Assembly: GCA_964587725.1 (NCBI GenBank)
Contig: CAZPLO010000001.1
Location: 32,001 to 96,000 of the forward strand
DNA from: an uncultured archaeon
Lineage (GTDB): Archaea > Altiarchaeota > Altiarchaeia > IMC4 > SCGC-AAA252-I15
Length of the DNA: 64,000 nt
Reading direction: 5' to 3'
A program made the position numbers and the translations under genes. The stretch's first letter is position 1. Each line of letters starts with the position of its first letter. Below the pieces are notes generated by a model. The model was not told the origin of the DNA and ran no database searches. It worked only from the letters and a program-made list of their open reading frames with translations. Shown piece after piece: positions 1 through 64,000 of the stretch.

Positions 1-2
1 CT

Positions 3-2555
3 CAAGGTGATGTTGGTGGAGTTGAGCATGTAGACGCCGTAGTATGCGTTGGTGGAGTTGGAATCCAGTATGCGGGAGTTGTTCGTCCGATACAAGAAAA
101 TGAGGTCGTCTGCGGTCATTTTCACAGTCACGTTGTCGCAGCCTATCAGGCTCAAATGGGAGTATGCTGTTCCGTAGTCGAGCAGCTGGTTGTCCGGGCA
201 GGGATTGTATACGCCGTCGAAGTATTTTACGGGCTTGCCGTTGATGGTGTTGCTGGCATCTATGTCGTTGACGTATTCGTCGGCAACCCAGAGACCTCTG
301 ACCCTCCCCCGTAATATGCTGGTGTTCCTGAACGTGTTGTTCACGCTACTGGACAGGTAGCTTCCATAGGCGGTGTTGTTCTCCAGCCACAGGTCTGCGA
401 GGTTGTTATATGAACTCGAATACATGTACAGCCCCCTTGAGTTGTCGCCCGCTGTTCCATTGAATATGTTATTGTATGAACTCGAAGACAGATAGAGGCC
501 GTAGTATTTGTTGCCGTCTGCTGTTACGTTGAGTAGTGTGTTGTTCATGGAATCATCCACTTCAACCCCGATACCCCAGTCACCGTATAGGCCGTGGTTG
601 TGGCTGGAGGTTGAGTTGATGAGTTTATTGCTGGAGCCCCCGGACAACAGGATTCCGTGTTCGGAGTTGTTGTACGTCCACACGTTCCTGACCGTGCTGT
701 AGGCGGTCGAAGACAACAGGATTCCGCGGTTGTTGTTGGTTGCGTTCACGTACTCTATAAGGCCGCCGTAGTTCGAGGCGAAGAATATGCCTGACTTGTA
801 GTGATGATTCGTCCCGGTTATCGGTGTTGCAGTACCCACACGGACAGTACAGTTTCTCACCCGGGTGTTGTTGTAGCCGGATGTTACACCATAGTAGTAG
901 GTGTACAAACTGCTGTTGCCATAGTCTATTGTGTGGCCTAGGCAGTCAAGGGTGACGTTGTCCGCCTCGACAGTTATGCAAGTCTCCTCTGAGAAGACGT
1001 CGTTCAACAGATAATGTGTGGTGTCTTCCAAGGTGAGGTTCCTGCAGAAGGTGACGTTCTCCCCGGTTTCGACGTTAAATGATGTGGATGCCTCGCCCCA
1101 GCTGCCGGCGGTGTCGTTGCAGTAGAATGTGACATTGTGGAAACCGTCCGGTACTGTGGAGTTGACATAGCCAAAGTTGAAGGCCGTGATATTCCCCATG
1201 CTCGTATTTTCTCCGCCGTCGAGGCTGAATCCGCACCAGCTCCCCTCCTTGTCCAAGGTGACGTTAAAGTACACTGTCTGGGCGGAGTAGTTGCTGTACT
1301 GCGGCGAATCTATAGTAACCACCACCGGCTCACTCCCACCCTCTAAGACTATGTCGCGGACCTCATTATCGTTGCCGGAGAACATGAAATACGTTGAGTT
1401 TGTCAGGTAGCCGGCCTTGCTCGCGTTTAAGGTGTGGTTCCAGTAGGATGCGGTACCGGAGTGGTTTATGTAGTACACCAACGCCAGCAGGTCTGTCAGG
1501 CCCCCGGAGTCCGTCAGCACCTCATACTCCAATGTGCCGGATTCATTCCACAACCTGACCTTGGCGTCCTGCAGTTGTGACGTGCTGTTGGACACATTCA
1601 CCCGCAGATACCATTTCCGGACTAAATTACACGGCCAGTTTTCAGGCATGCCCCAATTCTGGAAGTATTCTGTCTCATAGGTTGAGTTCAGGAATGTGAC
1701 GTTCGAGCACTCGGACCGCATGTACAAGTCATAGTCGCCGGAGTTCTCAACCACAATGTTACTGTAGAGGTTGTGATTTCCCTGATTCAAATACATTCCA
1801 TAGTCTCCGCTGTTGTTGATGTACCCGTTGACAATGCTTATCCTGTCTGAGCGGTCGTTGTAGAAGCCAGTCCAGGAACCACCCTGTATTTCAACGCCTT
1901 CAAAGTGGTTGTCGTCTGCTAGAGAAACATAGACTGTGGAGCCCCGGACCACCACGTCCCTGTAGACGCCGTACTCGGACCACCGGATGTACATCATCTT
2001 GCCTATGGACTCCAAGTGTTCGCCGTAGGTGTACGTCTGGTCCTCCAAGTAGTAGTTGTATGAACCGCCGCTGCCGCTGACGGTGATGTTGGTCATGTTA
2101 AGGTAGTAGACGTTGGCGTTGTTGCTGTAGACGCCGTAGTATCCGTTCGACGACAGATTCAGGTTCTGGAGCAGCGCAGACCATGTGTTGCCAACCCAGA
2201 CACCAAATCGGGGGCTGGTGGTGCGGGTTGTCGTGATAAGGCAGTTCCGGACCGTGGAGTCGTTGTTATATAATTCTCCGGAGGATGGCAGGATGTAGAC
2301 TCCTGAGTAGAAGGTCGAGCCGGATGATGTCCCGTAGGTGACGGTGTTGCTCCAGCTAACACAGTCGAGTGTGACGTTGGATGCGTTTATGGTGAAGCAG
2401 GTGCCTGTTGAGGACACGGGCTGGGTGAGGCGATAGGTTTTGCCGGACTCGTTCAAGACGCGGCAGCCAGTGATGTCTTCGGTGTCTGCTGAAACGGTGG
2501 AGAGCATGAACAGTAGAGCAACGGCTGACAACACAGGATATTGTTTGACGTCCAA
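3..2555 (-). CDS. Large secreted parallel beta-helix (NosD/PbH1-repeat) surface protein; partial, runs off the left edge
   Basis: Absent from the ORF track because no stop falls in the window. Manual reading from TTG at 2555 (GGTGG upstream) gives MDVKQYPVLSAVALLFMLSTVSADTEDITGCRVLNESGKTYRLTQPVSSTGTCFTINASNVTLDC..., and the same frame at the edge reads NSTNAYYGVYMLNSTNITL. Signal peptide plus 'GxYLxxSxNN'-type repeats. Confidence 0.8.
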   Translation of the reverse strand, partial: MDVKQYPVLSAVALLFMLSTVSADTEDITGCRVLNESGKTYRLTQPVSSTGTCFTINASNVTLDCVSWSNTVTYGTSSGSTFYSGVYILPSSGELYNNDSTVRNCLITTTRTTSPRFGVWVGNTWSALLQNLNLSSNGYYGVYSNNANVYYLNMTNITVSGSGGSYNYYLEDQTYTYGEHLESIGKMMYIRWSEYGVYRDVVVRGSTVYVSLADDNHFEGVEIQGGSWTGFYNDRSDRISIVNGYINNSGDYGMYLNQGNHNLYSNIVVENSGDYDLYMRSECSNVTFLNSTYETEYFQNWGMPENWPCNLVRKWYLRVNVSNSTSQLQDAKVRLWNESGTLEYEVLTDSGGLTDLLALVYYINHSGTASYWNHTLNASKAGYLTNSTYFMFSGNDNEVRDIVLEGGSEPVVVTIDSPQYSNYSAQTVYFNVTLDKEGSWCGFSLDGGENTSMGNITAFNFGYVNSTVPDGFHNVTFYCNDTAGSWGEASTSFNVETGENVTFCRNLTLEDTTHYLLNDVFSEETCITVEADNVTLDCLGHTIDYGNSSLYTYYYGVTSGYNNTRVRNCTVRVGTATPITGTNHHYKSGIFFASNYGGLIEYVNATNNNRGILLSSTAYSTVRNVWTYNNSEHGILLSGGSSNKLINSTSSHNHGLYGDWGIGVEVDDSMNNTLLNVTADGNKYYGLYLSSSSYNNIFNGTAGDNSRGLYMYSSSYNNLADLWLENNTAYGSYLSSSVNNTFRNTSILRGRVRGLWVADEYVNDIDASNTINGKPVKYFDGVYNPCPDNQLLDYGTAYSHLSLIGCDNVTVKMTADDLIFLYRTNNSRILDSNSTNAYYGVYMLNSTNITL

Positions 2556-2648
2556 TCCGCCACCTTTATGGATTCTACACCCCTTATTTAATTCGAGTAA
2601 CACTTTTTATAAAGTATTAAGGGGTTTTCAAAACAATTTCAAACAAAG
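2556..2648. promoter_or_regulatory. AT-rich divergent promoter region with TATA-like boxes
   Basis: TTTTTATAAAGTA and TTATTTAATT between divergent genes in a GC-rich background. Confidence 0.4.
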
Positions 2649-3710
2649 ATGAAGACGGAGCTGTCGAGCGTCGACCTGCGGGTGCTGGTGCGGGAGTTCC
2701 AGGAGCTGCTGGTCGGGTCGAGGGTGGATAAGGTGTTTCAGGTGGGTGAGCGGGAGCTGGTGTTCCGTTTATACGGGGGCGGGAGCAGGGAGCTCGTCTA
2801 CAACCCGGACTTCATCTGCTTGACAAGATACAGGCGGACGCCGCCGAAGCAGCCGTCTTCGTTCGCGATGCAGTTGAGGAAACACTTGAGGGGGAAGGAG
2901 ATAACTGGGGTCAGGCAGCACGGATTCGACCGCGTCGTGGAACTGTTATTCGATGAATATGTCTTGGTGTTCGAATTGTTCAGCAAAGGCAACGCCATAC
3001 TATGCGACAACGACATGAATATTCTGGGGTTGTTGGACTGGCAGAAGTGGCGGGCTAGGACGCTGGGTGTCGGAAAAAAATACGAGTACCCACCAGAGGT
3101 GACGGACCCCTACGAAGTCGACAGGGGAGGGTTCGACCGGATTATGGAGGAATCCGGGAAAGGTGTTGCGGCGACGCTTGCCACGAAGTTCAGCCTCGGC
3201 GGAGAATACGCCGAACAGGTGTGTGAAAAGGCCGGGGTTAAGCCGGACGCGGAGGAGGGCGGGGAAGAGCTGTGGCAGGCATTCAAATCGTTTCTGGAGC
3301 GCGTGGGCGGGGAAGTCGACGCACGGGTGTCGGAGGATGATGTTACTCCGTTCGGCGGAGACGGCGAGAAAAAGGAAACCTTCAACGACGCCGTCGACGA
3401 CTACTTCAGCAGGAAGGAGATTGCTGAGAAGAAGGACGTCATTGAATCCAGGGTAGACGACAGGAGGGGGAAGATAGAGGACATACTCCGGAAGCAGGAG
3501 GAAGCACTGGAGGACGCGGAGAAACGCGCTGAAGAAGAGAAGGGCATAGGCGACGCCATATACGCCCGCATGGTTGAAGTGGAGGAGGCCGGAGCTAAAG
3601 CCAGGGAGTTGCGTGACCGCGGCTTGTCGGACGAAGAAATACTCCAGGAACTCCGGAGATACGGGTTCGTGAAGGGCGTCAGCAGACCGGAGCTGGTTCT
3701 AGAATTCTAG
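2649..3710 (+). CDS. rqcH: NFACT/Rqc2 (RqcH/FbpA-like) family protein, N-terminal part only
   Basis: LSSVDLRVLVRE, PSSFAMQLRKHL, VRQHGFDRVV, ELFSKGNAILCD motifs; coiled coil; 353 aa. Confidence 0.8.
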   Translation: MKTELSSVDLRVLVREFQELLVGSRVDKVFQVGERELVFRLYGGGSRELVYNPDFICLTRYRRTPPKQPSSFAMQLRKHLRGKEITGVRQHGFDRVVELLFDEYVLVFELFSKGNAILCDNDMNILGLLDWQKWRARTLGVGKKYEYPPEVTDPYEVDRGGFDRIMEESGKGVAATLATKFSLGGEYAEQVCEKAGVKPDAEEGGEELWQAFKSFLERVGGEVDARVSEDDVTPFGGDGEKKETFNDAVDDYFSRKEIAEKKDVIESRVDDRRGKIEDILRKQEEALEDAEKRAEEEKGIGDAIYARMVEVEEAGAKARELRDRGLSDEEILQELRRYGFVKGVSRPELVLEF

Positions 3711-4030
3711 AGTGTAGCGCTGGATATGCAGTCGTTGAGGCGCCAGTCGTCGTTTTTTATGTTAAGGCAAATCTGGACGTCCCCGACCTTCTTAGCAACC
3801 TTATGATAACAGAGGTTGCGGAGGTTATGCATGCAAACGTCCGCACACAATGGAGCCTTGGAGCTGTGGACTGCAGCATCCACAATACACTGGTCCCTGG
3901 ACTCCCCCGCCAGCCTACCGCATACGACAAGCTCCGGCTTTGTTGAAACAGGGCATTCCGTCTCAGCCTCCGAAGTGGAGCCGATGCACCCGCAGACGAG
4001 CAGAACACACACTAGAGGCAGATACCTCAT
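3707..4030 (-). CDS. Small Cys-repeat secreted protein or lipoprotein
   Basis: Signal with LVCGCIG lipobox-like motif; RDQC..A..LC / RNLC..A..IC repeats. Confidence 0.65.
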   Translation of the reverse strand: MRYLPLVCVLLVCGCIGSTSEAETECPVSTKPELVVCGRLAGESRDQCIVDAAVHSSKAPLCADVCMHNLRNLCYHKVAKKVGDVQICLNIKNDDWRLNDCISSATL

Positions 4031-4071
4031 TTAGACCACCTATATATTGTTCAGTGGATAATATAAGGAGG

Positions 4072-6249
4072 ATGGATTTGAAGGACCTGCTGAAATCCAG
4101 TGTGTGGAAGCTGGGTGCGGTGGTCTTCGCCGTGTCCTTCGCGGCGAGGGCGGTGCTCGACTTCATGTTCCAGAGCCGCCTGGGATGGCATGCAGTCAAC
4201 CACGCGGAGTCCTGGCTGTATACCGGCGTCATGAAAGGCACCCATGTCACAGGCTACATGCTCCAAGACCCGACGGTGTGGCTTCTTCGCGGGGTGGGCG
4301 TTTTCTTCCCCGGCAACCTAGCACTGTATGGCGTGTTCTTAACCTCGGCGGCTTTGTCCGCCCTCACTGCCTCCCTCATACTCCTCCTGGCTTCGGAATT
4401 GTACGACAAGAAGACGGGGTTTATCGCAGGCATGGCATACGGGGGGATGGTGGAGCCCCTGGCTCTGTCGCTGTCGGGGTTCACCCACGACCACCTGCAG
4501 CTGCCGGTGATGGTGCTGCTGCTTTGGATGACAGTGAAGGCTGTTAAGGTCAAGGGCTGGATGCGGTACAGCCTGGTTGTCGCGTACGCGATCATAGTGT
4601 ATTGGGCGCGGTTCATCAACGAAGTCGTCTACGTCGCGGTCGGCGCATCCGCAGTGTATGTCGGATACGTTGTGCTTGAAAGATACTATGGGGGGAGGAA
4701 CGTACACGCCGCCTATATGACATTGGGTTTGGTGGCGTTGGCGGCCGCCGGTCAGTGGGGCCTCAACACGTACCTCGCATCCAAGCTCGAACTCCTCCCG
4801 CAGGGGAGGATGGGGAGCGTCGACGTGCTGCCCCTGAGCATGCTGACGTTCTGGCTCAGATACAACATGCTGTTGTTCCTCATGCCCTTCGGCGTAGCAG
4901 CCGCGTACAAAAGGAGGGACACTGTGGGGCTGACGCTTACGGCGGTCGGGTTTGTGGTGGCGACGGTGATGGACCGGGGTACGAGGATAAGCGACCTCGG
5001 CGTAGCGTTGTTGTTTTCTTACGCGGTCGTGGACTGGGGTGTGAAGGAGAAGGTCTTGGGGCTGGACAGGAGAAACAGGCTGTACCTGACCGCCGGTTCC
5101 GGGGTGCTTGCGTCCGCGTACGTCTACTTCAACACCCACCAGCCGCTGCATTACAACATCATATACCTTCTGGGGGGGGCAGTCCTACTCTTCACACTGT
5201 GGAGGGTCAATGGCGTGAAGGGCATGGTTGCCGCCGCTTCCGTTGTTGTTTTGGTGGGTGTAGCGGCCAACGCGGCGTACGTATACAATCTGGAGCCTAG
5301 GAGGATAGTGTCGGACACTGAATACCATGTCCTTGAATGGCTGCGCGGCAACAACGACGGAGGCATGGTGCTGACGGGGTGGGACCGCGGATACATGGTG
5401 GAGGTGGTGTCCGGGTTGGAAGCCGCTTCCACGCCGGGGAGGATACGGGCTGAAGTACACGACATGCTGTGGCAGCTGGACCGTCAGGCGGCAGCCAACC
5501 TCCGTAAAGCCGGCGTACGGTATGTGATGCTGACCAGCGAACACTTCAACGTGGTAAAGATGGGGGATGAGATGGCCTACCGGATAAGCGGGGGGTTAGT
5601 GTTCGCCCCAGAAAACCAGCCGCCGATGGAGTTCACCAACCGCCTCACAGTGTACAAGCTGAGACACGACACCGCACCCCGGTACTTCAGACTGTTGAAA
5701 AACGAGACGGACCCCTCCACTGGCGTGAAGGTGATGCTGTACGAGGTGGCTTCAGAACCGGCGGAGGGTTCGTTGGTCGGGGGCATCGCAGTCAACCACG
5801 GCTCTGAAAAAAACGCGTCCCTGGAGGCTGCAGCCTACGGCAGCAGGGAATACTCTGAGGTCTACGTGGAAACCTTCAAGTCGAACGAGGTGAAGGAGGT
5901 GGTGTATCCTGTGGGGAAGTGGATGCGGGAGTTCAACTGCAGTCTGGCGCCCGTGGACGAGTGGGGATACACCGGAACCATAACGTACCTGAACATGGGG
6001 GGAGCCCACACAGTTGACGCTAACGTTGTTTTAGTGGACGCGGGTTCAGGGGAGACTGTGGACTCCGCTCTCCTCAGGATTAGTTTCAGAGCAGGAGAAA
6101 AGAGGACAGTCCAGTACACCTTCAAACCCGAGGACCTGTCCAGGGAGTACCTAGTGGGCCACAACGTCATAGAAGGCGTCGACGTGTTGGAGAACGAGTC
6201 CACGCCCCCCGTCCTTGAGGGCGTGGGCGTGCTGGCTATGTTCTGCTAG
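4072..6249 (+). CDS. STT3/AglB-like GT-C membrane glycosyltransferase
   Basis: Multiple TM helices, FTHDH, VLTGWDRGY (WWDYG-like), soluble C-terminal domain; start re-set to ATG 4072 after AAGGAGG. Confidence 0.6.
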   Translation: MDLKDLLKSSVWKLGAVVFAVSFAARAVLDFMFQSRLGWHAVNHAESWLYTGVMKGTHVTGYMLQDPTVWLLRGVGVFFPGNLALYGVFLTSAALSALTASLILLLASELYDKKTGFIAGMAYGGMVEPLALSLSGFTHDHLQLPVMVLLLWMTVKAVKVKGWMRYSLVVAYAIIVYWARFINEVVYVAVGASAVYVGYVVLERYYGGRNVHAAYMTLGLVALAAAGQWGLNTYLASKLELLPQGRMGSVDVLPLSMLTFWLRYNMLLFLMPFGVAAAYKRRDTVGLTLTAVGFVVATVMDRGTRISDLGVALLFSYAVVDWGVKEKVLGLDRRNRLYLTAGSGVLASAYVYFNTHQPLHYNIIYLLGGAVLLFTLWRVNGVKGMVAAASVVVLVGVAANAAYVYNLEPRRIVSDTEYHVLEWLRGNNDGGMVLTGWDRGYMVEVVSGLEAASTPGRIRAEVHDMLWQLDRQAAANLRKAGVRYVMLTSEHFNVVKMGDEMAYRISGGLVFAPENQPPMEFTNRLTVYKLRHDTAPRYFRLLKNETDPSTGVKVMLYEVASEPAEGSLVGGIAVNHGSEKNASLEAAAYGSREYSEVYVETFKSNEVKEVVYPVGKWMREFNCSLAPVDEWGYTGTITYLNMGGAHTVDANVVLVDAGSGETVDSALLRISFRAGEKRTVQYTFKPEDLSREYLVGHNVIEGVDVLENESTPPVLEGVGVLAMFC

Positions 6250-7994
6250 GTAACCGGCGCCACCCCGCCGACGACGTTGCTGCCGGCCTGCCCCTGCGCG
6301 AACAACCAGTCGAACAGCGCCGGCAATGCCACGGCCAGTATGGCCACGAACCACACCATCAGCACGAAATCCAGCAATGCCGTGTATTTGCTGCCGCCGT
6401 CCACCATCTTTATCGAGTAAGCTGAAAAGGCCGCGTGTAGCAGCAGCACGATGAACAGGAGGTCCTGCACCAAAGGCACGTTTATTTCACCTATCGACGG
6501 GAGCAGGCCCTGAGTGAGGCTGCTAACCGACGGCGTCTGAGCTATCGCCGCGAAAGACTGCTTGAACGTGTTGTCTAGTATGCCGACCATCCGGAGTGTG
6601 GCGTAGGCTGAACCGGTGACCCCCAGCAGCGTCCCGTAGTATACGCCTTTGACGCTGGACGCCAGCTGAAGCCGCAGCTCCCTAAGGGACAGCAGCTGTA
6701 TGAAGTTGTCGCTGATTATCTGGCTCGCCTCCTCCGGGTCGCCTCCGAGGTTGATGACCTGTATGAATATGCTGCCGAACTTCTCTATCATGTTGCTGCC
6801 TGTCTCGCCGGCGAAGTACATCCACGACTGGAATTTGTCGCAACGCACCTTCAAACGCATGTAGAGTTTGTTGACCGCGTCGTTGAGGACCCCGAACTCG
6901 TGTATCCTGAGCGGCCCTATGGTACTGTATAAACTGCCGCCGCGGGCCGACAGTGAGCCGCCGAGGGAGCGGACGAACGCGGGGAAAGCCTGATCCTTGC
7001 GTATTACGGCGTTCTCCATCTGCTGGGACATGAACCCTATCACCGCCAGGGGGGAGGCGGAAATGGCCATCAGCACGGGAAACCAGGGGAGGGGTCTGAA
7101 TATTAGGAGGGGTACGCCCAAGACGAAGCAGGACGCTATTACGGGTATCAAAACCCGCCTCATTTTCTTATATTCTGGAGGCTTGATGGGGAGGCGGTGG
7201 GTTATGGGGTCGTGGGTTATGAAACTGTCTATGAACACAATCGACAGCAGATCTATGAAGAATAGTGCGAGTGCGCTGAGGCCGACGAGCATGTAGATGT
7301 TGTAGCCCATCACCAACGGCAACATAAAGGCGATGGCCATCATGAAGGATATGGCTATGGTGAGTGATACAAGGGCGTCCTGGACCAGGCTAAGTGTTTG
7401 GAGGCTCTGCTTGTACTCGGATGCAAAGTCCTCCATGACGGCGGACTGCTCCTTCCGGAGGAAGGCGTCGATGCGTTCACCGAAGTCGAAGGCCGCGCTC
7501 ATCCGGTCCAGGAAGTTGCCGAGAATCTTCGACGGCACAAGGGTGCTGAGTTTCCTGCACGTCCTCACCAGCCCCAGGTTCCAGTAGTCCGACAAATACG
7601 CGACCTTCTCCATCACCTTCGCAATCTCCCCGTATTCGACGCGCTGGGATGCTAGGCGGAACAGCTGCCGGCGTTTCACGTGCAGGGTTGAGAGGGCGCC
7701 GGCGTAGGTTATGAAGTAGTGTATGTTCTCGTGTATGTTCACCTTAATACGCTCTATCACGTAGTAGGGGTAGACGAAGATGGCGGAAACCCCGAGTATC
7801 ATTATTATCATCGGCGCCAGCAGCAAAACCATGGGGGGCACGCCCAGGTCGAAGGTGCCGCCGTAGAATACCACGAACAGTAGGCCGGAGATGAACAACA
7901 CCATGGTGACCGCCAGCACCGGTGCCACGAATTTCTTGAAGTAGTCGTCTACAGTGTTGTAGCCTGCTAGCCTGATTGCCTCCTCGAAGTCCAT
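6246..7994 (-). CDS. flaJ: Archaellum assembly membrane platform FlaJ/ArlJ
   Basis: 582 aa two-lobed T2SS-F protein (HYFITY..LST, FPAFVRSLG, LGGDPEE); follows flaI. Confidence 0.88.
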   Translation of the reverse strand: MDFEEAIRLAGYNTVDDYFKKFVAPVLAVTMVLFISGLLFVVFYGGTFDLGVPPMVLLLAPMIIMILGVSAIFVYPYYVIERIKVNIHENIHYFITYAGALSTLHVKRRQLFRLASQRVEYGEIAKVMEKVAYLSDYWNLGLVRTCRKLSTLVPSKILGNFLDRMSAAFDFGERIDAFLRKEQSAVMEDFASEYKQSLQTLSLVQDALVSLTIAISFMMAIAFMLPLVMGYNIYMLVGLSALALFFIDLLSIVFIDSFITHDPITHRLPIKPPEYKKMRRVLIPVIASCFVLGVPLLIFRPLPWFPVLMAISASPLAVIGFMSQQMENAVIRKDQAFPAFVRSLGGSLSARGGSLYSTIGPLRIHEFGVLNDAVNKLYMRLKVRCDKFQSWMYFAGETGSNMIEKFGSIFIQVINLGGDPEEASQIISDNFIQLLSLRELRLQLASSVKGVYYGTLLGVTGSAYATLRMVGILDNTFKQSFAAIAQTPSVSSLTQGLLPSIGEINVPLVQDLLFIVLLLHAAFSAYSIKMVDGGSKYTALLDFVLMVWFVAILAVALPALFDWLFAQGQAGSNVVGGVAPVT

Positions 7995-7995
7995 G

Positions 7996-9648
7996 TTACA
8001 CCGAGAATGGGAGACCCTCCTTGCCCTTGTAGTAGTAGGACTTTATTATCTCCCACACGTCGAAGTAGTTGAATATGCCCTCAGATATCATCTTGTTTAT
8101 GATTTTTGCCCTGTACTCGAGTTCATTGTATATTTCGCGCACGTCCTTGTAGCCGAGCATCCGGGCTATCTTCTCCTCCAGGATGTAACTGTTGTGGTAG
8201 CCGAGGAAGCCGAACTCGTCCGACGTCGGCACCCACTCGAACACGGCCGCGGTTCCGACCTTGCCGAGTTCGTCGTAGTATTTGATAAGCTCTGTGACGC
8301 TCAGGACACGGCGGACGAACTTCCCGTGAAGGTACACGGCCTGCTGGATTAAGACGACGTTGAGGTTGTCTATCGCAGATATGGGGACGTTGATTGGGTG
8401 GCCGGTCATACGCTGTATCATCTTGTGGGGGTCGCCGGCGTGGAAGGTGCTCATAACCGGGTGGCCGGTCTGCATCGCCTGGAACGCTATGTTGCCCTCT
8501 TTCTCACGTATCTCACCCACGATGATGTAGTTGGGCCTTGACCGGAGGGCCGCCACCAGCAGCGTCATCATGGTCACGTCCGTTTCCTTCCCGGACTCCC
8601 TAGTTACGAGGTGCTGCCACGCCGGATGCGGCATCGTTACCTCGGGTGTGTTTTCGACGCTGTAGACCTTAGCGTCCGGTTTGATGAATGCGCTGACAGC
8701 GTTCAACGTCGTCGTCTTCCCGGAGGCTGTTTCGCCGCAGATGAATATGCTCATCCCGTTCTCCAGGCACAGCCACATGTATGCGGCCATGTCCGCGGTC
8801 ATCGTGCGCCAGTTCACCAATTGGGTGATGCTGATGGGGACCTTGCTGAACTTCCGGATGGTGAAGCTGCTGCCCTCCAAACTTACTTCGCGACCGTAGA
8901 TGAAGTTGGCCCGGCTGCCATCCGGCATGATGGCGTCCACCACCGGCTGCGCCTCGCTAACCGGCCGCTCCACCCGCTCGCTGCTGTTGAAGACGTACTT
9001 GTCCAACTGCAGGTCTGTGTTGAATATGATGTTTGTGGCAACCATCTCGAAAATCTTGTGGATGGTATACACTCTCGCGACGCCTATGCAGTGTATGTCC
9101 TCTATGTAGGGGTCACGGAGCAGCGGCTCCAGTATGCCGTAGCCGACCCGTTCGCGGATGAGAAAGTACTTGATTTTCTCGTACTCCTGCTGGGTCATCC
9201 TGATTCTTCCGCCACCTCCTAACTGCGACATAATATTTTCTATGGCGCCTTTCTTCCTGCCGGACTCCAGCCTCTTACCCTCCACCTCCACCAAATCACC
9301 CATCAGCTTCACCAGTATGTCGCTGAGGTCCTCGGTGGTCTCGCTGGTGTCCATGGTGTGAGCTATCTTAATCAGCTGGTCGCTGATTTTGTTGAACATC
9401 TCCTGCTCATGCGGCATCAGCTGAGGCTCCACCGCAATGTACTGGGTCTCGTTCTCCCCGGGGCGGCGGAGGATGTGGATGAATATGGGGTCGCCGACGG
9501 GGTACATGATGTTGGGGAACTCCTCCCCCTTCAGACTCCGGTCCAGCTGCACGTAGAAGTCCGGCTTCTCCACGCTCTTGTTCTGCAGGTACTCCCGCAG
9601 GTGCGGGTTCCTCGCCTGCGCCTCCTGGAACTCCTTCTCGTCCGGCAT
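7996..9648 (-). CDS. flaI: Archaellum motor ATPase FlaI/ArlI
   Basis: NPHLREY, YPVGDPIFIHI, GETASGKTT, LRSRPNYIIVGEIR, QTGHPVMSTFHA. Confidence 0.92.
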   Translation of the reverse strand: MPDEKEFQEAQARNPHLREYLQNKSVEKPDFYVQLDRSLKGEEFPNIMYPVGDPIFIHILRRPGENETQYIAVEPQLMPHEQEMFNKISDQLIKIAHTMDTSETTEDLSDILVKLMGDLVEVEGKRLESGRKKGAIENIMSQLGGGGRIRMTQQEYEKIKYFLIRERVGYGILEPLLRDPYIEDIHCIGVARVYTIHKIFEMVATNIIFNTDLQLDKYVFNSSERVERPVSEAQPVVDAIMPDGSRANFIYGREVSLEGSSFTIRKFSKVPISITQLVNWRTMTADMAAYMWLCLENGMSIFICGETASGKTTTLNAVSAFIKPDAKVYSVENTPEVTMPHPAWQHLVTRESGKETDVTMMTLLVAALRSRPNYIIVGEIREKEGNIAFQAMQTGHPVMSTFHAGDPHKMIQRMTGHPINVPISAIDNLNVVLIQQAVYLHGKFVRRVLSVTELIKYYDELGKVGTAAVFEWVPTSDEFGFLGYHNSYILEEKIARMLGYKDVREIYNELEYRAKIINKMISEGIFNYFDVWEIIKSYYYKGKEGLPFSV

Positions 9649-9649
9649 C

Positions 9650-10378
9650 CTAAGCCAAACCTCCTATGTCTATGATGAGGCCCTGGCCCGGCTCAACACG
9701 GAACGCAATCTGGGGAACAACCTGTATCTTGCTGCGCTTGAACCGGTTCACCGCCATGTACTTCTTGGTTTCCCCTCCCAGCTCCTTCATCCCGAACTCC
9801 AGGTATATGTCCGACACCGACCGGAAGAGCGTTAACAGGCTCTTGTTCAATTGGTCGGGGTCGACGGTCATCATCACAATCTTCCCCTTGTTGGTGAGTT
9901 TCTTGAAGAACTTAATGACCTCGAATGCTTTCTCGTCGCTGATGTTGCCCTGCACCAGCAGAAAGGATATGGTATCTATGATTATCACCGTCTTCTCGAA
10001 TAGTTTCTTGGCGGACAGCAGCCTTTCAAGAAAGTCTTTCCGCAGTTTTCCTCCGCCTATGAACGGGAACATGGGTATGAACAGGAGGCGCTCGTCTATC
10101 ACGTATTCGTCGACCACGTACTGGAGGGAGTCCATCTGCTCCAGGAACTCCTTCGTCGACAGTTCCGCGCTGATGTAGGTGGCGGTTGCGCCGTTAACCA
10201 GCGACGAATACAGGAGACGCTGGACCAGCAGGCTCTTGCCCATCCCGTCCTTCCCCTCTATAAGCATCAGGGAACCGTAGGGAAGGGCGCCGCCTAACTT
10301 GGTGTGCAGCATGTCCCTTTTAATCCGCATGCTCAGGAACTGGTTGTCGGATTCCTGCTCGTCTGGTTCCTCAGCCAT
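9650..10378 (-). CDS. flaH: Archaellum RecA/KaiC-fold ATP-binding protein FlaH/ArlH
   Basis: LGGALPYGSLMLIEGKDGMGKS, FRVEPGQGLII; directly upstream of flaI. Confidence 0.88.
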   Translation of the reverse strand: MAEEPDEQESDNQFLSMRIKRDMLHTKLGGALPYGSLMLIEGKDGMGKSLLVQRLLYSSLVNGATATYISAELSTKEFLEQMDSLQYVVDEYVIDERLLFIPMFPFIGGGKLRKDFLERLLSAKKLFEKTVIIIDTISFLLVQGNISDEKAFEVIKFFKKLTNKGKIVMMTVDPDQLNKSLLTLFRSVSDIYLEFGMKELGGETKKYMAVNRFKRSKIQVVPQIAFRVEPGQGLIIDIGGLA

Positions 10379-10409
10379 CCTGCGTTACAGTATTTGTAAA
10401 GGGTATATA

Positions 10410-10745
10410 TTATTCCGATTCAGCGTTCTCCTGCGCCTCCTGCTGTCCCTGTTCCCTGACACCCGCCTTCTCCAGCAGGTTTTCCGACATGGCTATGATC
10501 CTCTCCAGATTGTCTTCGATGCTGGTGAGCCGCTCCTGATTCTCGTGAGTGAGTTCAAGGGTTTTTGAGACTGTAACGTCGAGTTCGTCGGTTTTGGACT
10601 CCAGCGTGTGTATGCGGTCGTTTATCTGCTCCTTTGCTTCGTTGAACTCCTTGACCTGTTCGGCAATAATTTCCAGTCTGACGGTGGTGACACTCTTCTT
10701 CCGCCTGAATAACCCCCCCAACTTGTTCAGCAATCCGTCCAACAT
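10410..10745 (-). CDS. Short coiled-coil protein, FlaC/ArlC-like
   Basis: RIHTLESKTDELDVTVSKTLELTHENQERLTSIEDNLERIIAMSE resembles the FlaC coiled-coil pattern; upstream of flaH. Confidence 0.5.
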   Translation of the reverse strand: MLDGLLNKLGGLFRRKKSVTTVRLEIIAEQVKEFNEAKEQINDRIHTLESKTDELDVTVSKTLELTHENQERLTSIEDNLERIIAMSENLLEKAGVREQGQQEAQENAESE

Positions 10746-10793
10746 AGACCCGGGACACCCAAGAGTACTTACGTTTAAGCGTATAAAACGGCT

Positions 10794-11519
10794 TCAGCGG
10801 GGGCATACCAGCGAGTACCCGCGTTCCAGCTGGGTCTCGCATTCCGCCACCTTCATAGGGTTCATGAACGACCTGCACAGGCTCTCGTTGTTGAGGTTGA
10901 ACGCCACGCACATGATGCATTTGTCGTGTATCGCCATCAAGTCGATGTCCTCGCCGGGAACACGCTTGCATATCTCTGTGTCGTTGAGTTTCATCCCCAC
11001 CGACCCGTAGCAGTTGTATGTTGCCTTCTGCGTGGACAGTTTGTCGCATAAGGTGACGTTGGCTGTGCTCAACGCGAGGGAGAGGAAGCAGCGGTCTCGC
11101 TCCGCCGGGTCGGTTTTTTTATCGCAGAGTTTGACTGTCTGGAAGGTGGTGGTGTAATAGACTGCCACCGCCACCACGAGAATCAACAGCGCCACAACCG
11201 CCACCACAAACCATTTGGTGAAGTTTATCCGCTCCAGGATGTGTATTTTCCCGCGTTTCTCCTCCACCGTGCGATGGTACCCTGGGACGTGGAGGGTCTC
11301 CTTCGCCAGCACCTCCTTCGTCCTCTCCAGGCCGACGTAGTCGATGAAAACGTTTTTGATTATCCTGTTGAGGACCAGCTTCAGCTGCTCGTCCTTCAGC
11401 TCGTCCTCCGAGACGCCGGTTTTCTTGACCGCCTGGTCTACCTTCTGAACTCCATCGGGACCCTCGTAGAGTACGAACGCCTTCTTCCGGAGGTCCTCTA
11501 TCTTCGGGTTCATATACAT
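10794..11519 (-). CDS. Single-TM protein with extracellular Cys-helix repeats
   Basis: Central TM (WFVVAVVALLILVVAVAVYY), then RDRC..A..LC repeats. Confidence 0.7.
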   Translation of the reverse strand: MYMNPKIEDLRKKAFVLYEGPDGVQKVDQAVKKTGVSEDELKDEQLKLVLNRIIKNVFIDYVGLERTKEVLAKETLHVPGYHRTVEEKRGKIHILERINFTKWFVVAVVALLILVVAVAVYYTTTFQTVKLCDKKTDPAERDRCFLSLALSTANVTLCDKLSTQKATYNCYGSVGMKLNDTEICKRVPGEDIDLMAIHDKCIMCVAFNLNNESLCRSFMNPMKVAECETQLERGYSLVCPR

Positions 11520-11564
11520 GAGTATATGCGGTGTTTAATAAAATACCCGGCTTATATTCTATCG

Positions 11565-11993
11565 ATGAGTGGTCAGGCCTCGGTGGAATGGATTGTGATA
11601 ATGTCCGTCGCCATACTGGTGCTCGCCATCATGCTCTCCCTGAACGAAAACAGCTACCAGACGTTCAAGAGCAACGTCCGCGTGGGGAAGGCGAAGGCGG
11701 CGTTGAACGACATCAAAAACGCGGTGGACTTCGTGTACAGCCAGGGAACGGGCGCCAAGACCAGACTCTATGTCACGGTGCCGGAGGCCAGCAACTTCAC
11801 CATAACCACGCTGCCCGGTGGCGTGGGACACATACAGTGCATAGTGTATGTGCGCGGTCAGGAGGAGGTGTTCGACGCGTTCACTGACGCTAACATAACA
11901 GGGAGCATACCGTCGACATCTGGAGGATACTGCATCGACGTGGAATACGCGGAAGCGGCGGTCAGCATAACCAGGAGCAGCGGCTCGTGTTGA
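11565..11993 (+). CDS. Class III signal peptide (pilin-like) protein A1
   Basis: MSG|QASVEWIVIMSVAILVL; start re-set to ATG 11565. Confidence 0.8.
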   Translation: MSGQASVEWIVIMSVAILVLAIMLSLNENSYQTFKSNVRVGKAKAALNDIKNAVDFVYSQGTGAKTRLYVTVPEASNFTITTLPGGVGHIQCIVYVRGQEEVFDAFTDANITGSIPSTSGGYCIDVEYAEAAVSITRSSGSC

Positions 11994-11995
11994 GG

Positions 11996-12406
11996 ATGAA
12001 CGGGGGACAGGTTACGGTGGAATACATCATAATCACCGGGATAGTGTCCATTATCTTTCTGGTGGCGTTCAACTTCATATCCGAGGAGCGGAAGACCACG
12101 GCAGAGGACATCTGGTCCATGGACGGCGACAAGACTGCGGAGGCCGTAGCCCACGCCATAAACACCGCATACCTCGCAGGCGACGGCGCGGAAGTCAACG
12201 TCACCCTGCCTGAGAAGCTGACAGGTGGCTTAGACTACACGGTGACGGTGTATCGGCGGCTGGTGACAGTGGAGGTGCCCTCCTACGGCAGGGAGTTCGA
12301 GTGGAAGTACGTCACCGGCGGAGTAAATGGAACCACGGACGGCCTCACACTCGGCAAAGGCACGGTGACTGTTGAAAACAGGAACGGGACAATCTATTTG
12401 ACATGA
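11996..12406 (+). CDS. Pilin-like protein A2
   Basis: MNGG|QVTVEYIIITGIV. Confidence 0.8.
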   Translation: MNGGQVTVEYIIITGIVSIIFLVAFNFISEERKTTAEDIWSMDGDKTAEAVAHAINTAYLAGDGAEVNVTLPEKLTGGLDYTVTVYRRLVTVEVPSYGREFEWKYVTGGVNGTTDGLTLGKGTVTVENRNGTIYLT

Positions 12407-12918
12407 AATCTTCGGACAACAGGGGGCTGGTGTTGACGTTGGATTTAGTGGCGGCGCTGCTGCTTTTCCTGGTTATAATACTGACGGTTCTGTGGCTGTG
12501 GGGGCTTTCAAGAACCAATGTAACGGATTACCGGGAGACGGACGCCCGCCAGGAGAGGCTGCTGGCTGTGTCTTCCATGCTGGTCGGCACGGGGGGGCAG
12601 CCTCCTGACTGGCACCTCCAGGGATCGATAGACAGGGATAACGTCGACGCCCTCGGCCTCGCATCCGATCCGCACATACTGGACAGGAACAAACTGGAGG
12701 CGTTAGAGGCCGCAGACTACCAGGACCTCCGGGAGATACTGGGGCTGGGGGACGAAGAATTCAACGTCAGCGTAATAGAGAACTGGAGCGGCGACGCCAG
12801 GGTATTGTACAGCGCCGGCCGGACGGTGGAGTCTGGTGAGGTCAGGGTTTTCAGGCGCTACGCGCTGCTGAACGATACGAGGGTGGAGTTGAGGTTGGAG
12901 GCGTACTACGACAAATGA
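12403..12918 (+). CDS. Minor pilin-like protein A3
   Basis: NRG|LVLTLDLVAALLLF; GGQPPDW motif. Confidence 0.75.
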   Translation: MKSSDNRGLVLTLDLVAALLLFLVIILTVLWLWGLSRTNVTDYRETDARQERLLAVSSMLVGTGGQPPDWHLQGSIDRDNVDALGLASDPHILDRNKLEALEAADYQDLREILGLGDEEFNVSVIENWSGDARVLYSAGRTVESGEVRVFRRYALLNDTRVELRLEAYYDK

Positions 12919-13304
12919 AAAAAGGGTTCATACTCACCATGGACGCGATGGTGGCCCTCATGGTGGGGGCGGTGCTGGTGACCGGCATACTGTATTTCGT
13001 AACCCGCCCCAGCCACGACACCGGCGAACAAATGTATGCGGCGGCCGCTGACTTCCTGGCCGTGGGAGACAAGGAGGGCAGCATCGTCGACGCGTTGAAC
13101 GGCCGGCCGGGAGACGTCAGCGAGCTCATGTATTCGATGCCCCATAACCTGTGCCTCAACCTGACGGTGGTGAACGCATCAGGGCAAGTGTTTTACAGCA
13201 ACAGCAGCGGCTGCAACGAATCATACAGTTACGTGATGGCGAAACGCATCATAGTGAACGGCACCGACTATTACACAGCCAGGGCGAGGGTGTGGTCGAG
13301 ATGA
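12915..13304 (+). CDS. Minor pilin-like protein A4
   Basis: KKG|FILTMDAMVALMV. Confidence 0.75.
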   Translation: MKKGFILTMDAMVALMVGAVLVTGILYFVTRPSHDTGEQMYAAAADFLAVGDKEGSIVDALNGRPGDVSELMYSMPHNLCLNLTVVNASGQVFYSNSSGCNESYSYVMAKRIIVNGTDYYTARARVWSR

Positions 13305-14560
13305 GAGGCTACCTGTTCACCGCCTTGACGGTGTTGATGCTGGCGTCCCTGTTCGTATTCTCCTACTACTTCTACACCACAGACTACGCCTCCACCGCCG
13401 CAGACATACGAGCCGAAAAAACAGCCAACGTATTCGACGACGTCGCCTGTGACGTGGAGGAAATACTGGGGTTGGACGCCGCCGTTAGGGCGGGCTCGGA
13501 CACCGTATACGGGTTCAACGACCGGTTCCCCGCCGCAGGAATACCGTCGACCATACGGAACTACACAGACTACGTTGAAGGCGCGTACGCCACTGAAACA
13601 GCGGCGGAACTCTCGTTGAACGCTGGAGCACTGTCTTCTGCCACCGCGTCGGTGGACTTCACACTCCATCCGTTCAAGTACGCGTACGGTTACGGGAACC
13701 TCAGCAAGAAGACGGTTTGGTTCAGGAACCTCACCCTGGAGTACGAGCCCCTGGAATTGAACCTGACGCTCGACTTCCGCGGCGAGAACGCTAAAGACAT
13801 GATATGGACGGAGGCTGAAGACTACTCCCTCACAGGCGAAACAGTGGTGGACGACTCCGACGCGTCCGAAGACAGCTACGTAAGGGACTTCGCCTCCATG
13901 AACACGTTCATAGATGTGCCCTTGAACGTTAACTACACGTTATGGGTCAGAACAGTATACGACAATAGCAGCAAAAACTTCACCGTGGAAATAGACGGAC
14001 GGAATAGCAGCAGATTCGACTTGAGGGATGAGGGGGCATCTTCCGCGTCGTTCAAATGGTTCAACGACACCGACGAATTCAACCTCACCGCCGGGGTGAA
14101 GACGGTGAAGGTGCATTCACTGGGCGCCGGGACGGAGTCCATAGACGTCATCATGCTGACGACGGACTACCTCGACCTGGCGGACGCGCACAATACCCGG
14201 CCCCGAGACCCCTTCACATTCTACAACATAAGCGGTGGAGACATGGAGGTGAATGTGAAGGTGTTGTTCGACAACGCCAACCACACCCACACGTCGGATT
14301 TGAGCAGGACTGCGGAGTCGCAGTGGAACATCACATTCAGGGACGGGGACGGGGTGAACGTGCGTCTCGGAGGAGCGGATGGACACTACAGCAGCTTCAC
14401 CGCGGCATTGAACGACACAGTGAACTCCAGCAACGGAAACCTGAACTCTTCGGCGGTGTTCTCGGACACGGGCGACGAACGGTACGTGGACAGCGGCTGC
14501 ACGCTCAACCAGGCCGGCGGACTCGCTAGAACAGGAAGGCTGTGGCTCGCAGCCGGCTGA
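13301..14560 (+). CDS. Pilin-like adhesin A5 with CBM-like beta-sandwich
   Basis: MRG|YLFTALTVLML; WTEAED...YTLWVR...IDVIML jelly-roll pattern; start re-set to ATG 13301. Confidence 0.65.
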   Translation: MRGYLFTALTVLMLASLFVFSYYFYTTDYASTAADIRAEKTANVFDDVACDVEEILGLDAAVRAGSDTVYGFNDRFPAAGIPSTIRNYTDYVEGAYATETAAELSLNAGALSSATASVDFTLHPFKYAYGYGNLSKKTVWFRNLTLEYEPLELNLTLDFRGENAKDMIWTEAEDYSLTGETVVDDSDASEDSYVRDFASMNTFIDVPLNVNYTLWVRTVYDNSSKNFTVEIDGRNSSRFDLRDEGASSASFKWFNDTDEFNLTAGVKTVKVHSLGAGTESIDVIMLTTDYLDLADAHNTRPRDPFTFYNISGGDMEVNVKVLFDNANHTHTSDLSRTAESQWNITFRDGDGVNVRLGGADGHYSSFTAALNDTVNSSNGNLNSSAVFSDTGDERYVDSGCTLNQAGGLARTGRLWLAAG

Positions 14561-14594
14561 AGTTTTTATTACTGCACAGTAATGGTTTAGTAGG

Positions 14595-16334
14595 ATGGTC
14601 GAGATCAGGACTAAAGCGGACGCGCTGGTCGACGCGGTGAGGAAGTCCGAGGAGGGGGTGGGACTCGACCGCCTCGCAAAGGAAGCCGGCGTCGACGCAG
14701 ACACAGCGGAACGCTGGGTCAACCAGATGGAGGACATGCTGGACATAGACTACAGCATAAACCTGTTCAAGAAACCCACCGTCCGGATGAAAAAAGCCGA
14801 AGTCAAACGCACACCCAACATATTCCTAGACAGCGAAGGTGAGACCATCGAATCCTACGACATAACCGTCGACAAGGTCCCCGCGCAGATAATCATCCAG
14901 GACCGGAAAGGCGACTTCATGCGCACCTACTACGTTGGAATGCCTGTTTTGGGAGAGGGAACCCACACCCTACTCAACAACGTGGTTAAGGAACTCGCGG
15001 TGAAGGTGTCCACCCGCACCGAAGACATATCAGACCCCCGGAAGGCGTCCGAGATAAAAGGCAAGTTCAGGATGGAGGCGCGGCAGAGGATACTTGACGA
15101 GATGCCGGTTACGGAGGAGCAGGCCGACATACTCTCCGGGCTGATAATGCACAGGGTGTACGGCCTCGACGACCTGGAGATAATCCTGGGAGACGACCTC
15201 ATAGAGGAACTGTGCATAAACGCCGGCGACCTCCCCATCATAGTGTATCACAGGAAGTACGGGTGGCTGAAGACCAACGTCGTCGTGCCGGAGGAGAAGG
15301 ACATATTCGACTACGCCTCCCTCATCGGCCGTAAGGTGGGTAAGGACATCACCAACTTGAACCCGCTGATGGACGCCCGCCTCATCACCGGCGACCGCGT
15401 CGCGGCGTCGCTGTTCCCCATCTCCTCACAGGGGAATACGATAACCATACGGAAGTTCGCGCGGGAGCCGTGGACGATAGTGGACTTCATGAGCCCGGAA
15501 TACAACACCATCTCTTCCGAGATAGCGGCGTTCCTGTGGCTGTGCATACAATACGAGTTGAGCGTCATGGTCGCCGGCGGCACAGCCTCCGGGAAGACGA
15601 GCATGCTCAACAGTTTGTGCGCGTTCATACCGCCGGGGCAGAGGGTGGTAAGCATAGAGGACACCCGCGAGATACAACTGCCGTCGCACCTGGGATTGAA
15701 CTGGATACAGCTGACCACGCGGGAGCCGAACCCCGACGGCCTCGGAGGCGTCACCATGCTGGATTTGATTGTGTCTTCGCTGAGGATGCGACCGGACCGC
15801 GTGATAGTGGGCGAGATACGGAACCGGGACGAGGCGGAGGTATTGTTCGAGGCCATGCACACCGGCCACTCAGTGTATTCGACGATGCACGCGGACACCG
15901 CCATGCACGTCCGCCGGCGGGTGACGGAGCCGCCGATACAGATTCCGGAGGCCGAATTGGAGGCACTGCAGGTGATACTTACACAGTACCGTGACCGCCT
16001 GCACGGGATACGCCGCACATTCGAGATAGCGGAGGTCATACCTGGGACGAGGGAGCGGCGGCTGGAGCTGAAGTACCTTTACAGGTGGAGGATCAAGACC
16101 GACACCTTCGAACAGGTCGACAGAAGCAACCGCGTATACAACGACCTCAACCTGTACACCGGCATGAGCGTGAAGGAGATAGAGCAGGACCTGCTGGAAA
16201 AAAAGCAGGTGCTGGAGTGGCTGCTGGAGAACAAAGTCAACCGGATGGACGAGATAGGGCAGGTCATGAACATGTACTACACGGACAAGGACGAACTCAT
16301 AAACGCGGTCCAAGCCAAGAAGAAGATAGAATGA
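14595..16334 (+). CDS. Type IV pilus/Tad secretion ATPase (TadA/CpaF/VirB11 family)
   Basis: GGTASGKT, SIEDTRE, LRMRPDRVIVGEIR, HTGHSVYSTMHA. Confidence 0.92.
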   Translation: MVEIRTKADALVDAVRKSEEGVGLDRLAKEAGVDADTAERWVNQMEDMLDIDYSINLFKKPTVRMKKAEVKRTPNIFLDSEGETIESYDITVDKVPAQIIIQDRKGDFMRTYYVGMPVLGEGTHTLLNNVVKELAVKVSTRTEDISDPRKASEIKGKFRMEARQRILDEMPVTEEQADILSGLIMHRVYGLDDLEIILGDDLIEELCINAGDLPIIVYHRKYGWLKTNVVVPEEKDIFDYASLIGRKVGKDITNLNPLMDARLITGDRVAASLFPISSQGNTITIRKFAREPWTIVDFMSPEYNTISSEIAAFLWLCIQYELSVMVAGGTASGKTSMLNSLCAFIPPGQRVVSIEDTREIQLPSHLGLNWIQLTTREPNPDGLGGVTMLDLIVSSLRMRPDRVIVGEIRNRDEAEVLFEAMHTGHSVYSTMHADTAMHVRRRVTEPPIQIPEAELEALQVILTQYRDRLHGIRRTFEIAEVIPGTRERRLELKYLYRWRIKTDTFEQVDRSNRVYNDLNLYTGMSVKEIEQDLLEKKQVLEWLLENKVNRMDEIGQVMNMYYTDKDELINAVQAKKKIE

Positions 16335-17218
16335 GGGTCTACGCCATGGTGCTGCCTCAGGCGGCGGGCAGGAAACTCGGCAGCAGGTTCGAGTGGCTGG
16401 GGAGGATTCTGACGGACTTCACGCCGCAGCTGAAAAGCGACATCGTGCTGTCGAACATAGACATGACCGCGGAGGAATACATGGTGTCTTCGCTGGCGTC
16501 CGCGTCCATACTGGGGGCTATGATGTTCACCTTCACCTACCTGCCAGTTTATTTACTGGAGATGGTGCCCGGCAGCGAACTCATCGTTTCCATTGCGCCG
16601 GCGGTGGTGATAGCGTTGCTGGACTTCTTCATAATGATGCAATATCCTCGGATACTCGCCGTTAAACGGGCGGAGCTTATAGACCGAGACCTCATATACG
16701 CGCTCAAGGAGCTGCTGCTGAACATGAGCGCCGGCCTGAGCCTGTTCGAAAGCCTCCGCCGGGTGTCGGACGCCAATTACGGGTACGTGTCATCCGACCT
16801 CCGGGGGGTGGTGGAGAAGACCACGCAGGGGACTCCGTTGGACGACGCCCTTGAAGGCCTCGCCCTCCGGACGTCGAGCGAGTACATGAGGAACGCGCTG
16901 TGGCAGACGGTGAACGCGGTGAAGGCTGGCACCAGCGTCAAAGAAGCATTGTCGGGCATAATAGACGCGCTGGTGCGGGAGCAGACGCGGAAGATACGCA
17001 ATTACATACAGGAATTGAACGTCCTCACCATGGTGTATATGCTGTTCGCAGTCGCCGTCCCCACCATAATAACGACTGTACTGGTGGTATTGACTTCGCT
17101 GATGGGGACGGGGGTGGACGAGATAACCTACGTAACCGTCATAGTGGTGTGCATATTCATACAGGTGGCGTTGGTGGGTTTCATAAGGAGCAGGCGGCCG
17201 CTGGTCTACAGCATCTAG
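16331..17218 (+). CDS. T2SS-F/TadB-like pilus platform protein
   Basis: IDRDLIYALKELL, AGLSLFESL, YGYVSSDL; TM helices; start ATG 16331. Confidence 0.85.
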   Translation: MRVYAMVLPQAAGRKLGSRFEWLGRILTDFTPQLKSDIVLSNIDMTAEEYMVSSLASASILGAMMFTFTYLPVYLLEMVPGSELIVSIAPAVVIALLDFFIMMQYPRILAVKRAELIDRDLIYALKELLLNMSAGLSLFESLRRVSDANYGYVSSDLRGVVEKTTQGTPLDDALEGLALRTSSEYMRNALWQTVNAVKAGTSVKEALSGIIDALVREQTRKIRNYIQELNVLTMVYMLFAVAVPTIITTVLVVLTSLMGTGVDEITYVTVIVVCIFIQVALVGFIRSRRPLVYSI

Positions 17219-17535
17219 GCCTCCGGCTTCCCCATCAGGTTGGGGCTGCGGGGTTTCTTGTAGCCTCTGTCGTGGACGCGGTAGGATTCCTCGTTCAAGC
17301 CCAGTATGCTCACCAGCTCCGAACGCGCCACCAGAAACCTGCTGTGCCCGAGGAACGTGGACAGGTAGTCGGTGGTCAGACCGTTCAGCAGGCTCTCTTT
17401 TTCGACATCGCTCATGTGCTCGACGTCCATTATGCCTAGTTTCTTCATCTCGTTAACCAGGACCAATCCCCCGGACTTGCCGGACCACTTGAACATGAAC
17501 TCCAGCAGCTGTCTGCCCACCTTGGCCATCTTCAC
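17215..17535 (-). CDS. Small helical hypothetical protein coupled to KaiC-like ATPase
   Basis: Start overlaps stop of the KaiC-like gene. Confidence 0.65.
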   Translation of the reverse strand: MKMAKVGRQLLEFMFKWSGKSGGLVLVNEMKKLGIMDVEHMSDVEKESLLNGLTTDYLSTFLGHSRFLVARSELVSILGLNEESYRVHDRGYKKPRSPNLMGKPEA

Positions 17536-18239
17536 TTATACAGTACCTTCAATCCCTCCGACGATATGTCGTAGTCTACGAAGTTTTTGACGTGATTTGA
17601 GCCGCGCATCTTATGGACCTTCACCTGCCGCCCCCACTCCTCCCTGATTCGGAACAACGTGACGGAGTCGGCTAGGAAGTCCTCCATGCCGAAACGGCTG
17701 GTGTCGTTCGACGAATACGGTATCTCGGTGGTGAACACGGTGGTGATGCCCATCTTCTTCAGCGACACCATGAAACGGAACAGCTCCGCCCTGAATACTT
17801 TCTCGTCCTCGTACGCGATAGCCAGCGGCACCACGCTGTCCAACCCCAGGCGGACTGCATCGCTGTAGTTCAACTGTATGAACTCCAGCAGGTTCTCGAA
17901 GCGGAGCGGACTCTCCGGGCTCTCCACCTCGTCGGCGGTGTTCAACGCGTTGACACGTAGCGAGGACAGGTCGAACATGGTGAGCATGTCATCGTCCACG
18001 TCCTCCAGGTCGAGGCCGACCGTTTTGCTGTCCCTTACTATGTGGTCCCTCATCTCCTCCAAGGTAATGTAAACTCCCTTCTGCCCGTACTTCACCGCCC
18101 CGTTGTAGAGAAAGTAGAGGGTGAACAGGGTCTTCCCGGAGCCGCTGCACCCGCACAGCAGGTTTATGCTGTGGGGTATAAAGCCGCCCCCCAAAAGGTT
18201 GTCGTAGCCTTCAATGCCGGTCTTGATTCGCTCATCCAT
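17532..18239 (-). CDS. KaiC-like/RAD55 ATPase (single domain)
   Basis: RIKTGIEGYD..LGGG, GCSGSGKT, TLEE, LDSV, KMRGS. Confidence 0.88.
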   Translation of the reverse strand: MDERIKTGIEGYDNLLGGGFIPHSINLLCGCSGSGKTLFTLYFLYNGAVKYGQKGVYITLEEMRDHIVRDSKTVGLDLEDVDDDMLTMFDLSSLRVNALNTADEVESPESPLRFENLLEFIQLNYSDAVRLGLDSVVPLAIAYEDEKVFRAELFRFMVSLKKMGITTVFTTEIPYSSNDTSRFGMEDFLADSVTLFRIREEWGRQVKVHKMRGSNHVKNFVDYDISSEGLKVLYK

Positions 18240-18309
18240 AATAAAACCCCCCTTAGAACGTTAGATATTGAATGTTTTATTAAAATAACCGGGATTTAAT
18301 ACATTACCT

Positions 18310-19290
18310 ATGGAACGGACCTACATCCTCGCCTCCCGGATTTTCCCATCCAGGGTTAATAGAAGCATCAGCGACCTCCTCAGGTACTGCGGAAGCACCA
18401 TGACGGCCGAGACCTGGCTGGGGAGGGCCGCCATAATCAGCATCATAATATTCGTTTTAACGGCGGCGGTGTTTTTGTTCACCGTCCAAAACCCCCTGAT
18501 GGCCCTGTTCCTGGTATTGGTGGGGCTCCTGATATTCCACGTGGCAAACTACATGCTCCTGTATTTGAAGGCGGAGAGCAGGGCTAGGGCTGTGGAACGC
18601 GTTCTCCCCAATCTCCTGCAGCTGATAGCCGCCAACCTCAACTCCGGGATGACGCCTTTCCAGGCTGTGAAGGAGGCGTCTAGGATAGAGTTCGGAATCC
18701 TGAAGGAGGAGATAGACACCGCCATCGCATTGTCGCTGGGGACCATGCCTTTCCCGGACGCGCTGATGTACATGACGACGAAGGTGAAATCCGAAACCTT
18801 CAGGAACGTGATGGAGTTGTTCGTGGAGGGGATGAGGACGGGGGGGCCCCTGGCCACCCTGCTGAACGACATAGCAGACGACATAATAGAGAACCTGGAC
18901 CTGCGGCGGGAGATTGTCACGCGGAGCAAAAGCTACATACTGTTCATATCCTTCATCGTGGTGGTGGGGGCTCCGCTGCTGTCGGCGGTGTCGATACACT
19001 TCATCCGCACCATCACCAGCATAACAAGCACCGTCGCCTTGGACGTGCCGGAGGTGGCTAACGTGGGCGGCATAACATTCGGGCAGCTGAGCCTCACCGA
19101 AAGCTTCCTCACCACCGTGTCGGTGGCCAACATACTGGTGACCGCGTTGATTGCGAGCTGGCTGATTGCCATAATAGCGGAGGGCAGGGACAAGTACATG
19201 TTCAAGTACGCCATAATGCTGGTGCCGTTCTCCATGGTCATGTTCTACTCCCTCGACTACCTGATAGCGCTGGTATTGACCGTAGAATGA
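18310..19290 (+). CDS. T2SS-F/TadC-like pilus platform protein
   Basis: VERVLPNLLQLIAANLNSGMT, FGILKEE; TM helices. Confidence 0.85.
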   Translation: MERTYILASRIFPSRVNRSISDLLRYCGSTMTAETWLGRAAIISIIIFVLTAAVFLFTVQNPLMALFLVLVGLLIFHVANYMLLYLKAESRARAVERVLPNLLQLIAANLNSGMTPFQAVKEASRIEFGILKEEIDTAIALSLGTMPFPDALMYMTTKVKSETFRNVMELFVEGMRTGGPLATLLNDIADDIIENLDLRREIVTRSKSYILFISFIVVVGAPLLSAVSIHFIRTITSITSTVALDVPEVANVGGITFGQLSLTESFLTTVSVANILVTALIASWLIAIIAEGRDKYMFKYAIMLVPFSMVMFYSLDYLIALVLTVE

Positions 19291-20390
19291 AAATAGCGTT
19301 GATCTGCGAGTTCTTCCCGGAGTCCAGCGGCCGGGAGATGCGAGGGGGCGTCGAAGCCCGGACGTACTTCATGGGCAGGGGCCTGGCGAAACGACACGAC
19401 GTCACCGTATACAGCGTCAAAGAACCGGGGTTTACGAACACTTCCATTGACGGCATGGACGTGGTGCGGGTGGGGCCGGAGATGAAGTACACGCAGGCGT
19501 CGTCGCTGCCAGACAGAATCCGTTTCATGCGAGACGCCGCCGAGCAGGTGAAAGGCTTTGACGTGGTGGACGGAGCCAGCGTCATAGGCTACCCGGCCGC
19601 GTGGTGGAGCAAATGCCCCGTGAAGACTGTGACATACCATGACGTGTGGGTCGGACGCTGGATTCGAAACATCGGGTGGAAGGGCGCGTTCGGCGAACTC
19701 ATGGAACGATACGTGCTGTCGCGCCGGTGGAATCTGGTGACGGCGGTGAGCGAGTACACGAAACAGAATCTCGTGAAACACGGCGTAGACGCTGAAAAGA
19801 TTACGGTGGCGCCGAACGGCATAGACGTCCGCGAATACGCGGGGGTGAAGGCGGAGAAATTCGACAAACCCACCGTGTGCACGGTAGCGAGGCTGGTGAA
19901 GTACAAGCGGGTCGGCGACCTCATTCAAGCGGCTGCGAATATGAAGGAGGACGTACCCGGCCTTCAGGTGAAGGTTGTGGGGACGGGGCCGGAGAGGAAA
20001 ACCCTGGAGCGTCTCGCACGTGACCTCGGAGTAGATGCGGATTTCATGGGGTACGTGCCAAAACACTCCAGGGTGTTGGAGACAGTGAAGGCGTCGCACG
20101 CGTTCTGCTTGCCCAGCGCGGTGGAAGGCTACGGCATCACCGTCGTGGAGGCGATGGCGTTGGATGTCCCGTACGTGGCGTCCGACATACCCGCCGTCAG
20201 GGAGGCGACGCGGAACGGTTCAGGGGGCCTGCTGTATGAGACAGGCAACATAGGGAAGCTTGCAGACGGACTGAAGACTGTGCTGCAGGGAGGCGTTGAA
20301 GGCGGCGTGGACTTCATCGGCGAATACGAGTGGAGCCGTACGGTGGAGAAGGTGGAGGAGGCGTATGAAAGGGCATCTGACATTAAGTGA
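19287..20390 (+). CDS. GT4 family glycosyltransferase
   Basis: PNGID, VARLVKYKRV, EGYGITVVEAMA. Confidence 0.92.
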   Translation: MKIALICEFFPESSGREMRGGVEARTYFMGRGLAKRHDVTVYSVKEPGFTNTSIDGMDVVRVGPEMKYTQASSLPDRIRFMRDAAEQVKGFDVVDGASVIGYPAAWWSKCPVKTVTYHDVWVGRWIRNIGWKGAFGELMERYVLSRRWNLVTAVSEYTKQNLVKHGVDAEKITVAPNGIDVREYAGVKAEKFDKPTVCTVARLVKYKRVGDLIQAAANMKEDVPGLQVKVVGTGPERKTLERLARDLGVDADFMGYVPKHSRVLETVKASHAFCLPSAVEGYGITVVEAMALDVPYVASDIPAVREATRNGSGGLLYETGNIGKLADGLKTVLQGGVEGGVDFIGEYEWSRTVEKVEEAYERASDIK

Positions 20391-21918
20391 CCGGCACGGG
20401 CTGGCAGTCATACTGCTGGTTGCTCTGGCGCTGATGCTCCAGCACATAGGCGGCGCCTTCGGGGGATACCACGGATTCAACGAAGCATTCTACACCCGGC
20501 TGGCCGGGAGCATAGCAGAAAACCCCCTGTCGTATCCGCGGCTGCCCGAAGGCAGAGCAGACTACAACATACCCCCGCTCCTCGCCTACCTCCTCGGATA
20601 CGCGTTCATACTGTTCGGGGAAGGGGAGGCGGTTGCGAGGATGGTTCCCGTAGCATTCAGCCTCCTCGCGGTCGCATCAACATACCTCATCGGCAGGAGA
20701 CTGTATGGGGGGCGGACGGGGCTGGCGGCGGCCGCCATACTTTCCGTGACGCCCATGCACTTCATCGTAGGCAGGAACGTGCAGACGGACATGGTGTTCG
20801 TGGCATTGGGGTTGACCGCAGTATACCTGTATCTCCGAGGGTCGGTGAAGGCCGCCGGCGCAGTATTGGGGCTGGGATTCCTCGCCAAACAGCCGGCGGC
20901 ACTGTATTACGTGGGGTTGCTGGCGTACGAGGTTTGGCGGACGCACGACTCGGAAGACCGCCGTGGAACCTTGAAAAAGTTCGCAGTGTTCACTGCGTGC
21001 GCCGCTGCAGTGGCAGCACCGTATATAATATACAATCTCGTCAACGACCCCGGAGGGTTCCTGGGCGGGCAGACACGCGACGTCATGCTCGCCTCGACCG
21101 GCGGCCCGGGATTGTTCGCGCTAGCCTCCGAAGCATACAATGGATTGTCTCCGCTGACTACATTGGCATTCATCGCAGGCGTCATACTCGTGCTGCGTAA
21201 ACGTGAACGCGACCTCACACTCATCTACACGGCATTGTTTGCGGTGTTCTTCCTGTTCTACAACTTCCACTCATACTATGCGCTGCCGCTGGCGGCGTTC
21301 GCTGCATTGGCGGCGGCACGGGCATGCTCAGGGATACCGTCTAAGAAACTCCGCCTAGCAGCCATCTTACTACTCTACTGCGCTGGACTCTTCAACACCG
21401 CGCTGATGATGTGCGCCAACAAATACGGGTACGAAGAGTTCAGGAGGCTGCCCCGGCACATCCCCGAACAGGATGCTGTGCTTGTTGCTTCAGACGTCAT
21501 AGAACGCAGTTACCTGCCGGTGCTCCAATACTATGCGGACAAGGAGGTGGTTGCAGCCGGCGGATACGACGTCGAAGCAGGTGAAATGTATCCGCTGGAC
21601 TACTCGAAACCCACGTATGCGCTGATACACCGGAGCGAAGTGGACCTGGGGCGGCTGACCGAACAGCACCGGCAGAGACTAGTTGACAACGGCGTCTACG
21701 CGGACGTGCACGCGCTAGCCCTGGGCGGCGTGGTATTCCACCGGCCGCCCATAAACCCCCACTTCTTCACCAACGGCCCACTACAGGTGGAGTGGCTGCT
21801 TCCCCCAACATCATACGGGGTCGTGAAGGTGGGTGAGGTGCCGGAGGTGTTCGCCGTGAAACTGCGGCCCAGCGAACGCCTGTACAGAAGCGACAGAGGA
21901 GGCTACAGCATCAGATAG
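20365..21918 (+). CDS. GT39/ArnT-like (PMT-type) membrane glycosyltransferase
   Basis: FNEAFY, PPLLAYL, EAVARM, QTDM, LAKQP; multi-TM; start re-set to ATG 20365. Confidence 0.8.
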   Translation: MKGHLTLSDRHGLAVILLVALALMLQHIGGAFGGYHGFNEAFYTRLAGSIAENPLSYPRLPEGRADYNIPPLLAYLLGYAFILFGEGEAVARMVPVAFSLLAVASTYLIGRRLYGGRTGLAAAAILSVTPMHFIVGRNVQTDMVFVALGLTAVYLYLRGSVKAAGAVLGLGFLAKQPAALYYVGLLAYEVWRTHDSEDRRGTLKKFAVFTACAAAVAAPYIIYNLVNDPGGFLGGQTRDVMLASTGGPGLFALASEAYNGLSPLTTLAFIAGVILVLRKRERDLTLIYTALFAVFFLFYNFHSYYALPLAAFAALAAARACSGIPSKKLRLAAILLLYCAGLFNTALMMCANKYGYEEFRRLPRHIPEQDAVLVASDVIERSYLPVLQYYADKEVVAAGGYDVEAGEMYPLDYSKPTYALIHRSEVDLGRLTEQHRQRLVDNGVYADVHALALGGVVFHRPPINPHFFTNGPLQVEWLLPPTSYGVVKVGEVPEVFAVKLRPSERLYRSDRGGYSIR

Positions 21919-21964
21919 TGTTTTTAACCGTCTCTTTGAATACATTACATCAAGGTGATAGACT

Positions 21965-22663
21965 ATGGTTGAGCGCGTTCAAACGGGTATACCGGGGCTC
22001 GACGAGCTCCTCGGCGGCGGATTCATCAGGAGACGGCATGTTGTCATATGCGGCGGCCCGGGAACCGGAAAGACCACGCTGGCATACGAGTTCCTGTACC
22101 GGGGGGCCGAACAATACGGTGAGAAAGGGTTGTTCGTGTCATTGGAGCAGAGCCCCGAACGGGTGGTGGATGGGGCGAAGGCGTTGTTCAGCAGCTGGGA
22201 CTGGGACAGACACCTGGACTCTAACATAGTGGTGACGAGGGTGCAGATAGACGACTTCACCCACCTCCAGGACATCATAGGAAACTACGTCAAGGAACAC
22301 GGTGTGAAGCGGGTGGCGTTGGACAGCCTAACCCTGCTGCGGCTGTATTTCAGGGGCGAAGACGCGTACCGGAACAATCTGTATGAGCTGCTCACGTTCC
22401 TCGGAGACCTCGACTGCACCACCCTGCTGACGCTGGAGAAGGCGATGAACCGACGGTCCGACGCCCAATACGACATGGAGGAGTTCGTAGCAGACGGCGT
22501 AATCAACATGTATCTGGTTCCGAAGGAGCGGGACCGTCTGAGGGTATTGGAGATTGTGAAGATGAGGGACACCGACCACAGCACCCGCCTTAGCCCGTTC
22601 AAGATAACACCGGACGGACTGATGATTTCCCCTGACGCGCAGATGTTCGGAGACATCGAGTGA
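21965..22663 (+). CDS. KaiC-like/RAD55 ATPase
   Basis: RVQTGIPGLDELLGGG, GGPGTGKT, LDSL, EEFVADGVI, KMRDT. Confidence 0.9.
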   Translation: MVERVQTGIPGLDELLGGGFIRRRHVVICGGPGTGKTTLAYEFLYRGAEQYGEKGLFVSLEQSPERVVDGAKALFSSWDWDRHLDSNIVVTRVQIDDFTHLQDIIGNYVKEHGVKRVALDSLTLLRLYFRGEDAYRNNLYELLTFLGDLDCTTLLTLEKAMNRRSDAQYDMEEFVADGVINMYLVPKERDRLRVLEIVKMRDTDHSTRLSPFKITPDGLMISPDAQMFGDIE

Positions 22664-23547
22664 AGATGGACAAGGCATCCCGGGTGTACTCCAGCCTGCT
22701 CGCCGGCGAAACAGCATACCTTGCTAAGGTGAACCCGCAGCTGGCTGCGAAGACGCTGGAGGAGAAGGCGGAGGCGCTGAAGAAGGCCGGCGTACAGTAT
22801 ACTGTAGAAGGCGGTCTGAAGATAACCGAGGCACCCGAAAACTCCGGGGAGCTGCTGTATCAGACCATACTCGACTTGGCAGCACCCTATGAGAAACAGT
22901 ACGGGGTGAACAAGCTCTGGAACCCGCTGAAGACCGTGATAGTGAAGGTGTTCCAGAAGAACCGGGACGTGGTCCGGGAGACGGGCATGGAGGTTCCCGT
23001 CGCAAAGTACGAGATAGAGTACATGATACTGGAGACGCTGTTCGGCTTCCAGGGCACCGACTTCCGGAAGAAGAGGTGGATAAACGGGGCCGTGCTCGTG
23101 ACAAACCACGAAATCGTGCTGCCGGAGGACGGCGGCGCAGAACACATTCCCTTGCAGGCCGTCGCCACCGTCGGCCGCGAAATATACGTGGGCTACGAGC
23201 ACGAGATGACCAAGGGGATAGTACGGGCCATAGACTACCAGGTGAAGGAGTCCGGGATGTCCTGTGCGGTGCTGCTGGCGAAGGGGGAGTTGATGAAGGA
23301 GTTCATGAAGGTCGCGTCCGTCATGAGGGCGGAGTATCGGAGGCTGAACCCCACGGAGGAGAGGATACTGCTCGCATTATACGATGAGACGCCGGTTGAA
23401 CAGCTGGCGGGAAAGACAGGTGTGAAGGGGGTCGACGTGACGGCCGCCTTCAAGCGGCTGATGGAGCTCCGGTACACGGACGGGAAAGGCCACCTCACGT
23501 CGTATGGCATTAACGCTTCAATGGAGTTGAAACAGAGAGGTAGATGA
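22660..23547 (+). CDS. Protein with a CheF(DUF439)-like C-terminal half (PH-like + wHTH) and unknown N-terminal domain
   Basis: WINGAVLVTNHEIVL...HIPLQAV and LNPTEERILLALYD...VTAAFKRLMEL...LTSYG match CheF patterns recalled from memory. Confidence 0.55.
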   Translation: MKMDKASRVYSSLLAGETAYLAKVNPQLAAKTLEEKAEALKKAGVQYTVEGGLKITEAPENSGELLYQTILDLAAPYEKQYGVNKLWNPLKTVIVKVFQKNRDVVRETGMEVPVAKYEIEYMILETLFGFQGTDFRKKRWINGAVLVTNHEIVLPEDGGAEHIPLQAVATVGREIYVGYEHEMTKGIVRAIDYQVKESGMSCAVLLAKGELMKEFMKVASVMRAEYRRLNPTEERILLALYDETPVEQLAGKTGVKGVDVTAAFKRLMELRYTDGKGHLTSYGINASMELKQRGR

Positions 23548-24245
23548 AGATGACGGTTGATTTAAGGAGGAGTGTTGTTGTGAACTTTAAGACGTACGAG
23601 CAGGCCACCGGCGCCAAGGCAGTGGCGTTGGCGAAAGTATGCGACGAGGTGGCGCGGGAGCTCGGCGCCAACATCGTGGTTACTGTACAGGCAGTGGACT
23701 TGAAGGCCGTGGCTGACGCCGTCGGCATACCAGTGTTCGCACAGCACATCGACCCCGTGAGGTACGGCAGCAACACCGGGTGGGTGCTGGCCGAAGCCGT
23801 TAAGGAGGCCGGCGCGGTCGGGACGCTGATTAACCACAGCGAACACAAGCTGCCGCTGGAGGAAATCAGGAAACGGATTGAACGGGCCCGTGAAATAGGT
23901 CTGACGACAATCGTATGCTCCGGCAAGGACAGCAACGAGGAGACAATCGACGAAACCAAAGCTATTGCGGCGTTGAAGCCCGACTTCGTGGCCGCTGAAC
24001 CCCCGGACCTCATCGGCGGAGACGTTTCAGTGACCACACGGCCGGAGCTGGTGACGGGTGTCGTGGATGCCGTGAACGAAGTGGACTCCGGAGTCGGCGT
24101 GTTGACGGGGGCGGGGGTGAAGACGGGAGACGACGTCCGGGATGCACTGAAGCTCGGCACACTCGGCGTGCTGCTCGCCTCCGGGGTTACGAAGGCGAAG
24201 GACCCGGCGGCTGCGCTGAAGAACCTGTGCAGGGGGCTGGAATAA
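23544..24245 (+). CDS. tpiA: Triosephosphate isomerase (archaeal type)
   Basis: VVNFKTY, AQHID, GTLINHSE, EPPDLIG, GVLLASG. Confidence 0.96.
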   Translation: MKMTVDLRRSVVVNFKTYEQATGAKAVALAKVCDEVARELGANIVVTVQAVDLKAVADAVGIPVFAQHIDPVRYGSNTGWVLAEAVKEAGAVGTLINHSEHKLPLEEIRKRIERAREIGLTTIVCSGKDSNEETIDETKAIAALKPDFVAAEPPDLIGGDVSVTTRPELVTGVVDAVNEVDSGVGVLTGAGVKTGDDVRDALKLGTLGVLLASGVTKAKDPAAALKNLCRGLE

Positions 24246-24307
24246 ACCAGCCCTTTCACAATTATTATAATTTATTTAAAATAGTTTATAATTTTTTCTA
24301 AACAGTT

Positions 24308-25318
24308 TCAACTGCGTTTTCTGCGGTATTTTTCTATGATTCCTTCGACGTCCGCCGGCTGCTCGGACAGTTCAGCAAGCTGTTCGGCGTTTATGTGGTA
24401 GTAGCCGTGGGTGCGCTGGAGTTCGGAGGAGTCGTATACGGGGACGCCTTTTTCCAGGAGGTGTTCGCGCACCTTCTTCTTGGACGTGAACGCAGCCTTC
24501 AACCCCTCCACTGACTCCGGGACCTGCTCCACCAGCGCCATCCCGCAGACGACGTTGGGGCAGACCCCCACCAACAACGTGCTCCCCAACATGACATCAT
24601 CCAGCAGGCGGCGGCACTCAGACAGCTCCCCCACCTTCCGGGACAGTGTTTTGACTCGGGGGCCGGGCTTCACCTTCGGACGGGACTTCACGTGTTTACG
24701 GCGTTTCTCGGCAGCCAACTTCTCCTTTAGAACCTGTATTGTTTCGTCGCGTTCAGACGCCTCATTGGAGAGGACCCTAACCCGCTTCTCAAGGGAGCGT
24801 ATCTGTTTCTCCTCCTCAGACGGTTCACGGTGGGGCTGCGCTTCAACCTCCCGCTCCTCATCCTCCGGATCCTCCTCCAAAGACTGACAGGCCCGGCTGA
24901 TGCTCTTGCCCTGCAGCACAAAGTGCTTAACATCCTCCCCCAGGCCGAGGGACTCTATCTTCTGCATCTTGTTCCTGAACTGGCTGAACGCGTGCAATGC
25001 GGCAGCCAATGCGTCACGCTGGTGGGCGTCGGAGACATCATATTCCCTGGTCAACTCCAGCTTCTCCTGAACCGTCAAAGACTTTTCAGGCACGTAGAAG
25101 GTGACGCCGAAGTTTGACGCGATGCGGGAAACAAACTCCGGGCCGGGGCGGACGTCGCATGCTATGACAGACGGATGACCCATGGACACTATGTACTCTA
25201 TCGCGGAAGACAAGCCCATCTCCTTCCCGCTTGTCACCCCAACCAGTCCACCCTTCAGGTCGACCGCAGCCACCGCGGTGGTGGTCCCCGGGTCGACTCC
25301 AAAGATAAGGTGTTTCAT
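24308..25318 (-). CDS. DUF460 family protein (RNase H-fold + coiled coil)
   Basis: IFGVDPGTTTAVA, HQRDALAAA. Confidence 0.85.
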   Translation of the reverse strand: MKHLIFGVDPGTTTAVAAVDLKGGLVGVTSGKEMGLSSAIEYIVSMGHPSVIACDVRPGPEFVSRIASNFGVTFYVPEKSLTVQEKLELTREYDVSDAHQRDALAAALHAFSQFRNKMQKIESLGLGEDVKHFVLQGKSISRACQSLEEDPEDEEREVEAQPHREPSEEEKQIRSLEKRVRVLSNEASERDETIQVLKEKLAAEKRRKHVKSRPKVKPGPRVKTLSRKVGELSECRRLLDDVMLGSTLLVGVCPNVVCGMALVEQVPESVEGLKAAFTSKKKVREHLLEKGVPVYDSSELQRTHGYYHINAEQLAELSEQPADVEGIIEKYRRKRS

Positions 25319-26667
25319 GACAGTCTGGTCTGACGGTCCTCAAGGGGATACGCGCCGGTGAGGCATGCGAGGCACAGCTGCTTATCCCCATGGCCTATCG
25401 CTTCGACGAGGCCGTCGACGCTGAGGTATGCGATGGAATCCGCGCCTATGGCGTCGCCTATCTCCTCCACCGTCTTCTCCGACGCGATGAACTCCTTGGC
25501 GGTCTGCATGTCTATGCCGTACAGGCACGGGTTCTTAATCGGCGGCGACGCTATGCGAACGTGGACCTCCCGCGCACCCGCCCCGCGGAGCAGCGAAACG
25601 ATGCGCTTCAACGTGGTGCCGCGGACTATGGAGTCGTCAACGATTATGATGCGCTTGCCCTCCACCTCCGACTTCACGGGATTCAACTTCACCCTCACAC
25701 CCAGGTCCCGCTGCCTCTGGTCCGGCATTATGAAGGTGCGGCCGACGTAACGGTTTTTTATCAAACCCTCGCCGTAGCTGATGCCGGAGCCCTCCGAGTA
25801 GCCGATGGCGTGTGTGATTCCGCTGTCCGGAACCGCACACACCAGATCAGCGCCGACGGGCGACTCCTCAGCCAGTATCCTGCCCAGGTTCCTCCGCACC
25901 TCGTACACGGACTTACCGTCTATGATGCTGTCCTCGCGGGCGAAGTAGACGTACTCGAACATGCAGTGACACATTCTGCCCTTGGGGCCGGTGTAGGAGC
26001 GGAGCGTGTCGCCCAACACAATAATCTCCGACGGCTTCACGTCCCGCACCAGCTCCGCACCCAACACATCCAATGCGCAGCTCTCCGAGGCGAGATAGTA
26101 TGCGTCGTCTAACTGGCCGAGGCACAGGGGGCGGACGCCGCCGGGGTCCCGGACGCCTATTACGCCACCGTCGTAGAGTATGGCGAGTGAGTATGAGCCC
26201 ACCAGCTGCTTCATCGCCGCCTTCACCGCCTTGATGAAGTCGCCCTGGCGGAGGTGCTCCTGCGCAATAAGCTTTGCAATGATTTCGGTGTCCGTGGTGG
26301 TGGTGAATATTCCGCCAGTGGACTCGAGTTTCTGACGGAGTTCGGCGTGGTTGACGATGTTGCCGTTGTGGGCTATGGCGAACGAATGCTGGCCGTAGTT
26401 TATAAGCAGCGGCTGCGCGTTCTCCGGCCGGGACTCCCCCGTCGTCGAGTAGCGTACGTGTCCGATGCCGCATCCCCCAGACAGGTAAGCGTTTTTGAAG
26501 ACTTCGGTTACCAGCCCCATCCCCTTGTGCACACGTATTTTGTCGTTGCAGGTGGCTATGCCGGCGCTCTCCTGGCCGCGGTGCTGCATGGAGTGGAGGG
26601 CGTAGTACACGCTTTCGAAGACGTCCGTGCCGGATTTAGCCCCGAATACCGCGCATTTCTCCCTCAT
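25315..26667 (-). CDS. purF: Amidophosphoribosyltransferase
   Basis: MREK|CAVFG, QHRGQESAG, GHVRYST, VDDSIVRGTT; start re-set to 26667. Confidence 0.96.
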   Translation of the reverse strand: MREKCAVFGAKSGTDVFESVYYALHSMQHRGQESAGIATCNDKIRVHKGMGLVTEVFKNAYLSGGCGIGHVRYSTTGESRPENAQPLLINYGQHSFAIAHNGNIVNHAELRQKLESTGGIFTTTTDTEIIAKLIAQEHLRQGDFIKAVKAAMKQLVGSYSLAILYDGGVIGVRDPGGVRPLCLGQLDDAYYLASESCALDVLGAELVRDVKPSEIIVLGDTLRSYTGPKGRMCHCMFEYVYFAREDSIIDGKSVYEVRRNLGRILAEESPVGADLVCAVPDSGITHAIGYSEGSGISYGEGLIKNRYVGRTFIMPDQRQRDLGVRVKLNPVKSEVEGKRIIIVDDSIVRGTTLKRIVSLLRGAGAREVHVRIASPPIKNPCLYGIDMQTAKEFIASEKTVEEIGDAIGADSIAYLSVDGLVEAIGHGDKQLCLACLTGAYPLEDRQTRLS

Positions 26668-26716
26668 TCTGACGAAGGTAATACTTTTCAACACCAGGGT
26701 ATAATAATGTAAGGCC

Positions 26717-27865
26717 ATGAAATACAGGAGGAAATACTACGGCGTCTGCCAGCCGGGGTTCAAGGCCGGCGGCTCCCGGAAGGGAAAATACGGCGTCGCA
26801 CTGATACTCGCCGACAGAGTCTGTGAAACCGCTGCGGTGTTCACGCGGAACACCGTGAAGGCCGCGCCTGTGAAGTACACAAGACGCATGTTCAGGAGGG
26901 GGGTGCAGGCCGTGGTCGCCAACTCCGGGAACGCCAACTGCTGCGTCCCCGAGGGGATGAATGACGCCGGAGAGATGGTGGAGGAAGCAGCCGACGTTCT
27001 GAAAGTCGATGTAGGAGATGTTGCCGTATCCTCCACCGGCATAATAGGTCGTCGAATGGATGTGAAAACCGTCCGCCAGCTGATACGGGAGACGTCCGTG
27101 CGTTCCGGGCGCCGCGGCAGCTCCGACGCCGCGAAGGCCATCATGACCACGGACACGCGGATGAAGATGTACGCCGCAGAATACCGCGGCATACGTGTGG
27201 GGGGCATATGCAAGGGCGCCGGCATGATTGCGCCCGACATGGCCACCATGCTCTGTTACATAACAACCAACGCCGACCTCCCGCGCAGCAGACTGCAGGA
27301 GGCATTGTCGGAGGCGGTGGGGGACAGCTTCAACATGATTTCGGTGGAGGGGGACATGAGCACCAACGACACCGTGTTGTTGATGAGCAACCGGACACGC
27401 AAATGCGGTGTGAAGGACTTCAAGGGGCTGATGAAGCACGTCACCGCGGAGCTGGCGAAGATGATAGTCCGCGACGGCGAAGGCGCCAGCAAATTCATCG
27501 AAGTCGAGGTAAAGGGTGCCAAATCAGTGAAGGATGCGAGGACGGCGGTGAATGCCGTCATAAACTCCCCGCTGGTGAAGACCGCGTTCTACGGCGAGAA
27601 CCCCAACTGGGGCCGCATAACAGCAGCCATCGGGTCCAGAATCAAGGTGGACGAGTCCAGGGTGGACATCACCTACTCGTCTGGGAGGAAGCGGGTGAAG
27701 CTGGTGTCCAAGGGCGGGGGCCGGAGGACTCCGGAAGCGAAGAAGGTTATGAAAAACAGGGACATCAAGGTCACAGTAGACCTCCGCATGGGACGGTATC
27801 AGGCTGTTGGGTGGGGATGCGACCTCACAGAGGAATACGTGCGGGTGAACGCGGGCTACAGCTGA
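26717..27865 (+). CDS. argJ: Ornithine acetyltransferase
   Basis: ANSGNAN, AIMTTDT, KGAGMIAPDMATML, DMSTND, NWGRI. Confidence 0.95.
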   Translation: MKYRRKYYGVCQPGFKAGGSRKGKYGVALILADRVCETAAVFTRNTVKAAPVKYTRRMFRRGVQAVVANSGNANCCVPEGMNDAGEMVEEAADVLKVDVGDVAVSSTGIIGRRMDVKTVRQLIRETSVRSGRRGSSDAAKAIMTTDTRMKMYAAEYRGIRVGGICKGAGMIAPDMATMLCYITTNADLPRSRLQEALSEAVGDSFNMISVEGDMSTNDTVLLMSNRTRKCGVKDFKGLMKHVTAELAKMIVRDGEGASKFIEVEVKGAKSVKDARTAVNAVINSPLVKTAFYGENPNWGRITAAIGSRIKVDESRVDITYSSGRKRVKLVSKGGGRRTPEAKKVMKNRDIKVTVDLRMGRYQAVGWGCDLTEEYVRVNAGYS

Positions 27866-27898
27866 GCTTTTATATGCCAAACACTTATGTAGTGTGAA

Positions 27899-28513
27899 AT
27901 GTTTTGGATGCAGCGCGGAAGGGTCATAGAGTATCTGATACTAGCTAACGCCTTCATGTTCATGGTGACGGTGGCGGTTCCCGAGCTGGCCATACGTTAC
28001 CTTGCCGTGACCCCCGACAGGGTGCTGCAGATGCCGTGGACGCTCGTAACAAACATGTTCGTGCACGCCGGGGTCATGCACTTGTTCTTCAACATGTTCT
28101 TCGGCGTGTTGATGTTCGGCGGCTACCTTGAAAGGATCATAGGGGAACGGGAGTTTCTGCGGGTGTATTTCCTCGGCGGACTCGCAGCCGCACTGTTTTA
28201 CGTGCTGTTGGCGCTGGGTTTCGGGTTCCCAGACCCCAGTACTCCCGCGGTCGGCGCGTCGGGTGCGGTGTTCGCCGTAATAGGAGCGTTGGTTATGCTG
28301 CGGCCGAACATGCAGATTTTCCTATACTTCCTGTTCCCCATGCCCCTGTGGGTGTTCGCCGGATTCTATGTGTTATACAGCATATTCGCGATACCCACCA
28401 TGGGGGGGGTTGCCGTGTCGGCGCACCTAGGCGGACTGCTGGCGGGCCTCTACTTCGGGCTTAAGAACAAAGGCGGTGGGGAGCCCGAATACCAGTACGT
28501 AAGGTACTACTGA
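27899..28513 (+). CDS. Rhomboid intramembrane serine protease
   Basis: HLFFNM, GASGAVF, AHLGG. Confidence 0.92.
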   Translation: MFWMQRGRVIEYLILANAFMFMVTVAVPELAIRYLAVTPDRVLQMPWTLVTNMFVHAGVMHLFFNMFFGVLMFGGYLERIIGEREFLRVYFLGGLAAALFYVLLALGFGFPDPSTPAVGASGAVFAVIGALVMLRPNMQIFLYFLFPMPLWVFAGFYVLYSIFAIPTMGGVAVSAHLGGLLAGLYFGLKNKGGGEPEYQYVRYY

Positions 28514-29382
28514 TCAGGTATCAGCCGTACGGTGCCGCCGCCGACCGGGTAAACCTGTTTTCCACCGTATCCCATATCGCCTTTATACAGTATCCATAGG
28601 CCGTGGCCGCGGTAGCCGTGTTCGCCGACCGCATTCAATACTGTGTCGTCGTATGAGCCAACGTAGGGGTCGTAGCGGAACGTCTGAACCGCCCGTCGGG
28701 GAACATACGTTGCGTACGAGGGGTAGAATCCAGTCTCCGACACCGCGTCTGCAAAGGTTACGTAGTCGTCGCCCACCAGGTAGGATGCAACCAGCAGAAC
28801 CAGGAGGGTGACTGCAGAAATCCGCAGAGCCCTCTTCAACTCCCCCCTACGGTCCATCGACCCCGATTTATCCACGACACGGGCGGCTAAAAAATATACC
28901 AACCCGAAGCCGAACAGTAGGCCTGTCATCAGACGGAGTTCGTTGCTGCTCTCCCGCATCATCAGAAGCGTCTGGGTGATGCCGTCCACAGTCAATGGAA
29001 TGAAGGACAGTATCAGGAAGGGGACGGACCTGAAGAAACGGTGAAGCTTCAACCCCAGAAGCGGAGTCAAACCGCCGAGGAGGCAGCCGAAGTACACCCC
29101 CATGTCTCGGGCGCACATCGGCGTCTGAAAGCCGTTCAGGAACAGGGAGCGCTGTGGCATCTGATGGCAGTTGGTTGCTAGGTAGCCGTAGTTGTATGCT
29201 AGCATGCTCAGTCCGAACAGCAGCCTGCTGGAGGACTGCGCCAGCAGCGGCGTCAGCAGAAACCACGCCAACATTATCGCGTCCAACGCAACGTATACCA
29301 GCAGCAGAAGGTAGAGGAACTCCACAGTCGACTGCCTGTTCATGTAAGACGTCAGCAGGGATTTCAGTTGTTGCGCGTCCAT
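28507..29382 (-). CDS. DUF2085 membrane protein
   Basis: CHQMPQRS, PMCARDMGVY, DGITQ, SNELRLMTG. Confidence 0.82.
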   Translation of the reverse strand: MDAQQLKSLLTSYMNRQSTVEFLYLLLLVYVALDAIMLAWFLLTPLLAQSSSRLLFGLSMLAYNYGYLATNCHQMPQRSLFLNGFQTPMCARDMGVYFGCLLGGLTPLLGLKLHRFFRSVPFLILSFIPLTVDGITQTLLMMRESSNELRLMTGLLFGFGLVYFLAARVVDKSGSMDRRGELKRALRISAVTLLVLLVASYLVGDDYVTFADAVSETGFYPSYATYVPRRAVQTFRYDPYVGSYDDTVLNAVGEHGYRGHGLWILYKGDMGYGGKQVYPVGGGTVRLIPDQ

Positions 29383-29383
29383 G

Positions 29384-29911
29384 TTAGAACCTGTTGTACG
29401 ATACAGTGTCGTTTAAATCCTTCCGCGGCTTCGGGTCCGGCTCCTCCCAGGGCACACCGAATGCTAGAAGGGCGATGGGAGAATAAGACTCCTGAATCCC
29501 GAACATTTCTGTGAACTCTTCCACTCCTGTTTCGTCCATGGGGGAGGTCATGACGATGCCCCCGTAGCCCAGGTCGACCGCTGCCAGGAGCATGTTCTCG
29601 CACGCCAGCATCGTAGACCAGTCGAAGCGCGGCTTAGAAGCGTCCGCGCATGCCAGAACTAGGATGCCAGCCTCCAGGAAGGAGGAGTCCTGCTCGTACA
29701 GTCTCAGCCGTTCACGGGCGCGGTCGTACAAGCCCCTCAACTTCTTCTTCAGCCCTGGTTCGTCGACGACTATGAAACGCCACGGTTGCGTGTTCAAACC
29801 GGACGGAGCCCACCGCCCCGCCTCCAATATCTTTTTCAAATCGTCTTCCGGCACAGGCTCGGTGAACCTGCGCACCGACCTCCGGCGCAAAGCCAGGTCA
29901 AGAAAACCCAT
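29384..29911 (-). CDS. Nitroreductase family protein
   Basis: RRSVRRF, APSGLNTQPWRF, ENMLLAA. Confidence 0.92.
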   Translation of the reverse strand: MGFLDLALRRRSVRRFTEPVPEDDLKKILEAGRWAPSGLNTQPWRFIVVDEPGLKKKLRGLYDRARERLRLYEQDSSFLEAGILVLACADASKPRFDWSTMLACENMLLAAVDLGYGGIVMTSPMDETGVEEFTEMFGIQESYSPIALLAFGVPWEEPDPKPRKDLNDTVSYNRF

Positions 29912-29972
29912 GGGAGAATATCTGATTCCGCGCTTTTATAACAGGAACCCCTTGTAGTATAAGGTTGATTCA

Positions 29973-30206
29973 ATGGACGTCAAAGTTTATTCTACCCCCA
30001 CCTGCCCCTGGTGCAAACGCACCAAGGAGTTTCTGGACAAAAACGGCGTGGAATACGAGGACGTTAACGTGTCCGGCAACCAGGAGGCCGCGCAGGAGAT
30101 GGTTAAGAAGAGCAAGCAGATGGGCGTCCCGGTGGTGGACGTGGACGGCACCATCGTGGTGGGATACGACGAGGACGCGCTCAGGAAGGCGCTCAACCTT
30201 AACTGA
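29973..30206 (+). CDS. Glutaredoxin-like (NrdH-type) protein
   Basis: YSTPTCPWC, GVPV. Confidence 0.92.
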   Translation: MDVKVYSTPTCPWCKRTKEFLDKNGVEYEDVNVSGNQEAAQEMVKKSKQMGVPVVDVDGTIVVGYDEDALRKALNLN

Positions 30207-30216
30207 CGGATTATCT

Positions 30217-30417
30217 ATGGCTAAGTGGATTATCGAACACGACCGTGACGCGTGCATCGGCTGCGGAGCCTGCGAGAAGGCGTGCGAGAACTGGGCTATG
30301 ATGCCCGACGGAAAAAGCAAGCCCAAGAAGACCGATGTGGACGAGGTGGGGTGTAACCGTGACGCCGTCGACGTATGCCCCGTAGCATGCATTAAAGTGG
30401 TTGAAAAGAAGAAGTGA
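30217..30417 (+). CDS. Ferredoxin (single cluster)
   Basis: CIGCGAC...CPVACI; start ATG 30217. Confidence 0.88.
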   Translation: MAKWIIEHDRDACIGCGACEKACENWAMMPDGKSKPKKTDVDEVGCNRDAVDVCPVACIKVVEKKK

Positions 30418-30436
30418 AAGGGGTTTAACCCCCTTT
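30417..30436. terminator. Hairpin between convergent genes
   Basis: AAAGGGG-tttaac-CCCCTTT perfect 7-bp stem. Confidence 0.5.
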
Positions 30437-30443
30437 GCAGATT

Positions 30444-30713
30444 CTAGTCCTCCAGGTCTTCGCCTGCGGACTCTGACTCGCCCGCCGGCACCTTCATGAC
30501 CGACTGAAGCTTCTCTATTATCCCGTTTACTATCTCCTCCTCGGGCGGGAAACCAATCCCCCTCTGGTATCTCTTCTCCCCCTCTGGGGTGTAGTAGCCC
30601 TTGCTTATGTTCAAGAACACCGCGTTGTCTGGCATGACGCGCTTCTTTGATATCTCAATAAACTTGTTGCGTCCGTAGTCCACGTATTCTCCGGATATTG
30701 TCTCGTATTCCAT
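30444..30713 (-). CDS. Small PC4/Whirly-like putative nucleic-acid-binding protein
   Basis: KFIEISKK...FLNISKGYYTPEGEKRYQRGIGFP beta-hairpin pattern, acidic tail. Confidence 0.55.
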   Translation of the reverse strand: MEYETISGEYVDYGRNKFIEISKKRVMPDNAVFLNISKGYYTPEGEKRYQRGIGFPPEEEIVNGIIEKLQSVMKVPAGESESAGEDLED

Positions 30714-30786
30714 TTCCTTACCTCAAAACCTAAAGCCTAGTTTATAAGTAATCTATATTATAATTTAAATAGGAGAGGGTGAGAGA

Positions 30787-31212
30787 TTGACTTCTAAGGG
30801 ACAGGCTTCGCTGGAGTACATGGTTATGCTGGCCATTTCGCTGGCGGTGTTCGCCGCCGTACTGTACGTCACCAGCATCCTCATCAGCACGAGCAGCGTT
30901 CAGGTGGGGGTGGACTCTGCCAACCGGGCTGTTGAGAAGCTCAAGTCTGCGGCGGACTTCATATACGTCCACGGCCACCCGTCGAGGACGGAGGTGAACG
31001 TCTACATACCCCCGAACATAGAAAACATGGACATCGTCGGCCGAAACAACAGTCTGAGGGCTAGGGTGGCGGTGGGGGAGACGTACACGGACATATACGG
31101 CGTGACGAAGGGGAAGATTTACGGCGATTTGTCCTACGTGGACAAGGAAGGATACTACGTTTTGAGGGTGGAGTCGACTTCCCCCCACACCATAAACATC
31201 AGCGTGTTATGA
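30787..31212 (+). CDS. Pilin-like protein B1 (paralog of A1)
   Basis: KG|QASLEYMVML; AADFIYVHG..RTEVNVYIP. Confidence 0.8.
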   Translation: MTSKGQASLEYMVMLAISLAVFAAVLYVTSILISTSSVQVGVDSANRAVEKLKSAADFIYVHGHPSRTEVNVYIPPNIENMDIVGRNNSLRARVAVGETYTDIYGVTKGKIYGDLSYVDKEGYYVLRVESTSPHTINISVL

Positions 31213-32160
31213 ATGCTCATGGACCGCAGAGCACAAGCGAGTATAGAGTTCATGGTGGTGGTGGGCGTAGTGCTGATGGTGTTCATCATACTCGGGTACG
31301 TCGTCTACAGGAATTTCGTGAAAAGCAATGACCTGAAGATACACATAGACGGCACCCGGGTGGCCAACCACGTGGCCGACAGCATCAACACAGTCAACGT
31401 CCTCGGCGACGGCTACAGCACCACCTCCATGGTCCCTGGCACACTCTACGGAGGCCGCCCGTACACCGTCAACTTCTACGAGAACGAGTCCGCAGTGTAT
31501 TTGATGGGGAGCGGGTTCTCAACAGGCAGCGAACTCACCTTCAGCAGCCCGTTGTATACGAGCCAGATAGAATGCCTGCTCCCCGGTTGCGCCTCGGGAT
31601 GCAACCAGACCGGCGGGGAACAGTGCCTGCAGGTCAACGACTCCATGACTGTGAAGCTGACGGGGTGGGGTGGAAGTGTGTACTTGAGCCCGAAGTTCAA
31701 CGTGGAACAGCAGAGCTTGAGGGGGGATGTAGTGTCTTATACCTCATACCAGGACCCCGACCCCTTCGCGGCCGAAGGCTTCGTATTGGGCGAGGAAGTG
31801 AACTGGAACGTGATGTATGTACATGAGAACGTCGACGACGGCTCGTTGAGCCTGGTGTTCAGCCTTAACCTGTCGGGGGAGGGGTTTAGGGCCGACGTCG
31901 AGGAGGTCTTGGGGGAGCGGGTGGAGTTCGGGTCGAACGATGACTTGGACGAATTCAACATGGACGTCGTGCCAGGAGCCGACGAGGGCCGGTGGAGTTC
32001 CGGCGGAGGGGACGTCGACGGAGGCTACGTGAAATACGCCGGCGGATTCAGGGTGTGCGTGCAGCCGGAGACCATGCCGTCCGTGGAGTGGAGGTTCCTC
32101 AGCTCCGACGGAAACCACCTGACATTATACGATGAGAGAGTATGCGTAACGTATCCGTGA
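31213..32160 (+). CDS. Pilin-like protein B2 (paralog of A2) with C-terminal extension
   Basis: RA|QASIEFMVVVG; VADSINTV..LGDG. Confidence 0.78.
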   Translation: MLMDRRAQASIEFMVVVGVVLMVFIILGYVVYRNFVKSNDLKIHIDGTRVANHVADSINTVNVLGDGYSTTSMVPGTLYGGRPYTVNFYENESAVYLMGSGFSTGSELTFSSPLYTSQIECLLPGCASGCNQTGGEQCLQVNDSMTVKLTGWGGSVYLSPKFNVEQQSLRGDVVSYTSYQDPDPFAAEGFVLGEEVNWNVMYVHENVDDGSLSLVFSLNLSGEGFRADVEEVLGERVEFGSNDDLDEFNMDVVPGADEGRWSSGGGDVDGGYVKYAGGFRVCVQPETMPSVEWRFLSSDGNHLTLYDERVCVTYP

Positions 32161-32162
32161 CG

Positions 32163-34412
32163 ATGAAGAAGGGGCAGATTTTCACGTGGGACATGATATT
32201 CGGGATTACGGTATTCCTGGTCGCCCTGGTGTTGGTGGTTTACCTGTGGGAGGCATCCTACCGTGAGCTCCGTCATGCGGAGGAAGCCTATGGGATGAAC
32301 TGGCTTGCGGAGACGGTGTCGGAGCAGCTGGTGCGCACCGGCGGAGAGCCTCATTACTGGATTCCTGAGCAGGTGGTGGCATACGGATTAGCGGAGGTGC
32401 GCGGAGGGGAGGTGGCCGTGGATCCCCATGATCTGCAGATCAAGGTTTCGAGGAAGCCTGTGGAGAGCAGGGTGTTGGACGCGGACAAGATACTGTACCT
32501 GATAAAAGCCTTCCAAGAAGACTACGAGGGAGTCAGGAACAGGATGCTCGGTTCCTCCAGATACGATCTGTATGTGGAGCTGTCGTGCGTCAACCGCAGC
32601 GACCTCACCTGCCTGCAGGGATTGCACCTGGACAACGTCAACGAACCCGTGCACTGCACAAACACCAGGGTAAGCGTCAGCGGATTCAGGACAGACAGTT
32701 ACGTGTGGCTGGAGGCCGAGGACGTGTGGGGCAGCCCATCATCATCATTCTGCCTGAAGGGATGCAGCGGCGGAAACACGAGCAGGATAGATGATGTGGA
32801 ACCTGTGACAGTGGGCATAGACCCGGGAAAGTACCAGATATGGGTTCGGGCCTACGAAGACAACAGCGACGCCAAGATAGTGTTGGATGGCGTGGAACAC
32901 GGGATATATGGCCTCAGGCGACCGGGCAGCCTGGGGTGGAGCCACGTTGGCGAACAGGATCTCGACAGCGAAGTGGTGATAGGGTTCGCCGACACGGAGG
33001 ATGGAAACCGGGTGGATGCTGTACTGCTTTCAACCGAAGGATCCTACACCCCCGGCGTAGAAAACATAGAATTTTACGGCAACCCCAACACCTTCGAATC
33101 GTGTATAATTGGAAATCCGAGTGAGGGAAGCGATACTGTGAGCTCCGCCAAAACCGCGGTGGTTGGCGTGCCCCTGAGCAGGACGGAGTTGCTGGGGGGC
33201 GTGCACAGGATACTCGACAAAGTGGTTGAGGTGAAGGTGGTTGTGTGGGGCGGGGAGGCTCTGCCGCCGCGTGAGATATCCGGGGAGTCGGCGACAACAA
33301 CGACTACTACCCTGCCTCCAACGGACATAATATGCAGCGGCGGTGAACTGACGGAATACTGCGTAGCCAACTACCCGCCGGCCATAGACGTGACCGGCGT
33401 TAAGTTCTCCGGGGGGAACACGCTGTCGTGCGGAGACAGCAAGGACTTTACGGTGTCGTGGAGGGGCACCCACCTCAGGGACCCCAACTATTTCGCGTTC
33501 TACTTAGACAACAGGAGCTTCTTCCTCGGCGCCTGCAGCAGCTTCGTGGACGAAGGCGACCTCGGCTACCACAATTACAACATGAGCTGCGCCGTGGACG
33601 TGCCGGAAGGGCTGGATGTGGTGGACGGGCAGCACGAGTTTATCGTAACCGCAGAAGACGAGGACGGATACTGCATGCCCGGTGACGAACGTGCCGACGA
33701 CCAGGAATCCTACGCCGTCAACATCCAGAACTGTCTCGGCTACGCCAACCTGCCCTGTTCGCAGACGTACGGCAAGAAGAGTGGGTGCGTGGAGAACGTG
33801 AACAGCGTGGACACAGTATACAGGATGGAGTCGAACGGTCTGGAGTGCACCAACTACGGCAACACCGCGGACACCTACTGGGGCGGCGGCCACGGAGACA
33901 GTGGGACAGTGTACTGGACCTATCTCCTGGAGGTCGACGGCTCATACGTGTGCCTCGCCACCTGCGAGTCCACGGGGGCGACAGCACACTATAACATGAG
34001 CTGCACGTTGAACCTGGGATCCGACTGCGACGGAAATCCATTAAACATTCCGGACGGACAGTACCGTCTGCTGGTTACCGCGGAAACCCACCCCGAAAAC
34101 TACTGCAGAGACCCAGAGGCCGCGGATGCTGTGGGCTCCGGCACGGTGTCTTGGAGCTGCGAAACCGGAGGGAGTAACGTCTTACTCACGTATTATATAG
34201 CCGACGCGTCCGGCGTCGAAGAGGCGGAACTATACTCTGACGTGTCAGGCAGCTGGGGTTACACCGCGGTTGAACCAGCCCCCACCCATAATGCGGGGGA
34301 GAATGCGGTGTTGTTGGTGAACGTGCCCCCAGGCACCTACCAGTGGAACATCAAACTACAGCCCCTGAGAGGCTTCTTATATGGGGAAAACCAAGTTTTT
34401 ACTGTGGAGTAA
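32163..34412 (+). CDS. Pilin-like adhesin B3 (paralog of A3) with CBM-like and tandem Cys/Ig-like domains
   Basis: KKG|QIFTWDMIFG; TGGEPHYW; WLEAED...YQIWVR; two YNMSC...DGQ..TAE repeats. Confidence 0.72.
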   Translation: MKKGQIFTWDMIFGITVFLVALVLVVYLWEASYRELRHAEEAYGMNWLAETVSEQLVRTGGEPHYWIPEQVVAYGLAEVRGGEVAVDPHDLQIKVSRKPVESRVLDADKILYLIKAFQEDYEGVRNRMLGSSRYDLYVELSCVNRSDLTCLQGLHLDNVNEPVHCTNTRVSVSGFRTDSYVWLEAEDVWGSPSSSFCLKGCSGGNTSRIDDVEPVTVGIDPGKYQIWVRAYEDNSDAKIVLDGVEHGIYGLRRPGSLGWSHVGEQDLDSEVVIGFADTEDGNRVDAVLLSTEGSYTPGVENIEFYGNPNTFESCIIGNPSEGSDTVSSAKTAVVGVPLSRTELLGGVHRILDKVVEVKVVVWGGEALPPREISGESATTTTTTLPPTDIICSGGELTEYCVANYPPAIDVTGVKFSGGNTLSCGDSKDFTVSWRGTHLRDPNYFAFYLDNRSFFLGACSSFVDEGDLGYHNYNMSCAVDVPEGLDVVDGQHEFIVTAEDEDGYCMPGDERADDQESYAVNIQNCLGYANLPCSQTYGKKSGCVENVNSVDTVYRMESNGLECTNYGNTADTYWGGGHGDSGTVYWTYLLEVDGSYVCLATCESTGATAHYNMSCTLNLGSDCDGNPLNIPDGQYRLLVTAETHPENYCRDPEAADAVGSGTVSWSCETGGSNVLLTYYIADASGVEEAELYSDVSGSWGYTAVEPAPTHNAGENAVLLVNVPPGTYQWNIKLQPLRGFLYGENQVFTVE

Positions 34413-34413
34413 C

Positions 34414-36522
34414 ATGAGGTGGCAGCATATTATGGTGGTGGCGGTTCTTGCTTCCGCGGCCGCGGGGCAGCTGTCGATGCAGGTGGACGAGAGCAGCCAG
34501 ACCTCCGGCGGCGGAGAATCCGTGGAATACGGTTTAACGGTCACCAACGATGGAGCCGCCACACTGTGGGTGGACTTCCAGGCAATCGGTTTAAGCGAGG
34601 GTATGTCGGCTGCGATAGTCTACCGGGGGGGTTTCCTGGCTCCAGGAAACTCAAAAAATGCGATGGTGAAGGTGACGTCGGCCCCGTATGTTCCTGTCGG
34701 CTCATATCCCCTGCAGTTGAAGGCGATACCGTCTGAGGGAATCCCTGTTGAAGTATCCGTAACATACAACGTGAACTCCACCCCCGTCACCACCACAACA
34801 CTGTACCCGCCCACAACAACATCTTCAACCACTACGACACAGCCGACGACGTCGACCACAGTACCAACCAACGAAACCAGCACATCAACCAGCACACCAA
34901 GTTCGTCAACAAGTAGCACCTCATCCAGCACCAGCACGGCACCGTCAACCGCCTCAACCAGCTCATCATCAACCACCACGCCAAGTTCAACAAGCACGGC
35001 ACCTTCTACCACAACCAGCACCGAAACACCCACTACAACCACACTACCTCCAACCACCACGACCATAGTCAACATCACCACCACAACCTCCACAACCCAG
35101 CCGACCACCACCACCATACCCTCCTCCCTCGTGGCGGAGGGGACGGTGTACAGCTGCCCCGGCTCCTGCTACGACACCTACTGGTTCGACTCATCCAGCT
35201 TGTGCGGCGGCGCGCAGATAGGGGACTGGGTTGGCTTCTACACCGGCGTGGAAACAGGGAACTGCTATCAGATTGCAGACACGTACTGCGACTACTGCTG
35301 GGACATATACCCGTGCGTGGATTTAGGGGTTCCGGTGAGGATAGCCACGAACGACCAGTTCAAGGTCTGGGGGCTGCAGGCCGACTGCCTTAACACGGTT
35401 CCGTCAACCACGACAACCACCCTGGCGCCGACCACAACGACACTGGCCCCCACAACCACTACAGTCACCAACGCCACAACCACCACACAGGCTCCGACCA
35501 CCACGACCACGCCTTCTGGGCAGATACTCCAGGGCACAGTATACAGCTGCTGGGAAGACTGCGCCAACGCAGACTACATAGACTCAACAGCACTCTGCGG
35601 GCCGGCGCAAACCGGAGACTACATAGGCTTCGCCACCGGACCCTCCGCGGGAACATGCGTTGAAATAATAGACCTGTACTGCGACGGATGCTGGAACATC
35701 GATTTCAACTGCGTCGGATTCCCCACCCCGTTGACCATACAACCAGGAGACACCTTCGAAATATACGCCACACAGACGGAATGCGCAACCAACATGCCAT
35801 CGACCACAACCACAACATCCACGACAACCACCCTGGCGCCGACCACAACCATACCACCAACCACAACCACACGACCAACAGGCATGATACTCCAAGGCAC
35901 AGTATACAGCTGCCCCGAACCATGCGACAACACAGACTACATAGACTCAACAGCACTCTGCGGGCCGGCGCAAACCGGAGACTACATAGGCTTCGCCACC
36001 GGACCCTCCGCGGGAACATGCGTTGAAATAATAGACCTGTACTGCGACGGATGCTGGAACATCGATTTCAACTGCGTCGGATTCCCCACCCCGTTGACCA
36101 TACAACCAGGAGACACCTTCGAAATATACGCCACACAGACGGAATGCGCAACCAACATGCCATCGACCACAACCACAACATCCACGACAACCACCCTGGC
36201 GCCGACCACAACCATACCACCAACCACAACCACACGACCAACAGGCATGATACTCCAAGGCACAGTATACAGCTGCTGGGAAGACTGCGCCAACGCAGAC
36301 TACATAGACAGCCCCAGCCTATGTGGAGGCACCCAGGTAGGAGATTGGGTCGGCTTCTACAACGGCACCGAGGCAGGGAACTGCTACGAAGTAATAGACA
36401 TATACTGTGACTACTGCTGGGGGGACTACCCGTGCATAGGGACCGGCTTGGGAATGCAGCTGACGGAGGGAGACCTCTTCAGGGTGTGGGGGGCGCAGAC
36501 GGAGTGTGTAAACTCGTTCTGA
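34414..36522 (+). CDS. Secreted mucin-like Thr-rich protein with four Cys-rich repeat domains
   Basis: Signal peptide, Ig-like N-domain, Thr/Ser linkers, 4x GTVYSC...LCG...GD..GF...C...YCD.CW. Confidence 0.8.
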   Translation: MRWQHIMVVAVLASAAAGQLSMQVDESSQTSGGGESVEYGLTVTNDGAATLWVDFQAIGLSEGMSAAIVYRGGFLAPGNSKNAMVKVTSAPYVPVGSYPLQLKAIPSEGIPVEVSVTYNVNSTPVTTTTLYPPTTTSSTTTTQPTTSTTVPTNETSTSTSTPSSSTSSTSSSTSTAPSTASTSSSSTTTPSSTSTAPSTTTSTETPTTTTLPPTTTTIVNITTTTSTTQPTTTTIPSSLVAEGTVYSCPGSCYDTYWFDSSSLCGGAQIGDWVGFYTGVETGNCYQIADTYCDYCWDIYPCVDLGVPVRIATNDQFKVWGLQADCLNTVPSTTTTTLAPTTTTLAPTTTTVTNATTTTQAPTTTTTPSGQILQGTVYSCWEDCANADYIDSTALCGPAQTGDYIGFATGPSAGTCVEIIDLYCDGCWNIDFNCVGFPTPLTIQPGDTFEIYATQTECATNMPSTTTTTSTTTTLAPTTTIPPTTTTRPTGMILQGTVYSCPEPCDNTDYIDSTALCGPAQTGDYIGFATGPSAGTCVEIIDLYCDGCWNIDFNCVGFPTPLTIQPGDTFEIYATQTECATNMPSTTTTTSTTTTLAPTTTIPPTTTTRPTGMILQGTVYSCWEDCANADYIDSPSLCGGTQVGDWVGFYNGTEAGNCYEVIDIYCDYCWGDYPCIGTGLGMQLTEGDLFRVWGAQTECVNSF
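35570..36276 (+). repeat. Intragenic direct repeat: 344 bp copies at 35570-35913 and 35933-36276 (period 363 bp = 121 codons)
   Basis: Direct sequence comparison; identical antisense ORFs offset by 363 in the ORF track. Confidence 0.92.
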
Positions 36523-36555
36523 CGGGTTTTTAGACCCTAGTCTGTATTATAGTAC

Positions 36556-38028
36556 ATGGTCGCGTGGAGGAGGATAGCGTCTGAAACCCCCAGGTATCTG
36601 CCATACGCATTACTCGCCGTGATGGTGCTGGGGCATTTCATAGGGTTCTCCGCGACCGTGTTGAACGAGTTCAACAGGTTCTGGTACGGGAACTTCGACC
36701 TCGGCATACCAGACCAGGGCATGTGGCTGCTGTCGCGGTTCCACAACCCCTACCTGACGACGAGGGGCCTGCATTTGTTCGGAGACCACGCATCCTACAT
36801 ACACCTTCTGGTGGCGCCCCTGTACTGGATATGGAATGATGTGAAGGCGCTGCTGCTGCTCCACACCGCAGTCCTCGCGATAGGGGCGGTGCCCGTGTAC
36901 CTGCTGGCTAAAGACAGATTCGGAGACCGGTGGACTCCCCTGGTCTTCTCCCTCTCCTACCTGATGCTGCCTGCGCTTCATTACAGCAACCTCGACCAAG
37001 GATACCACTACGAGTCGTTCATGGTTCCGCTGATGCTGTTCGGCCACTGGCTCCTCACCCGCAAAAAAACCCGGCTGTACTACGGCACCGTTTTCCTGTC
37101 GCTGATATGTAAGGAGGAGATTGCGTTGACGTACATACTCTACGGGCTGTACGTGGCGTTGAAGCACGACCGCCGCGCAGGATTGACAACCTCCGTGGTT
37201 TCGCTAGTGTACCTGCTGGCAGTGATGACTGTGCTGCTGCCGGCGTTCAACCAGGAGGGCGCGTTCTACAGCGGCAGGACACTTGGCTCGTACGGAGACA
37301 CCATGGGGGAGAAAATAAGAAGCCTCACCAACCCCTACTTCATGGAGGACAAAATCAACACCCCCGTGAACAGGAGATACGTGAAGGAGGTGCTGGCGCC
37401 CGTAGGCTACCTGCCGGTGTTAGAGCCGCTGGCGATAGCGTCTTCCGGTTCGCTGTGGCTTAACCTCCTCCAGGACTGGCCGTACGCCCACCATATACAG
37501 TACCACTATGTCACACCCATCATACCGATGATTTACATCGCCCTCATAGCCGGCGTCGGAAGGTTCAAAAATAATCTGTGGCTGAAGCAGGTGCTTTTGT
37601 TCACGGTCCTCGCATCCGCCGTGATAGGAAACTACCTGTACGCGCCCGACCAGAGCAGCCTCCGAGACCCAGGGCGAATGCTGGAGGAGGTTAGGAACTT
37701 CGACCGCGTGTCGGACGAGAACAGGGAGATACTCGAGTTGATGGAGTCCATACCCGACGACGCCTCCGTGTCGGCTTCATACGACTTCGTCAGCCACCTC
37801 AGCCACCGCATAACAATCTACATGTTCCCCAACCCCTTCCGCGTCAACCTCTACGGCATAGACGACAAAGGCGTCCACCCGGACCGGCGTGTCGACTACG
37901 TGCTCCTGGACGCCCGCCTCACAGATGAGGAGGAAAGGGAACACGGCACCGTCAGCATGGTGAGGGACGAATACGAGCTGGTAGACGGCAGGGGGTACGC
38001 GCAGCTGTGGAAGAGAAAAAGTGAATAA
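36556..38028 (+). CDS. DUF2079 GT-C-like membrane protein
   Basis: FDLGIPDQ, FGDHAS, YHYE, CKEE, YHY, SHLSHR. Confidence 0.82.
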   Translation: MVAWRRIASETPRYLPYALLAVMVLGHFIGFSATVLNEFNRFWYGNFDLGIPDQGMWLLSRFHNPYLTTRGLHLFGDHASYIHLLVAPLYWIWNDVKALLLLHTAVLAIGAVPVYLLAKDRFGDRWTPLVFSLSYLMLPALHYSNLDQGYHYESFMVPLMLFGHWLLTRKKTRLYYGTVFLSLICKEEIALTYILYGLYVALKHDRRAGLTTSVVSLVYLLAVMTVLLPAFNQEGAFYSGRTLGSYGDTMGEKIRSLTNPYFMEDKINTPVNRRYVKEVLAPVGYLPVLEPLAIASSGSLWLNLLQDWPYAHHIQYHYVTPIIPMIYIALIAGVGRFKNNLWLKQVLLFTVLASAVIGNYLYAPDQSSLRDPGRMLEEVRNFDRVSDENREILELMESIPDDASVSASYDFVSHLSHRITIYMFPNPFRVNLYGIDDKGVHPDRRVDYVLLDARLTDEEEREHGTVSMVRDEYELVDGRGYAQLWKRKSE

Positions 38029-38076
38029 TTTAAATGAATTATAAAATAGTTTGAAGATAAGTTCAAATAATTTAAA

Positions 38077-38763
38077 ATGCCCGAGTACAGCGTGTTGATT
38101 CCCGTATACAACGAGGAGGCGATACTGGAGGAGAAGCTGAAGCAGCTGGCAGACTACCTTGACGTCTTCAACCCCGACTACGAGGTCATCGTGTGCAGCA
38201 ACGGCAGCAACGACCGTACGGACGAGGTAGGAGAGTCGTTGGGGATGCCGAAGGTCAGGTTCGCCGCCATCCCCGACAGGGGTGTGGGCAGGGCCTTCAA
38301 AAAAATGGTTCAGGAAGCCGGAAGCGAAAAAATTATTTCGATGGACGTGGATTTGAGCTCCGACCTCGAGTTCATACCAGAGTGCGTGCGCATGCTAGAC
38401 GAATACGACGTCGTAGTCGGCTCAAAACGGAAGGGGGAGCAGGAGCGGCAGTGGCACCGGACCTTCATAAGCGGCGTGTTCATTTGGATGGTTAAGGTGC
38501 TGCTCGGCCTAACATACGGGGACTACAGCATCGGCACCAAGGGTTGGCGGCGGAGCAGCATAATAGGGTACGTTGATGGAATAGACCACGGCAGCTCCTA
38601 CGTGGTGGAACTCATATACTATGTGGAACGCTCAGGCGGGAAGGTCATCGAGGTGCCCGTGTACTGTTCGGACACCCGGGGCAGCAGATTCAATCTCGTG
38701 CACGAGGTGTTCTACAGACTGAAGAACCTTTTAAGCTTCTGGCTGCGGCCGAAGACCGTGTAG
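38077..38763 (+). CDS. GT2 glycosyltransferase (dolichol-phosphate glycosyltransferase-like)
   Basis: IPVYNEE, NGSNDRT, MDVD, VVVGS. Confidence 0.88.
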   Translation: MPEYSVLIPVYNEEAILEEKLKQLADYLDVFNPDYEVIVCSNGSNDRTDEVGESLGMPKVRFAAIPDRGVGRAFKKMVQEAGSEKIISMDVDLSSDLEFIPECVRMLDEYDVVVGSKRKGEQERQWHRTFISGVFIWMVKVLLGLTYGDYSIGTKGWRRSSIIGYVDGIDHGSSYVVELIYYVERSGGKVIEVPVYCSDTRGSRFNLVHEVFYRLKNLLSFWLRPKTV

Positions 38764-40919
38764 AGTATTACGGCGGCCGCGGAGACGGTGAGGAGGATGC
38801 CCAGCCAATCCACCGCGGTCTTACTGTATACCAGCCGCACCCGCTCCTCCGCCGGATAAACCAGCATGAAAGACGGCGACACCAGATAGACCCTGTCCGC
38901 GCCCTCCGCCCGCCAGCTCGGATAATAGGAGACGCTTATTATGTGGGGTTCGCCCACGCAGTCGGTGGTGAACTCTATCGACTCCGCCTCCACGATTTCC
39001 CGGACGCTGCACTCCCTGCCGACGGGAGCTCCTTCCAGGGTTTCGAGGTCGCCCATCACCGCATCCTCGTAGACGGAGGTGAAGTGCTCACGGTCCACCG
39101 AATCCACGGAGTGTTTGAAGGCCACGGGCGTGTCCAACAGTTCAACGCGCTTGAACCATTGGTAGCTGATGTTCTTCCAGTCCGACGTCTCAAACAATAC
39201 CGGACGGTTCTCTGGAACAGTCACGTACTGCCCGGTGTTGGTGGTGAGCTCCCACACCTCAAACGGGTCCTCCGAGTAGGCGAGCCGCCACTCCGGATGC
39301 TCTCTTAAAGCTTTTTTGGCTTTCTCGCTCCGCGCAACCAGATACTGTGTGTTGAACAGCTTCAGGTGCTCGGTGCCGTTTCCAAGATTGAATGAGGTGC
39401 ACGGATATATCGCCCAGAAGGGGCAGCTCTGCTGTTCACTCACCTCCGACTGTATGTAGAATGTGAAGGGGGACGTGTGTATGGACTGCATGTACAGGCC
39501 CTCCAGTATGCTGCGGCCCGCGAACAAAGGTATGCTCTCGAATGCACGCACGGTGCCGGCTGCGTTGTGCTGGTCGCTGTGCTCGAACTTCGCCCTCGGG
39601 CTGGCTACGCCGCCCCCCATGAAGTCGTTCACCGCCTTATACTGCGGCCACAGACTCTTCCTTTCGAACCCTTCGTAGTTCCACCGCACCCAGTGGGGGG
39701 TGAATCCGCTGTACTTCCACTCCAGCAGCTGCGGAACAACCTGGTTGGTGTTGAACTTCACCCCGTCGTCGGAGACCGACACAACAGCCTTGCTGCCGTT
39801 CACCCAGTAAACTGTGAGCAGTACTACAATCAACGGGACAATCCATTTGGCCTTCAGCGGGCGGATGAGCTGCTGCAGCCCGTATGCGCCGGCGAGCATC
39901 AGCGTAACATAAACGAACGGGAGGAACCGTATGTCCACCACACCCAGCTTCGAGGCGAGGAAGAAGAACACCAGACCCGACAATATGGAGTAGCCGAGAT
40001 ACCAGACCCTCTTATCCCGGCTGTACAGTGAGGTGAAGAAGCCGAACCCCGCCAAAACCACGAACGGCCACAGAATCGGAGGCATCACGTCCTCCGTAAT
40101 CCGCCAGGGTATGTCGTATGCTGTGGTGTATTTTATGCGGGCCAGCAGGGGTATAATCCAGAAGCCAGTAAGCATGAACGCGAGCGGATAGGATTTCGCC
40201 ATGTACAGTATGCGAGATTTCACGTCGTCCATGTTTTTCCTCAGCAGCAGATAGGTAGTTGACAGCACAGCCCACAACACCGTGTACACGTGGGTCAACG
40301 CCACGAACGCCAGCAACACTGAGTTGTGGAGCACGTATTTCCTGTCTTCCATGCCGCGGTACATGAGGCCGAGGAACAGTATCGTCAGCGACAGGCTTAT
40401 GCTGTAGCTGAATTCGCCGGCGAGGGTGCTGGGGATGTTGCCCCCCCACATGCTGTGGGACTCCATGAACAGGAACGGGAGAGAGAATGCGGCCGCCGCA
40501 GAGGGTACGGGGAACTTGAACCGCATCAGCTTCATGCACGCGTAAGCCGTCAAAGGCAGGGTGAACACCCCCAGCACGGTCACCAGCTTGAACGCTATCT
40601 GCAGGGGCATCACATAGCTCATCAGCGCCATCAACACGAACGGGACCGTGAAGTAGAACTGGAACAACGGCATGCCGCCGTACCATCCCGGCAGCCACCC
40701 CATAACATGGCCTTTAGGCAGCAGTTCGTCGCGTAGGAACTCCGCAGGATAGTAATGTGATGCGGTGTCTCCGCCGGCGGTTATGGTCTCGCTCAACATC
40801 ACGTCTGGGGTGAATACACTCAGGAGGAAGCCGTAGACCGCCAGCAACACCACCGCATCAACCACTGACTCCGCGGCGACCTCAACCCTGCGCCCCATGA
40901 ACTCGAATGTGCGGCTCAT
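38712..40919 (-). CDS. PTPS-related/YfhO-like GT-C membrane protein
   Basis: GGDTASHYYP, WYGGMPLFQFY, GGNIPSTLAGEFSYS, WNYEGFE, SYYPSW; start re-set to 40919. Confidence 0.8.
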   Translation of the reverse strand: MSRTFEFMGRRVEVAAESVVDAVVLLAVYGFLLSVFTPDVMLSETITAGGDTASHYYPAEFLRDELLPKGHVMGWLPGWYGGMPLFQFYFTVPFVLMALMSYVMPLQIAFKLVTVLGVFTLPLTAYACMKLMRFKFPVPSAAAAFSLPFLFMESHSMWGGNIPSTLAGEFSYSISLSLTILFLGLMYRGMEDRKYVLHNSVLLAFVALTHVYTVLWAVLSTTYLLLRKNMDDVKSRILYMAKSYPLAFMLTGFWIIPLLARIKYTTAYDIPWRITEDVMPPILWPFVVLAGFGFFTSLYSRDKRVWYLGYSILSGLVFFFLASKLGVVDIRFLPFVYVTLMLAGAYGLQQLIRPLKAKWIVPLIVVLLTVYWVNGSKAVVSVSDDGVKFNTNQVVPQLLEWKYSGFTPHWVRWNYEGFERKSLWPQYKAVNDFMGGGVASPRAKFEHSDQHNAAGTVRAFESIPLFAGRSILEGLYMQSIHTSPFTFYIQSEVSEQQSCPFWAIYPCTSFNLGNGTEHLKLFNTQYLVARSEKAKKALREHPEWRLAYSEDPFEVWELTTNTGQYVTVPENRPVLFETSDWKNISYQWFKRVELLDTPVAFKHSVDSVDREHFTSVYEDAVMGDLETLEGAPVGRECSVREIVEAESIEFTTDCVGEPHIISVSYYPSWRAEGADRVYLVSPSFMLVYPAEERVRLVYSKTAVDWLGILLTVSAAAVILYTVFGRSQKLKRFFSL

Positions 40920-41728
40920 CTCCGCACCTGATAGTAAAGTAGTACGACAACCAGCGCAGCCAGTATTAATAGCGGCGTCCAAGGGGGGAGGCCGCCCTCA
41001 CCCGCCTCCACAATGGACACCATGCCATTGGCGGCCGCGCTGTAGTGGAAGTCCTCCTCAGCGTAGTCCATGGTCGCGAAAACAACGTAGCTGGACCCAG
41101 GCAGCGCCCCGAACGATTTCACCGGAAAAGACAGCCGGCTTATGCCCCGGGCTGGGACTTCAATGTCTCTGACGTAGTAGTTGGCTGCGAGTTCATCCGG
41201 GAGGTGCAGGCGGACGGTGACGTCATGGGGTTTTTCGTCTAGGTTGCTGACCTCCAGGCGTAGGTCGCCTCCTTGTTCAGGGGTTATCTTGAGCTCCTCC
41301 ACGGCTCCGCGAAGGCGGAACGGGGTGGGGTTCATGTAGCGTATGAACAGGGGGGAGATGGTGGAGAAGGGGTATGCGTTGGCGTCAGTGTAATGCGTCT
41401 TCAACACCACCGCATAGGTTCCCGGCTTCACGGAGTCGTTGACGGACACGGTGTAGGAGTGCGTCTGGGGTGCATTGGGGTTGAGCACGCCCAGGTGCGC
41501 CGGTTCAGCGGTGAAGCCTTCCGGAAGCACCAAATCCACTTGGACGTCGTATGCCGGCTCGTCGCCGGTGTTCAACACGGTCACGTTCAATGGGAAAGAG
41601 TCTTCCGTTACCACCTCCGTCTGCGCCACAGACACCGTCATCTGTATGTAGGATGCCGAACAAGACCCCGACAGAAGGCATAAGACTAAAAACGCGTTTA
41701 AAAGTCCGTCTTTCATGAAATCAGCCAC
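40916..41728 (-). CDS. Membrane-anchored CARDB/NEW3 Ig-like (COG1361-like) surface protein
   Basis: Signal peptide, VLNTGDEPAYDV, C-terminal TM with basic tail. Confidence 0.75.
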   Translation of the reverse strand: MADFMKDGLLNAFLVLCLLSGSCSASYIQMTVSVAQTEVVTEDSFPLNVTVLNTGDEPAYDVQVDLVLPEGFTAEPAHLGVLNPNAPQTHSYTVSVNDSVKPGTYAVVLKTHYTDANAYPFSTISPLFIRYMNPTPFRLRGAVEELKITPEQGGDLRLEVSNLDEKPHDVTVRLHLPDELAANYYVRDIEVPARGISRLSFPVKSFGALPGSSYVVFATMDYAEEDFHYSAAANGMVSIVEAGEGGLPPWTPLLILAALVVVLLYYQVRR

Positions 41729-41777
41729 TCCCTTTTAATTGGAAATCAATATTATTAACTAGTCGGTTAATAAAAGA

Positions 41778-43502
41778 ATGAATTTCTTAAGACGGCGTGG
41801 GCGCGCGGGGCAGGCGGGTTTGGAGAGCATAATACTCTACGGGGGCGTCATAGTCGTCTTGGCCGTGGGCTTGGTGGTGGTGTGGCAGAGCGGCATCCTC
41901 CGCCCCTTCCTGGGCCTCAAAGGCTACGTGGGATTCAGCCAGGTGGTGCCTGAGGACTGGTCTGTGGGCGTGGACAACGTAGCCTACATGAGTTTGAAGA
42001 ACACCGGCAGCGCGCCGGTCAACATACACGCCCTCGGCGTCGACGTACGTGTTGGGAGGGTACAGTGTGAGCCCTCTCCTCTGGAGGCGGAGGCCGTGCA
42101 GCCTGGAGGCGGAGCCATACTGACGTTCATATGCCCCGGCCCGCCGCCGATAAACGATGAATACGAGGTCGGAGACTACTACGAAGCGGACGTCACCATA
42201 AACTACACCAACCTTGTTTCAAACCGGTTCCACCAGAGCGTGGGCAAACTATACGGTCTCATGGAGGTCGCGGACCTTCCCATCCCAACCACCGTCACCA
42301 CCATGACGGGAACGACGCTGCCGTGCGGATGCTTTGAATGCGAATGCAACAAGTCGGGGGAGATAGATGAGGAAAACTGTGAGAAAATACGGTACGGACA
42401 GAGCTGCGACTACTGCCCGGAGAGACTGGACCTGGACGGCAAGCGGAAGTGCTGGTACAGGGGCAAATGCGGGGACAACTGCAACATCAACAAGGACTGC
42501 GTGGACCGCAACGCCAACTACGGACACCTTAACGTCTGCAGGGACTGCGTGGACGGAAAGTGCAGGGAGAGCTCGCACCCCTGGTATCCATCCTGCGGCC
42601 AGTGCGATTCGGAGGACGCGGGCACACTCTACAGCCCTAAATGCGACGGCGAAGAATGCCCGTACTGCCAGAGGGAGTGGGTGCAGTTGAGCGAGCTCCC
42701 CGGCGAAAGCGAAGGATACTATAGTTACTCCTGCACCACAGGAGACGACTGCGGGGACTCCTGCCTGAACTTCGGAGACGACGTGTACGAGGAGTGCCAG
42801 GTACGGTGCGTGCACTGCAGCGAAACCCCTGGCGGAGAGCCCACCTGCAGCCAGGGAAGCTGCGGGGAACGCTGCAGCGTAACAGACGACCCCACCTGCA
42901 ACAGAGGCTGCCTGTGGTGCAACCTCACAACGTACAAGTGCGAATTGGGAGACTGCGGCAGACCCTGCGTGATAGGGGACGACGCCTGCCAGCTCGGCTG
43001 TGATACTTGCTGGGACGGACGGTGCGTCGACACCGAAGTAGGCGTCACCATAGACGCGCACAACGGCACCGGCGGAGACGTGGTGGCTGAGAACACCACC
43101 ATCCACCTGGACGTCCGCGGAGAATGCGACGACGGAATACACCGGATTCTGGTCAGCAACAGCATACCTCTGCCCCGTGGATTCGACGGCATCACCAGCT
43201 GCAGGGACGTGGCCAACGACCGAAACAGGCTCGGCGCGATAGAGGATCCGTACGGCGACCCCCAGACTGCGGAGTGGATGAACACGTGGAACATAACCTG
43301 GAACGACACATATAGCTGCGGCGGCGTGAGCCCCTGCGCCAACGTGTGGGAGACCAACGAGTCCGAGATAAACGTTTACTGTTATTTCGCATTGGCTCAG
43401 AAGCAGACGCTGTTCGGCGGAGGCAGGTGGAGCATGATAGCGTCCGACTACATCCAGGTAGGGGACATCGACGTCTACCTTGCTTTCCCGCCTCCCTTTT
43501 AG
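41778..43502 (+). CDS. Pilin-like protein C1 with long Cys-rich extension
   Basis: AG|QAGLESIILYGGVIVV; repeated CG..C...C..C units. Confidence 0.75.
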   Translation: MNFLRRRGRAGQAGLESIILYGGVIVVLAVGLVVVWQSGILRPFLGLKGYVGFSQVVPEDWSVGVDNVAYMSLKNTGSAPVNIHALGVDVRVGRVQCEPSPLEAEAVQPGGGAILTFICPGPPPINDEYEVGDYYEADVTINYTNLVSNRFHQSVGKLYGLMEVADLPIPTTVTTMTGTTLPCGCFECECNKSGEIDEENCEKIRYGQSCDYCPERLDLDGKRKCWYRGKCGDNCNINKDCVDRNANYGHLNVCRDCVDGKCRESSHPWYPSCGQCDSEDAGTLYSPKCDGEECPYCQREWVQLSELPGESEGYYSYSCTTGDDCGDSCLNFGDDVYEECQVRCVHCSETPGGEPTCSQGSCGERCSVTDDPTCNRGCLWCNLTTYKCELGDCGRPCVIGDDACQLGCDTCWDGRCVDTEVGVTIDAHNGTGGDVVAENTTIHLDVRGECDDGIHRILVSNSIPLPRGFDGITSCRDVANDRNRLGAIEDPYGDPQTAEWMNTWNITWNDTYSCGGVSPCANVWETNESEINVYCYFALAQKQTLFGGGRWSMIASDYIQVGDIDVYLAFPPPF

Positions 43503-43509
43503 GTTTAAG

Positions 43510-46500
43510 ATGAGCAGAGGCTACGTGGTCACCTGGGACGCGCTGATTGCCCTCAGCTTCGTCCTCTTCCTGATGGTGGGTTTCATAGGCGTACAGTACT
43601 TCGGCCGCGTCGCCCGCGGAGGCAGCGCCTTCGAACGCGCTCACGCGGTGGCCGAGAACGCCATGGACACCATGAACCGCCAGGGTGTGCTGGAGGAGAT
43701 AGCCCAGGAGTGGGCTCTCGGAAACAACGCGTCCGCAGGAAACCTAACCAAAGAATACTTCGACAACGTAATACCCCCGCAGATGGGATACCGCCTTGAG
43801 GCCGTCACCCCCGGGGGTGTGAAGGCCATATACGGCAGCGGAGACGACCGGCCCCCGGAAGAAGACGCCACGGACCAGACCAAAGCCTCCAGACACCTCT
43901 CCGGATACAAGGAGGACGCCCCCAGGTCGGGGTGGACGGGCCGCGCGTGGCTCATAGAAAACCAGAGCTGGTCCGTAAACCTCGTCTCGAACAGGAGCTC
44001 TTTTTTCCCGGGCTGGGAGAGCGTGTCCCTGAAATACAGTCCTGTTCCCCTGAGAAACAACACATTCTATCTCTTGGTGCCGGGTGGAAGCAGCCTTAAA
44101 CACGCCTCCTTCAACGTCAGCTGGGAGGGGGGGTCGGTCCCCTCCTACACCACCTTAACCTCTTCATCCAGTTCGTCGTCCTCCAGCTCAACCTCCTCTT
44201 CCTCCACCACGGAGCCGAGGGACTGCCACGACTGTCCGCCAGGAGAAGGCTGCGGCACACCCGGATGGCATGAGATGTCCGGGGACGACTACAACTACCA
44301 CAACTTCACCATCGGTTCTGGGGACAGCTGCAACCTCAACCTTAACATATACCGGGAACCGGCCAACCACATGCTGGGGTTCAACCTCTATGACATATAC
44401 TTCAACCGGATGGACTACTGCGAGCCCTGCCCGCCGGATGACCCTAACTGCCAGTGCATGTGCAGCCACCCCGAGAGCAGGCCGGACCTGAGGCCCTGGG
44501 ACTGCGAGACCATAGACATTTTCTACGAAAGCTACGAATCCTGTCCAGTGCCGGACCTGCCTCCCGGAACCTACGAGATTATGGTGGACTGCTGGAACCC
44601 TGAGGGGATTTCAGTCGACTTCTGCCCCGGCAGATACTACGTGTACGTAACCTCCGACGGCGGCGACAACTGCCCCAACGACCCGCCCCCGTCCTTCTCC
44701 ACATCAACTTCCACCGCGGCGACCACCGTGGAGGAACCGGGCATGATAGCGCACTGGAAGTTCGACGAAAGCACCGGGCAGATTGCCCTAGACTCCATAG
44801 GCGACCACGACGGCACCCTGTACGGGCCCGAGCGAACGGATGATGCGGTGGACGGACGGGCTTTGTATTTCACCGGCACCGGCGACCTAGTCAGCGTACC
44901 CGACGATTCCGCTCTGGATTTGGCGGAATTCACCCTTGTGGCGTGGATTAAAATGGACAGCAGCGCCCAGCTAGACAATTACCCCGCCATAGTGGGTAAG
45001 GGAACGGGGGGTAACAGTAACAGAAACTACCGGATGGGGGTGATACAGGCCTCAGGGACAGCTGAGGGAGGCTTCCACAACACCGCCGGGGGATGGATTT
45101 CCGTTGAGGGAGATTACGTGGGAGACAACACCTGGCACCATGTGGTGTTAACCTATGACCGGTCCCATCTGAGGATATACGTGGACGGTGAAGAACCAAA
45201 CTCCTTACCGGCGACCGGCACGCCCGCAACAAACAACGAACCCCTGGAGATAGGCAATGTTGAAGGTGATGATTTAAAGGGTATCGTAGACGACGTGAGG
45301 ATGTACAATTACGCCCTTGACGCGGGGGAGGTTCAGTCCATCTACGATGAAACAAGGCCGGACAACAAGGGAGACGCCTGCACCGAGGACAGCGACTGCA
45401 TGTCGGGGAACTGCGCGCCAGACTACGACGGGGATGGAAGCTGGTGTGCTCCGGCGGGCAACTGCGCCCACAGCCCCACCAGCTCATGCGATGAAACCTG
45501 CTACGGATACCGACAGGGAGACTACGGCGCAGACTGCATAGACGACACCCACCTGCACCAGTGCGACCCGGACGGAAACGGCGACGGGGTGTGGGGAATC
45601 GTTCTCTGCCCGGTATGCAGTCCCGCGGAGCCGGAACCCAAGGACACCCCCTGCATAGGAAGGTGGATGTGCCAGGACACCGGCGGCCATGCCTCCTGCG
45701 ACGCAGGCTGCACCAGAGACGGGGCGGCATGCGACTTCTGCGGAAGCTACGCCAGGGACACGCCAGGAAGCGACACTTGGTACGACGGAGAATGCCTGGC
45801 CGGGGTGTGCGAGACCGTTAAGATAGAGTGCCAGCGTTGTATGTCCTGCAGGAACCTGTCACAGTACGAGTGTTTGTGCACGGCAACCGGAGGCGTCAAC
45901 AACTACGTCTACGGCGAGGAGGATAACGTGGGACCCAACACCTGCTACGGAACACAATACTGTGACGGCGCGGGGGGCTGCCTGTCGCCGGTAACATGCT
46001 CCAACTGGCCCATCAACATAATATATGAGTCAGATATGTGCTCCGACTCGTGGGACTGCGACGACGACGGAAGCGAAGACGGCAACCACACGAGGTTAAG
46101 CTGGAGAAACCATGGTTCCGGAGACTACTACATTGGGGGGTGGCACGAGTATGATGACCCTGTGGAGGAATGGACTCACACGAACCGGGACGACGATGAC
46201 GTCTCCATAGGGGTGGAGCAGGTAGATTTTGACGGAAGCCCCTACGTACACCACGGCTCCTCATTCGACTTCACAGCCTACGTGGGGGAGGGAGTCGACA
46301 CGTTAAGCTTTGGCTTCTCTGCCATGCCAAGAGGCAACTGCTATGAAACAGTAGAACTCTACGCCTCCGGAACCCTGCTGGGATCCTGCGACATAGGGGG
46401 CGTGGACTGCAACAACGACAACCTGCTACCCCCCGTAGGTGATTCGGTGTGGCATTACTGCACCATAGATGTGAGTGGAATCCAGGGCGGGGGACCGGTG

Positions 46501-46626
46501 ACGCCGGGTGCGGTCAACACATTCAACGTCGAATTCCCGCTGCTCCCCGGTGTTTCTGGACCGATGGGTTGCAGCGCGTACCCGTGCACCATGTTCATCG
46601 ACGCGATAGGTATTACATGCGGCTGA
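43510..46626 (+). CDS. Pilin-like giant adhesin C2 with LamG domain and Cys-rich regions (N-terminus paralogous to A4)
   Basis: RG|YVVTWDALIALSF; AHWKFDE...FTLVAWIK...WHHVVLTYD...GIVDDVRMYNYAL. Confidence 0.82.
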   Translation: MSRGYVVTWDALIALSFVLFLMVGFIGVQYFGRVARGGSAFERAHAVAENAMDTMNRQGVLEEIAQEWALGNNASAGNLTKEYFDNVIPPQMGYRLEAVTPGGVKAIYGSGDDRPPEEDATDQTKASRHLSGYKEDAPRSGWTGRAWLIENQSWSVNLVSNRSSFFPGWESVSLKYSPVPLRNNTFYLLVPGGSSLKHASFNVSWEGGSVPSYTTLTSSSSSSSSSSTSSSSTTEPRDCHDCPPGEGCGTPGWHEMSGDDYNYHNFTIGSGDSCNLNLNIYREPANHMLGFNLYDIYFNRMDYCEPCPPDDPNCQCMCSHPESRPDLRPWDCETIDIFYESYESCPVPDLPPGTYEIMVDCWNPEGISVDFCPGRYYVYVTSDGGDNCPNDPPPSFSTSTSTAATTVEEPGMIAHWKFDESTGQIALDSIGDHDGTLYGPERTDDAVDGRALYFTGTGDLVSVPDDSALDLAEFTLVAWIKMDSSAQLDNYPAIVGKGTGGNSNRNYRMGVIQASGTAEGGFHNTAGGWISVEGDYVGDNTWHHVVLTYDRSHLRIYVDGEEPNSLPATGTPATNNEPLEIGNVEGDDLKGIVDDVRMYNYALDAGEVQSIYDETRPDNKGDACTEDSDCMSGNCAPDYDGDGSWCAPAGNCAHSPTSSCDETCYGYRQGDYGADCIDDTHLHQCDPDGNGDGVWGIVLCPVCSPAEPEPKDTPCIGRWMCQDTGGHASCDAGCTRDGAACDFCGSYARDTPGSDTWYDGECLAGVCETVKIECQRCMSCRNLSQYECLCTATGGVNNYVYGEEDNVGPNTCYGTQYCDGAGGCLSPVTCSNWPINIIYESDMCSDSWDCDDDGSEDGNHTRLSWRNHGSGDYYIGGWHEYDDPVEEWTHTNRDDDDVSIGVEQVDFDGSPYVHHGSSFDFTAYVGEGVDTLSFGFSAMPRGNCYETVELYASGTLLGSCDIGGVDCNNDNLLPPVGDSVWHYCTIDVSGIQGGGPVTPGAVNTFNVEFPLLPGVSGPMGCSAYPCTMFIDAIGITCG

Positions 46627-46664
46627 CGGGCCTGTATTTAAGTCCGAATTCCATAATATAATGG

Positions 46665-47165
46665 ATGGCTTCGGTGATGAAATCCGCTGTTGTTCGCAAC
46701 ATTCTATCGGAGTCCATGAGCGAAAACCACATCTGCGTCCTGGATAAGCTGTCCGGGCCCAAGTACGACGAAGACATCGCGTCCGATCTGGGACTGAAGG
46801 CCACCATTATTCGAACACTGTTGAACGACCTTCACCAGAATAGCCTCGTCGAGTACCAGAGGACGAAAAACAAGAGGACCGGGTGGTACACGTACCTGTG
46901 GGTTAGGCGGGAGGACAAGATAAAGGACTACGTGCAGGGATACCTGAAAACGCAGCTTTTAGACCTTAACGACCGCCTTGGGGATGAGACGAACGTGGTG
47001 ACGTTCCAGTGCGAGTGCATGCGCGTCCCCTATGACGCGGCTATGGAGGCGGGTTTCATATGCCCCCGCTGCAGTAAGCCGTTTGTGGAGTGCGACAACA
47101 GCCTGGTCATCGACGGGATAGTTAGCGAGGTCGCCCGCATAAACAGTCTGCTGGAGCAGACGTGA
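46665..47165 (+). CDS. tfe: Transcription factor E (TFE alpha)
   Basis: DEDIASDLG, IRTLLNDL, TGWYTYLW, FICPRC. Confidence 0.88.
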   Translation: MASVMKSAVVRNILSESMSENHICVLDKLSGPKYDEDIASDLGLKATIIRTLLNDLHQNSLVEYQRTKNKRTGWYTYLWVRREDKIKDYVQGYLKTQLLDLNDRLGDETNVVTFQCECMRVPYDAAMEAGFICPRCSKPFVECDNSLVIDGIVSEVARINSLLEQT

Positions 47166-47166
47166 G

Positions 47167-47682
47167 ATGTCTGAGTTAAGCAGGGAAGACGCCATCCGGT
47201 TGCTGTCAGATAACAATACACCCCAAAGAGTTATTGAACATTGTTTAACCGTTTCTTCTTTGGCTGTTGGGATTGCAGAGAAAATAAGGGCTGCCGGCCA
47301 TGAAGTCGACGTCGAATTCATAGAAACAGCCGCCTTATTACACGACATCGGACGCTCCAGGACACAGGAGATGCGGCACAACGTAGAAGGCGCCGACATA
47401 CTGAAAAAGTATCCGAGGTACGCTCGAGTGGCTGAACGCCACATCGGGGCAGGCATAACAAAAGCTGAGGCCGCCGAACTCGGACTGCCCGCTAAAGACT
47501 ATCTGCCTGAAACACTGGAGGAGGGGATAATAGCGTACGCAGACAACCTCGTGGACGAAGACCGCGTAGTCAGCTTCGATGAAACTCTGGACAGGTTCAA
47601 ACGGGAACTCGGACCACAACACCCCGCAGTCGGACGGCTTAAGAAACTGCACAGGAGAATAACCGAGATAGGGGGTAGTTAG
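47167..47682 (+). CDS. HD-domain (HDIG) phosphohydrolase, TIGR00295-like
   Basis: EHC, LLHDIGR, ERHIGAG, PETLEE..IAYAD. Confidence 0.88.
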   Translation: MSELSREDAIRLLSDNNTPQRVIEHCLTVSSLAVGIAEKIRAAGHEVDVEFIETAALLHDIGRSRTQEMRHNVEGADILKKYPRYARVAERHIGAGITKAEAAELGLPAKDYLPETLEEGIIAYADNLVDEDRVVSFDETLDRFKRELGPQHPAVGRLKKLHRRITEIGGS

Positions 47683-50600
47683 ACGAACATGCTGTTTCTG
47701 CGGCGCATGGAATAATACAGGTAGCCGAGAACGGTCAGCAGAAGCATGGACACCATGACCGCCGCCCGGTTGGAATAAATCAGCGAGAAAACCATGTTGG
47801 CTAAGACGAAGGTCCTGTCCTGGACAACCCTGACGTCCGGCACATCCAATCCGCCGCCGGGCAGGGGAATCCTCAAAGGCTCCAAGACAGTGACCTCCGA
47901 CATTTCACGTGACCTCAGACTGCCGGCGGAGTCATATGCGGCTACGGAGAGGTTATGCCTGACGCCCGCGCCCTCCGAAACCGACACCTCCCAGACCACC
48001 GACTCCGGCACACCCGCCTCCAAATCCAATGTCACCCCAGCCGGTGAGCTAAGAACCATGCCTTCAGAGTCCATGAAGCTCAGGTTCACACCGTTTACGT
48101 CCCTGGTGGACTGGACTTCAGCCTCCACAGTGAATTCCTCGCCAGGGTGGACGTAGTTCCTCGAACGAAGCCTCAAGGTGATGTTAAATTCTGAAGTGGA
48201 AACCACGTCCGCTTCACGTATAGATGGAACATCCTCCGACACAGAATACCCCCCATGTCTCCCCCCACCGAGGGTGGTGGTTGTAGAAGACACGGAGGTG
48301 GTGGATGTTGTCGTAGAGGATGTGGTGGTCGAGGTGACAGTGGTGGAGGTCGTTAGCGACGTTAAAGTCGTCTGGGAGGTGGAGGTAGTCTGTACGGTGG
48401 AGGTAGTTGTTCTACGCCTGGGAGACGGATCAGGATTAGTGGTGGGTTCGGTGGAGGAGGACGAGCCCGTGCTTGAGGAGGAACTGGAAGAAGACGTGGA
48501 CGACGTTGAAGAAGACGAGTATGTGGAGCGTATTGTCACACTCCAGTGGACTGTTTCATTGCCTATGGAGGGATTGGAGGACTGGTTAGTGTACACGTAG
48601 AACTCCCAGGCGGTGTCTGTGCCGCCGGTGGCGTTAACCCAGAAGGTCAGCAGCTCACTGTCGCCCGCATCCAGCGAAGCCGTCCCATACGGGTTAGTGG
48701 ACATGTTAGTGTAGAACGGCGTCGCTCCTTCAGTAGTGTTGATTAATCCTTTTCCGTGGGTGTATGTTACCGTCAGCTGGGGATCGCCGGCGCTTTCCAC
48801 CGTAGATATGTCGGTGTGCTCGTCTTCCAGTATTTCCTCGCCCGTTAATCCTATTGCAAACCAGTCTGCTGAGAGGAGGGCCTGCAGGTCAGTTGACGCC
48901 TGAGGACTGAGGGTGTGGTTGTGCCAGCATGTTTCCGGGGGGGAGCCGGAGCAGATATCGCCCGCATCCCATGACGCGTATACTGCTCCGTCGCCGAGGT
49001 CGGAGTAGAGGGCGGGGTTGTTGCCGGTGGCCAGCGGCCTGTTGGACATATTGTATACTGTGGTCGGCGACAAAGCACCCTGCTGGGTGGAGGAAATGTT
49101 CAGCACAACAGCGGTGATGGTTGCGGAATCAGGTATCGAAGACGTGTTAAACTCAATGTAGCTCCGGTAGTAGTTGTAGTCGTCAGAGGGGTAACCAATC
49201 TTTATCAACACAGTCCCAGTAGTCCGCGTATACGTTGACTCGCCGTCAAACTTCACCTCCCCGTCCTCACTAATGTTCCCAGCGGTCAGAGTAACGGAAT
49301 AACTCGGGTCCAAACTCACGTTAACGACCCCGCATGAGGCACCCACACAGCCCACGTTGACGGTGACGTTGAACCACCTGTTTTGTGTGACGTTCACATC
49401 ACCAAGGGGGTAGACTAGTTCCATGTTCACCTGAGATGCGGAAGACTCCTCCAGGATTGTAACTTTAACGGCGTCTGTAGCTCCGGTTAAGGCTGCGGTG
49501 GAATTGAATGCTTGAGCAAACAGTTCATAGGTTTCTGGTGGGCCTGTGGCGTTAATCCGCCACACCGCCGTGCAGGTGCCGGCCGCGGCTATGTTGCCAC
49601 ATGAGTAGGGATTTGAGACGTTAGTGTAGAAGGGGGTTCCACCGTCGGAAGGAACCTCCGTTGACACATGGTAGTAGAGCGTCAGGTTCACGGGCCCGCA
49701 GTCCGAGTAAGAGCAGGCGGCCGAGACGGTGAAGTTGAAGAACTCATACCTTGTAACGTTAATGGCTTCCGTTGGATATTCTACTGTGAGGGCGAGGGCC
49801 GGGCCAAGGGCCTGACCGGGGTTGGTTAGGGAGTAAATGTTGCCGTCGTCGCTGCCGAAGTACACGGACTCCCCGGACACCGCCGGAGAAGAGTAAATAA
49901 CTTCCAACACCGTGTAGTTGGCTATAACATGCGAGACGTTACTAACATTCAACTGATACATGACCCCGGAACTGCTGCCCACGTACACGAACTCGTCGGT
50001 TACCGCTGGGGATGAGCTAATAAATTCCCCGACATCAAGGAGGAGTTCAGCATATGGCGAGGAGAAATCATCGGCTTTCATTTGAACCAGGTTATCATTG
50101 AATGTTCCCACGTACACGAAATCTCCGAAGGCTGCGGGAGAAGATTCAATGGGCAGACCAAAGGTTATGCTAGAGTAGTTGCCTGACATGTTGCTGGCGT
50201 TCAACCGATACAGGGTGCCGTCTTCGTTTCCAAAATACACGAAACCGCCGGCCACAACAGGAGAGGAAGCTATGGCGTTGGGGGTGGTAAAGCTCGCATG
50301 TTGTATGGAGACGTTGCTGGCGTTCAACTGGTAGAATAAGCCGTCGCCGTCTCCAAGATACACAAAACCCCCATATACGGCGGGGGAGGCGTGGAGTGTG
50401 GCGCCTGTGGAGAAGTTAGCGTGCATGAGGGAGACGTTACTGGCGTTCAACTGATACACCATGCCATCGGAACTGCACAGGTAAACGAAACCATCGCTCA
50501 CTGCTGGAGCAGAACGGACGTTCACGCCTGTGGAGAAGTTAGCGTGCATGAGGGAGACGTTACTGGAGTTCAACTGATACAGGAAGCCGTCGTCGCTGCC

Positions 50601-51002
50601 CACGTACACAAAACCGCCCGCAACCGCGGGAGAAGAATATACCATGTCGCCGGTGCCGAAATATGCATATATGACTGAGATGTTGCTGGCGTTCAACTGA
50701 TAAACGACAGCATCCAAGCCGCCGACATAGACGAAATCGCCCACAACAGCAGGCGAAGACTGAACCACGCCGATTGGATTGGTTTTCACCTCGGCTGCGG
50801 AGACGTTGGATACGCCGGGGTCGCTGGTGTATCCGGTGCGGTTTGCATGTCGTTGGAACATCGGCCAGTCCGAGGCGGAAGCGGTTGACGCCAAGAAAGA
50901 AAACACCAGCACTGCAGTTAAGATGAAACACATGCTCTCCAACAGGCAACGACCTCCCATGAACATTTCACCGACTTGAGAAGCCAGCCACCCATTATAC
51001 AT
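47679..51002 (-). CDS. PQQ-like beta-propeller surface glycoprotein with Ig-like domains, Ser/Thr linker and C-terminal TM anchor (true start probably slightly downstream)
   Basis: DWPMFQ..ANRTG, repeated SSPAV..GFVYVGS.DG..YQLNASN. Confidence 0.85.
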   Translation of the reverse strand: MYNGWLASQVGEMFMGGRCLLESMCFILTAVLVFSFLASTASASDWPMFQRHANRTGYTSDPGVSNVSAAEVKTNPIGVVQSSPAVVGDFVYVGGLDAVVYQLNASNISVIYAYFGTGDMVYSSPAVAGGFVYVGSDDGFLYQLNSSNVSLMHANFSTGVNVRSAPAVSDGFVYLCSSDGMVYQLNASNVSLMHANFSTGATLHASPAVYGGFVYLGDGDGLFYQLNASNVSIQHASFTTPNAIASSPVVAGGFVYFGNEDGTLYRLNASNMSGNYSSITFGLPIESSPAAFGDFVYVGTFNDNLVQMKADDFSSPYAELLLDVGEFISSSPAVTDEFVYVGSSSGVMYQLNVSNVSHVIANYTVLEVIYSSPAVSGESVYFGSDDGNIYSLTNPGQALGPALALTVEYPTEAINVTRYEFFNFTVSAACSYSDCGPVNLTLYYHVSTEVPSDGGTPFYTNVSNPYSCGNIAAAGTCTAVWRINATGPPETYELFAQAFNSTAALTGATDAVKVTILEESSASQVNMELVYPLGDVNVTQNRWFNVTVNVGCVGASCGVVNVSLDPSYSVTLTAGNISEDGEVKFDGESTYTRTTGTVLIKIGYPSDDYNYYRSYIEFNTSSIPDSATITAVVLNISSTQQGALSPTTVYNMSNRPLATGNNPALYSDLGDGAVYASWDAGDICSGSPPETCWHNHTLSPQASTDLQALLSADWFAIGLTGEEILEDEHTDISTVESAGDPQLTVTYTHGKGLINTTEGATPFYTNMSTNPYGTASLDAGDSELLTFWVNATGGTDTAWEFYVYTNQSSNPSIGNETVHWSVTIRSTYSSSSTSSTSSSSSSSSTGSSSSTEPTTNPDPSPRRRTTTSTVQTTSTSQTTLTSLTTSTTVTSTTTSSTTTSTTSVSSTTTTLGGGRHGGYSVSEDVPSIREADVVSTSEFNITLRLRSRNYVHPGEEFTVEAEVQSTRDVNGVNLSFMDSEGMVLSSPAGVTLDLEAGVPESVVWEVSVSEGAGVRHNLSVAAYDSAGSLRSREMSEVTVLEPLRIPLPGGGLDVPDVRVVQDRTFVLANMVFSLIYSNRAAVMVSMLLLTVLGYLYYSMRRRNSMFV

Positions 51003-51047
51003 TAAATATTGGGCTTTTTAACGTTCTCTAAATAATTCATTTACGTC

Positions 51048-51785
51048 ATGGACCGTGTTGAGACAGGGATAACGGGTTTGGACGAGATGATGGGGGGCGG
51101 GGTACCTAGGGGCTCCAGCGTCCTGCTGACGGGAAGCTGCGGGACGGGAAAGAGCATACTGTCCCTCCAGTACGTATACAATGGGGCAGTGTCTGGTGAA
51201 GCAGGCCTTTATGTTTCATTCGAGGAAAGCAGGGAGAAGATCATAGAGCATGCGGAGACGTTCGGATGGGATATACCGTCGCTGGAGGAGAAGAAGCTCC
51301 TCGAAATATACGAGGTTGACACAGGAGACATGGGGGAGATACTCGAAGAAATCAGAGCCAAGGTAGAGAGCATCAATGCAGGGCGGCTGGTGATAGACTC
51401 CCTCACCACCATGATGGAACACGGCCTCATATACAGGAGCAGCATATCCAAGGAGATGAGCCAGCTGGACCGGGTGGGGGAAGAGTTGAAGTTTCCGTCT
51501 GAGGGACACGATGTCACCAGGAAAGACATATACTTCATAATAGGCCAGATAAACAGGCTTAACATAACATCAATTCTCATATCGGAGGTAGCGGAGAAAA
51601 GCGACTACCTGTCGAGGGACACCATAAGCGAGTTCGCCACCGACGGCGTAATACTGTTGGAGGTGAACACCGTCGGCGGCACGCCCGAACGGCTGCTGTC
51701 GGTGAAGAAGATGCGCGGCACCCCCGTGGACCTGACCATGTCCATTATGAAGTTCGGGCCGCAGGGAATCGAAGTCGGTGAATGA
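51048..51785 (+). CDS. KaiC-like/RAD55 ATPase
   Basis: RVETGITGLDEMMGGG, GSCGTGKS, SFEE, IDSL, ISEFATDGVI, KKMRGT. Confidence 0.9.
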   Translation: MDRVETGITGLDEMMGGGVPRGSSVLLTGSCGTGKSILSLQYVYNGAVSGEAGLYVSFEESREKIIEHAETFGWDIPSLEEKKLLEIYEVDTGDMGEILEEIRAKVESINAGRLVIDSLTTMMEHGLIYRSSISKEMSQLDRVGEELKFPSEGHDVTRKDIYFIIGQINRLNITSILISEVAEKSDYLSRDTISEFATDGVILLEVNTVGGTPERLLSVKKMRGTPVDLTMSIMKFGPQGIEVGE

Positions 51786-52167
51786 CATGTCCAGAGCCGA
51801 CGAAATAACCGGTTACCTCCGGGAACTGAAGGAGGGGAGTGAACACATAGCCGCCTGCATGGTGGCTCGGAAAGGCTTGGAGGGATTGATAATGTTCCCC
51901 CCGGACTTCAAACAAGAGGTCTCCAACATCTGGGAGCCCCTGAGCAGAAACCTCAACGACATGCTCTCCCTGGTGTCCAAGTACAGTGAAGTCGGACTAA
52001 AACGATCCTACACAGAAATGCTTGGTTTCGGCGCCCTGTTCAGCGTGCTCGGAGCCAGCGACACCGCATTGATAGTGTTCCTCAAGGGAGGGGAGCCGCT
52101 GAAGAATGCGGTTCAATTGTCAGACGACATGGAAGAAACAAGGGACAAGATAATGAATTTGGATTAG
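51778..52167 (+). CDS. Roadblock/LC7 (MglB)-like small protein
   Basis: LRELK..SEHIAACMVARKG helix-beta pattern, DTALIVF, C-terminal helix; overlaps KaiC stop. Confidence 0.55.
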   Translation: MNDMSRADEITGYLRELKEGSEHIAACMVARKGLEGLIMFPPDFKQEVSNIWEPLSRNLNDMLSLVSKYSEVGLKRSYTEMLGFGALFSVLGASDTALIVFLKGGEPLKNAVQLSDDMEETRDKIMNLD

Positions 52168-53072
52168 TGTTTCAGCAGCACCACTCTGCTCTCCACCTGT
52201 TCGTCAACCACATCATAGGAGAGTTCATCGGCTATTTCAGATGCGAACGCCTTAACCTCCTCGTGAGAAGGCATATGGTCCATGGTGAGGCGGAGCCTGC
52301 TGCCGCCGACGAACATGTAAGCCTTCACCTCAATGAAATCAGGTTCGGCCTTCGAGATGAGGCGGGCGTAACCCTTAGGGTCCTTCATGTTCAACCCCTT
52401 CACAGAGGTAACCCGCACCACCGTCCTCGTGTCGAGGGAAGGGAACAGCTCCAAGGTCCGGTTGAACCGTTCCCACGAATCCGGCAGCATGGGAAACGCA
52501 GTCCTGAAATAGGTTTCTTTGTCCGGCGCCACGAGCGAAACATACATGTTAGTTGGCAGAGCATCCAGGGACTCGATGCGCTTCGGGAGCGTGCCATTCG
52601 ACACCAGGTAGGTGGTCATTCCATGGCGTTTGAAGCCCTCCAGCAGCCCGCTCAGATGCGGGTAGATGGTGGGTTCCCCTGCGAGGCTCACCGCCACCTG
52701 ATTCGGCTTGCATGCCTCCTCAAACATGCGTTTATCCACGATTACTGAGCCTTTGAAGCCCGATATCGCCTGGCGGTGGGCTTGGAGACATCCTTCTATG
52801 ACCTCCTCCGGCTCCTCCCACTGGACATCATCATGGTCGAGGGTGTATTCGGTGTTCCGCCAGCAGAACAGGCAGCGGTGTGTACACCATCCGACGGCGG
52901 GGGTCATCTGCATGCACCGGTGGCTTTCGATGCCGTAGAACCTCTGCTTGTAGCAGACGCCTTCGCCGCGGAGGCTCTTCTTCAGCCACATGCACGGCTT
53001 CACAGCACTATGGACTCCCACAAGGGCGTAGTGCTGCTTCCGCAGCAGAGCCCTGAATTCAGGGGGCAACAT
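52164..53072 (-). CDS. taw1: 4-demethylwyosine synthase (radical SAM) Taw1/TYW1
   Basis: HSAVKPCMW, CYKQRFYGIESHRC, CTHRCLFCWR, SLAGEPT. Confidence 0.95.
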   Translation of the reverse strand: MLPPEFRALLRKQHYALVGVHSAVKPCMWLKKSLRGEGVCYKQRFYGIESHRCMQMTPAVGWCTHRCLFCWRNTEYTLDHDDVQWEEPEEVIEGCLQAHRQAISGFKGSVIVDKRMFEEACKPNQVAVSLAGEPTIYPHLSGLLEGFKRHGMTTYLVSNGTLPKRIESLDALPTNMYVSLVAPDKETYFRTAFPMLPDSWERFNRTLELFPSLDTRTVVRVTSVKGLNMKDPKGYARLISKAEPDFIEVKAYMFVGGSRLRLTMDHMPSHEEVKAFASEIADELSYDVVDEQVESRVVLLKH

Positions 53073-53132
53073 AGTATTGTTTTTAAAGCTGAATTCTTAA
53101 TAAACTGTAGCAATTCCCTGTGGGGTGAACAC

Positions 53133-53378
53133 ATGGTAACCTATATTATTGCACGGCAGCTCGGTGGAAAACCTGTTATAACCGTCGGCGGAGAGGAATT
53201 AGGCCGCTTGGACGACGTGATCGTCGACGAATCAACCGGAGACTTCATATCCATAATAGTGGAGCCGGTAGCCGAGGCGCCCCCGCGAGTGGCCTACCCG
53301 AAAGACAAGGAAGGCAACTACGTAATCCCCTACGACGCAGTCAACGCCGTCAGCAAGGTGGTCGTAGTCAAGGAGTAG
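53133..53378 (+). CDS. Stand-alone PRC-barrel protein
   Basis: LGGKPVITVGGEELGRLDDVIVDESTG...IPYDAVNAV. Confidence 0.85.
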   Translation: MVTYIIARQLGGKPVITVGGEELGRLDDVIVDESTGDFISIIVEPVAEAPPRVAYPKDKEGNYVIPYDAVNAVSKVVVVKE

Positions 53379-53931
53379 ACTCGTTCTCCCAGTACACACT
53401 GACTCTGGCTTCAGCGGAGTTCACCACATTCCATCCGGAATCCACGACCTCCGCACGCAGTATATGATTTTTCTCTGCGACGCCGGGCAGCACCCGAACC
53501 TGAAACGGCAACACAACGGCCTCTCCAGCTTCCAAATCCACTATAACCGGGTTTTTGCTCTCAACCCTGAACCCGTTGGGCGGCTTAAGCTCGAGCAGGT
53601 ACTCCCTGTCCTCCATGGACCTGAACACCGCATTGACGGTGAACGACTCCCCGTTGCGCACCCGGCCGGAGTGGACCAGCTTAAAACCCTCCGAACCTAT
53701 GCCGCCGTCACAGGAAGTGCATTCGCTGGCCCAGCAGCAGACGGGACAGACGTAGCAGACGTCGGGGCTGGAGCAGGAGCAGTCGCCGCAGCACGCCGGC
53801 GTAGCGCCCAACACAGCATACCCTGAAGGCATGTCAGCCGGAAGCGACATGGACTCATACAGTATGCCAGCGACTGTCAGAACGCCAAGGATGAGCACCG
53901 CATACTCCAGATACTTCAGCTCAGGGTCCAT
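53368..53931 (-). CDS. Membrane-anchored protein with Cys cluster and Ig-like domain
   Basis: N-terminal TM, CCGDCSCSSPDVCYVCPVCCWASECTSC; start re-set to 53931. Confidence 0.65.
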   Translation of the reverse strand: MDPELKYLEYAVLILGVLTVAGILYESMSLPADMPSGYAVLGATPACCGDCSCSSPDVCYVCPVCCWASECTSCDGGIGSEGFKLVHSGRVRNGESFTVNAVFRSMEDREYLLELKPPNGFRVESKNPVIVDLEAGEAVVLPFQVRVLPGVAEKNHILRAEVVDSGWNVVNSAEARVSVYWENESTP

Positions 53932-53986
53932 CCAGTTAATACTGGGCTGTGATGGATTATATATCATTATAAAAACATAAGATAAC

Positions 53987-55234
53987 GTGAAACCCCTCAT
54001 CCTCTGCGTAGACCGCGACGACGACATCGGACGGAACGTCGGCGTCCAAGGGCCAATCGTGGGCCGTGGAGAGAACCTGGACGTGGCCCAGAAGCTCGCG
54101 CTGGCCGACCCGGCCGACACAGATGTCAATGCACTATACGGAGCGTTGAAGCTGGCGGGCGAATTAGACGCGGAAGTCGTTACGTTGACCGGGGACCAGA
54201 ACGTCGGCGTGGTGTCCGACCGGGAGGTAGCCATACAATTGGACGAGGTCATACAGGATCTGAAACCATCCTCCGTTATTTTCGTCTCCGACGGACTGGA
54301 TGACGAGCAGGTGATACCGCTGATACAGTCTCGGGTGAAGATAGACTCCGTGCAGACGATAACGGTGAGACAGAGCAAGGAACTGGAGAAAGCATACTTC
54401 AAGCTAGCCCACTTCATAAAGGAGGTGACGGAGGACCCAAACCTCTCCCGCCTCATATTCGGCGTCCCCGGTCTCGCGCTACTGCTCCTCGCGTTAGGCG
54501 GCGCGCGGGCATTGAGCCTCATAATGGGCGTAGTCGGCGCATACCTTGTCATACGGGGCTTCGGGTGGGAGGAGGAATTCTTCAACAAAACCAGCGAGTT
54601 CCTGAAGTCTCTGTCTGTGGAACGCATCAGCACGGTAGTGTATTTCATAGCGTTCGTCACGTTCGCGCTGGGGATGAGCTACGCCTACGGGGACCTGCAG
54701 AAGAGCGCATTGTCGTTCACCGACTTCAACACCACATTGAACACGCTGGCGCTGTTCATACTGAACAGCAGCAGCGTCAACCTCATCACCTTGACCGTTG
54801 TTACGGTAATAGCGGCGAGGATGGTGGACGACTGGACAGCGAAACGGTTCATACAGGTCCGGCGGTACTTCATACTGGCGGCGTTCATACTGCTCATCCG
54901 CGTCGTCCTGGAGGCCGGCGCACGCTACATGATAAACGAGGACTTCGGGTTCGGCAACTTCATGCTCAACGGCATACTCGGCGTCGTATCCCTCGCCATC
55001 TGGATACGGATGACGGAGTACTTCTTCATACAGGAGATAGAGGTGATAGACCGCATAACCCGTGAAACAGAGGGGAAGGAAGTCTACGACGCCGAAGGCA
55101 AACGCATAGGGAAGGTCAGCAGGGCTGTTGTGGAGGACCTGGAGCTTAAGGATATACGGGTGGGCCGCATAACCATCCCCAAGGACAAGATAGTCTCGGT
55201 GGGGGACACCGTTGTCGTCGAAGCCGAGAAATAG
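53987..55234 (+). CDS. DUF373 membrane protein with C-terminal PRC-barrel
   Basis: LCVDRDDDIG, DPADTDVN, VSDGLDDE, VRQS; C-terminal GKEVYDAEGKRIGKV...IPKDKIVSVGDTVVV. Confidence 0.82.
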   Translation: MKPLILCVDRDDDIGRNVGVQGPIVGRGENLDVAQKLALADPADTDVNALYGALKLAGELDAEVVTLTGDQNVGVVSDREVAIQLDEVIQDLKPSSVIFVSDGLDDEQVIPLIQSRVKIDSVQTITVRQSKELEKAYFKLAHFIKEVTEDPNLSRLIFGVPGLALLLLALGGARALSLIMGVVGAYLVIRGFGWEEEFFNKTSEFLKSLSVERISTVVYFIAFVTFALGMSYAYGDLQKSALSFTDFNTTLNTLALFILNSSSVNLITLTVVTVIAARMVDDWTAKRFIQVRRYFILAAFILLIRVVLEAGARYMINEDFGFGNFMLNGILGVVSLAIWIRMTEYFFIQEIEVIDRITRETEGKEVYDAEGKRIGKVSRAVVEDLELKDIRVGRITIPKDKIVSVGDTVVVEAEK

Positions 55235-55268
55235 TGACTTATATTGTTATCCTTCGGTAACCTATACA

Positions 55269-56585
55269 ATGGCAGTTGAAAGAAAGAAACATCCCACAGA
55301 ACCCGTGAAAACCCCCGAGGAACTCAGCCACGAAAAACTGCTTAAAGAATACCAGGAACTCTCCGGCGCCATGGAGAGGATGAAGGGGGTGTTCAGGAGG
55401 AGCAGGGAGCAGACACACATGCAGGCCGCGGGACGGATGGAGGCAGAACAAAAAGCCCTCATAGACCCCCTGACCGGGTTATACAACAAAAGATTTCTCT
55501 TGGGCGGGGAGGGCGTGGACGGGGAACTCTACAAGGCGGTGTCGCTGGCGTGGCGGGAACACCGGCCGGTTTCACTGGCGGTGATAGACATCGACCACTT
55601 CAAACAGGTGAACGACAACCTCGGCCACGACATAGGGGATGAGGCGTTGAAGAAGGTGGCGGACATAATCAGGAAGACCGTTCGTTCCTCAGACTTCGAG
55701 GTCCGCTTCGGCGGCGAAGAATTCGTGGTCGTGCTGCCGAACACGGACACGGGCGGGGCTAAGGCGTTCGGGGAGAAGCTCAGGAAGACGGTTGATGAGG
55801 AAGACTTCAGATTCAAAGGAACAGACGTCGACGCCAACCAGCCCGGGAACAGGCTGACCGTCAGCGTGGGAGTAGCTTCATACCCCCCGTACCAGAAAAT
55901 CTACGGGATAGGCGCCCACAGTAAACGCGACTTCGAGGCGTACAAGCTGGGCGTCGCAGAAGATTTGTTCAAGGACGCCGACAACGCCCTCTACCAGTCC
56001 AAGAAGAAGGGGAGGAACCGGGTGTCCGTGGCAGGCAACCACAACGCCGAAGTAGCCAGGGTGTCGGGGATGCTAGCCACCGAGATGGGGTTGAGCAAAG
56101 AGGACGTTAAAACCATCCGGGAAGCCGCCGTACTACACGACGTCGGCAAACTGCTGATTCCATGGAGCATACTCCACAAGCAGGGGAAACTTACGGAGGA
56201 GGAATACGAGGAGATGATGAAACATCCCGTCAGAGGCGCCAAGCTGCTGGAGGCTCAGGAGAGGGTTGATCAGAAGCCGAAGGTCATAAACACCGACCCG
56301 GATAAGGTGATACCGTATGTGAAGCACCACCATGAACGGTGGGACGGCAGCGGATACCCCGACGGCATTAAAGGGGAGGATATACCCTTGGGGGCTCGGA
56401 TAATAGCCGTCGCCGACGCCTATGAAGCCATGACCTCCTACGACTCCGAGAGAAGCTACAACGGCGACAAACGCGTGGACCGGGCTTTGAAGGAGCTTCG
56501 ATTAGGATCGGGCAACCAGTTCGACCCTACAGTGGTCAACGCCTTCATGCGACTGGCTGAGAACGGCAGGATCAAATCGCCTTAA
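55269..56585 (+). CDS. Diguanylate cyclase (GGEEF) / HD-GYP phosphodiesterase fusion
   Basis: DPLTGLYN, DIDHFKQVND..GHDIGD, RSSD-FEVRF-GGEEF, ADNALYQSK..GRN; LHDVGK, HHERWDGSGYPDG, AVADAYEAM. Confidence 0.93.
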   Translation: MAVERKKHPTEPVKTPEELSHEKLLKEYQELSGAMERMKGVFRRSREQTHMQAAGRMEAEQKALIDPLTGLYNKRFLLGGEGVDGELYKAVSLAWREHRPVSLAVIDIDHFKQVNDNLGHDIGDEALKKVADIIRKTVRSSDFEVRFGGEEFVVVLPNTDTGGAKAFGEKLRKTVDEEDFRFKGTDVDANQPGNRLTVSVGVASYPPYQKIYGIGAHSKRDFEAYKLGVAEDLFKDADNALYQSKKKGRNRVSVAGNHNAEVARVSGMLATEMGLSKEDVKTIREAAVLHDVGKLLIPWSILHKQGKLTEEEYEEMMKHPVRGAKLLEAQERVDQKPKVINTDPDKVIPYVKHHHERWDGSGYPDGIKGEDIPLGARIIAVADAYEAMTSYDSERSYNGDKRVDRALKELRLGSGNQFDPTVVNAFMRLAENGRIKSP

Positions 56586-57202
56586 CTGCAGCAGATTTTC
56601 TCCAGCTTCTGTATGGAATCCTTGCCACCTATCACTATGAGCGTGTCGCCCTCCTTCACAACCGTGTTTTTACCTGGGTTGTATATCCATCCGCCACCAC
56701 GTTTCACCGCCCGGACATAGCAGCCGGTCTCGCTGAACAGCCGGTATTCGCCCAGAGTCTTACCAGTCAACGCAGACCCCTTATTAACCACCATCTTAAC
56801 CACCTGCTCCTCCGCCTCGTCCATGAGGCTCTGGTACACGGGGTGGTCGCCGACACCACGTATGACCACGTCGACTATGTCGTTTGCGGCGTCGGATATG
56901 CGCTCCGCGGACCTTGCAACATGCATTATGCCTGTGAGGTCTGCGGCCTCCTCCGGGTTCCTTGCAGCCAGCATACAGAGTATCTCTATCTCGTACTGGA
57001 GGTTGTCCATCAATTCCTCCAAGTCCTCCACCTCCTCGGCGATGGCGGTGCTGTTTGTCAGCAGCGCCGAATAAGCCAGGTCTATAATCAGCTCGGAGGT
57101 GTCCTTCATCTCCACCAGTATGTCCTTCACGTTCCGCCGCTTCTGCAGCGCGCCCTCGGCTATCTCATCCAGTTCTATGTCTTCCTCAACCATTTGGTTC
57201 AA
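56582..57202 (-). CDS. PhoU-like + TrkA-C (RCK_C) domain protein
   Basis: EMKDTSELIIDLAYSA, ERISDAA, GDTLIVIG. Confidence 0.85.
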   Translation of the reverse strand: MNQMVEEDIELDEIAEGALQKRRNVKDILVEMKDTSELIIDLAYSALLTNSTAIAEEVEDLEELMDNLQYEIEILCMLAARNPEEAADLTGIMHVARSAERISDAANDIVDVVIRGVGDHPVYQSLMDEAEEQVVKMVVNKGSALTGKTLGEYRLFSETGCYVRAVKRGGGWIYNPGKNTVVKEGDTLIVIGGKDSIQKLEKICCS

Positions 57203-57230
57203 CCCGTGTCATTTTATGAAAATTCCATGA

Positions 57231-57800
57231 TTAAATACCCGCCACCACCCGAATGCTAACCAGCAGACACAACACCGTAATAATGTCCCCCACCGTAGCC
57301 AGCGACGGAGCCAAAACGTTGTCGGGGTCGTATCCGCGGGAGTACGTTAGGAGCGCCAGAGACACCGTCAACCCGGACAGCAGCATGCCGGCGAAAGTGC
57401 CCGCCAGCAGAGCAATCAGGGTTAAATCAAATATGCTGGCTGGGGCCTTGTCTGCGAACCCGGTGAAGGAGTATGCAAAATACGCCGCCACACCGGAGAA
57501 AAAGGACATGATGGTGTTGAGGATGAGGGAGGCTAGTAAGTTTTCGGAAAGCGTCTGGTTCCACTTCAGCTCCGGTTGAATCAAACCCAGGTGGAGGGCG
57601 GACGCGATTCGGGAACCCAGAGCACCGCTTATGTTGCCGCGCATGCCCAACACCGCAGGCAACAGGATGAGAACCCCCGGCACGTCGGTCAACTCCGTCT
57701 TCAGCGACTCCAGCATCAACCCCGCCACCACACCGCCCAATGCACACAACATGAATATGGGTATGCTCTGCTTCAGTATACTCTTCGCCATGGCGGGCAT
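57231..57800 (-). CDS. MgtE integral membrane domain protein
   Basis: GMRGNISGALGSR, DPDNV..P..TVGD. Confidence 0.88.
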   Translation of the reverse strand: MPAMAKSILKQSIPIFMLCALGGVVAGLMLESLKTELTDVPGVLILLPAVLGMRGNISGALGSRIASALHLGLIQPELKWNQTLSENLLASLILNTIMSFFSGVAAYFAYSFTGFADKAPASIFDLTLIALLAGTFAGMLLSGLTVSLALLTYSRGYDPDNVLAPSLATVGDIITVLCLLVSIRVVAGI

Positions 57801-57830
57801 AACAATATATAAGACACATATAATAAGAAG

Positions 57831-58253
57831 ATGAGGTCCAGAAGGGTTGAATCAACAGGGGAATACGTTTGCAGGCTCACGCACGACGCCGACGGACTGG
57901 AGGATATAAAAACTTTCGCGGCGGAGAACAACATAACGTCGGGTGTGTTCACGCTCATAGGCGCGGTGCAGTCCGCTTCCATAGGATACTACGACCAGAA
58001 CGAGCATGTGTACCGGAAGCGGCAAATCAACGAGGCTTTGGAGATTGTGTCCTGCACAGGAAACATATGCTTGAAAGACGGCGAAGCGTTCGTCCACGCC
58101 CACGCCGTCCTCGCATACGAAGACGGCAGCACGGTGGGAGGACACCTCACTGCGATGAAGGTATTCGCGGGGGAAATGCACCTGAAGGCTTTCGAGAAAC
58201 CTGTGGAGAGGGTGCCGGACGACGAGACAAGCCTCAGCCTAATGAACCTGTAA
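57831..58253 (+). CDS. PPC/DUF296 domain protein
   Basis: IGAV, EIVSCTGNI, HAHAVL, GGHL. Confidence 0.9.
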   Translation: MRSRRVESTGEYVCRLTHDADGLEDIKTFAAENNITSGVFTLIGAVQSASIGYYDQNEHVYRKRQINEALEIVSCTGNICLKDGEAFVHAHAVLAYEDGSTVGGHLTAMKVFAGEMHLKAFEKPVERVPDDETSLSLMNL

Positions 58254-59138
58254 TATGGATAGGAATATCATCTCCAGCAGGCTGCCGAAGTAGATGGTAG
58301 CTAATAGGCTGAGGAACAGTATGGGAGCGAACTTCACACCCCACTTGATTTCCATCGTCTCCGGCAGCTTACCCGCCGCCGAAAACTCCCGTATCCTGGC
58401 CAGCTGCTCGGGAGTAACACCCTCGATATTCCTCTTAGAGGCTATCTTGACCCCGTCAACCACGACGTCCTCTGCGACGATGTCCCATTCCCTCATATCC
58501 GACACCCTAACGGTCTTCCGCAATACTGTGTTCTCCACGGTCTTCATATACACGGAAGCCATGACAAGAAGAGGCACCAGCAGGTATATGAGGGACAAAG
58601 TGCTGAAGCCGAAGTACAGGGCTATCAAGAGTGGGGTGAAACTCAATAGCAGAGCCAGCATCACCTTGCGCTCGCGAAGGTTGTTCGAGAACGCGGTGAA
58701 CGCATGCGGCTTCATAAACCCCAATACGAGAGTGTACAGTATCACATACGGCGTGGACAACACAGCCATGTTTATAAAATAGGTAAATCCAGGAGGTATG
58801 GGGTGGGTGACGAATGAACTCAGCGGCCACACATACCCCGTAGAGTCCAGGTAGCCTATGAGGCAGCCGACACCCGCCAGCAGTTTCACGTCGCCGCCGC
58901 CCCACTGGCCGAGCACGAACAATGCGTAGCCGACCGCCAGCATGACAGCCCCCATGTACGCAGACCGGAGTATGTGGTGTATGTTGCCATCCGATACCGT
59001 GTGAACCAACGCCAGCAACAGCAGTAAAGCCGCCAATCCGACGCTACATATTTCAGGTATCTCGCTTGTTTTGAGGTCCTCTATACTGGCCCATAGAAGA
59101 GCGACGAGCGACAACCCTATGGCGACGGCAGGTAACAT
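58239..59138 (-). CDS. Prepilin/prearchaellin peptidase (A24, FlaK/PibD/EppA family)
   Basis: EDLKTSEIP, WGGGDVKLL, KFAPILF; multi-TM. Confidence 0.88.
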   Translation of the reverse strand: MLPAVAIGLSLVALLWASIEDLKTSEIPEICSVGLAALLLLLALVHTVSDGNIHHILRSAYMGAVMLAVGYALFVLGQWGGGDVKLLAGVGCLIGYLDSTGYVWPLSSFVTHPIPPGFTYFINMAVLSTPYVILYTLVLGFMKPHAFTAFSNNLRERKVMLALLLSFTPLLIALYFGFSTLSLIYLLVPLLVMASVYMKTVENTVLRKTVRVSDMREWDIVAEDVVVDGVKIASKRNIEGVTPEQLARIREFSAAGKLPETMEIKWGVKFAPILFLSLLATIYFGSLLEMIFLSILQVH

Positions 59139-59263
59139 CTCAACAGAATATTTGAGCCCCAGCGAATATAAACAATATTTTAAAAATAGTTTGGAATAAA
59201 GTATAAACTATTGATAAAGCCGTCACACCTGGCTTTTTAAGCCAGGTTTTCCTATTCTGTTCC

Positions 59264-59740
59264 ATGAGGAGCGCAACCCTAGTTATTTTTATCCTTCTGA
59301 CTTCAACAGCGTCCGCACAGACTGGAATCTGCTTCCTCGACGCGCTGATAAACGGCCTCGACACATTGGTTGACGCGTACTCGAACCTGCTGAACCCCAC
59401 AACCACGACAACCACGACAACAAGTACAACCACCACAACCACCACGACCACGACAACCACGACGGTCTCTTACACAACAACCACCAGCACAACCACCACG
59501 ACCACGACAACAACCATTTCAACCGGCGAGTGCATCAGCAGGGAGGACTGTCCGGAAGACAGCGAAACATACACCTGCAACTTCGCAGGCAACGTGGTCA
59601 GGAGCACCCGCGTATACTTCTGCAGCAACCCCGGCATGCCCGATTCACAGTGCAAGAGCAGGCTCACCACCAGGGAGATAGCCCTCTGCGGAAACGATGA
59701 AATATGCGTGGAAGGCGAACCCAAATGCGTCCCAGAATAA
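59264..59740 (+). CDS. Small secreted Thr-rich/Cys-rich protein
   Basis: Signal peptide, poly-Thr, ECISREDC...C..GEPKC. Confidence 0.7.
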   Translation: MRSATLVIFILLTSTASAQTGICFLDALINGLDTLVDAYSNLLNPTTTTTTTTSTTTTTTTTTTTTTVSYTTTTSTTTTTTTTTISTGECISREDCPEDSETYTCNFAGNVVRSTRVYFCSNPGMPDSQCKSRLTTREIALCGNDEICVEGEPKCVPE

Positions 59741-60114
59741 GTAGATTAAATGGATTCTGGCGCCCACAAGCCAAAACCCCCAGTAGGAGCACATTGTTTA
59801 GTTACATAGTCGTGTTGCACTAGCATACATATTGCGTGTGGGCGGTTTGGTTGATTAAAAGCATACTCGTATTGACGTTGTTTTTGGTTGTGGGGGTTTA
59901 CCTTCACCATGGCTCTCCACGGGCGTAGCCAACGACGGCGAATACCTGTACCCACGCACCGTGGTGTCAAACGCCTATTCCTCTATACTGCCGTCCCTCA
60001 AAAGCAGGCACGTGTGCCCCAGAACCGGGAAACACTGCTACTACAACGACCACCTCGGATGCGAACACTTCCAGGGCCTCGAAAACAACAGGGTAGTGTG
60101 CTCATACCTGGAGC

Positions 60115-60432
60115 ATGGAACAGGCTCAACGCCTCAGCTCAGGGGGGAACGGGAAATTAAGCACCGAAATAGACCAGCTCGCCTCCCTCATACACAAGCA
60201 CATGAAAGTCGTATTCGACCTTAAGCTGGTGAAACATTTGAACAGCAAACCAGCAAGAATATATCAGCACCTGAAGTGCCTGGAGAAATACAAGTTCATA
60301 CAGATGGGGATGGACCCCGTCTACGGCGTAACAGTAGAATGGAAGGACGAGTCGGACCTCATATCCAACGGCTACAGCCAGTCCTCCATAAAAAACGAAC
60401 TCTCCAACAGGGGCAGAATAAGGCTGTCATAA
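60115..60432 (+). CDS. Hypothetical protein, possibly winged-helix or a gene fragment
   Basis: Coding-like codons; LVKHLNSKPARIYQHLKCLEKYKFI. Confidence 0.35.
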   Translation: MEQAQRLSSGGNGKLSTEIDQLASLIHKHMKVVFDLKLVKHLNSKPARIYQHLKCLEKYKFIQMGMDPVYGVTVEWKDESDLISNGYSQSSIKNELSNRGRIRLS

Positions 60433-60832
60433 CCTGGACCTCGCTTCTTCGGCGGCCACCGGCCTAGCCACACTGCTCCTAATAGGAACGTATTATCTGA
60501 CTTTCGTGGATGTTATGGCTGCTGGCCCTCCAGAAAAGCCGTCCGCATACGTTGAAACCATGGAGACAGTGGAATCCACGTCAACAACGGTTAGGACAAG
60601 GGATGCTGAGAGACGGACTGTGGAAGACAACTTCGACGGGTCTAACGAAGACGTGAACGTGGACGAGGGGGCGGCGGCGTACGTAACCACCACAGTACCC
60701 AAAGGGGTTGAGAGTAATCCTGTCAAAGAGCATGTGGACGGGTTTCAGCTGCCTGCTTCGGTGGGGTTCATAGTGTTGGGTGCATTAGTTCTATTGATAG
60801 TGGGTGACGCGGTGAGGGTTTCCAGGGGAGTG

Positions 60833-60855
60833 AAAAAAAAAAAAAAAAAGAAAAG
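60833..60855 (-). terminator. Oligo-T terminator downstream of thermosome gene
   Basis: A17 run plus GAAAAG on + strand (T-tract on -), just after the stop at 60869. Confidence 0.55.
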
Positions 60856-60868
60856 AGGGAATGGACGG

Positions 60869-62521
60869 TTACATCATGTCCATTCCGCCCATGCCGCCGG
60901 GCGGCATACCGCCACCTGGGGGCATGCCGCCGCCCCTGGGCTTGCTGGATGCGATGACATCGTCTATGCGGAGTATCATCTCCGCAGCCTCGCCCGCGGA
61001 CTTGATGGCCTGGGTCTTAATCTTCAACGGCTCGATGATGCCCTTGACCCACAGGTCGGCTATCTTCGCCTTGTCCACGTAGACGCCCACCTTGGAGCCG
61101 TCCTTCTCCTCGTGCTTGGCCCGCATCTTCACCAAGGCGTCGATGGCGTCCATTCCCGCGCTCTCGGCGAGCGTCCTGGGGATTATCTCCATGGCGTCGG
61201 CGAACGCGTTAACAGCCAGCTGCTCGCGGCCTCCCACGGTGTCGGCGTATTTCCTCAGCTTCTGCGCCACCTCAATCTCGGGCGCGCCTCCGCCGGGGAC
61301 CACGTAGCCTACCTCAACCGCGGCCGCTACGCCGCCGAGGGCGTCGTTGACTGCCCTTTCAACTTCGTCGACGACGTGTTCCGTGCCGCCTCGTATCAGG
61401 AAGCTCACCGCCTTAGGGTTCTTGCACCCGCGGACGAACACCATCTCGTCCCCGGATATCTTCAGCTCCTCGACCACCTTCGCGGAACCGAGATCCGACT
61501 TGGTCAGGTCCTTGATGCTGGTGAGGACCCGTGCGCCGGTGGCCTTCGACAGCTTGTCCATGTCCGACTTCTTAACCCTGCGCACAGCAAATACTCCGGC
61601 CTTGCTGAGGAAGTGCTGTGCGAGGTCGTCGATGCCCTTCTGGCAGAACACCACGTTGGCGCCGCTCTTCACTACCTCGTCTACCATGTCCTTCAGCATG
61701 GATTCCTCCTGCTGGACGAACGCCTGCAGCTGCTCAGGACTGGTTATGCTTATCTCGGCATCGGTTTCGGTCTCCTTCACTTCTATGGCGACGTCGAGCA
61801 ACGCAATCTTAGCGTTCTCAACGCTCCTGGGCATCCCACTGTGGACGCGCTCCTTGTCTATGATAACACCCTCGATGAGTTCGCTGTCCTGCGTGGAAGC
61901 GCCCTGCTTCTTCTCCACCTGCACGTTGTCCAGGTCAACCACGAGCTTACCGTCTTCTTTTTCAGCCACCTGGCGGATGGCCTTGACGGAGAGCTTGGCC
62001 AGCATGTCCTTGCTCGCCTCCGCACCCTTCCCGGTCATGGCGGTGACCGCTATCTCCTCAAGAAGCTTCGTATCCTCCACCGTCACCTTCACAGCCATGT
62101 CGTTGAGTATGTCCTGCGCCTTCGCAGCAGCCATGCGGTATCCGAGGGCTATGATGGTGGGGTGGATGCTCTGGTCCAGCAGGTCCTCCGCCTTAGCCAG
62201 GAACTCGCCGGTCAACACCACCGCGGTGGTGGTTCCGTCTCCCACTTCGTCATCCTGGGTCTTGGCCACTTCGATGACCATCTTCGCCGCAGGATGCTCC
62301 ACATTCATCTCGTCGACGATAGTGGCGCCGTCGTTGGTTATGACGATGTCGCCCAGGTCGTCCACAAGCATCTTGTCCATTCCACGAGGCCCCAGAGTGC
62401 TTCTGACAGCCTCGGCAACAGCCTTGGCCGCCATAATGTTGTTCCTCTGGGCGTCTCTTCCTGTCGTCCTCAAAGCCCCTTCGGGCAGTATAATCACTTG
62501 TTGTCCTTGTGCCATTTTCAT
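60869..62521 (-). CDS. thsA: Thermosome (group II chaperonin) subunit
   Basis: [33 protein letters not shown] tail. Confidence 0.97.
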
Positions 62522-62612
62522 ACATCACCTGTTTTTATCCTCATAAAAAATCAGGAATATGTTATTGGTTTGTTTGTATATAAAAATGTGTGGGAAACGA
62601 TGGGTTTGGCTG

Positions 62613-63071
62613 TTACTCTATGCTCACCTGCCTGCCGGCGGGGCCCTCCTCCACACGCTTCAACGTGACCTCCAGGACCCCGTTGTTGTATTTGGCCACC
62701 GCAGACTCCGGAACCACCCTGCATGAGAGTTTCACGTCCTTGCTGTACTTCCTGAAAGGCGTGTCCACGCTTATGAACACGCTCTCCACGCTGGAACGCA
62801 GGTCGATGTCCTCTTTCTCGACGCCCGGCAGCTCCACAATCACCGACACCGAATCAAACTTCTCTATCACGTCCGTCACCGGCTCCATGTAGCCTGCGAC
62901 GCCGTAGGGGCTGACGTTGCCGAACTCCTCCAGCAGCGGGCTGCCGTCGCGGCCGAAACGCAGGGTGAACCCATAGACGTAAGGGCCGCCGAAGCCTGGC
63001 CTCCCAGCCACGGCCTTGGCTTCCTCGAACATCTGCCTCACCCGTGAGTGGAAGCTTCCGTAGTCCATCAT
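62613..63071 (-). CDS. hsp20: Archaeal small heat shock protein Hsp20
   Basis: GPYVYGF, EEFGNV, ELPGVEKEDI, YNNGVLEV. Confidence 0.92.
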   Translation of the reverse strand: MMDYGSFHSRVRQMFEEAKAVAGRPGFGGPYVYGFTLRFGRDGSPLLEEFGNVSPYGVAGYMEPVTDVIEKFDSVSVIVELPGVEKEDIDLRSSVESVFISVDTPFRKYSKDVKLSCRVVPESAVAKYNNGVLEVTLKRVEEGPAGRQVSIE

Positions 63072-63078
63072 ATCCTAT

Positions 63079-63984
63079 TTAGTTTGACAGTATTTTAAAC
63101 AGCTCCCGCGGAGACTTAATCTCCGACAGCTCCTCCGGAGTCAACACGGAAGTCTCGGACTTAACCCTGCGCTCGCTCACACACAACGTGTACCCTCCTA
63201 TGAGCCCTGAAACCTCGTCGAGGACGGAGAGCTTGGCCTTCAGCCGCCTCCAGTCGTTGCTGACAACGCTGAACACGCTCTCCTCAGTGCGGGCGACCAC
63301 ATCGAACGGGGCATTTGTCAAGGTCGTCCTGAAGCCTATACTCCGGAAACTCCTGCAGGCCTCCCTTTTCAATCTGGTGAGTTTGCCTGAGTCGGATGTA
63401 GACTGCACTTGAGAGTCAAATGACAAATGAAACTCCGGCTCCAGCAAGTCAGTCTCCAGCAGGCCCGCGAGACGCTCGAACACCTCCAAACTCATCCTGC
63501 CCGACCGCTCATACCTGTAGACTGACTGCTTCGACACCCCCAGCTTCTCAGCCAATGAACCCTGAGTCAACCCCCTCCTACCCCGGGCGTCGGCCAGCAT
63601 GCAGCCGTTAATGCGGACGCAGTAGTTGCCGCGGGTGGAGTACACCTTCGGCGCAGCATCGTTTGCTATTTTGTTGAACGTCGACAGATTGCTGGCGTAG
63701 ACTCCATAACGGTCGTATACGACGTCCTCGGCCAGTTTGGAGTTTTTCATGTGCTCCGCCACCACCAGCGGCGAGCCGCCGAGTATGCCGCTCACCCTCT
63801 TCAGCTCGTCGGCTGCCTGACGACTCAAACCCTCAAGGTTAGCCAGCACCTTCACCAGCAACAGGGTTTCCCCACGTTTGGCTAATACGTCGAAGCTGCT
63901 CCGCTGCCCCCTGCAGTCCACGACCTCAAAACCGGACCCAAGCAACCATTTGGCCACCGAATCCACTAAATCGGATTTAAACAT
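63079..63984 (-). CDS. Conserved archaeal HTH transcriptional regulator (COG1395-like)
   Basis: SFDVLA, KVLANLE, VYDRYG, Xre HTH LAEKLGVSKQSVYRYE, APFDVVA. Confidence 0.85.
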   Translation of the reverse strand: MFKSDLVDSVAKWLLGSGFEVVDCRGQRSSFDVLAKRGETLLLVKVLANLEGLSRQAADELKRVSGILGGSPLVVAEHMKNSKLAEDVVYDRYGVYASNLSTFNKIANDAAPKVYSTRGNYCVRINGCMLADARGRRGLTQGSLAEKLGVSKQSVYRYERSGRMSLEVFERLAGLLETDLLEPEFHLSFDSQVQSTSDSGKLTRLKREACRSFRSIGFRTTLTNAPFDVVARTEESVFSVVSNDWRRLKAKLSVLDEVSGLIGGYTLCVSERRVKSETSVLTPEELSEIKSPRELFKILSN

Positions 63985-64000
63985 CTTTTTATCTGATGAA

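Follow-up and report, generated by a model that had tools for sequence, protein, structure and literature searches.

The locus described here lies in a 64,000-nucleotide stretch of DNA (the window) from an uncultured archaeon of the Altiarchaeota and encodes a protein in which a GGDEF domain is fused to an HD-GYP domain. It raises the question of whether such a gene belongs to the archaeon and, if so, how it got there and what it does. The initial annotation had regarded c-di-GMP as absent or very rare in Archaea, a view that is now outdated: Galperin and Chou compiled 70 archaeal HD-GYP ORFs (preprint 2021; Table S4), and Sidorov et al. (Mol Microbiol, Sept 2026; PMC13725321) reported that GGDEF proteins from archaea, among them a GGDEF-HD-GYP protein of Methanocella, act as diguanylate cyclases. 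Archaeal c-di-GMP enzymes are already known, and the present gene is one more well-documented member that leaves the current picture unchanged. The reality of GGDEF and HD-GYP genes in archaeal MAGs had been left open; as described by Sidorov et al. (PMC13725321), contigs were validated by flanking genes only, and phosphodiesterase/receptor co-occurrence and gene origin were named as points to be addressed. The main text of that study does not contain the term “Altiarchae”, and the taxa of its 20 MAG proteins are given in supplementary figures. Our literature search returned no paper linking Altiarchae* with GGDEF or c-di-GMP, with the proviso that an altiarchaeal protein, even this one, may appear in supplementary lists; PMC9938205, retrieved with Altiarchae* and “diguanylate”, is concerned with cyclases in ultra-small prokaryotes generally and not with Altiarchaeota.

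The gene and its chromosomal setting

The first base of the gene is nucleotide 87,269 of a 253,456-nt contig, inside a 48-contig MAG that is 92.15% complete (Table 1). The reading frame on the + strand can be opened at a TTG (55212) or an ATG (55269) and closes at 56585. An ortholog in a genome of a different genus (G003) aligns from its first residues (MAVERKK here, MAIEEKR in G003), so that the start codon at 55269 is common to both; the coordinates given in the initial annotation are correct, and its description of an intact ORF is borne out by Pfam and NCBIfam matches. A TATA-like element centered about 27 nt 5′ of the ATG is possibly the gene's own archaeal promoter, judging from its sequence, and an AT-rich stretch is found at a comparable distance upstream of the G003 ortholog.

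Table 1. Positions of the gene, its domains and motifs, and the flanking genes within the window
Feature	Position	Strand	Basis
DUF373 membrane-protein gene	53987..55234	+	upstream, co-directional; PF04123 8.8e-85
TATA-like TTATAT	55239..55244	+	read from sequence
GGDEF-HD-GYP gene (438-aa protein)	55269..56585, stop codon included	+	ORF, Pfam, NCBIfam, AlphaFold2, Foldseek
N-terminal single long helix, residues 21–63	55329..55457	+	DSSP on AF2 model; also in ortholog
GGDEF domain, residues 60–254	55446..56030	+	TIGR00254 60–254; PF00990 63–209
RxxD inhibitory-site motif RSSD, R139–D142	55683..55694	+	aligned to WspR RSSD
Active-site GGEEF, residues 148–152	55710..55724	+	translation, alignments
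Clade-specific GGDEF insertion, residues 206–236	55884..55976	+	loop lengths in alignment
HD-GYP domain, residues 254–438	56028..56582	+	HD_5 match 254–422
HHERWDGSGYP motif, H354–P364	56328..56360	+	translation, PmGH alignment
RSYN in place of RxY[K/R], R395–N398	56451..56462	+	aligned to PmGH RPYK
PhoU/TrkA_C gene	56582..57202	-	convergent; stop overlaps that of the GGDEF gene by 4 nt

The neighboring genes are archaeal, as had been proposed. The DUF373 gene, whose best named matches are from Altiarchaeales/Altiarchaeota (70–44% identity) and supply the phylum name, is the conserved anchor of the locus and is present in 18/21 genomes of the host's family. The neighborhood further contains genes for wyosine synthesis and for a prepilin peptidase carrying an archaeal Arc_PepC domain (Pfam), and the overlap with the convergent TrkA-C gene noted earlier is real. 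Archaellum- and pilus-type ATPases are encoded elsewhere in the window (ArlI/ArlH-like and pilus-ATPase genes, 7999–10384 and 14583–16331); these belong to the putative c-di-GMP targets that the initial annotation suggested.

In composition the gene is fully host-like, with a GC content of 0.570 (genome, 0.568) and a tetranucleotide distance to the genome profile that ranks in the 32nd percentile when 2,303 windows of its size are compared. The neighbor-like use of AGG and ATA codons reported initially is seen in the counts as well: ATA accounts for 11/18 Ile codons in the gene and 499/873 in window ORFs, and AGG for 11/30 and 310/1149 Arg codons, respectively, the reference being a greedy longest-ORF set of the window that contains a few shadow ORFs. 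In Logan per-run contigs both junctions of the gene are bridged without indels in 4/4 microbial-mat runs, all belonging to a single study and possibly the very samples behind the MAG; the bridging contigs include one strain variant with 6 SNPs.

These data bear directly on bacterial contamination or a chimeric join. In favor of this explanation, the genome is a 48-contig MAG, and Galperin and Chou deemed HD-GYP ORFs in archaeal MAGs to be potential contamination. With archaeal genes on both sides inside a 253-kb contig, junctions bridged in every run and in a strain variant, a host-typical tetranucleotide profile, and matching gene order in the independently assembled genome of another genus, this explanation is extremely improbable. 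The gene is a genuine archaeal chromosomal gene, not a chimera or contamination.

[quoted passage not shown] Besides the active-site motif, DIDHFKQVND and GHDIGD are readily read. The RSSD motif is separated from GGEEF by five residues (RSSD-FEVRF-GGEEF), a spacing identical to that of WspR, RSSDLAARYGGEEF, in the 3bre alignment; the Arg and Asp of this inhibitory site are conserved in 197/210 and 196/210 other relatives, respectively. All tabulated catalytic and binding columns are canonical in both this protein and the G003 ortholog; taken from the alignment, they are the equivalents of D327, D329, K332, N335, D344, R366, GGEEF, K442, and R446 in PleD numbering. Across 210 relatives, conservation of the catalytic columns (metal, GTP, and transition-state) is 66% or higher. 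Where GGDEF domains that make cGAMP are reported to carry a Ser, this protein has Asp. In these alignments the protein keeps every residue needed for diguanylate cyclase activity.

The GGDEF domain is preceded by a helix and by no sensor domain. In Foldseek searches this helix matches the GCN4-zipper-WspR fusion (3i5c) and the coiled-coil-GGDEF protein DgcB (6ttr), and it is presumed from the model to be a dimerization stalk. Pairing of two copies is required by all diguanylate cyclases; prediction of a homodimer from two full-length copies gave a score of 0.10 (mark, 0.42), which speaks neither for nor against dimerization. Toward the end of the domain, the insertion loop has 31 residues here and 32 in the G003 ortholog vs 9–19 in 210/210 other relatives. 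The insertion, which in the AF2 model extends the last GGDEF helix (219–246), is found in two further members of the clade, P0241 and P0247, as well.

The AlphaFold2 model of the whole protein is confident (pLDDT 89.3, pTM 0.76), and its Foldseek matches in the PDB comprise WspR (about 1e-14; 3bre 4.5e-14), DgcB, the binuclear HD-GYP protein PA4781 (3.4e-12), and PmGH, with TM values of 0.85–0.89 on isolated GGDEF domains. Together with E values below 1e-35 for both domain models, this places the assignment far beyond chance.

The HD-GYP domain is matched by PF13487, HD_5 (2.3e-36, 125.5 bits; cut-off 27.2), over profile positions 13–170 only, and by the sequences of the structurally characterized PmGH (4mcw, 1.6e-28), V-cGAP3 (5z7c, 1.2e-25), and PA4781 (4r8z, 2.5e-23). 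The ligands of a two-metal site are complete (H258, H290, D291, H319, H354, H355, and D383), with GYP at 362–364. The acidic third-metal ligand equivalent to PmGH E185 is absent, being replaced by V254 here and by Ala in G003; among 129 relatives this column holds Tyr in 80 and Asp in 4. The absence of such a ligand assigns the domain to the binuclear subgroup, with a predicted two-metal site.

The substrate-binding region is less canonical. The motif RxY[K/R] is, according to Galperin and Chou (preprint 2021), “largely responsible for specificity for c-di-GMP”, and RxxN/RxxQ variants are described there as shifted toward cGAMP. Its last residue is Asn here (RSYN) and in 0/129 other relatives, which have Arg (101), Gln (11), His (7), or Lys (4); within the clade the equivalents are RDYA (G003), RGYS (P0241), and RGYN (P0247). 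As the basic residue is missing, c-di-GMP-specific hydrolysis becomes less certain. The HD pair, HHExxDGxGYP, and the distal Asp (D383) listed in the initial annotation are all intact, and the assumption that the domain hydrolyzes c-di-GMP is weakened. At the KPG position, which makes main-chain contacts to the second base, the sequence is KQG; the Pro column among relatives holds Pro (53), Lys (40), or Arg (12).

The nearly linkerless fusion noticed earlier is real. At the junction, GRNRVSVAGNH, only 8 residues lie between the Arg of GRN and the first metal-binding His (9 in G003), vs 41–66 in 44/44 other GGDEF-HD-GYP proteins aligned, a set chosen for compact architecture from 119 search matches. 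An N-terminal HD-GYP segment of about 40 residues that is present in all 44 is missing here, and its loss could impair or alter activity.

Orthologs, distribution, and origin

The 443-aa G003 ortholog sits directly downstream of DUF373, as in the present genome (G000), and is 46% identical to the protein in the genome search and 45% in the alignment (E 1e-108). The two share three derived indels, namely the GGDEF insertion, a second longer loop, and the 8/9-residue linker, in addition to the N-terminal helix. In the GGDEF tree they are sisters (UFBoot 98, SH-aLRT 91); 28/50 inner branches of this tree are open, and it names no donor phylum. The HD-GYP tree (quick method, 42 rows) is unresolved, does not by itself group the two proteins, and likewise gives no donor.

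Outside the clade every relative is at most 42% identical, and all named ones are bacterial; a search with the clade profile shows a drop from 699 to 296 bits past the clade members. A metagenome scan (clade alignment, generic GGDEF/HD-GYP motifs) gave no further ortholog loci among the matches listed, the best of which was 36% identical, and a scan of genome contigs with the single protein, which left out the records of the window itself, returned only bacterial relatives (best segment ≤42% identity).

Within the phylum the distribution is patchy. Two families have GGDEF genes at conserved loci, namely the host's family, f1 (7/21 genomes, including this one), and f9 (4/8); in the remaining seven families 0/32 genomes have one. 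Genomes of the host's family differ in what occupies the slot that follows DUF373, and in a sister species of the same genus the gene is absent at the exact site, which indicates that it is dispensable. Selection on catalysis does not appear uniform across the clade, as the GGDEF motif is degenerate in P0247 (SGDEF) and the first metal-binding His is missing from P0241, with a fully canonical GGDEF active site and I-site in the latter. A GGDEF gene at the DUF373 slot of another genome, G009, is not a third GGDEF-HD-GYP fusion and may be either an ortholog or a second insertion; it encodes a GAF-GGDEF protein split over two frames and lacks an HD-GYP domain. Its GGDEF domain lies apart from the G000/G003 pair in the tree, nearest to P0017 (51%), and joins the pair in 1% of bootstrap trees; a single clade of the three is not rejected by the AU test (p 0.224).

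The bacterial identity of all named relatives outside the clade, the empty site in the sister species, and the variable slot 3′ of DUF373 would fit a recent bacterial transfer, with the gene as a functionless passenger. This origin is nonetheless very improbable: the composition is fully host-like, no bacterial relative exceeds 42% identity, and the closest relative is instead a syntenic ortholog in another archaeal genus that, at 45% identity, has derived indels in common and has kept the catalytic residues across that divergence. Inheritance from an early archaeal or pre-LUCA c-di-GMP system, a possibility argued by Sidorov et al. (PMC13725321), would be in keeping with GGDEF genes at conserved loci in two families (f1 and f9). 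It has an equally low probability, as the f1 clade, G009, and the f9 group stand apart in the tree and do not form one group, a GGDEF is missing from 32/32 genomes of the seven remaining families, and the clade is nested in a very large bacterial assemblage of GGDEF-HD-GYP fusions.

With the syntenic ortholog, the shared indels, and the empty site in the sister species, the gene appears instead to have been acquired from Bacteria long ago and then lost patchily, and to be neither a contaminant nor a recent transfer. Synteny, indels, and composition indicate that it arrived before the two genera of the family split, then gained its three lineage-specific indels, and was kept by a few lineages while others, the sister species among them, lost it. 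Cross-genus synteny, shared derived indels, host-like composition, and bridged junctions make the locus a clean positive case in Altiarchaeota, and together they show that the gene has resided in the archaeal lineage since before the two genera diverged.

Proposed function and relation to known systems

We consider the protein to be a compact bifunctional enzyme that makes and breaks down cyclic dinucleotides and has no sensor domain, encoded by a genuine Altiarchaeota gene of old bacterial origin, with a probability of about 0.65. Residue conservation and fold suggest that two copies would pair via the N-terminal helix, that each GGDEF domain would bind one GTP, and that the pair would condense them to c-di-GMP, with product bound at the RxxD site feeding back to inhibit synthesis. 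The fused two-metal HD-GYP domain would hydrolyze a cyclic dinucleotide, with the linear form as the probable main product; replacement of the specificity Lys/Arg in RSYN may have relaxed its choice of substrate or moved it toward 3′3′-cGAMP.

The recognizable cyclic-dinucleotide toolkit of the genome appears to consist of this fused gene alone. At the thresholds used, searches of the 92.15%-complete genome gave no other GGDEF or HD-GYP, no c-di-GMP-I/II riboswitch, and no PilZ, MshEN, EAL, or YajQ domain; further GGDEF, EAL, PilZ, and MshEN proteins were those that the initial annotation had suggested looking for. Likewise, no match in the genome was obtained with a regular expression for the MshEN motif. 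Neither a c-di-AMP synthase (DAC) nor any other cyclic-dinucleotide synthase, including a CD-NTase, was found; a SMODS match examined as a CD-NTase candidate was rejected, being the CCA-adding enzyme. Because no receptor of known type is present, no downstream pathway is visible, and a lone fused gene of this kind is a tractable place to seek archaeal receptors.

It is possible, but unlikely, that just one of these activities is important in vivo. The protein could be mainly a phosphodiesterase acting on c-di-GMP or 3′3′-cGAMP, perhaps taken up from mat bacteria, with the GGDEF domain as a GTP- or product-sensing module, or it could be mainly a cyclase with a crippled HD-GYP domain. The RSYN motif (RxxN variants being reported as cGAMP-shifted), the match to the cGAMP-specific V-cGAP3, the missing HD-GYP N-terminal segment, and the lack of a visible receptor are all in line with this, as is the wild-type Methanocella fusion, which gave phosphodiesterase phenotypes only, until its linker was mutated (PMC13725321). 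A purely regulatory GGDEF domain would not, however, be expected to have the canonical active site and I-site seen in G000, G003, and P0241. The c-di-GMP-type Asp at the reported cGAMP-synthase marker position and the absence from the genome of any other synthase, DAC included, also speak against this reading.

Somewhat speculatively, the gene may represent a domesticated bacterial c-di-GMP module, rebuilt by the linkerless fusion, the 31-residue GGDEF insertion, and loss of the HD-GYP specificity Lys, in a small Altiarchaeota lineage, whose product, c-di-GMP or another cyclic dinucleotide, acts via receptors of a new family on archaeal surface structures. If so, the structures under their control could be, for example, machines of the archaellum and pilus type, for which the window has genes, and, with no c-di-AMP or other cyclic-dinucleotide synthase in the genome, the product would be the organism's only cyclic-dinucleotide messenger.

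Returning to the bifunctional enzyme that we favor, the closest archaeal parallel is the Methanocella GGDEF-HD-GYP protein, likewise a chromosomal fusion and the sole c-di-GMP turnover gene of its genome, in which the HD-GYP domain gave phosphodiesterase phenotypes and the GGDEF domain showed cyclase activity after linker mutations (PMC13725321). Compared by description, that protein has 810 aa and three sensor domains, whereas the present one has 438 aa, a helix only, and a nearly linkerless junction, and belongs to a different phylum. Bacterial bifunctional GGDEF-HD-GYP proteins, for example from Kallotenue papyrolyticum, Armatimonadota, Chloroflexota, and Omnitrophota, have the same domain order and catalytic motifs, with 31–42% identity over most of the length. 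They differ in their longer linkers (41–66 residues in 44/44, vs 8), in the absence of the 31-residue insertion (210/210), in the basic residue of RxY[K/R] (Arg or Lys in 105/129 relatives, vs Asn), and in the PAS, GAF, HAMP, or REC sensors that most of them carry.

Among structurally characterized proteins, WspR (3bre; phmmer 2.7e-28) shares the stalk helix followed by GGDEF and the identical RSSD-x5-GGEEF spacing, and Caulobacter DgcB (6ttr; Foldseek TM 0.85) shares the stalk helix and a GGDEF domain with an RxxD I-site. Unlike the present protein, neither has a fused HD-GYP domain or an insertion before the last helix, and WspR is controlled by a REC domain. PA4781 (4r8z; Foldseek TM 0.71 on target) also lacks an acidic residue at the position of PmGH E185 but is a REC-HD-GYP protein. 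Finally, the cGAMP-preferring HD-GYP proteins, represented by V-cGAP3 (5z7c) and the RxxN/RxxQ proteins Bd2325, Gmet_3476, and Moth_2495 that Galperin and Chou name, resemble the present domain in having RxxN at the Gua1-binding position; those proteins have partner cGAMP synthases, whereas here the HD-GYP domain is joined to a GGDEF domain with the c-di-GMP-type Asp, in a genome in which no CD-NTase was found.

The GGDEF–HD-GYP fusion and its predicted fold

The gene is one open frame in the ORF listing, and its start ATG is shared in alignment with the ortholog in G003, a genome of another genus (g3). The 438-aa product matches Pfam GGDEF at 9.9e-38 (residues 63–209), NCBIfam TIGR00254 at 4.2e-45, Pfam HD at 2.8e-21, and HD_5, the HD-GYP model, at 2.3e-36 (residues 254–422). 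With phmmer, its RSSD-FEVRF-GGEEF segment aligns residue for residue with RSSD-LAARY-GGEEF of WspR (3bre). The initial annotation had described an apparently intact c-di-GMP synthase/hydrolase in an archaeal chromosome; every motif that it quoted is present in the translation, and the observation itself is confirmed together with the domain matches, whereas its overall interpretation is partly supported. The overlap with the convergent PhoU/TrkA_C gene that it had noted is also seen, stop to stop, and measures 4 nt.

The AF2 model of the product (pLDDT 89.3, pTM 0.76; 46-row alignment) begins with a single long helix, residues 21–63, followed by the GGDEF domain and then directly by the HD-GYP core, and the last GGDEF helix (residues 219–246) is made longer by an insertion. 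No sensor domain was found in the 438-aa product. Foldseek matches for the model comprise WspR, a GCN4-WspR fusion, coiled-coil DgcB, PA4781, and PmGH. A TATA-like TTATAT about 27 nt 5′ of the ATG hints at a promoter of the gene's own with a short or absent leader; an AT-rich element is similarly placed in G003.

Coordinates of features in the window
Feature	Position	Strand
GGDEF–HD-GYP gene	55212 (TTG)/55269 (ATG)–56585	+
Variable slot downstream of DUF373	55235–57830	
ArlI-like T2SSE ATPase beside KaiC/ArlH-like ATPase	7999–10384	-
Second T2SSE ATPase	14583–16331	+
Further archaellum-/pilus-type machinery	17535–19287	
430-aa ORF antisense to DUF373	53368–54660	-
C-terminal part of the 430-aa ORF	about 53368–53986	
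Large ORFs (555–817 aa), no Pfam match at E ≤ 1e-3	32136–36519; 41763–43499; 60422–62665	
Large ORFs, no Pfam match at E ≤ 1e-4	3796–8042	

Residence of the gene in an archaeal chromosome

The genome of the window, G000, comprises 1.56 Mb in 48 contigs (92.15% complete, 0.95% contamination), and the contig carrying the gene, C1, of which the window takes up 32001–96000, spans 253,456 nt. In terms of contig taxonomy, the gene has archaeal-type neighbors, namely a radical-SAM wyosine gene, DUF373, a PCC-domain protein, and a prepilin peptidase whose Arc_PepC domain is archaeal. Among named database entries, the best matches of the DUF373 neighbor range from 70% to 44% identity, and every one carries the label Candidatus Altiarchaeales, Altiarchaeota, or Altiarchaeia. 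The GC content of the gene is 0.570 versus 0.568 for the genome, and its tetranucleotide distance to the genome, 0.0211, lies at the 32nd percentile of 2,303 equal-sized windows (median 0.0225). The gene also resembles the ORFs of the window in GC3, in a window-based codon index, and in its unusual preferences for ATA and AGG, the last as first read from the neighbors; a few shadow ORFs are included in this reference set.

The stretch is present in four DNA sequencing runs (X1–X4), all from one microbial-mat study, and per-run Logan contigs were compared across positions 52000–60000. X1 and X2 each cover this interval with one 14,956-nt contig, and X4 has a 6,892-nt contig over 53975–60000 with six SNPs. 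In X3, two contigs overlap within the gene, and therefore each gene junction is bridged. Both junctions are thus bridged in all four runs, with no indels or joints reported over the interval. Two SNPs within the gene correspond to T15N and P207Q, both away from the conserved motifs. These contigs exclude a mis-join at the locus; the runs are possibly the MAG's own source and constitute no independent population.

A variable slot and the history of the gene

DUF373 is found in 18 of the 21 genomes of family f1, to which G000 belongs. Mapping of the neighbor proteins of the window to these loci (L100–L118) shows the order wyosine gene–DUF373–slot–PCC–prepilin peptidase to be a conserved backbone, in which the slot holds GGDEF genes, a TrkA_C/PhoU and MgtE pair, both, or nothing. 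The slot contains the GGDEF–HD-GYP gene with the pair in G000, the GGDEF–HD-GYP gene alone in G003, and the pair without GGDEF in G001 (the same-genus sister species), G018, and G005; it is empty in nine genomes, and its content is not resolved in three. In G001, about 20 nt separate the end of the DUF373 match from that of the TrkA_C/PhoU match, and therefore the gene is absent at the exact site. The slot of G009 carries a GAF-GGDEF gene lacking HD-GYP (L003/L008, contig C16, about 4906–5417), in which GGDEF is split across two frames into 372-aa and 75-aa ORFs; the gene has decayed to a pseudogene, or this MAG, which is 71% complete, is misassembled here.

Opposite DUF373 lies a 430-aa ORF with no Pfam match; where it overlaps DUF373, it is a shadow frame. 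The C-terminal part of the ORF, Cys-rich and then β-rich, is kept in G001, G013, and G004 at 41–55% identity and probably represents a genuine small gene, transcribed divergently from DUF373.

PF00990 matches 11 of the 61 species genomes of the phylum: seven of 21 in f1 (including G000), four of eight in family f9, and none of 32 in the other seven families. With the protein as query, G003 provides the one full-length ortholog in f1 (443 aa, 46% identity, E = 1e-108); partial matches are GGDEF-only in G009 and HD-GYP-only in G014 (205 aa) and G011 (408 aa). The G000 and G003 proteins share the N-terminal helix. The loop before the last GGDEF helix has 31 and 32 residues, respectively, versus 9–19 in 210 of 210 other relatives, and a second loop has 17 residues versus a mode of 10. 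From GRN to the first HD-GYP histidine there are 8 and 9 residues, compared with 41–66 in 44 other aligned fusions (44 of 119 similarity-search matches).

An exhaustive representative search yielded only two further full-length single-stretch relatives, the database proteins P0241 (431 aa, 42%) and P0247 (474 aa, 42%), which have the same N terminus, insertion, and short junction. A profile of this four-member clade scores P0247 at 699 bits and the next protein at 296 bits, and therefore the clade is small and sharply apart from the bacterial-type fusions, a radiation of 11,494 representatives at E ≤ 1e-30 whose source-named members are all bacterial.

Trees of both domains had been proposed in the initial annotation. 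The GGDEF tree (53 rows: eight archaeal and the 45 best-scoring of 210 others) places G000 and G003 as sisters (UFBoot 98, SH-aLRT 91), whereas the HD-GYP tree gives no resolved grouping. The G009 GGDEF lies apart from this pair, with one clade not rejected by the AU test (p = 0.224), and may be a diverged ortholog or a separate insertion. In the DUF373 tree, which was made with a quick method and stands in for the species tree with one gene, the sister of G003 is the starred clade of genera g1 (that of G000) and g4; with this topology, a vertically inherited gene would have been gained once and lost at least twice (in G001 and in g4). Our conclusion is an acquisition from Bacteria that predates the g1/g3 divergence, followed by remodeling of the gene within the lineage and by patchy loss.

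Other GGDEF and HD-GYP proteins occur in the class. An unrelated second set, in four of eight f9 genomes (L096–L099: G057, G055, G056, and G059), consists of short GGDEF-only proteins (253–302 aa) with RxxD and GGDEF/GGEEF, three of which form one 100% supported group separate from the G000/G003 clade. By neighbor names read from translations, each of the four genes has a transporter membrane-protein gene on one side and a ribose-5-phosphate-isomerase-like gene on the other, and the flanks, where reached, hold an ABC-ATPase-like ORF (three loci) and a ribosomal-protein-S13-like ORF (three loci). Possibly degenerate GGDEF proteins form a 434–548-aa family (L004, G011; L005, G006; L006, G012; L007, G001) that matches GGDEF weakly (E = 2e-7 to 3e-15), contains a large insertion, and retains a GGDEF/GGDEM motif. 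In the G011 member, the one aligned, other residues stand at the positions equivalent to the guanine-binding Asn and Asp; in the other three, the usual ND and GHxxGD motifs were not seen by eye. The family is present in G001 but not in G000, where tblastn gave no match. Stand-alone HD-GYP proteins with no strong GGDEF partner occur in other f1 genera: L012 (G014, contig C128; 205 aa) is essentially HD-GYP alone, and L013 (G011, contig C10; 408 aa) has an N-terminal half with no assigned domain and a canonical RPYR motif.

Predicted catalysis, pathway context, and known cases

In both G000 and G003, the tabulated GGDEF columns for substrate, metal, and transition state are all canonical, and Asp occupies the position where cGAMP-making GGDEFs carry Ser. 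The RxxD site is at canonical spacing. The HD-GYP domain keeps all two-metal ligands and HHERWDGSGYP; the column of PmGH E185, a third-metal ligand, holds V254 in G000, Ala in G003, and Tyr in 80 of 129 relatives. V254 places the domain, as a prediction, in the binuclear group, as for the 80 relatives with Tyr. The RxY[K/R] motif, largely responsible for c-di-GMP specificity according to Galperin & Chou, reads RSYN in G000. Its last column is N, A, S, and N in the four clade members and, in 129 other relatives, R 101, Q 11, H 7, K 4, A 3, S 2, C 1, and N 0. The same authors describe RxxN/RxxQ variants as shifted toward cGAMP and c-di-GMP hydrolysis as still seen for an RxxS enzyme.

The single GGDEF and single HD_5 matches of G000 both lie within the gene. 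The further GGDEF, EAL, PilZ, or MshEN proteins that had been suggested as a search did not appear: in this 92%-complete genome, the domain models gave no EAL, PilZ, or MshEN match at E ≤ 0.1, and an MshEN sequence motif, even when relaxed, gave none. Likewise, YajQ/DUF520 was not found, nor was a c-di-GMP-I or -II riboswitch at E ≤ 1. The c-di-AMP synthase DAC was not found with a model that matches 11 of 14 control genomes, including the archaea M. jannaschii, H. volcanii, and M. acetivorans. The sole SMODS match is the CCA-adding enzyme.

The surface machinery listed earlier as plausible targets is indeed encoded in the window, with KaiC-like ATPases, a T2SSF protein, and a PMT_2 glycosyltransferase in addition to the ATPases in the table. 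No MshEN is detectable in the archaellum-/pilus-type machinery, and nothing ties the surface machinery to the messenger. The large ORFs without Pfam matches adjoin 1054-aa Laminin_G_3, 1112-aa PQQ/β-propeller, and 868-aa β-helix proteins, and so may be surface proteins.

The view that c-di-GMP enzymes are absent or very rare in Archaea no longer holds, as active GGDEF proteins from archaeal MAGs were reported in 2026 (Sidorov et al., PMC13725321). The closest published case is the REC-PAS-PocR-GGDEF-HD-GYP protein of Methanocella arvoryzae, long the single archaeal exception (Galperin & Chou), for which the same 2026 work describes HD-GYP phosphodiesterase phenotypes and cyclase activity once the linker is mutated. 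Galperin & Chou also counted 70 archaeal HD-GYP ORFs, with contamination suspected; the kind is, so, already known. In the literature searched, we found no paper linking Altiarchaeota to GGDEF or c-di-GMP, and the clade may appear in the supplements of these two studies. The locus adds a documented, non-contaminant altiarchaeal GGDEF–HD-GYP member, evidence for residence of the gene across genera, a genome without any known c-di-GMP receptor (92% complete, with the models used), an HD-GYP domain that fails the c-di-GMP specificity motif, and a remodeled architecture. Whereas the M. arvoryzae protein carries REC-PAS-PocR ahead of GGDEF, the G000 protein is both sensor-less and linker-less.
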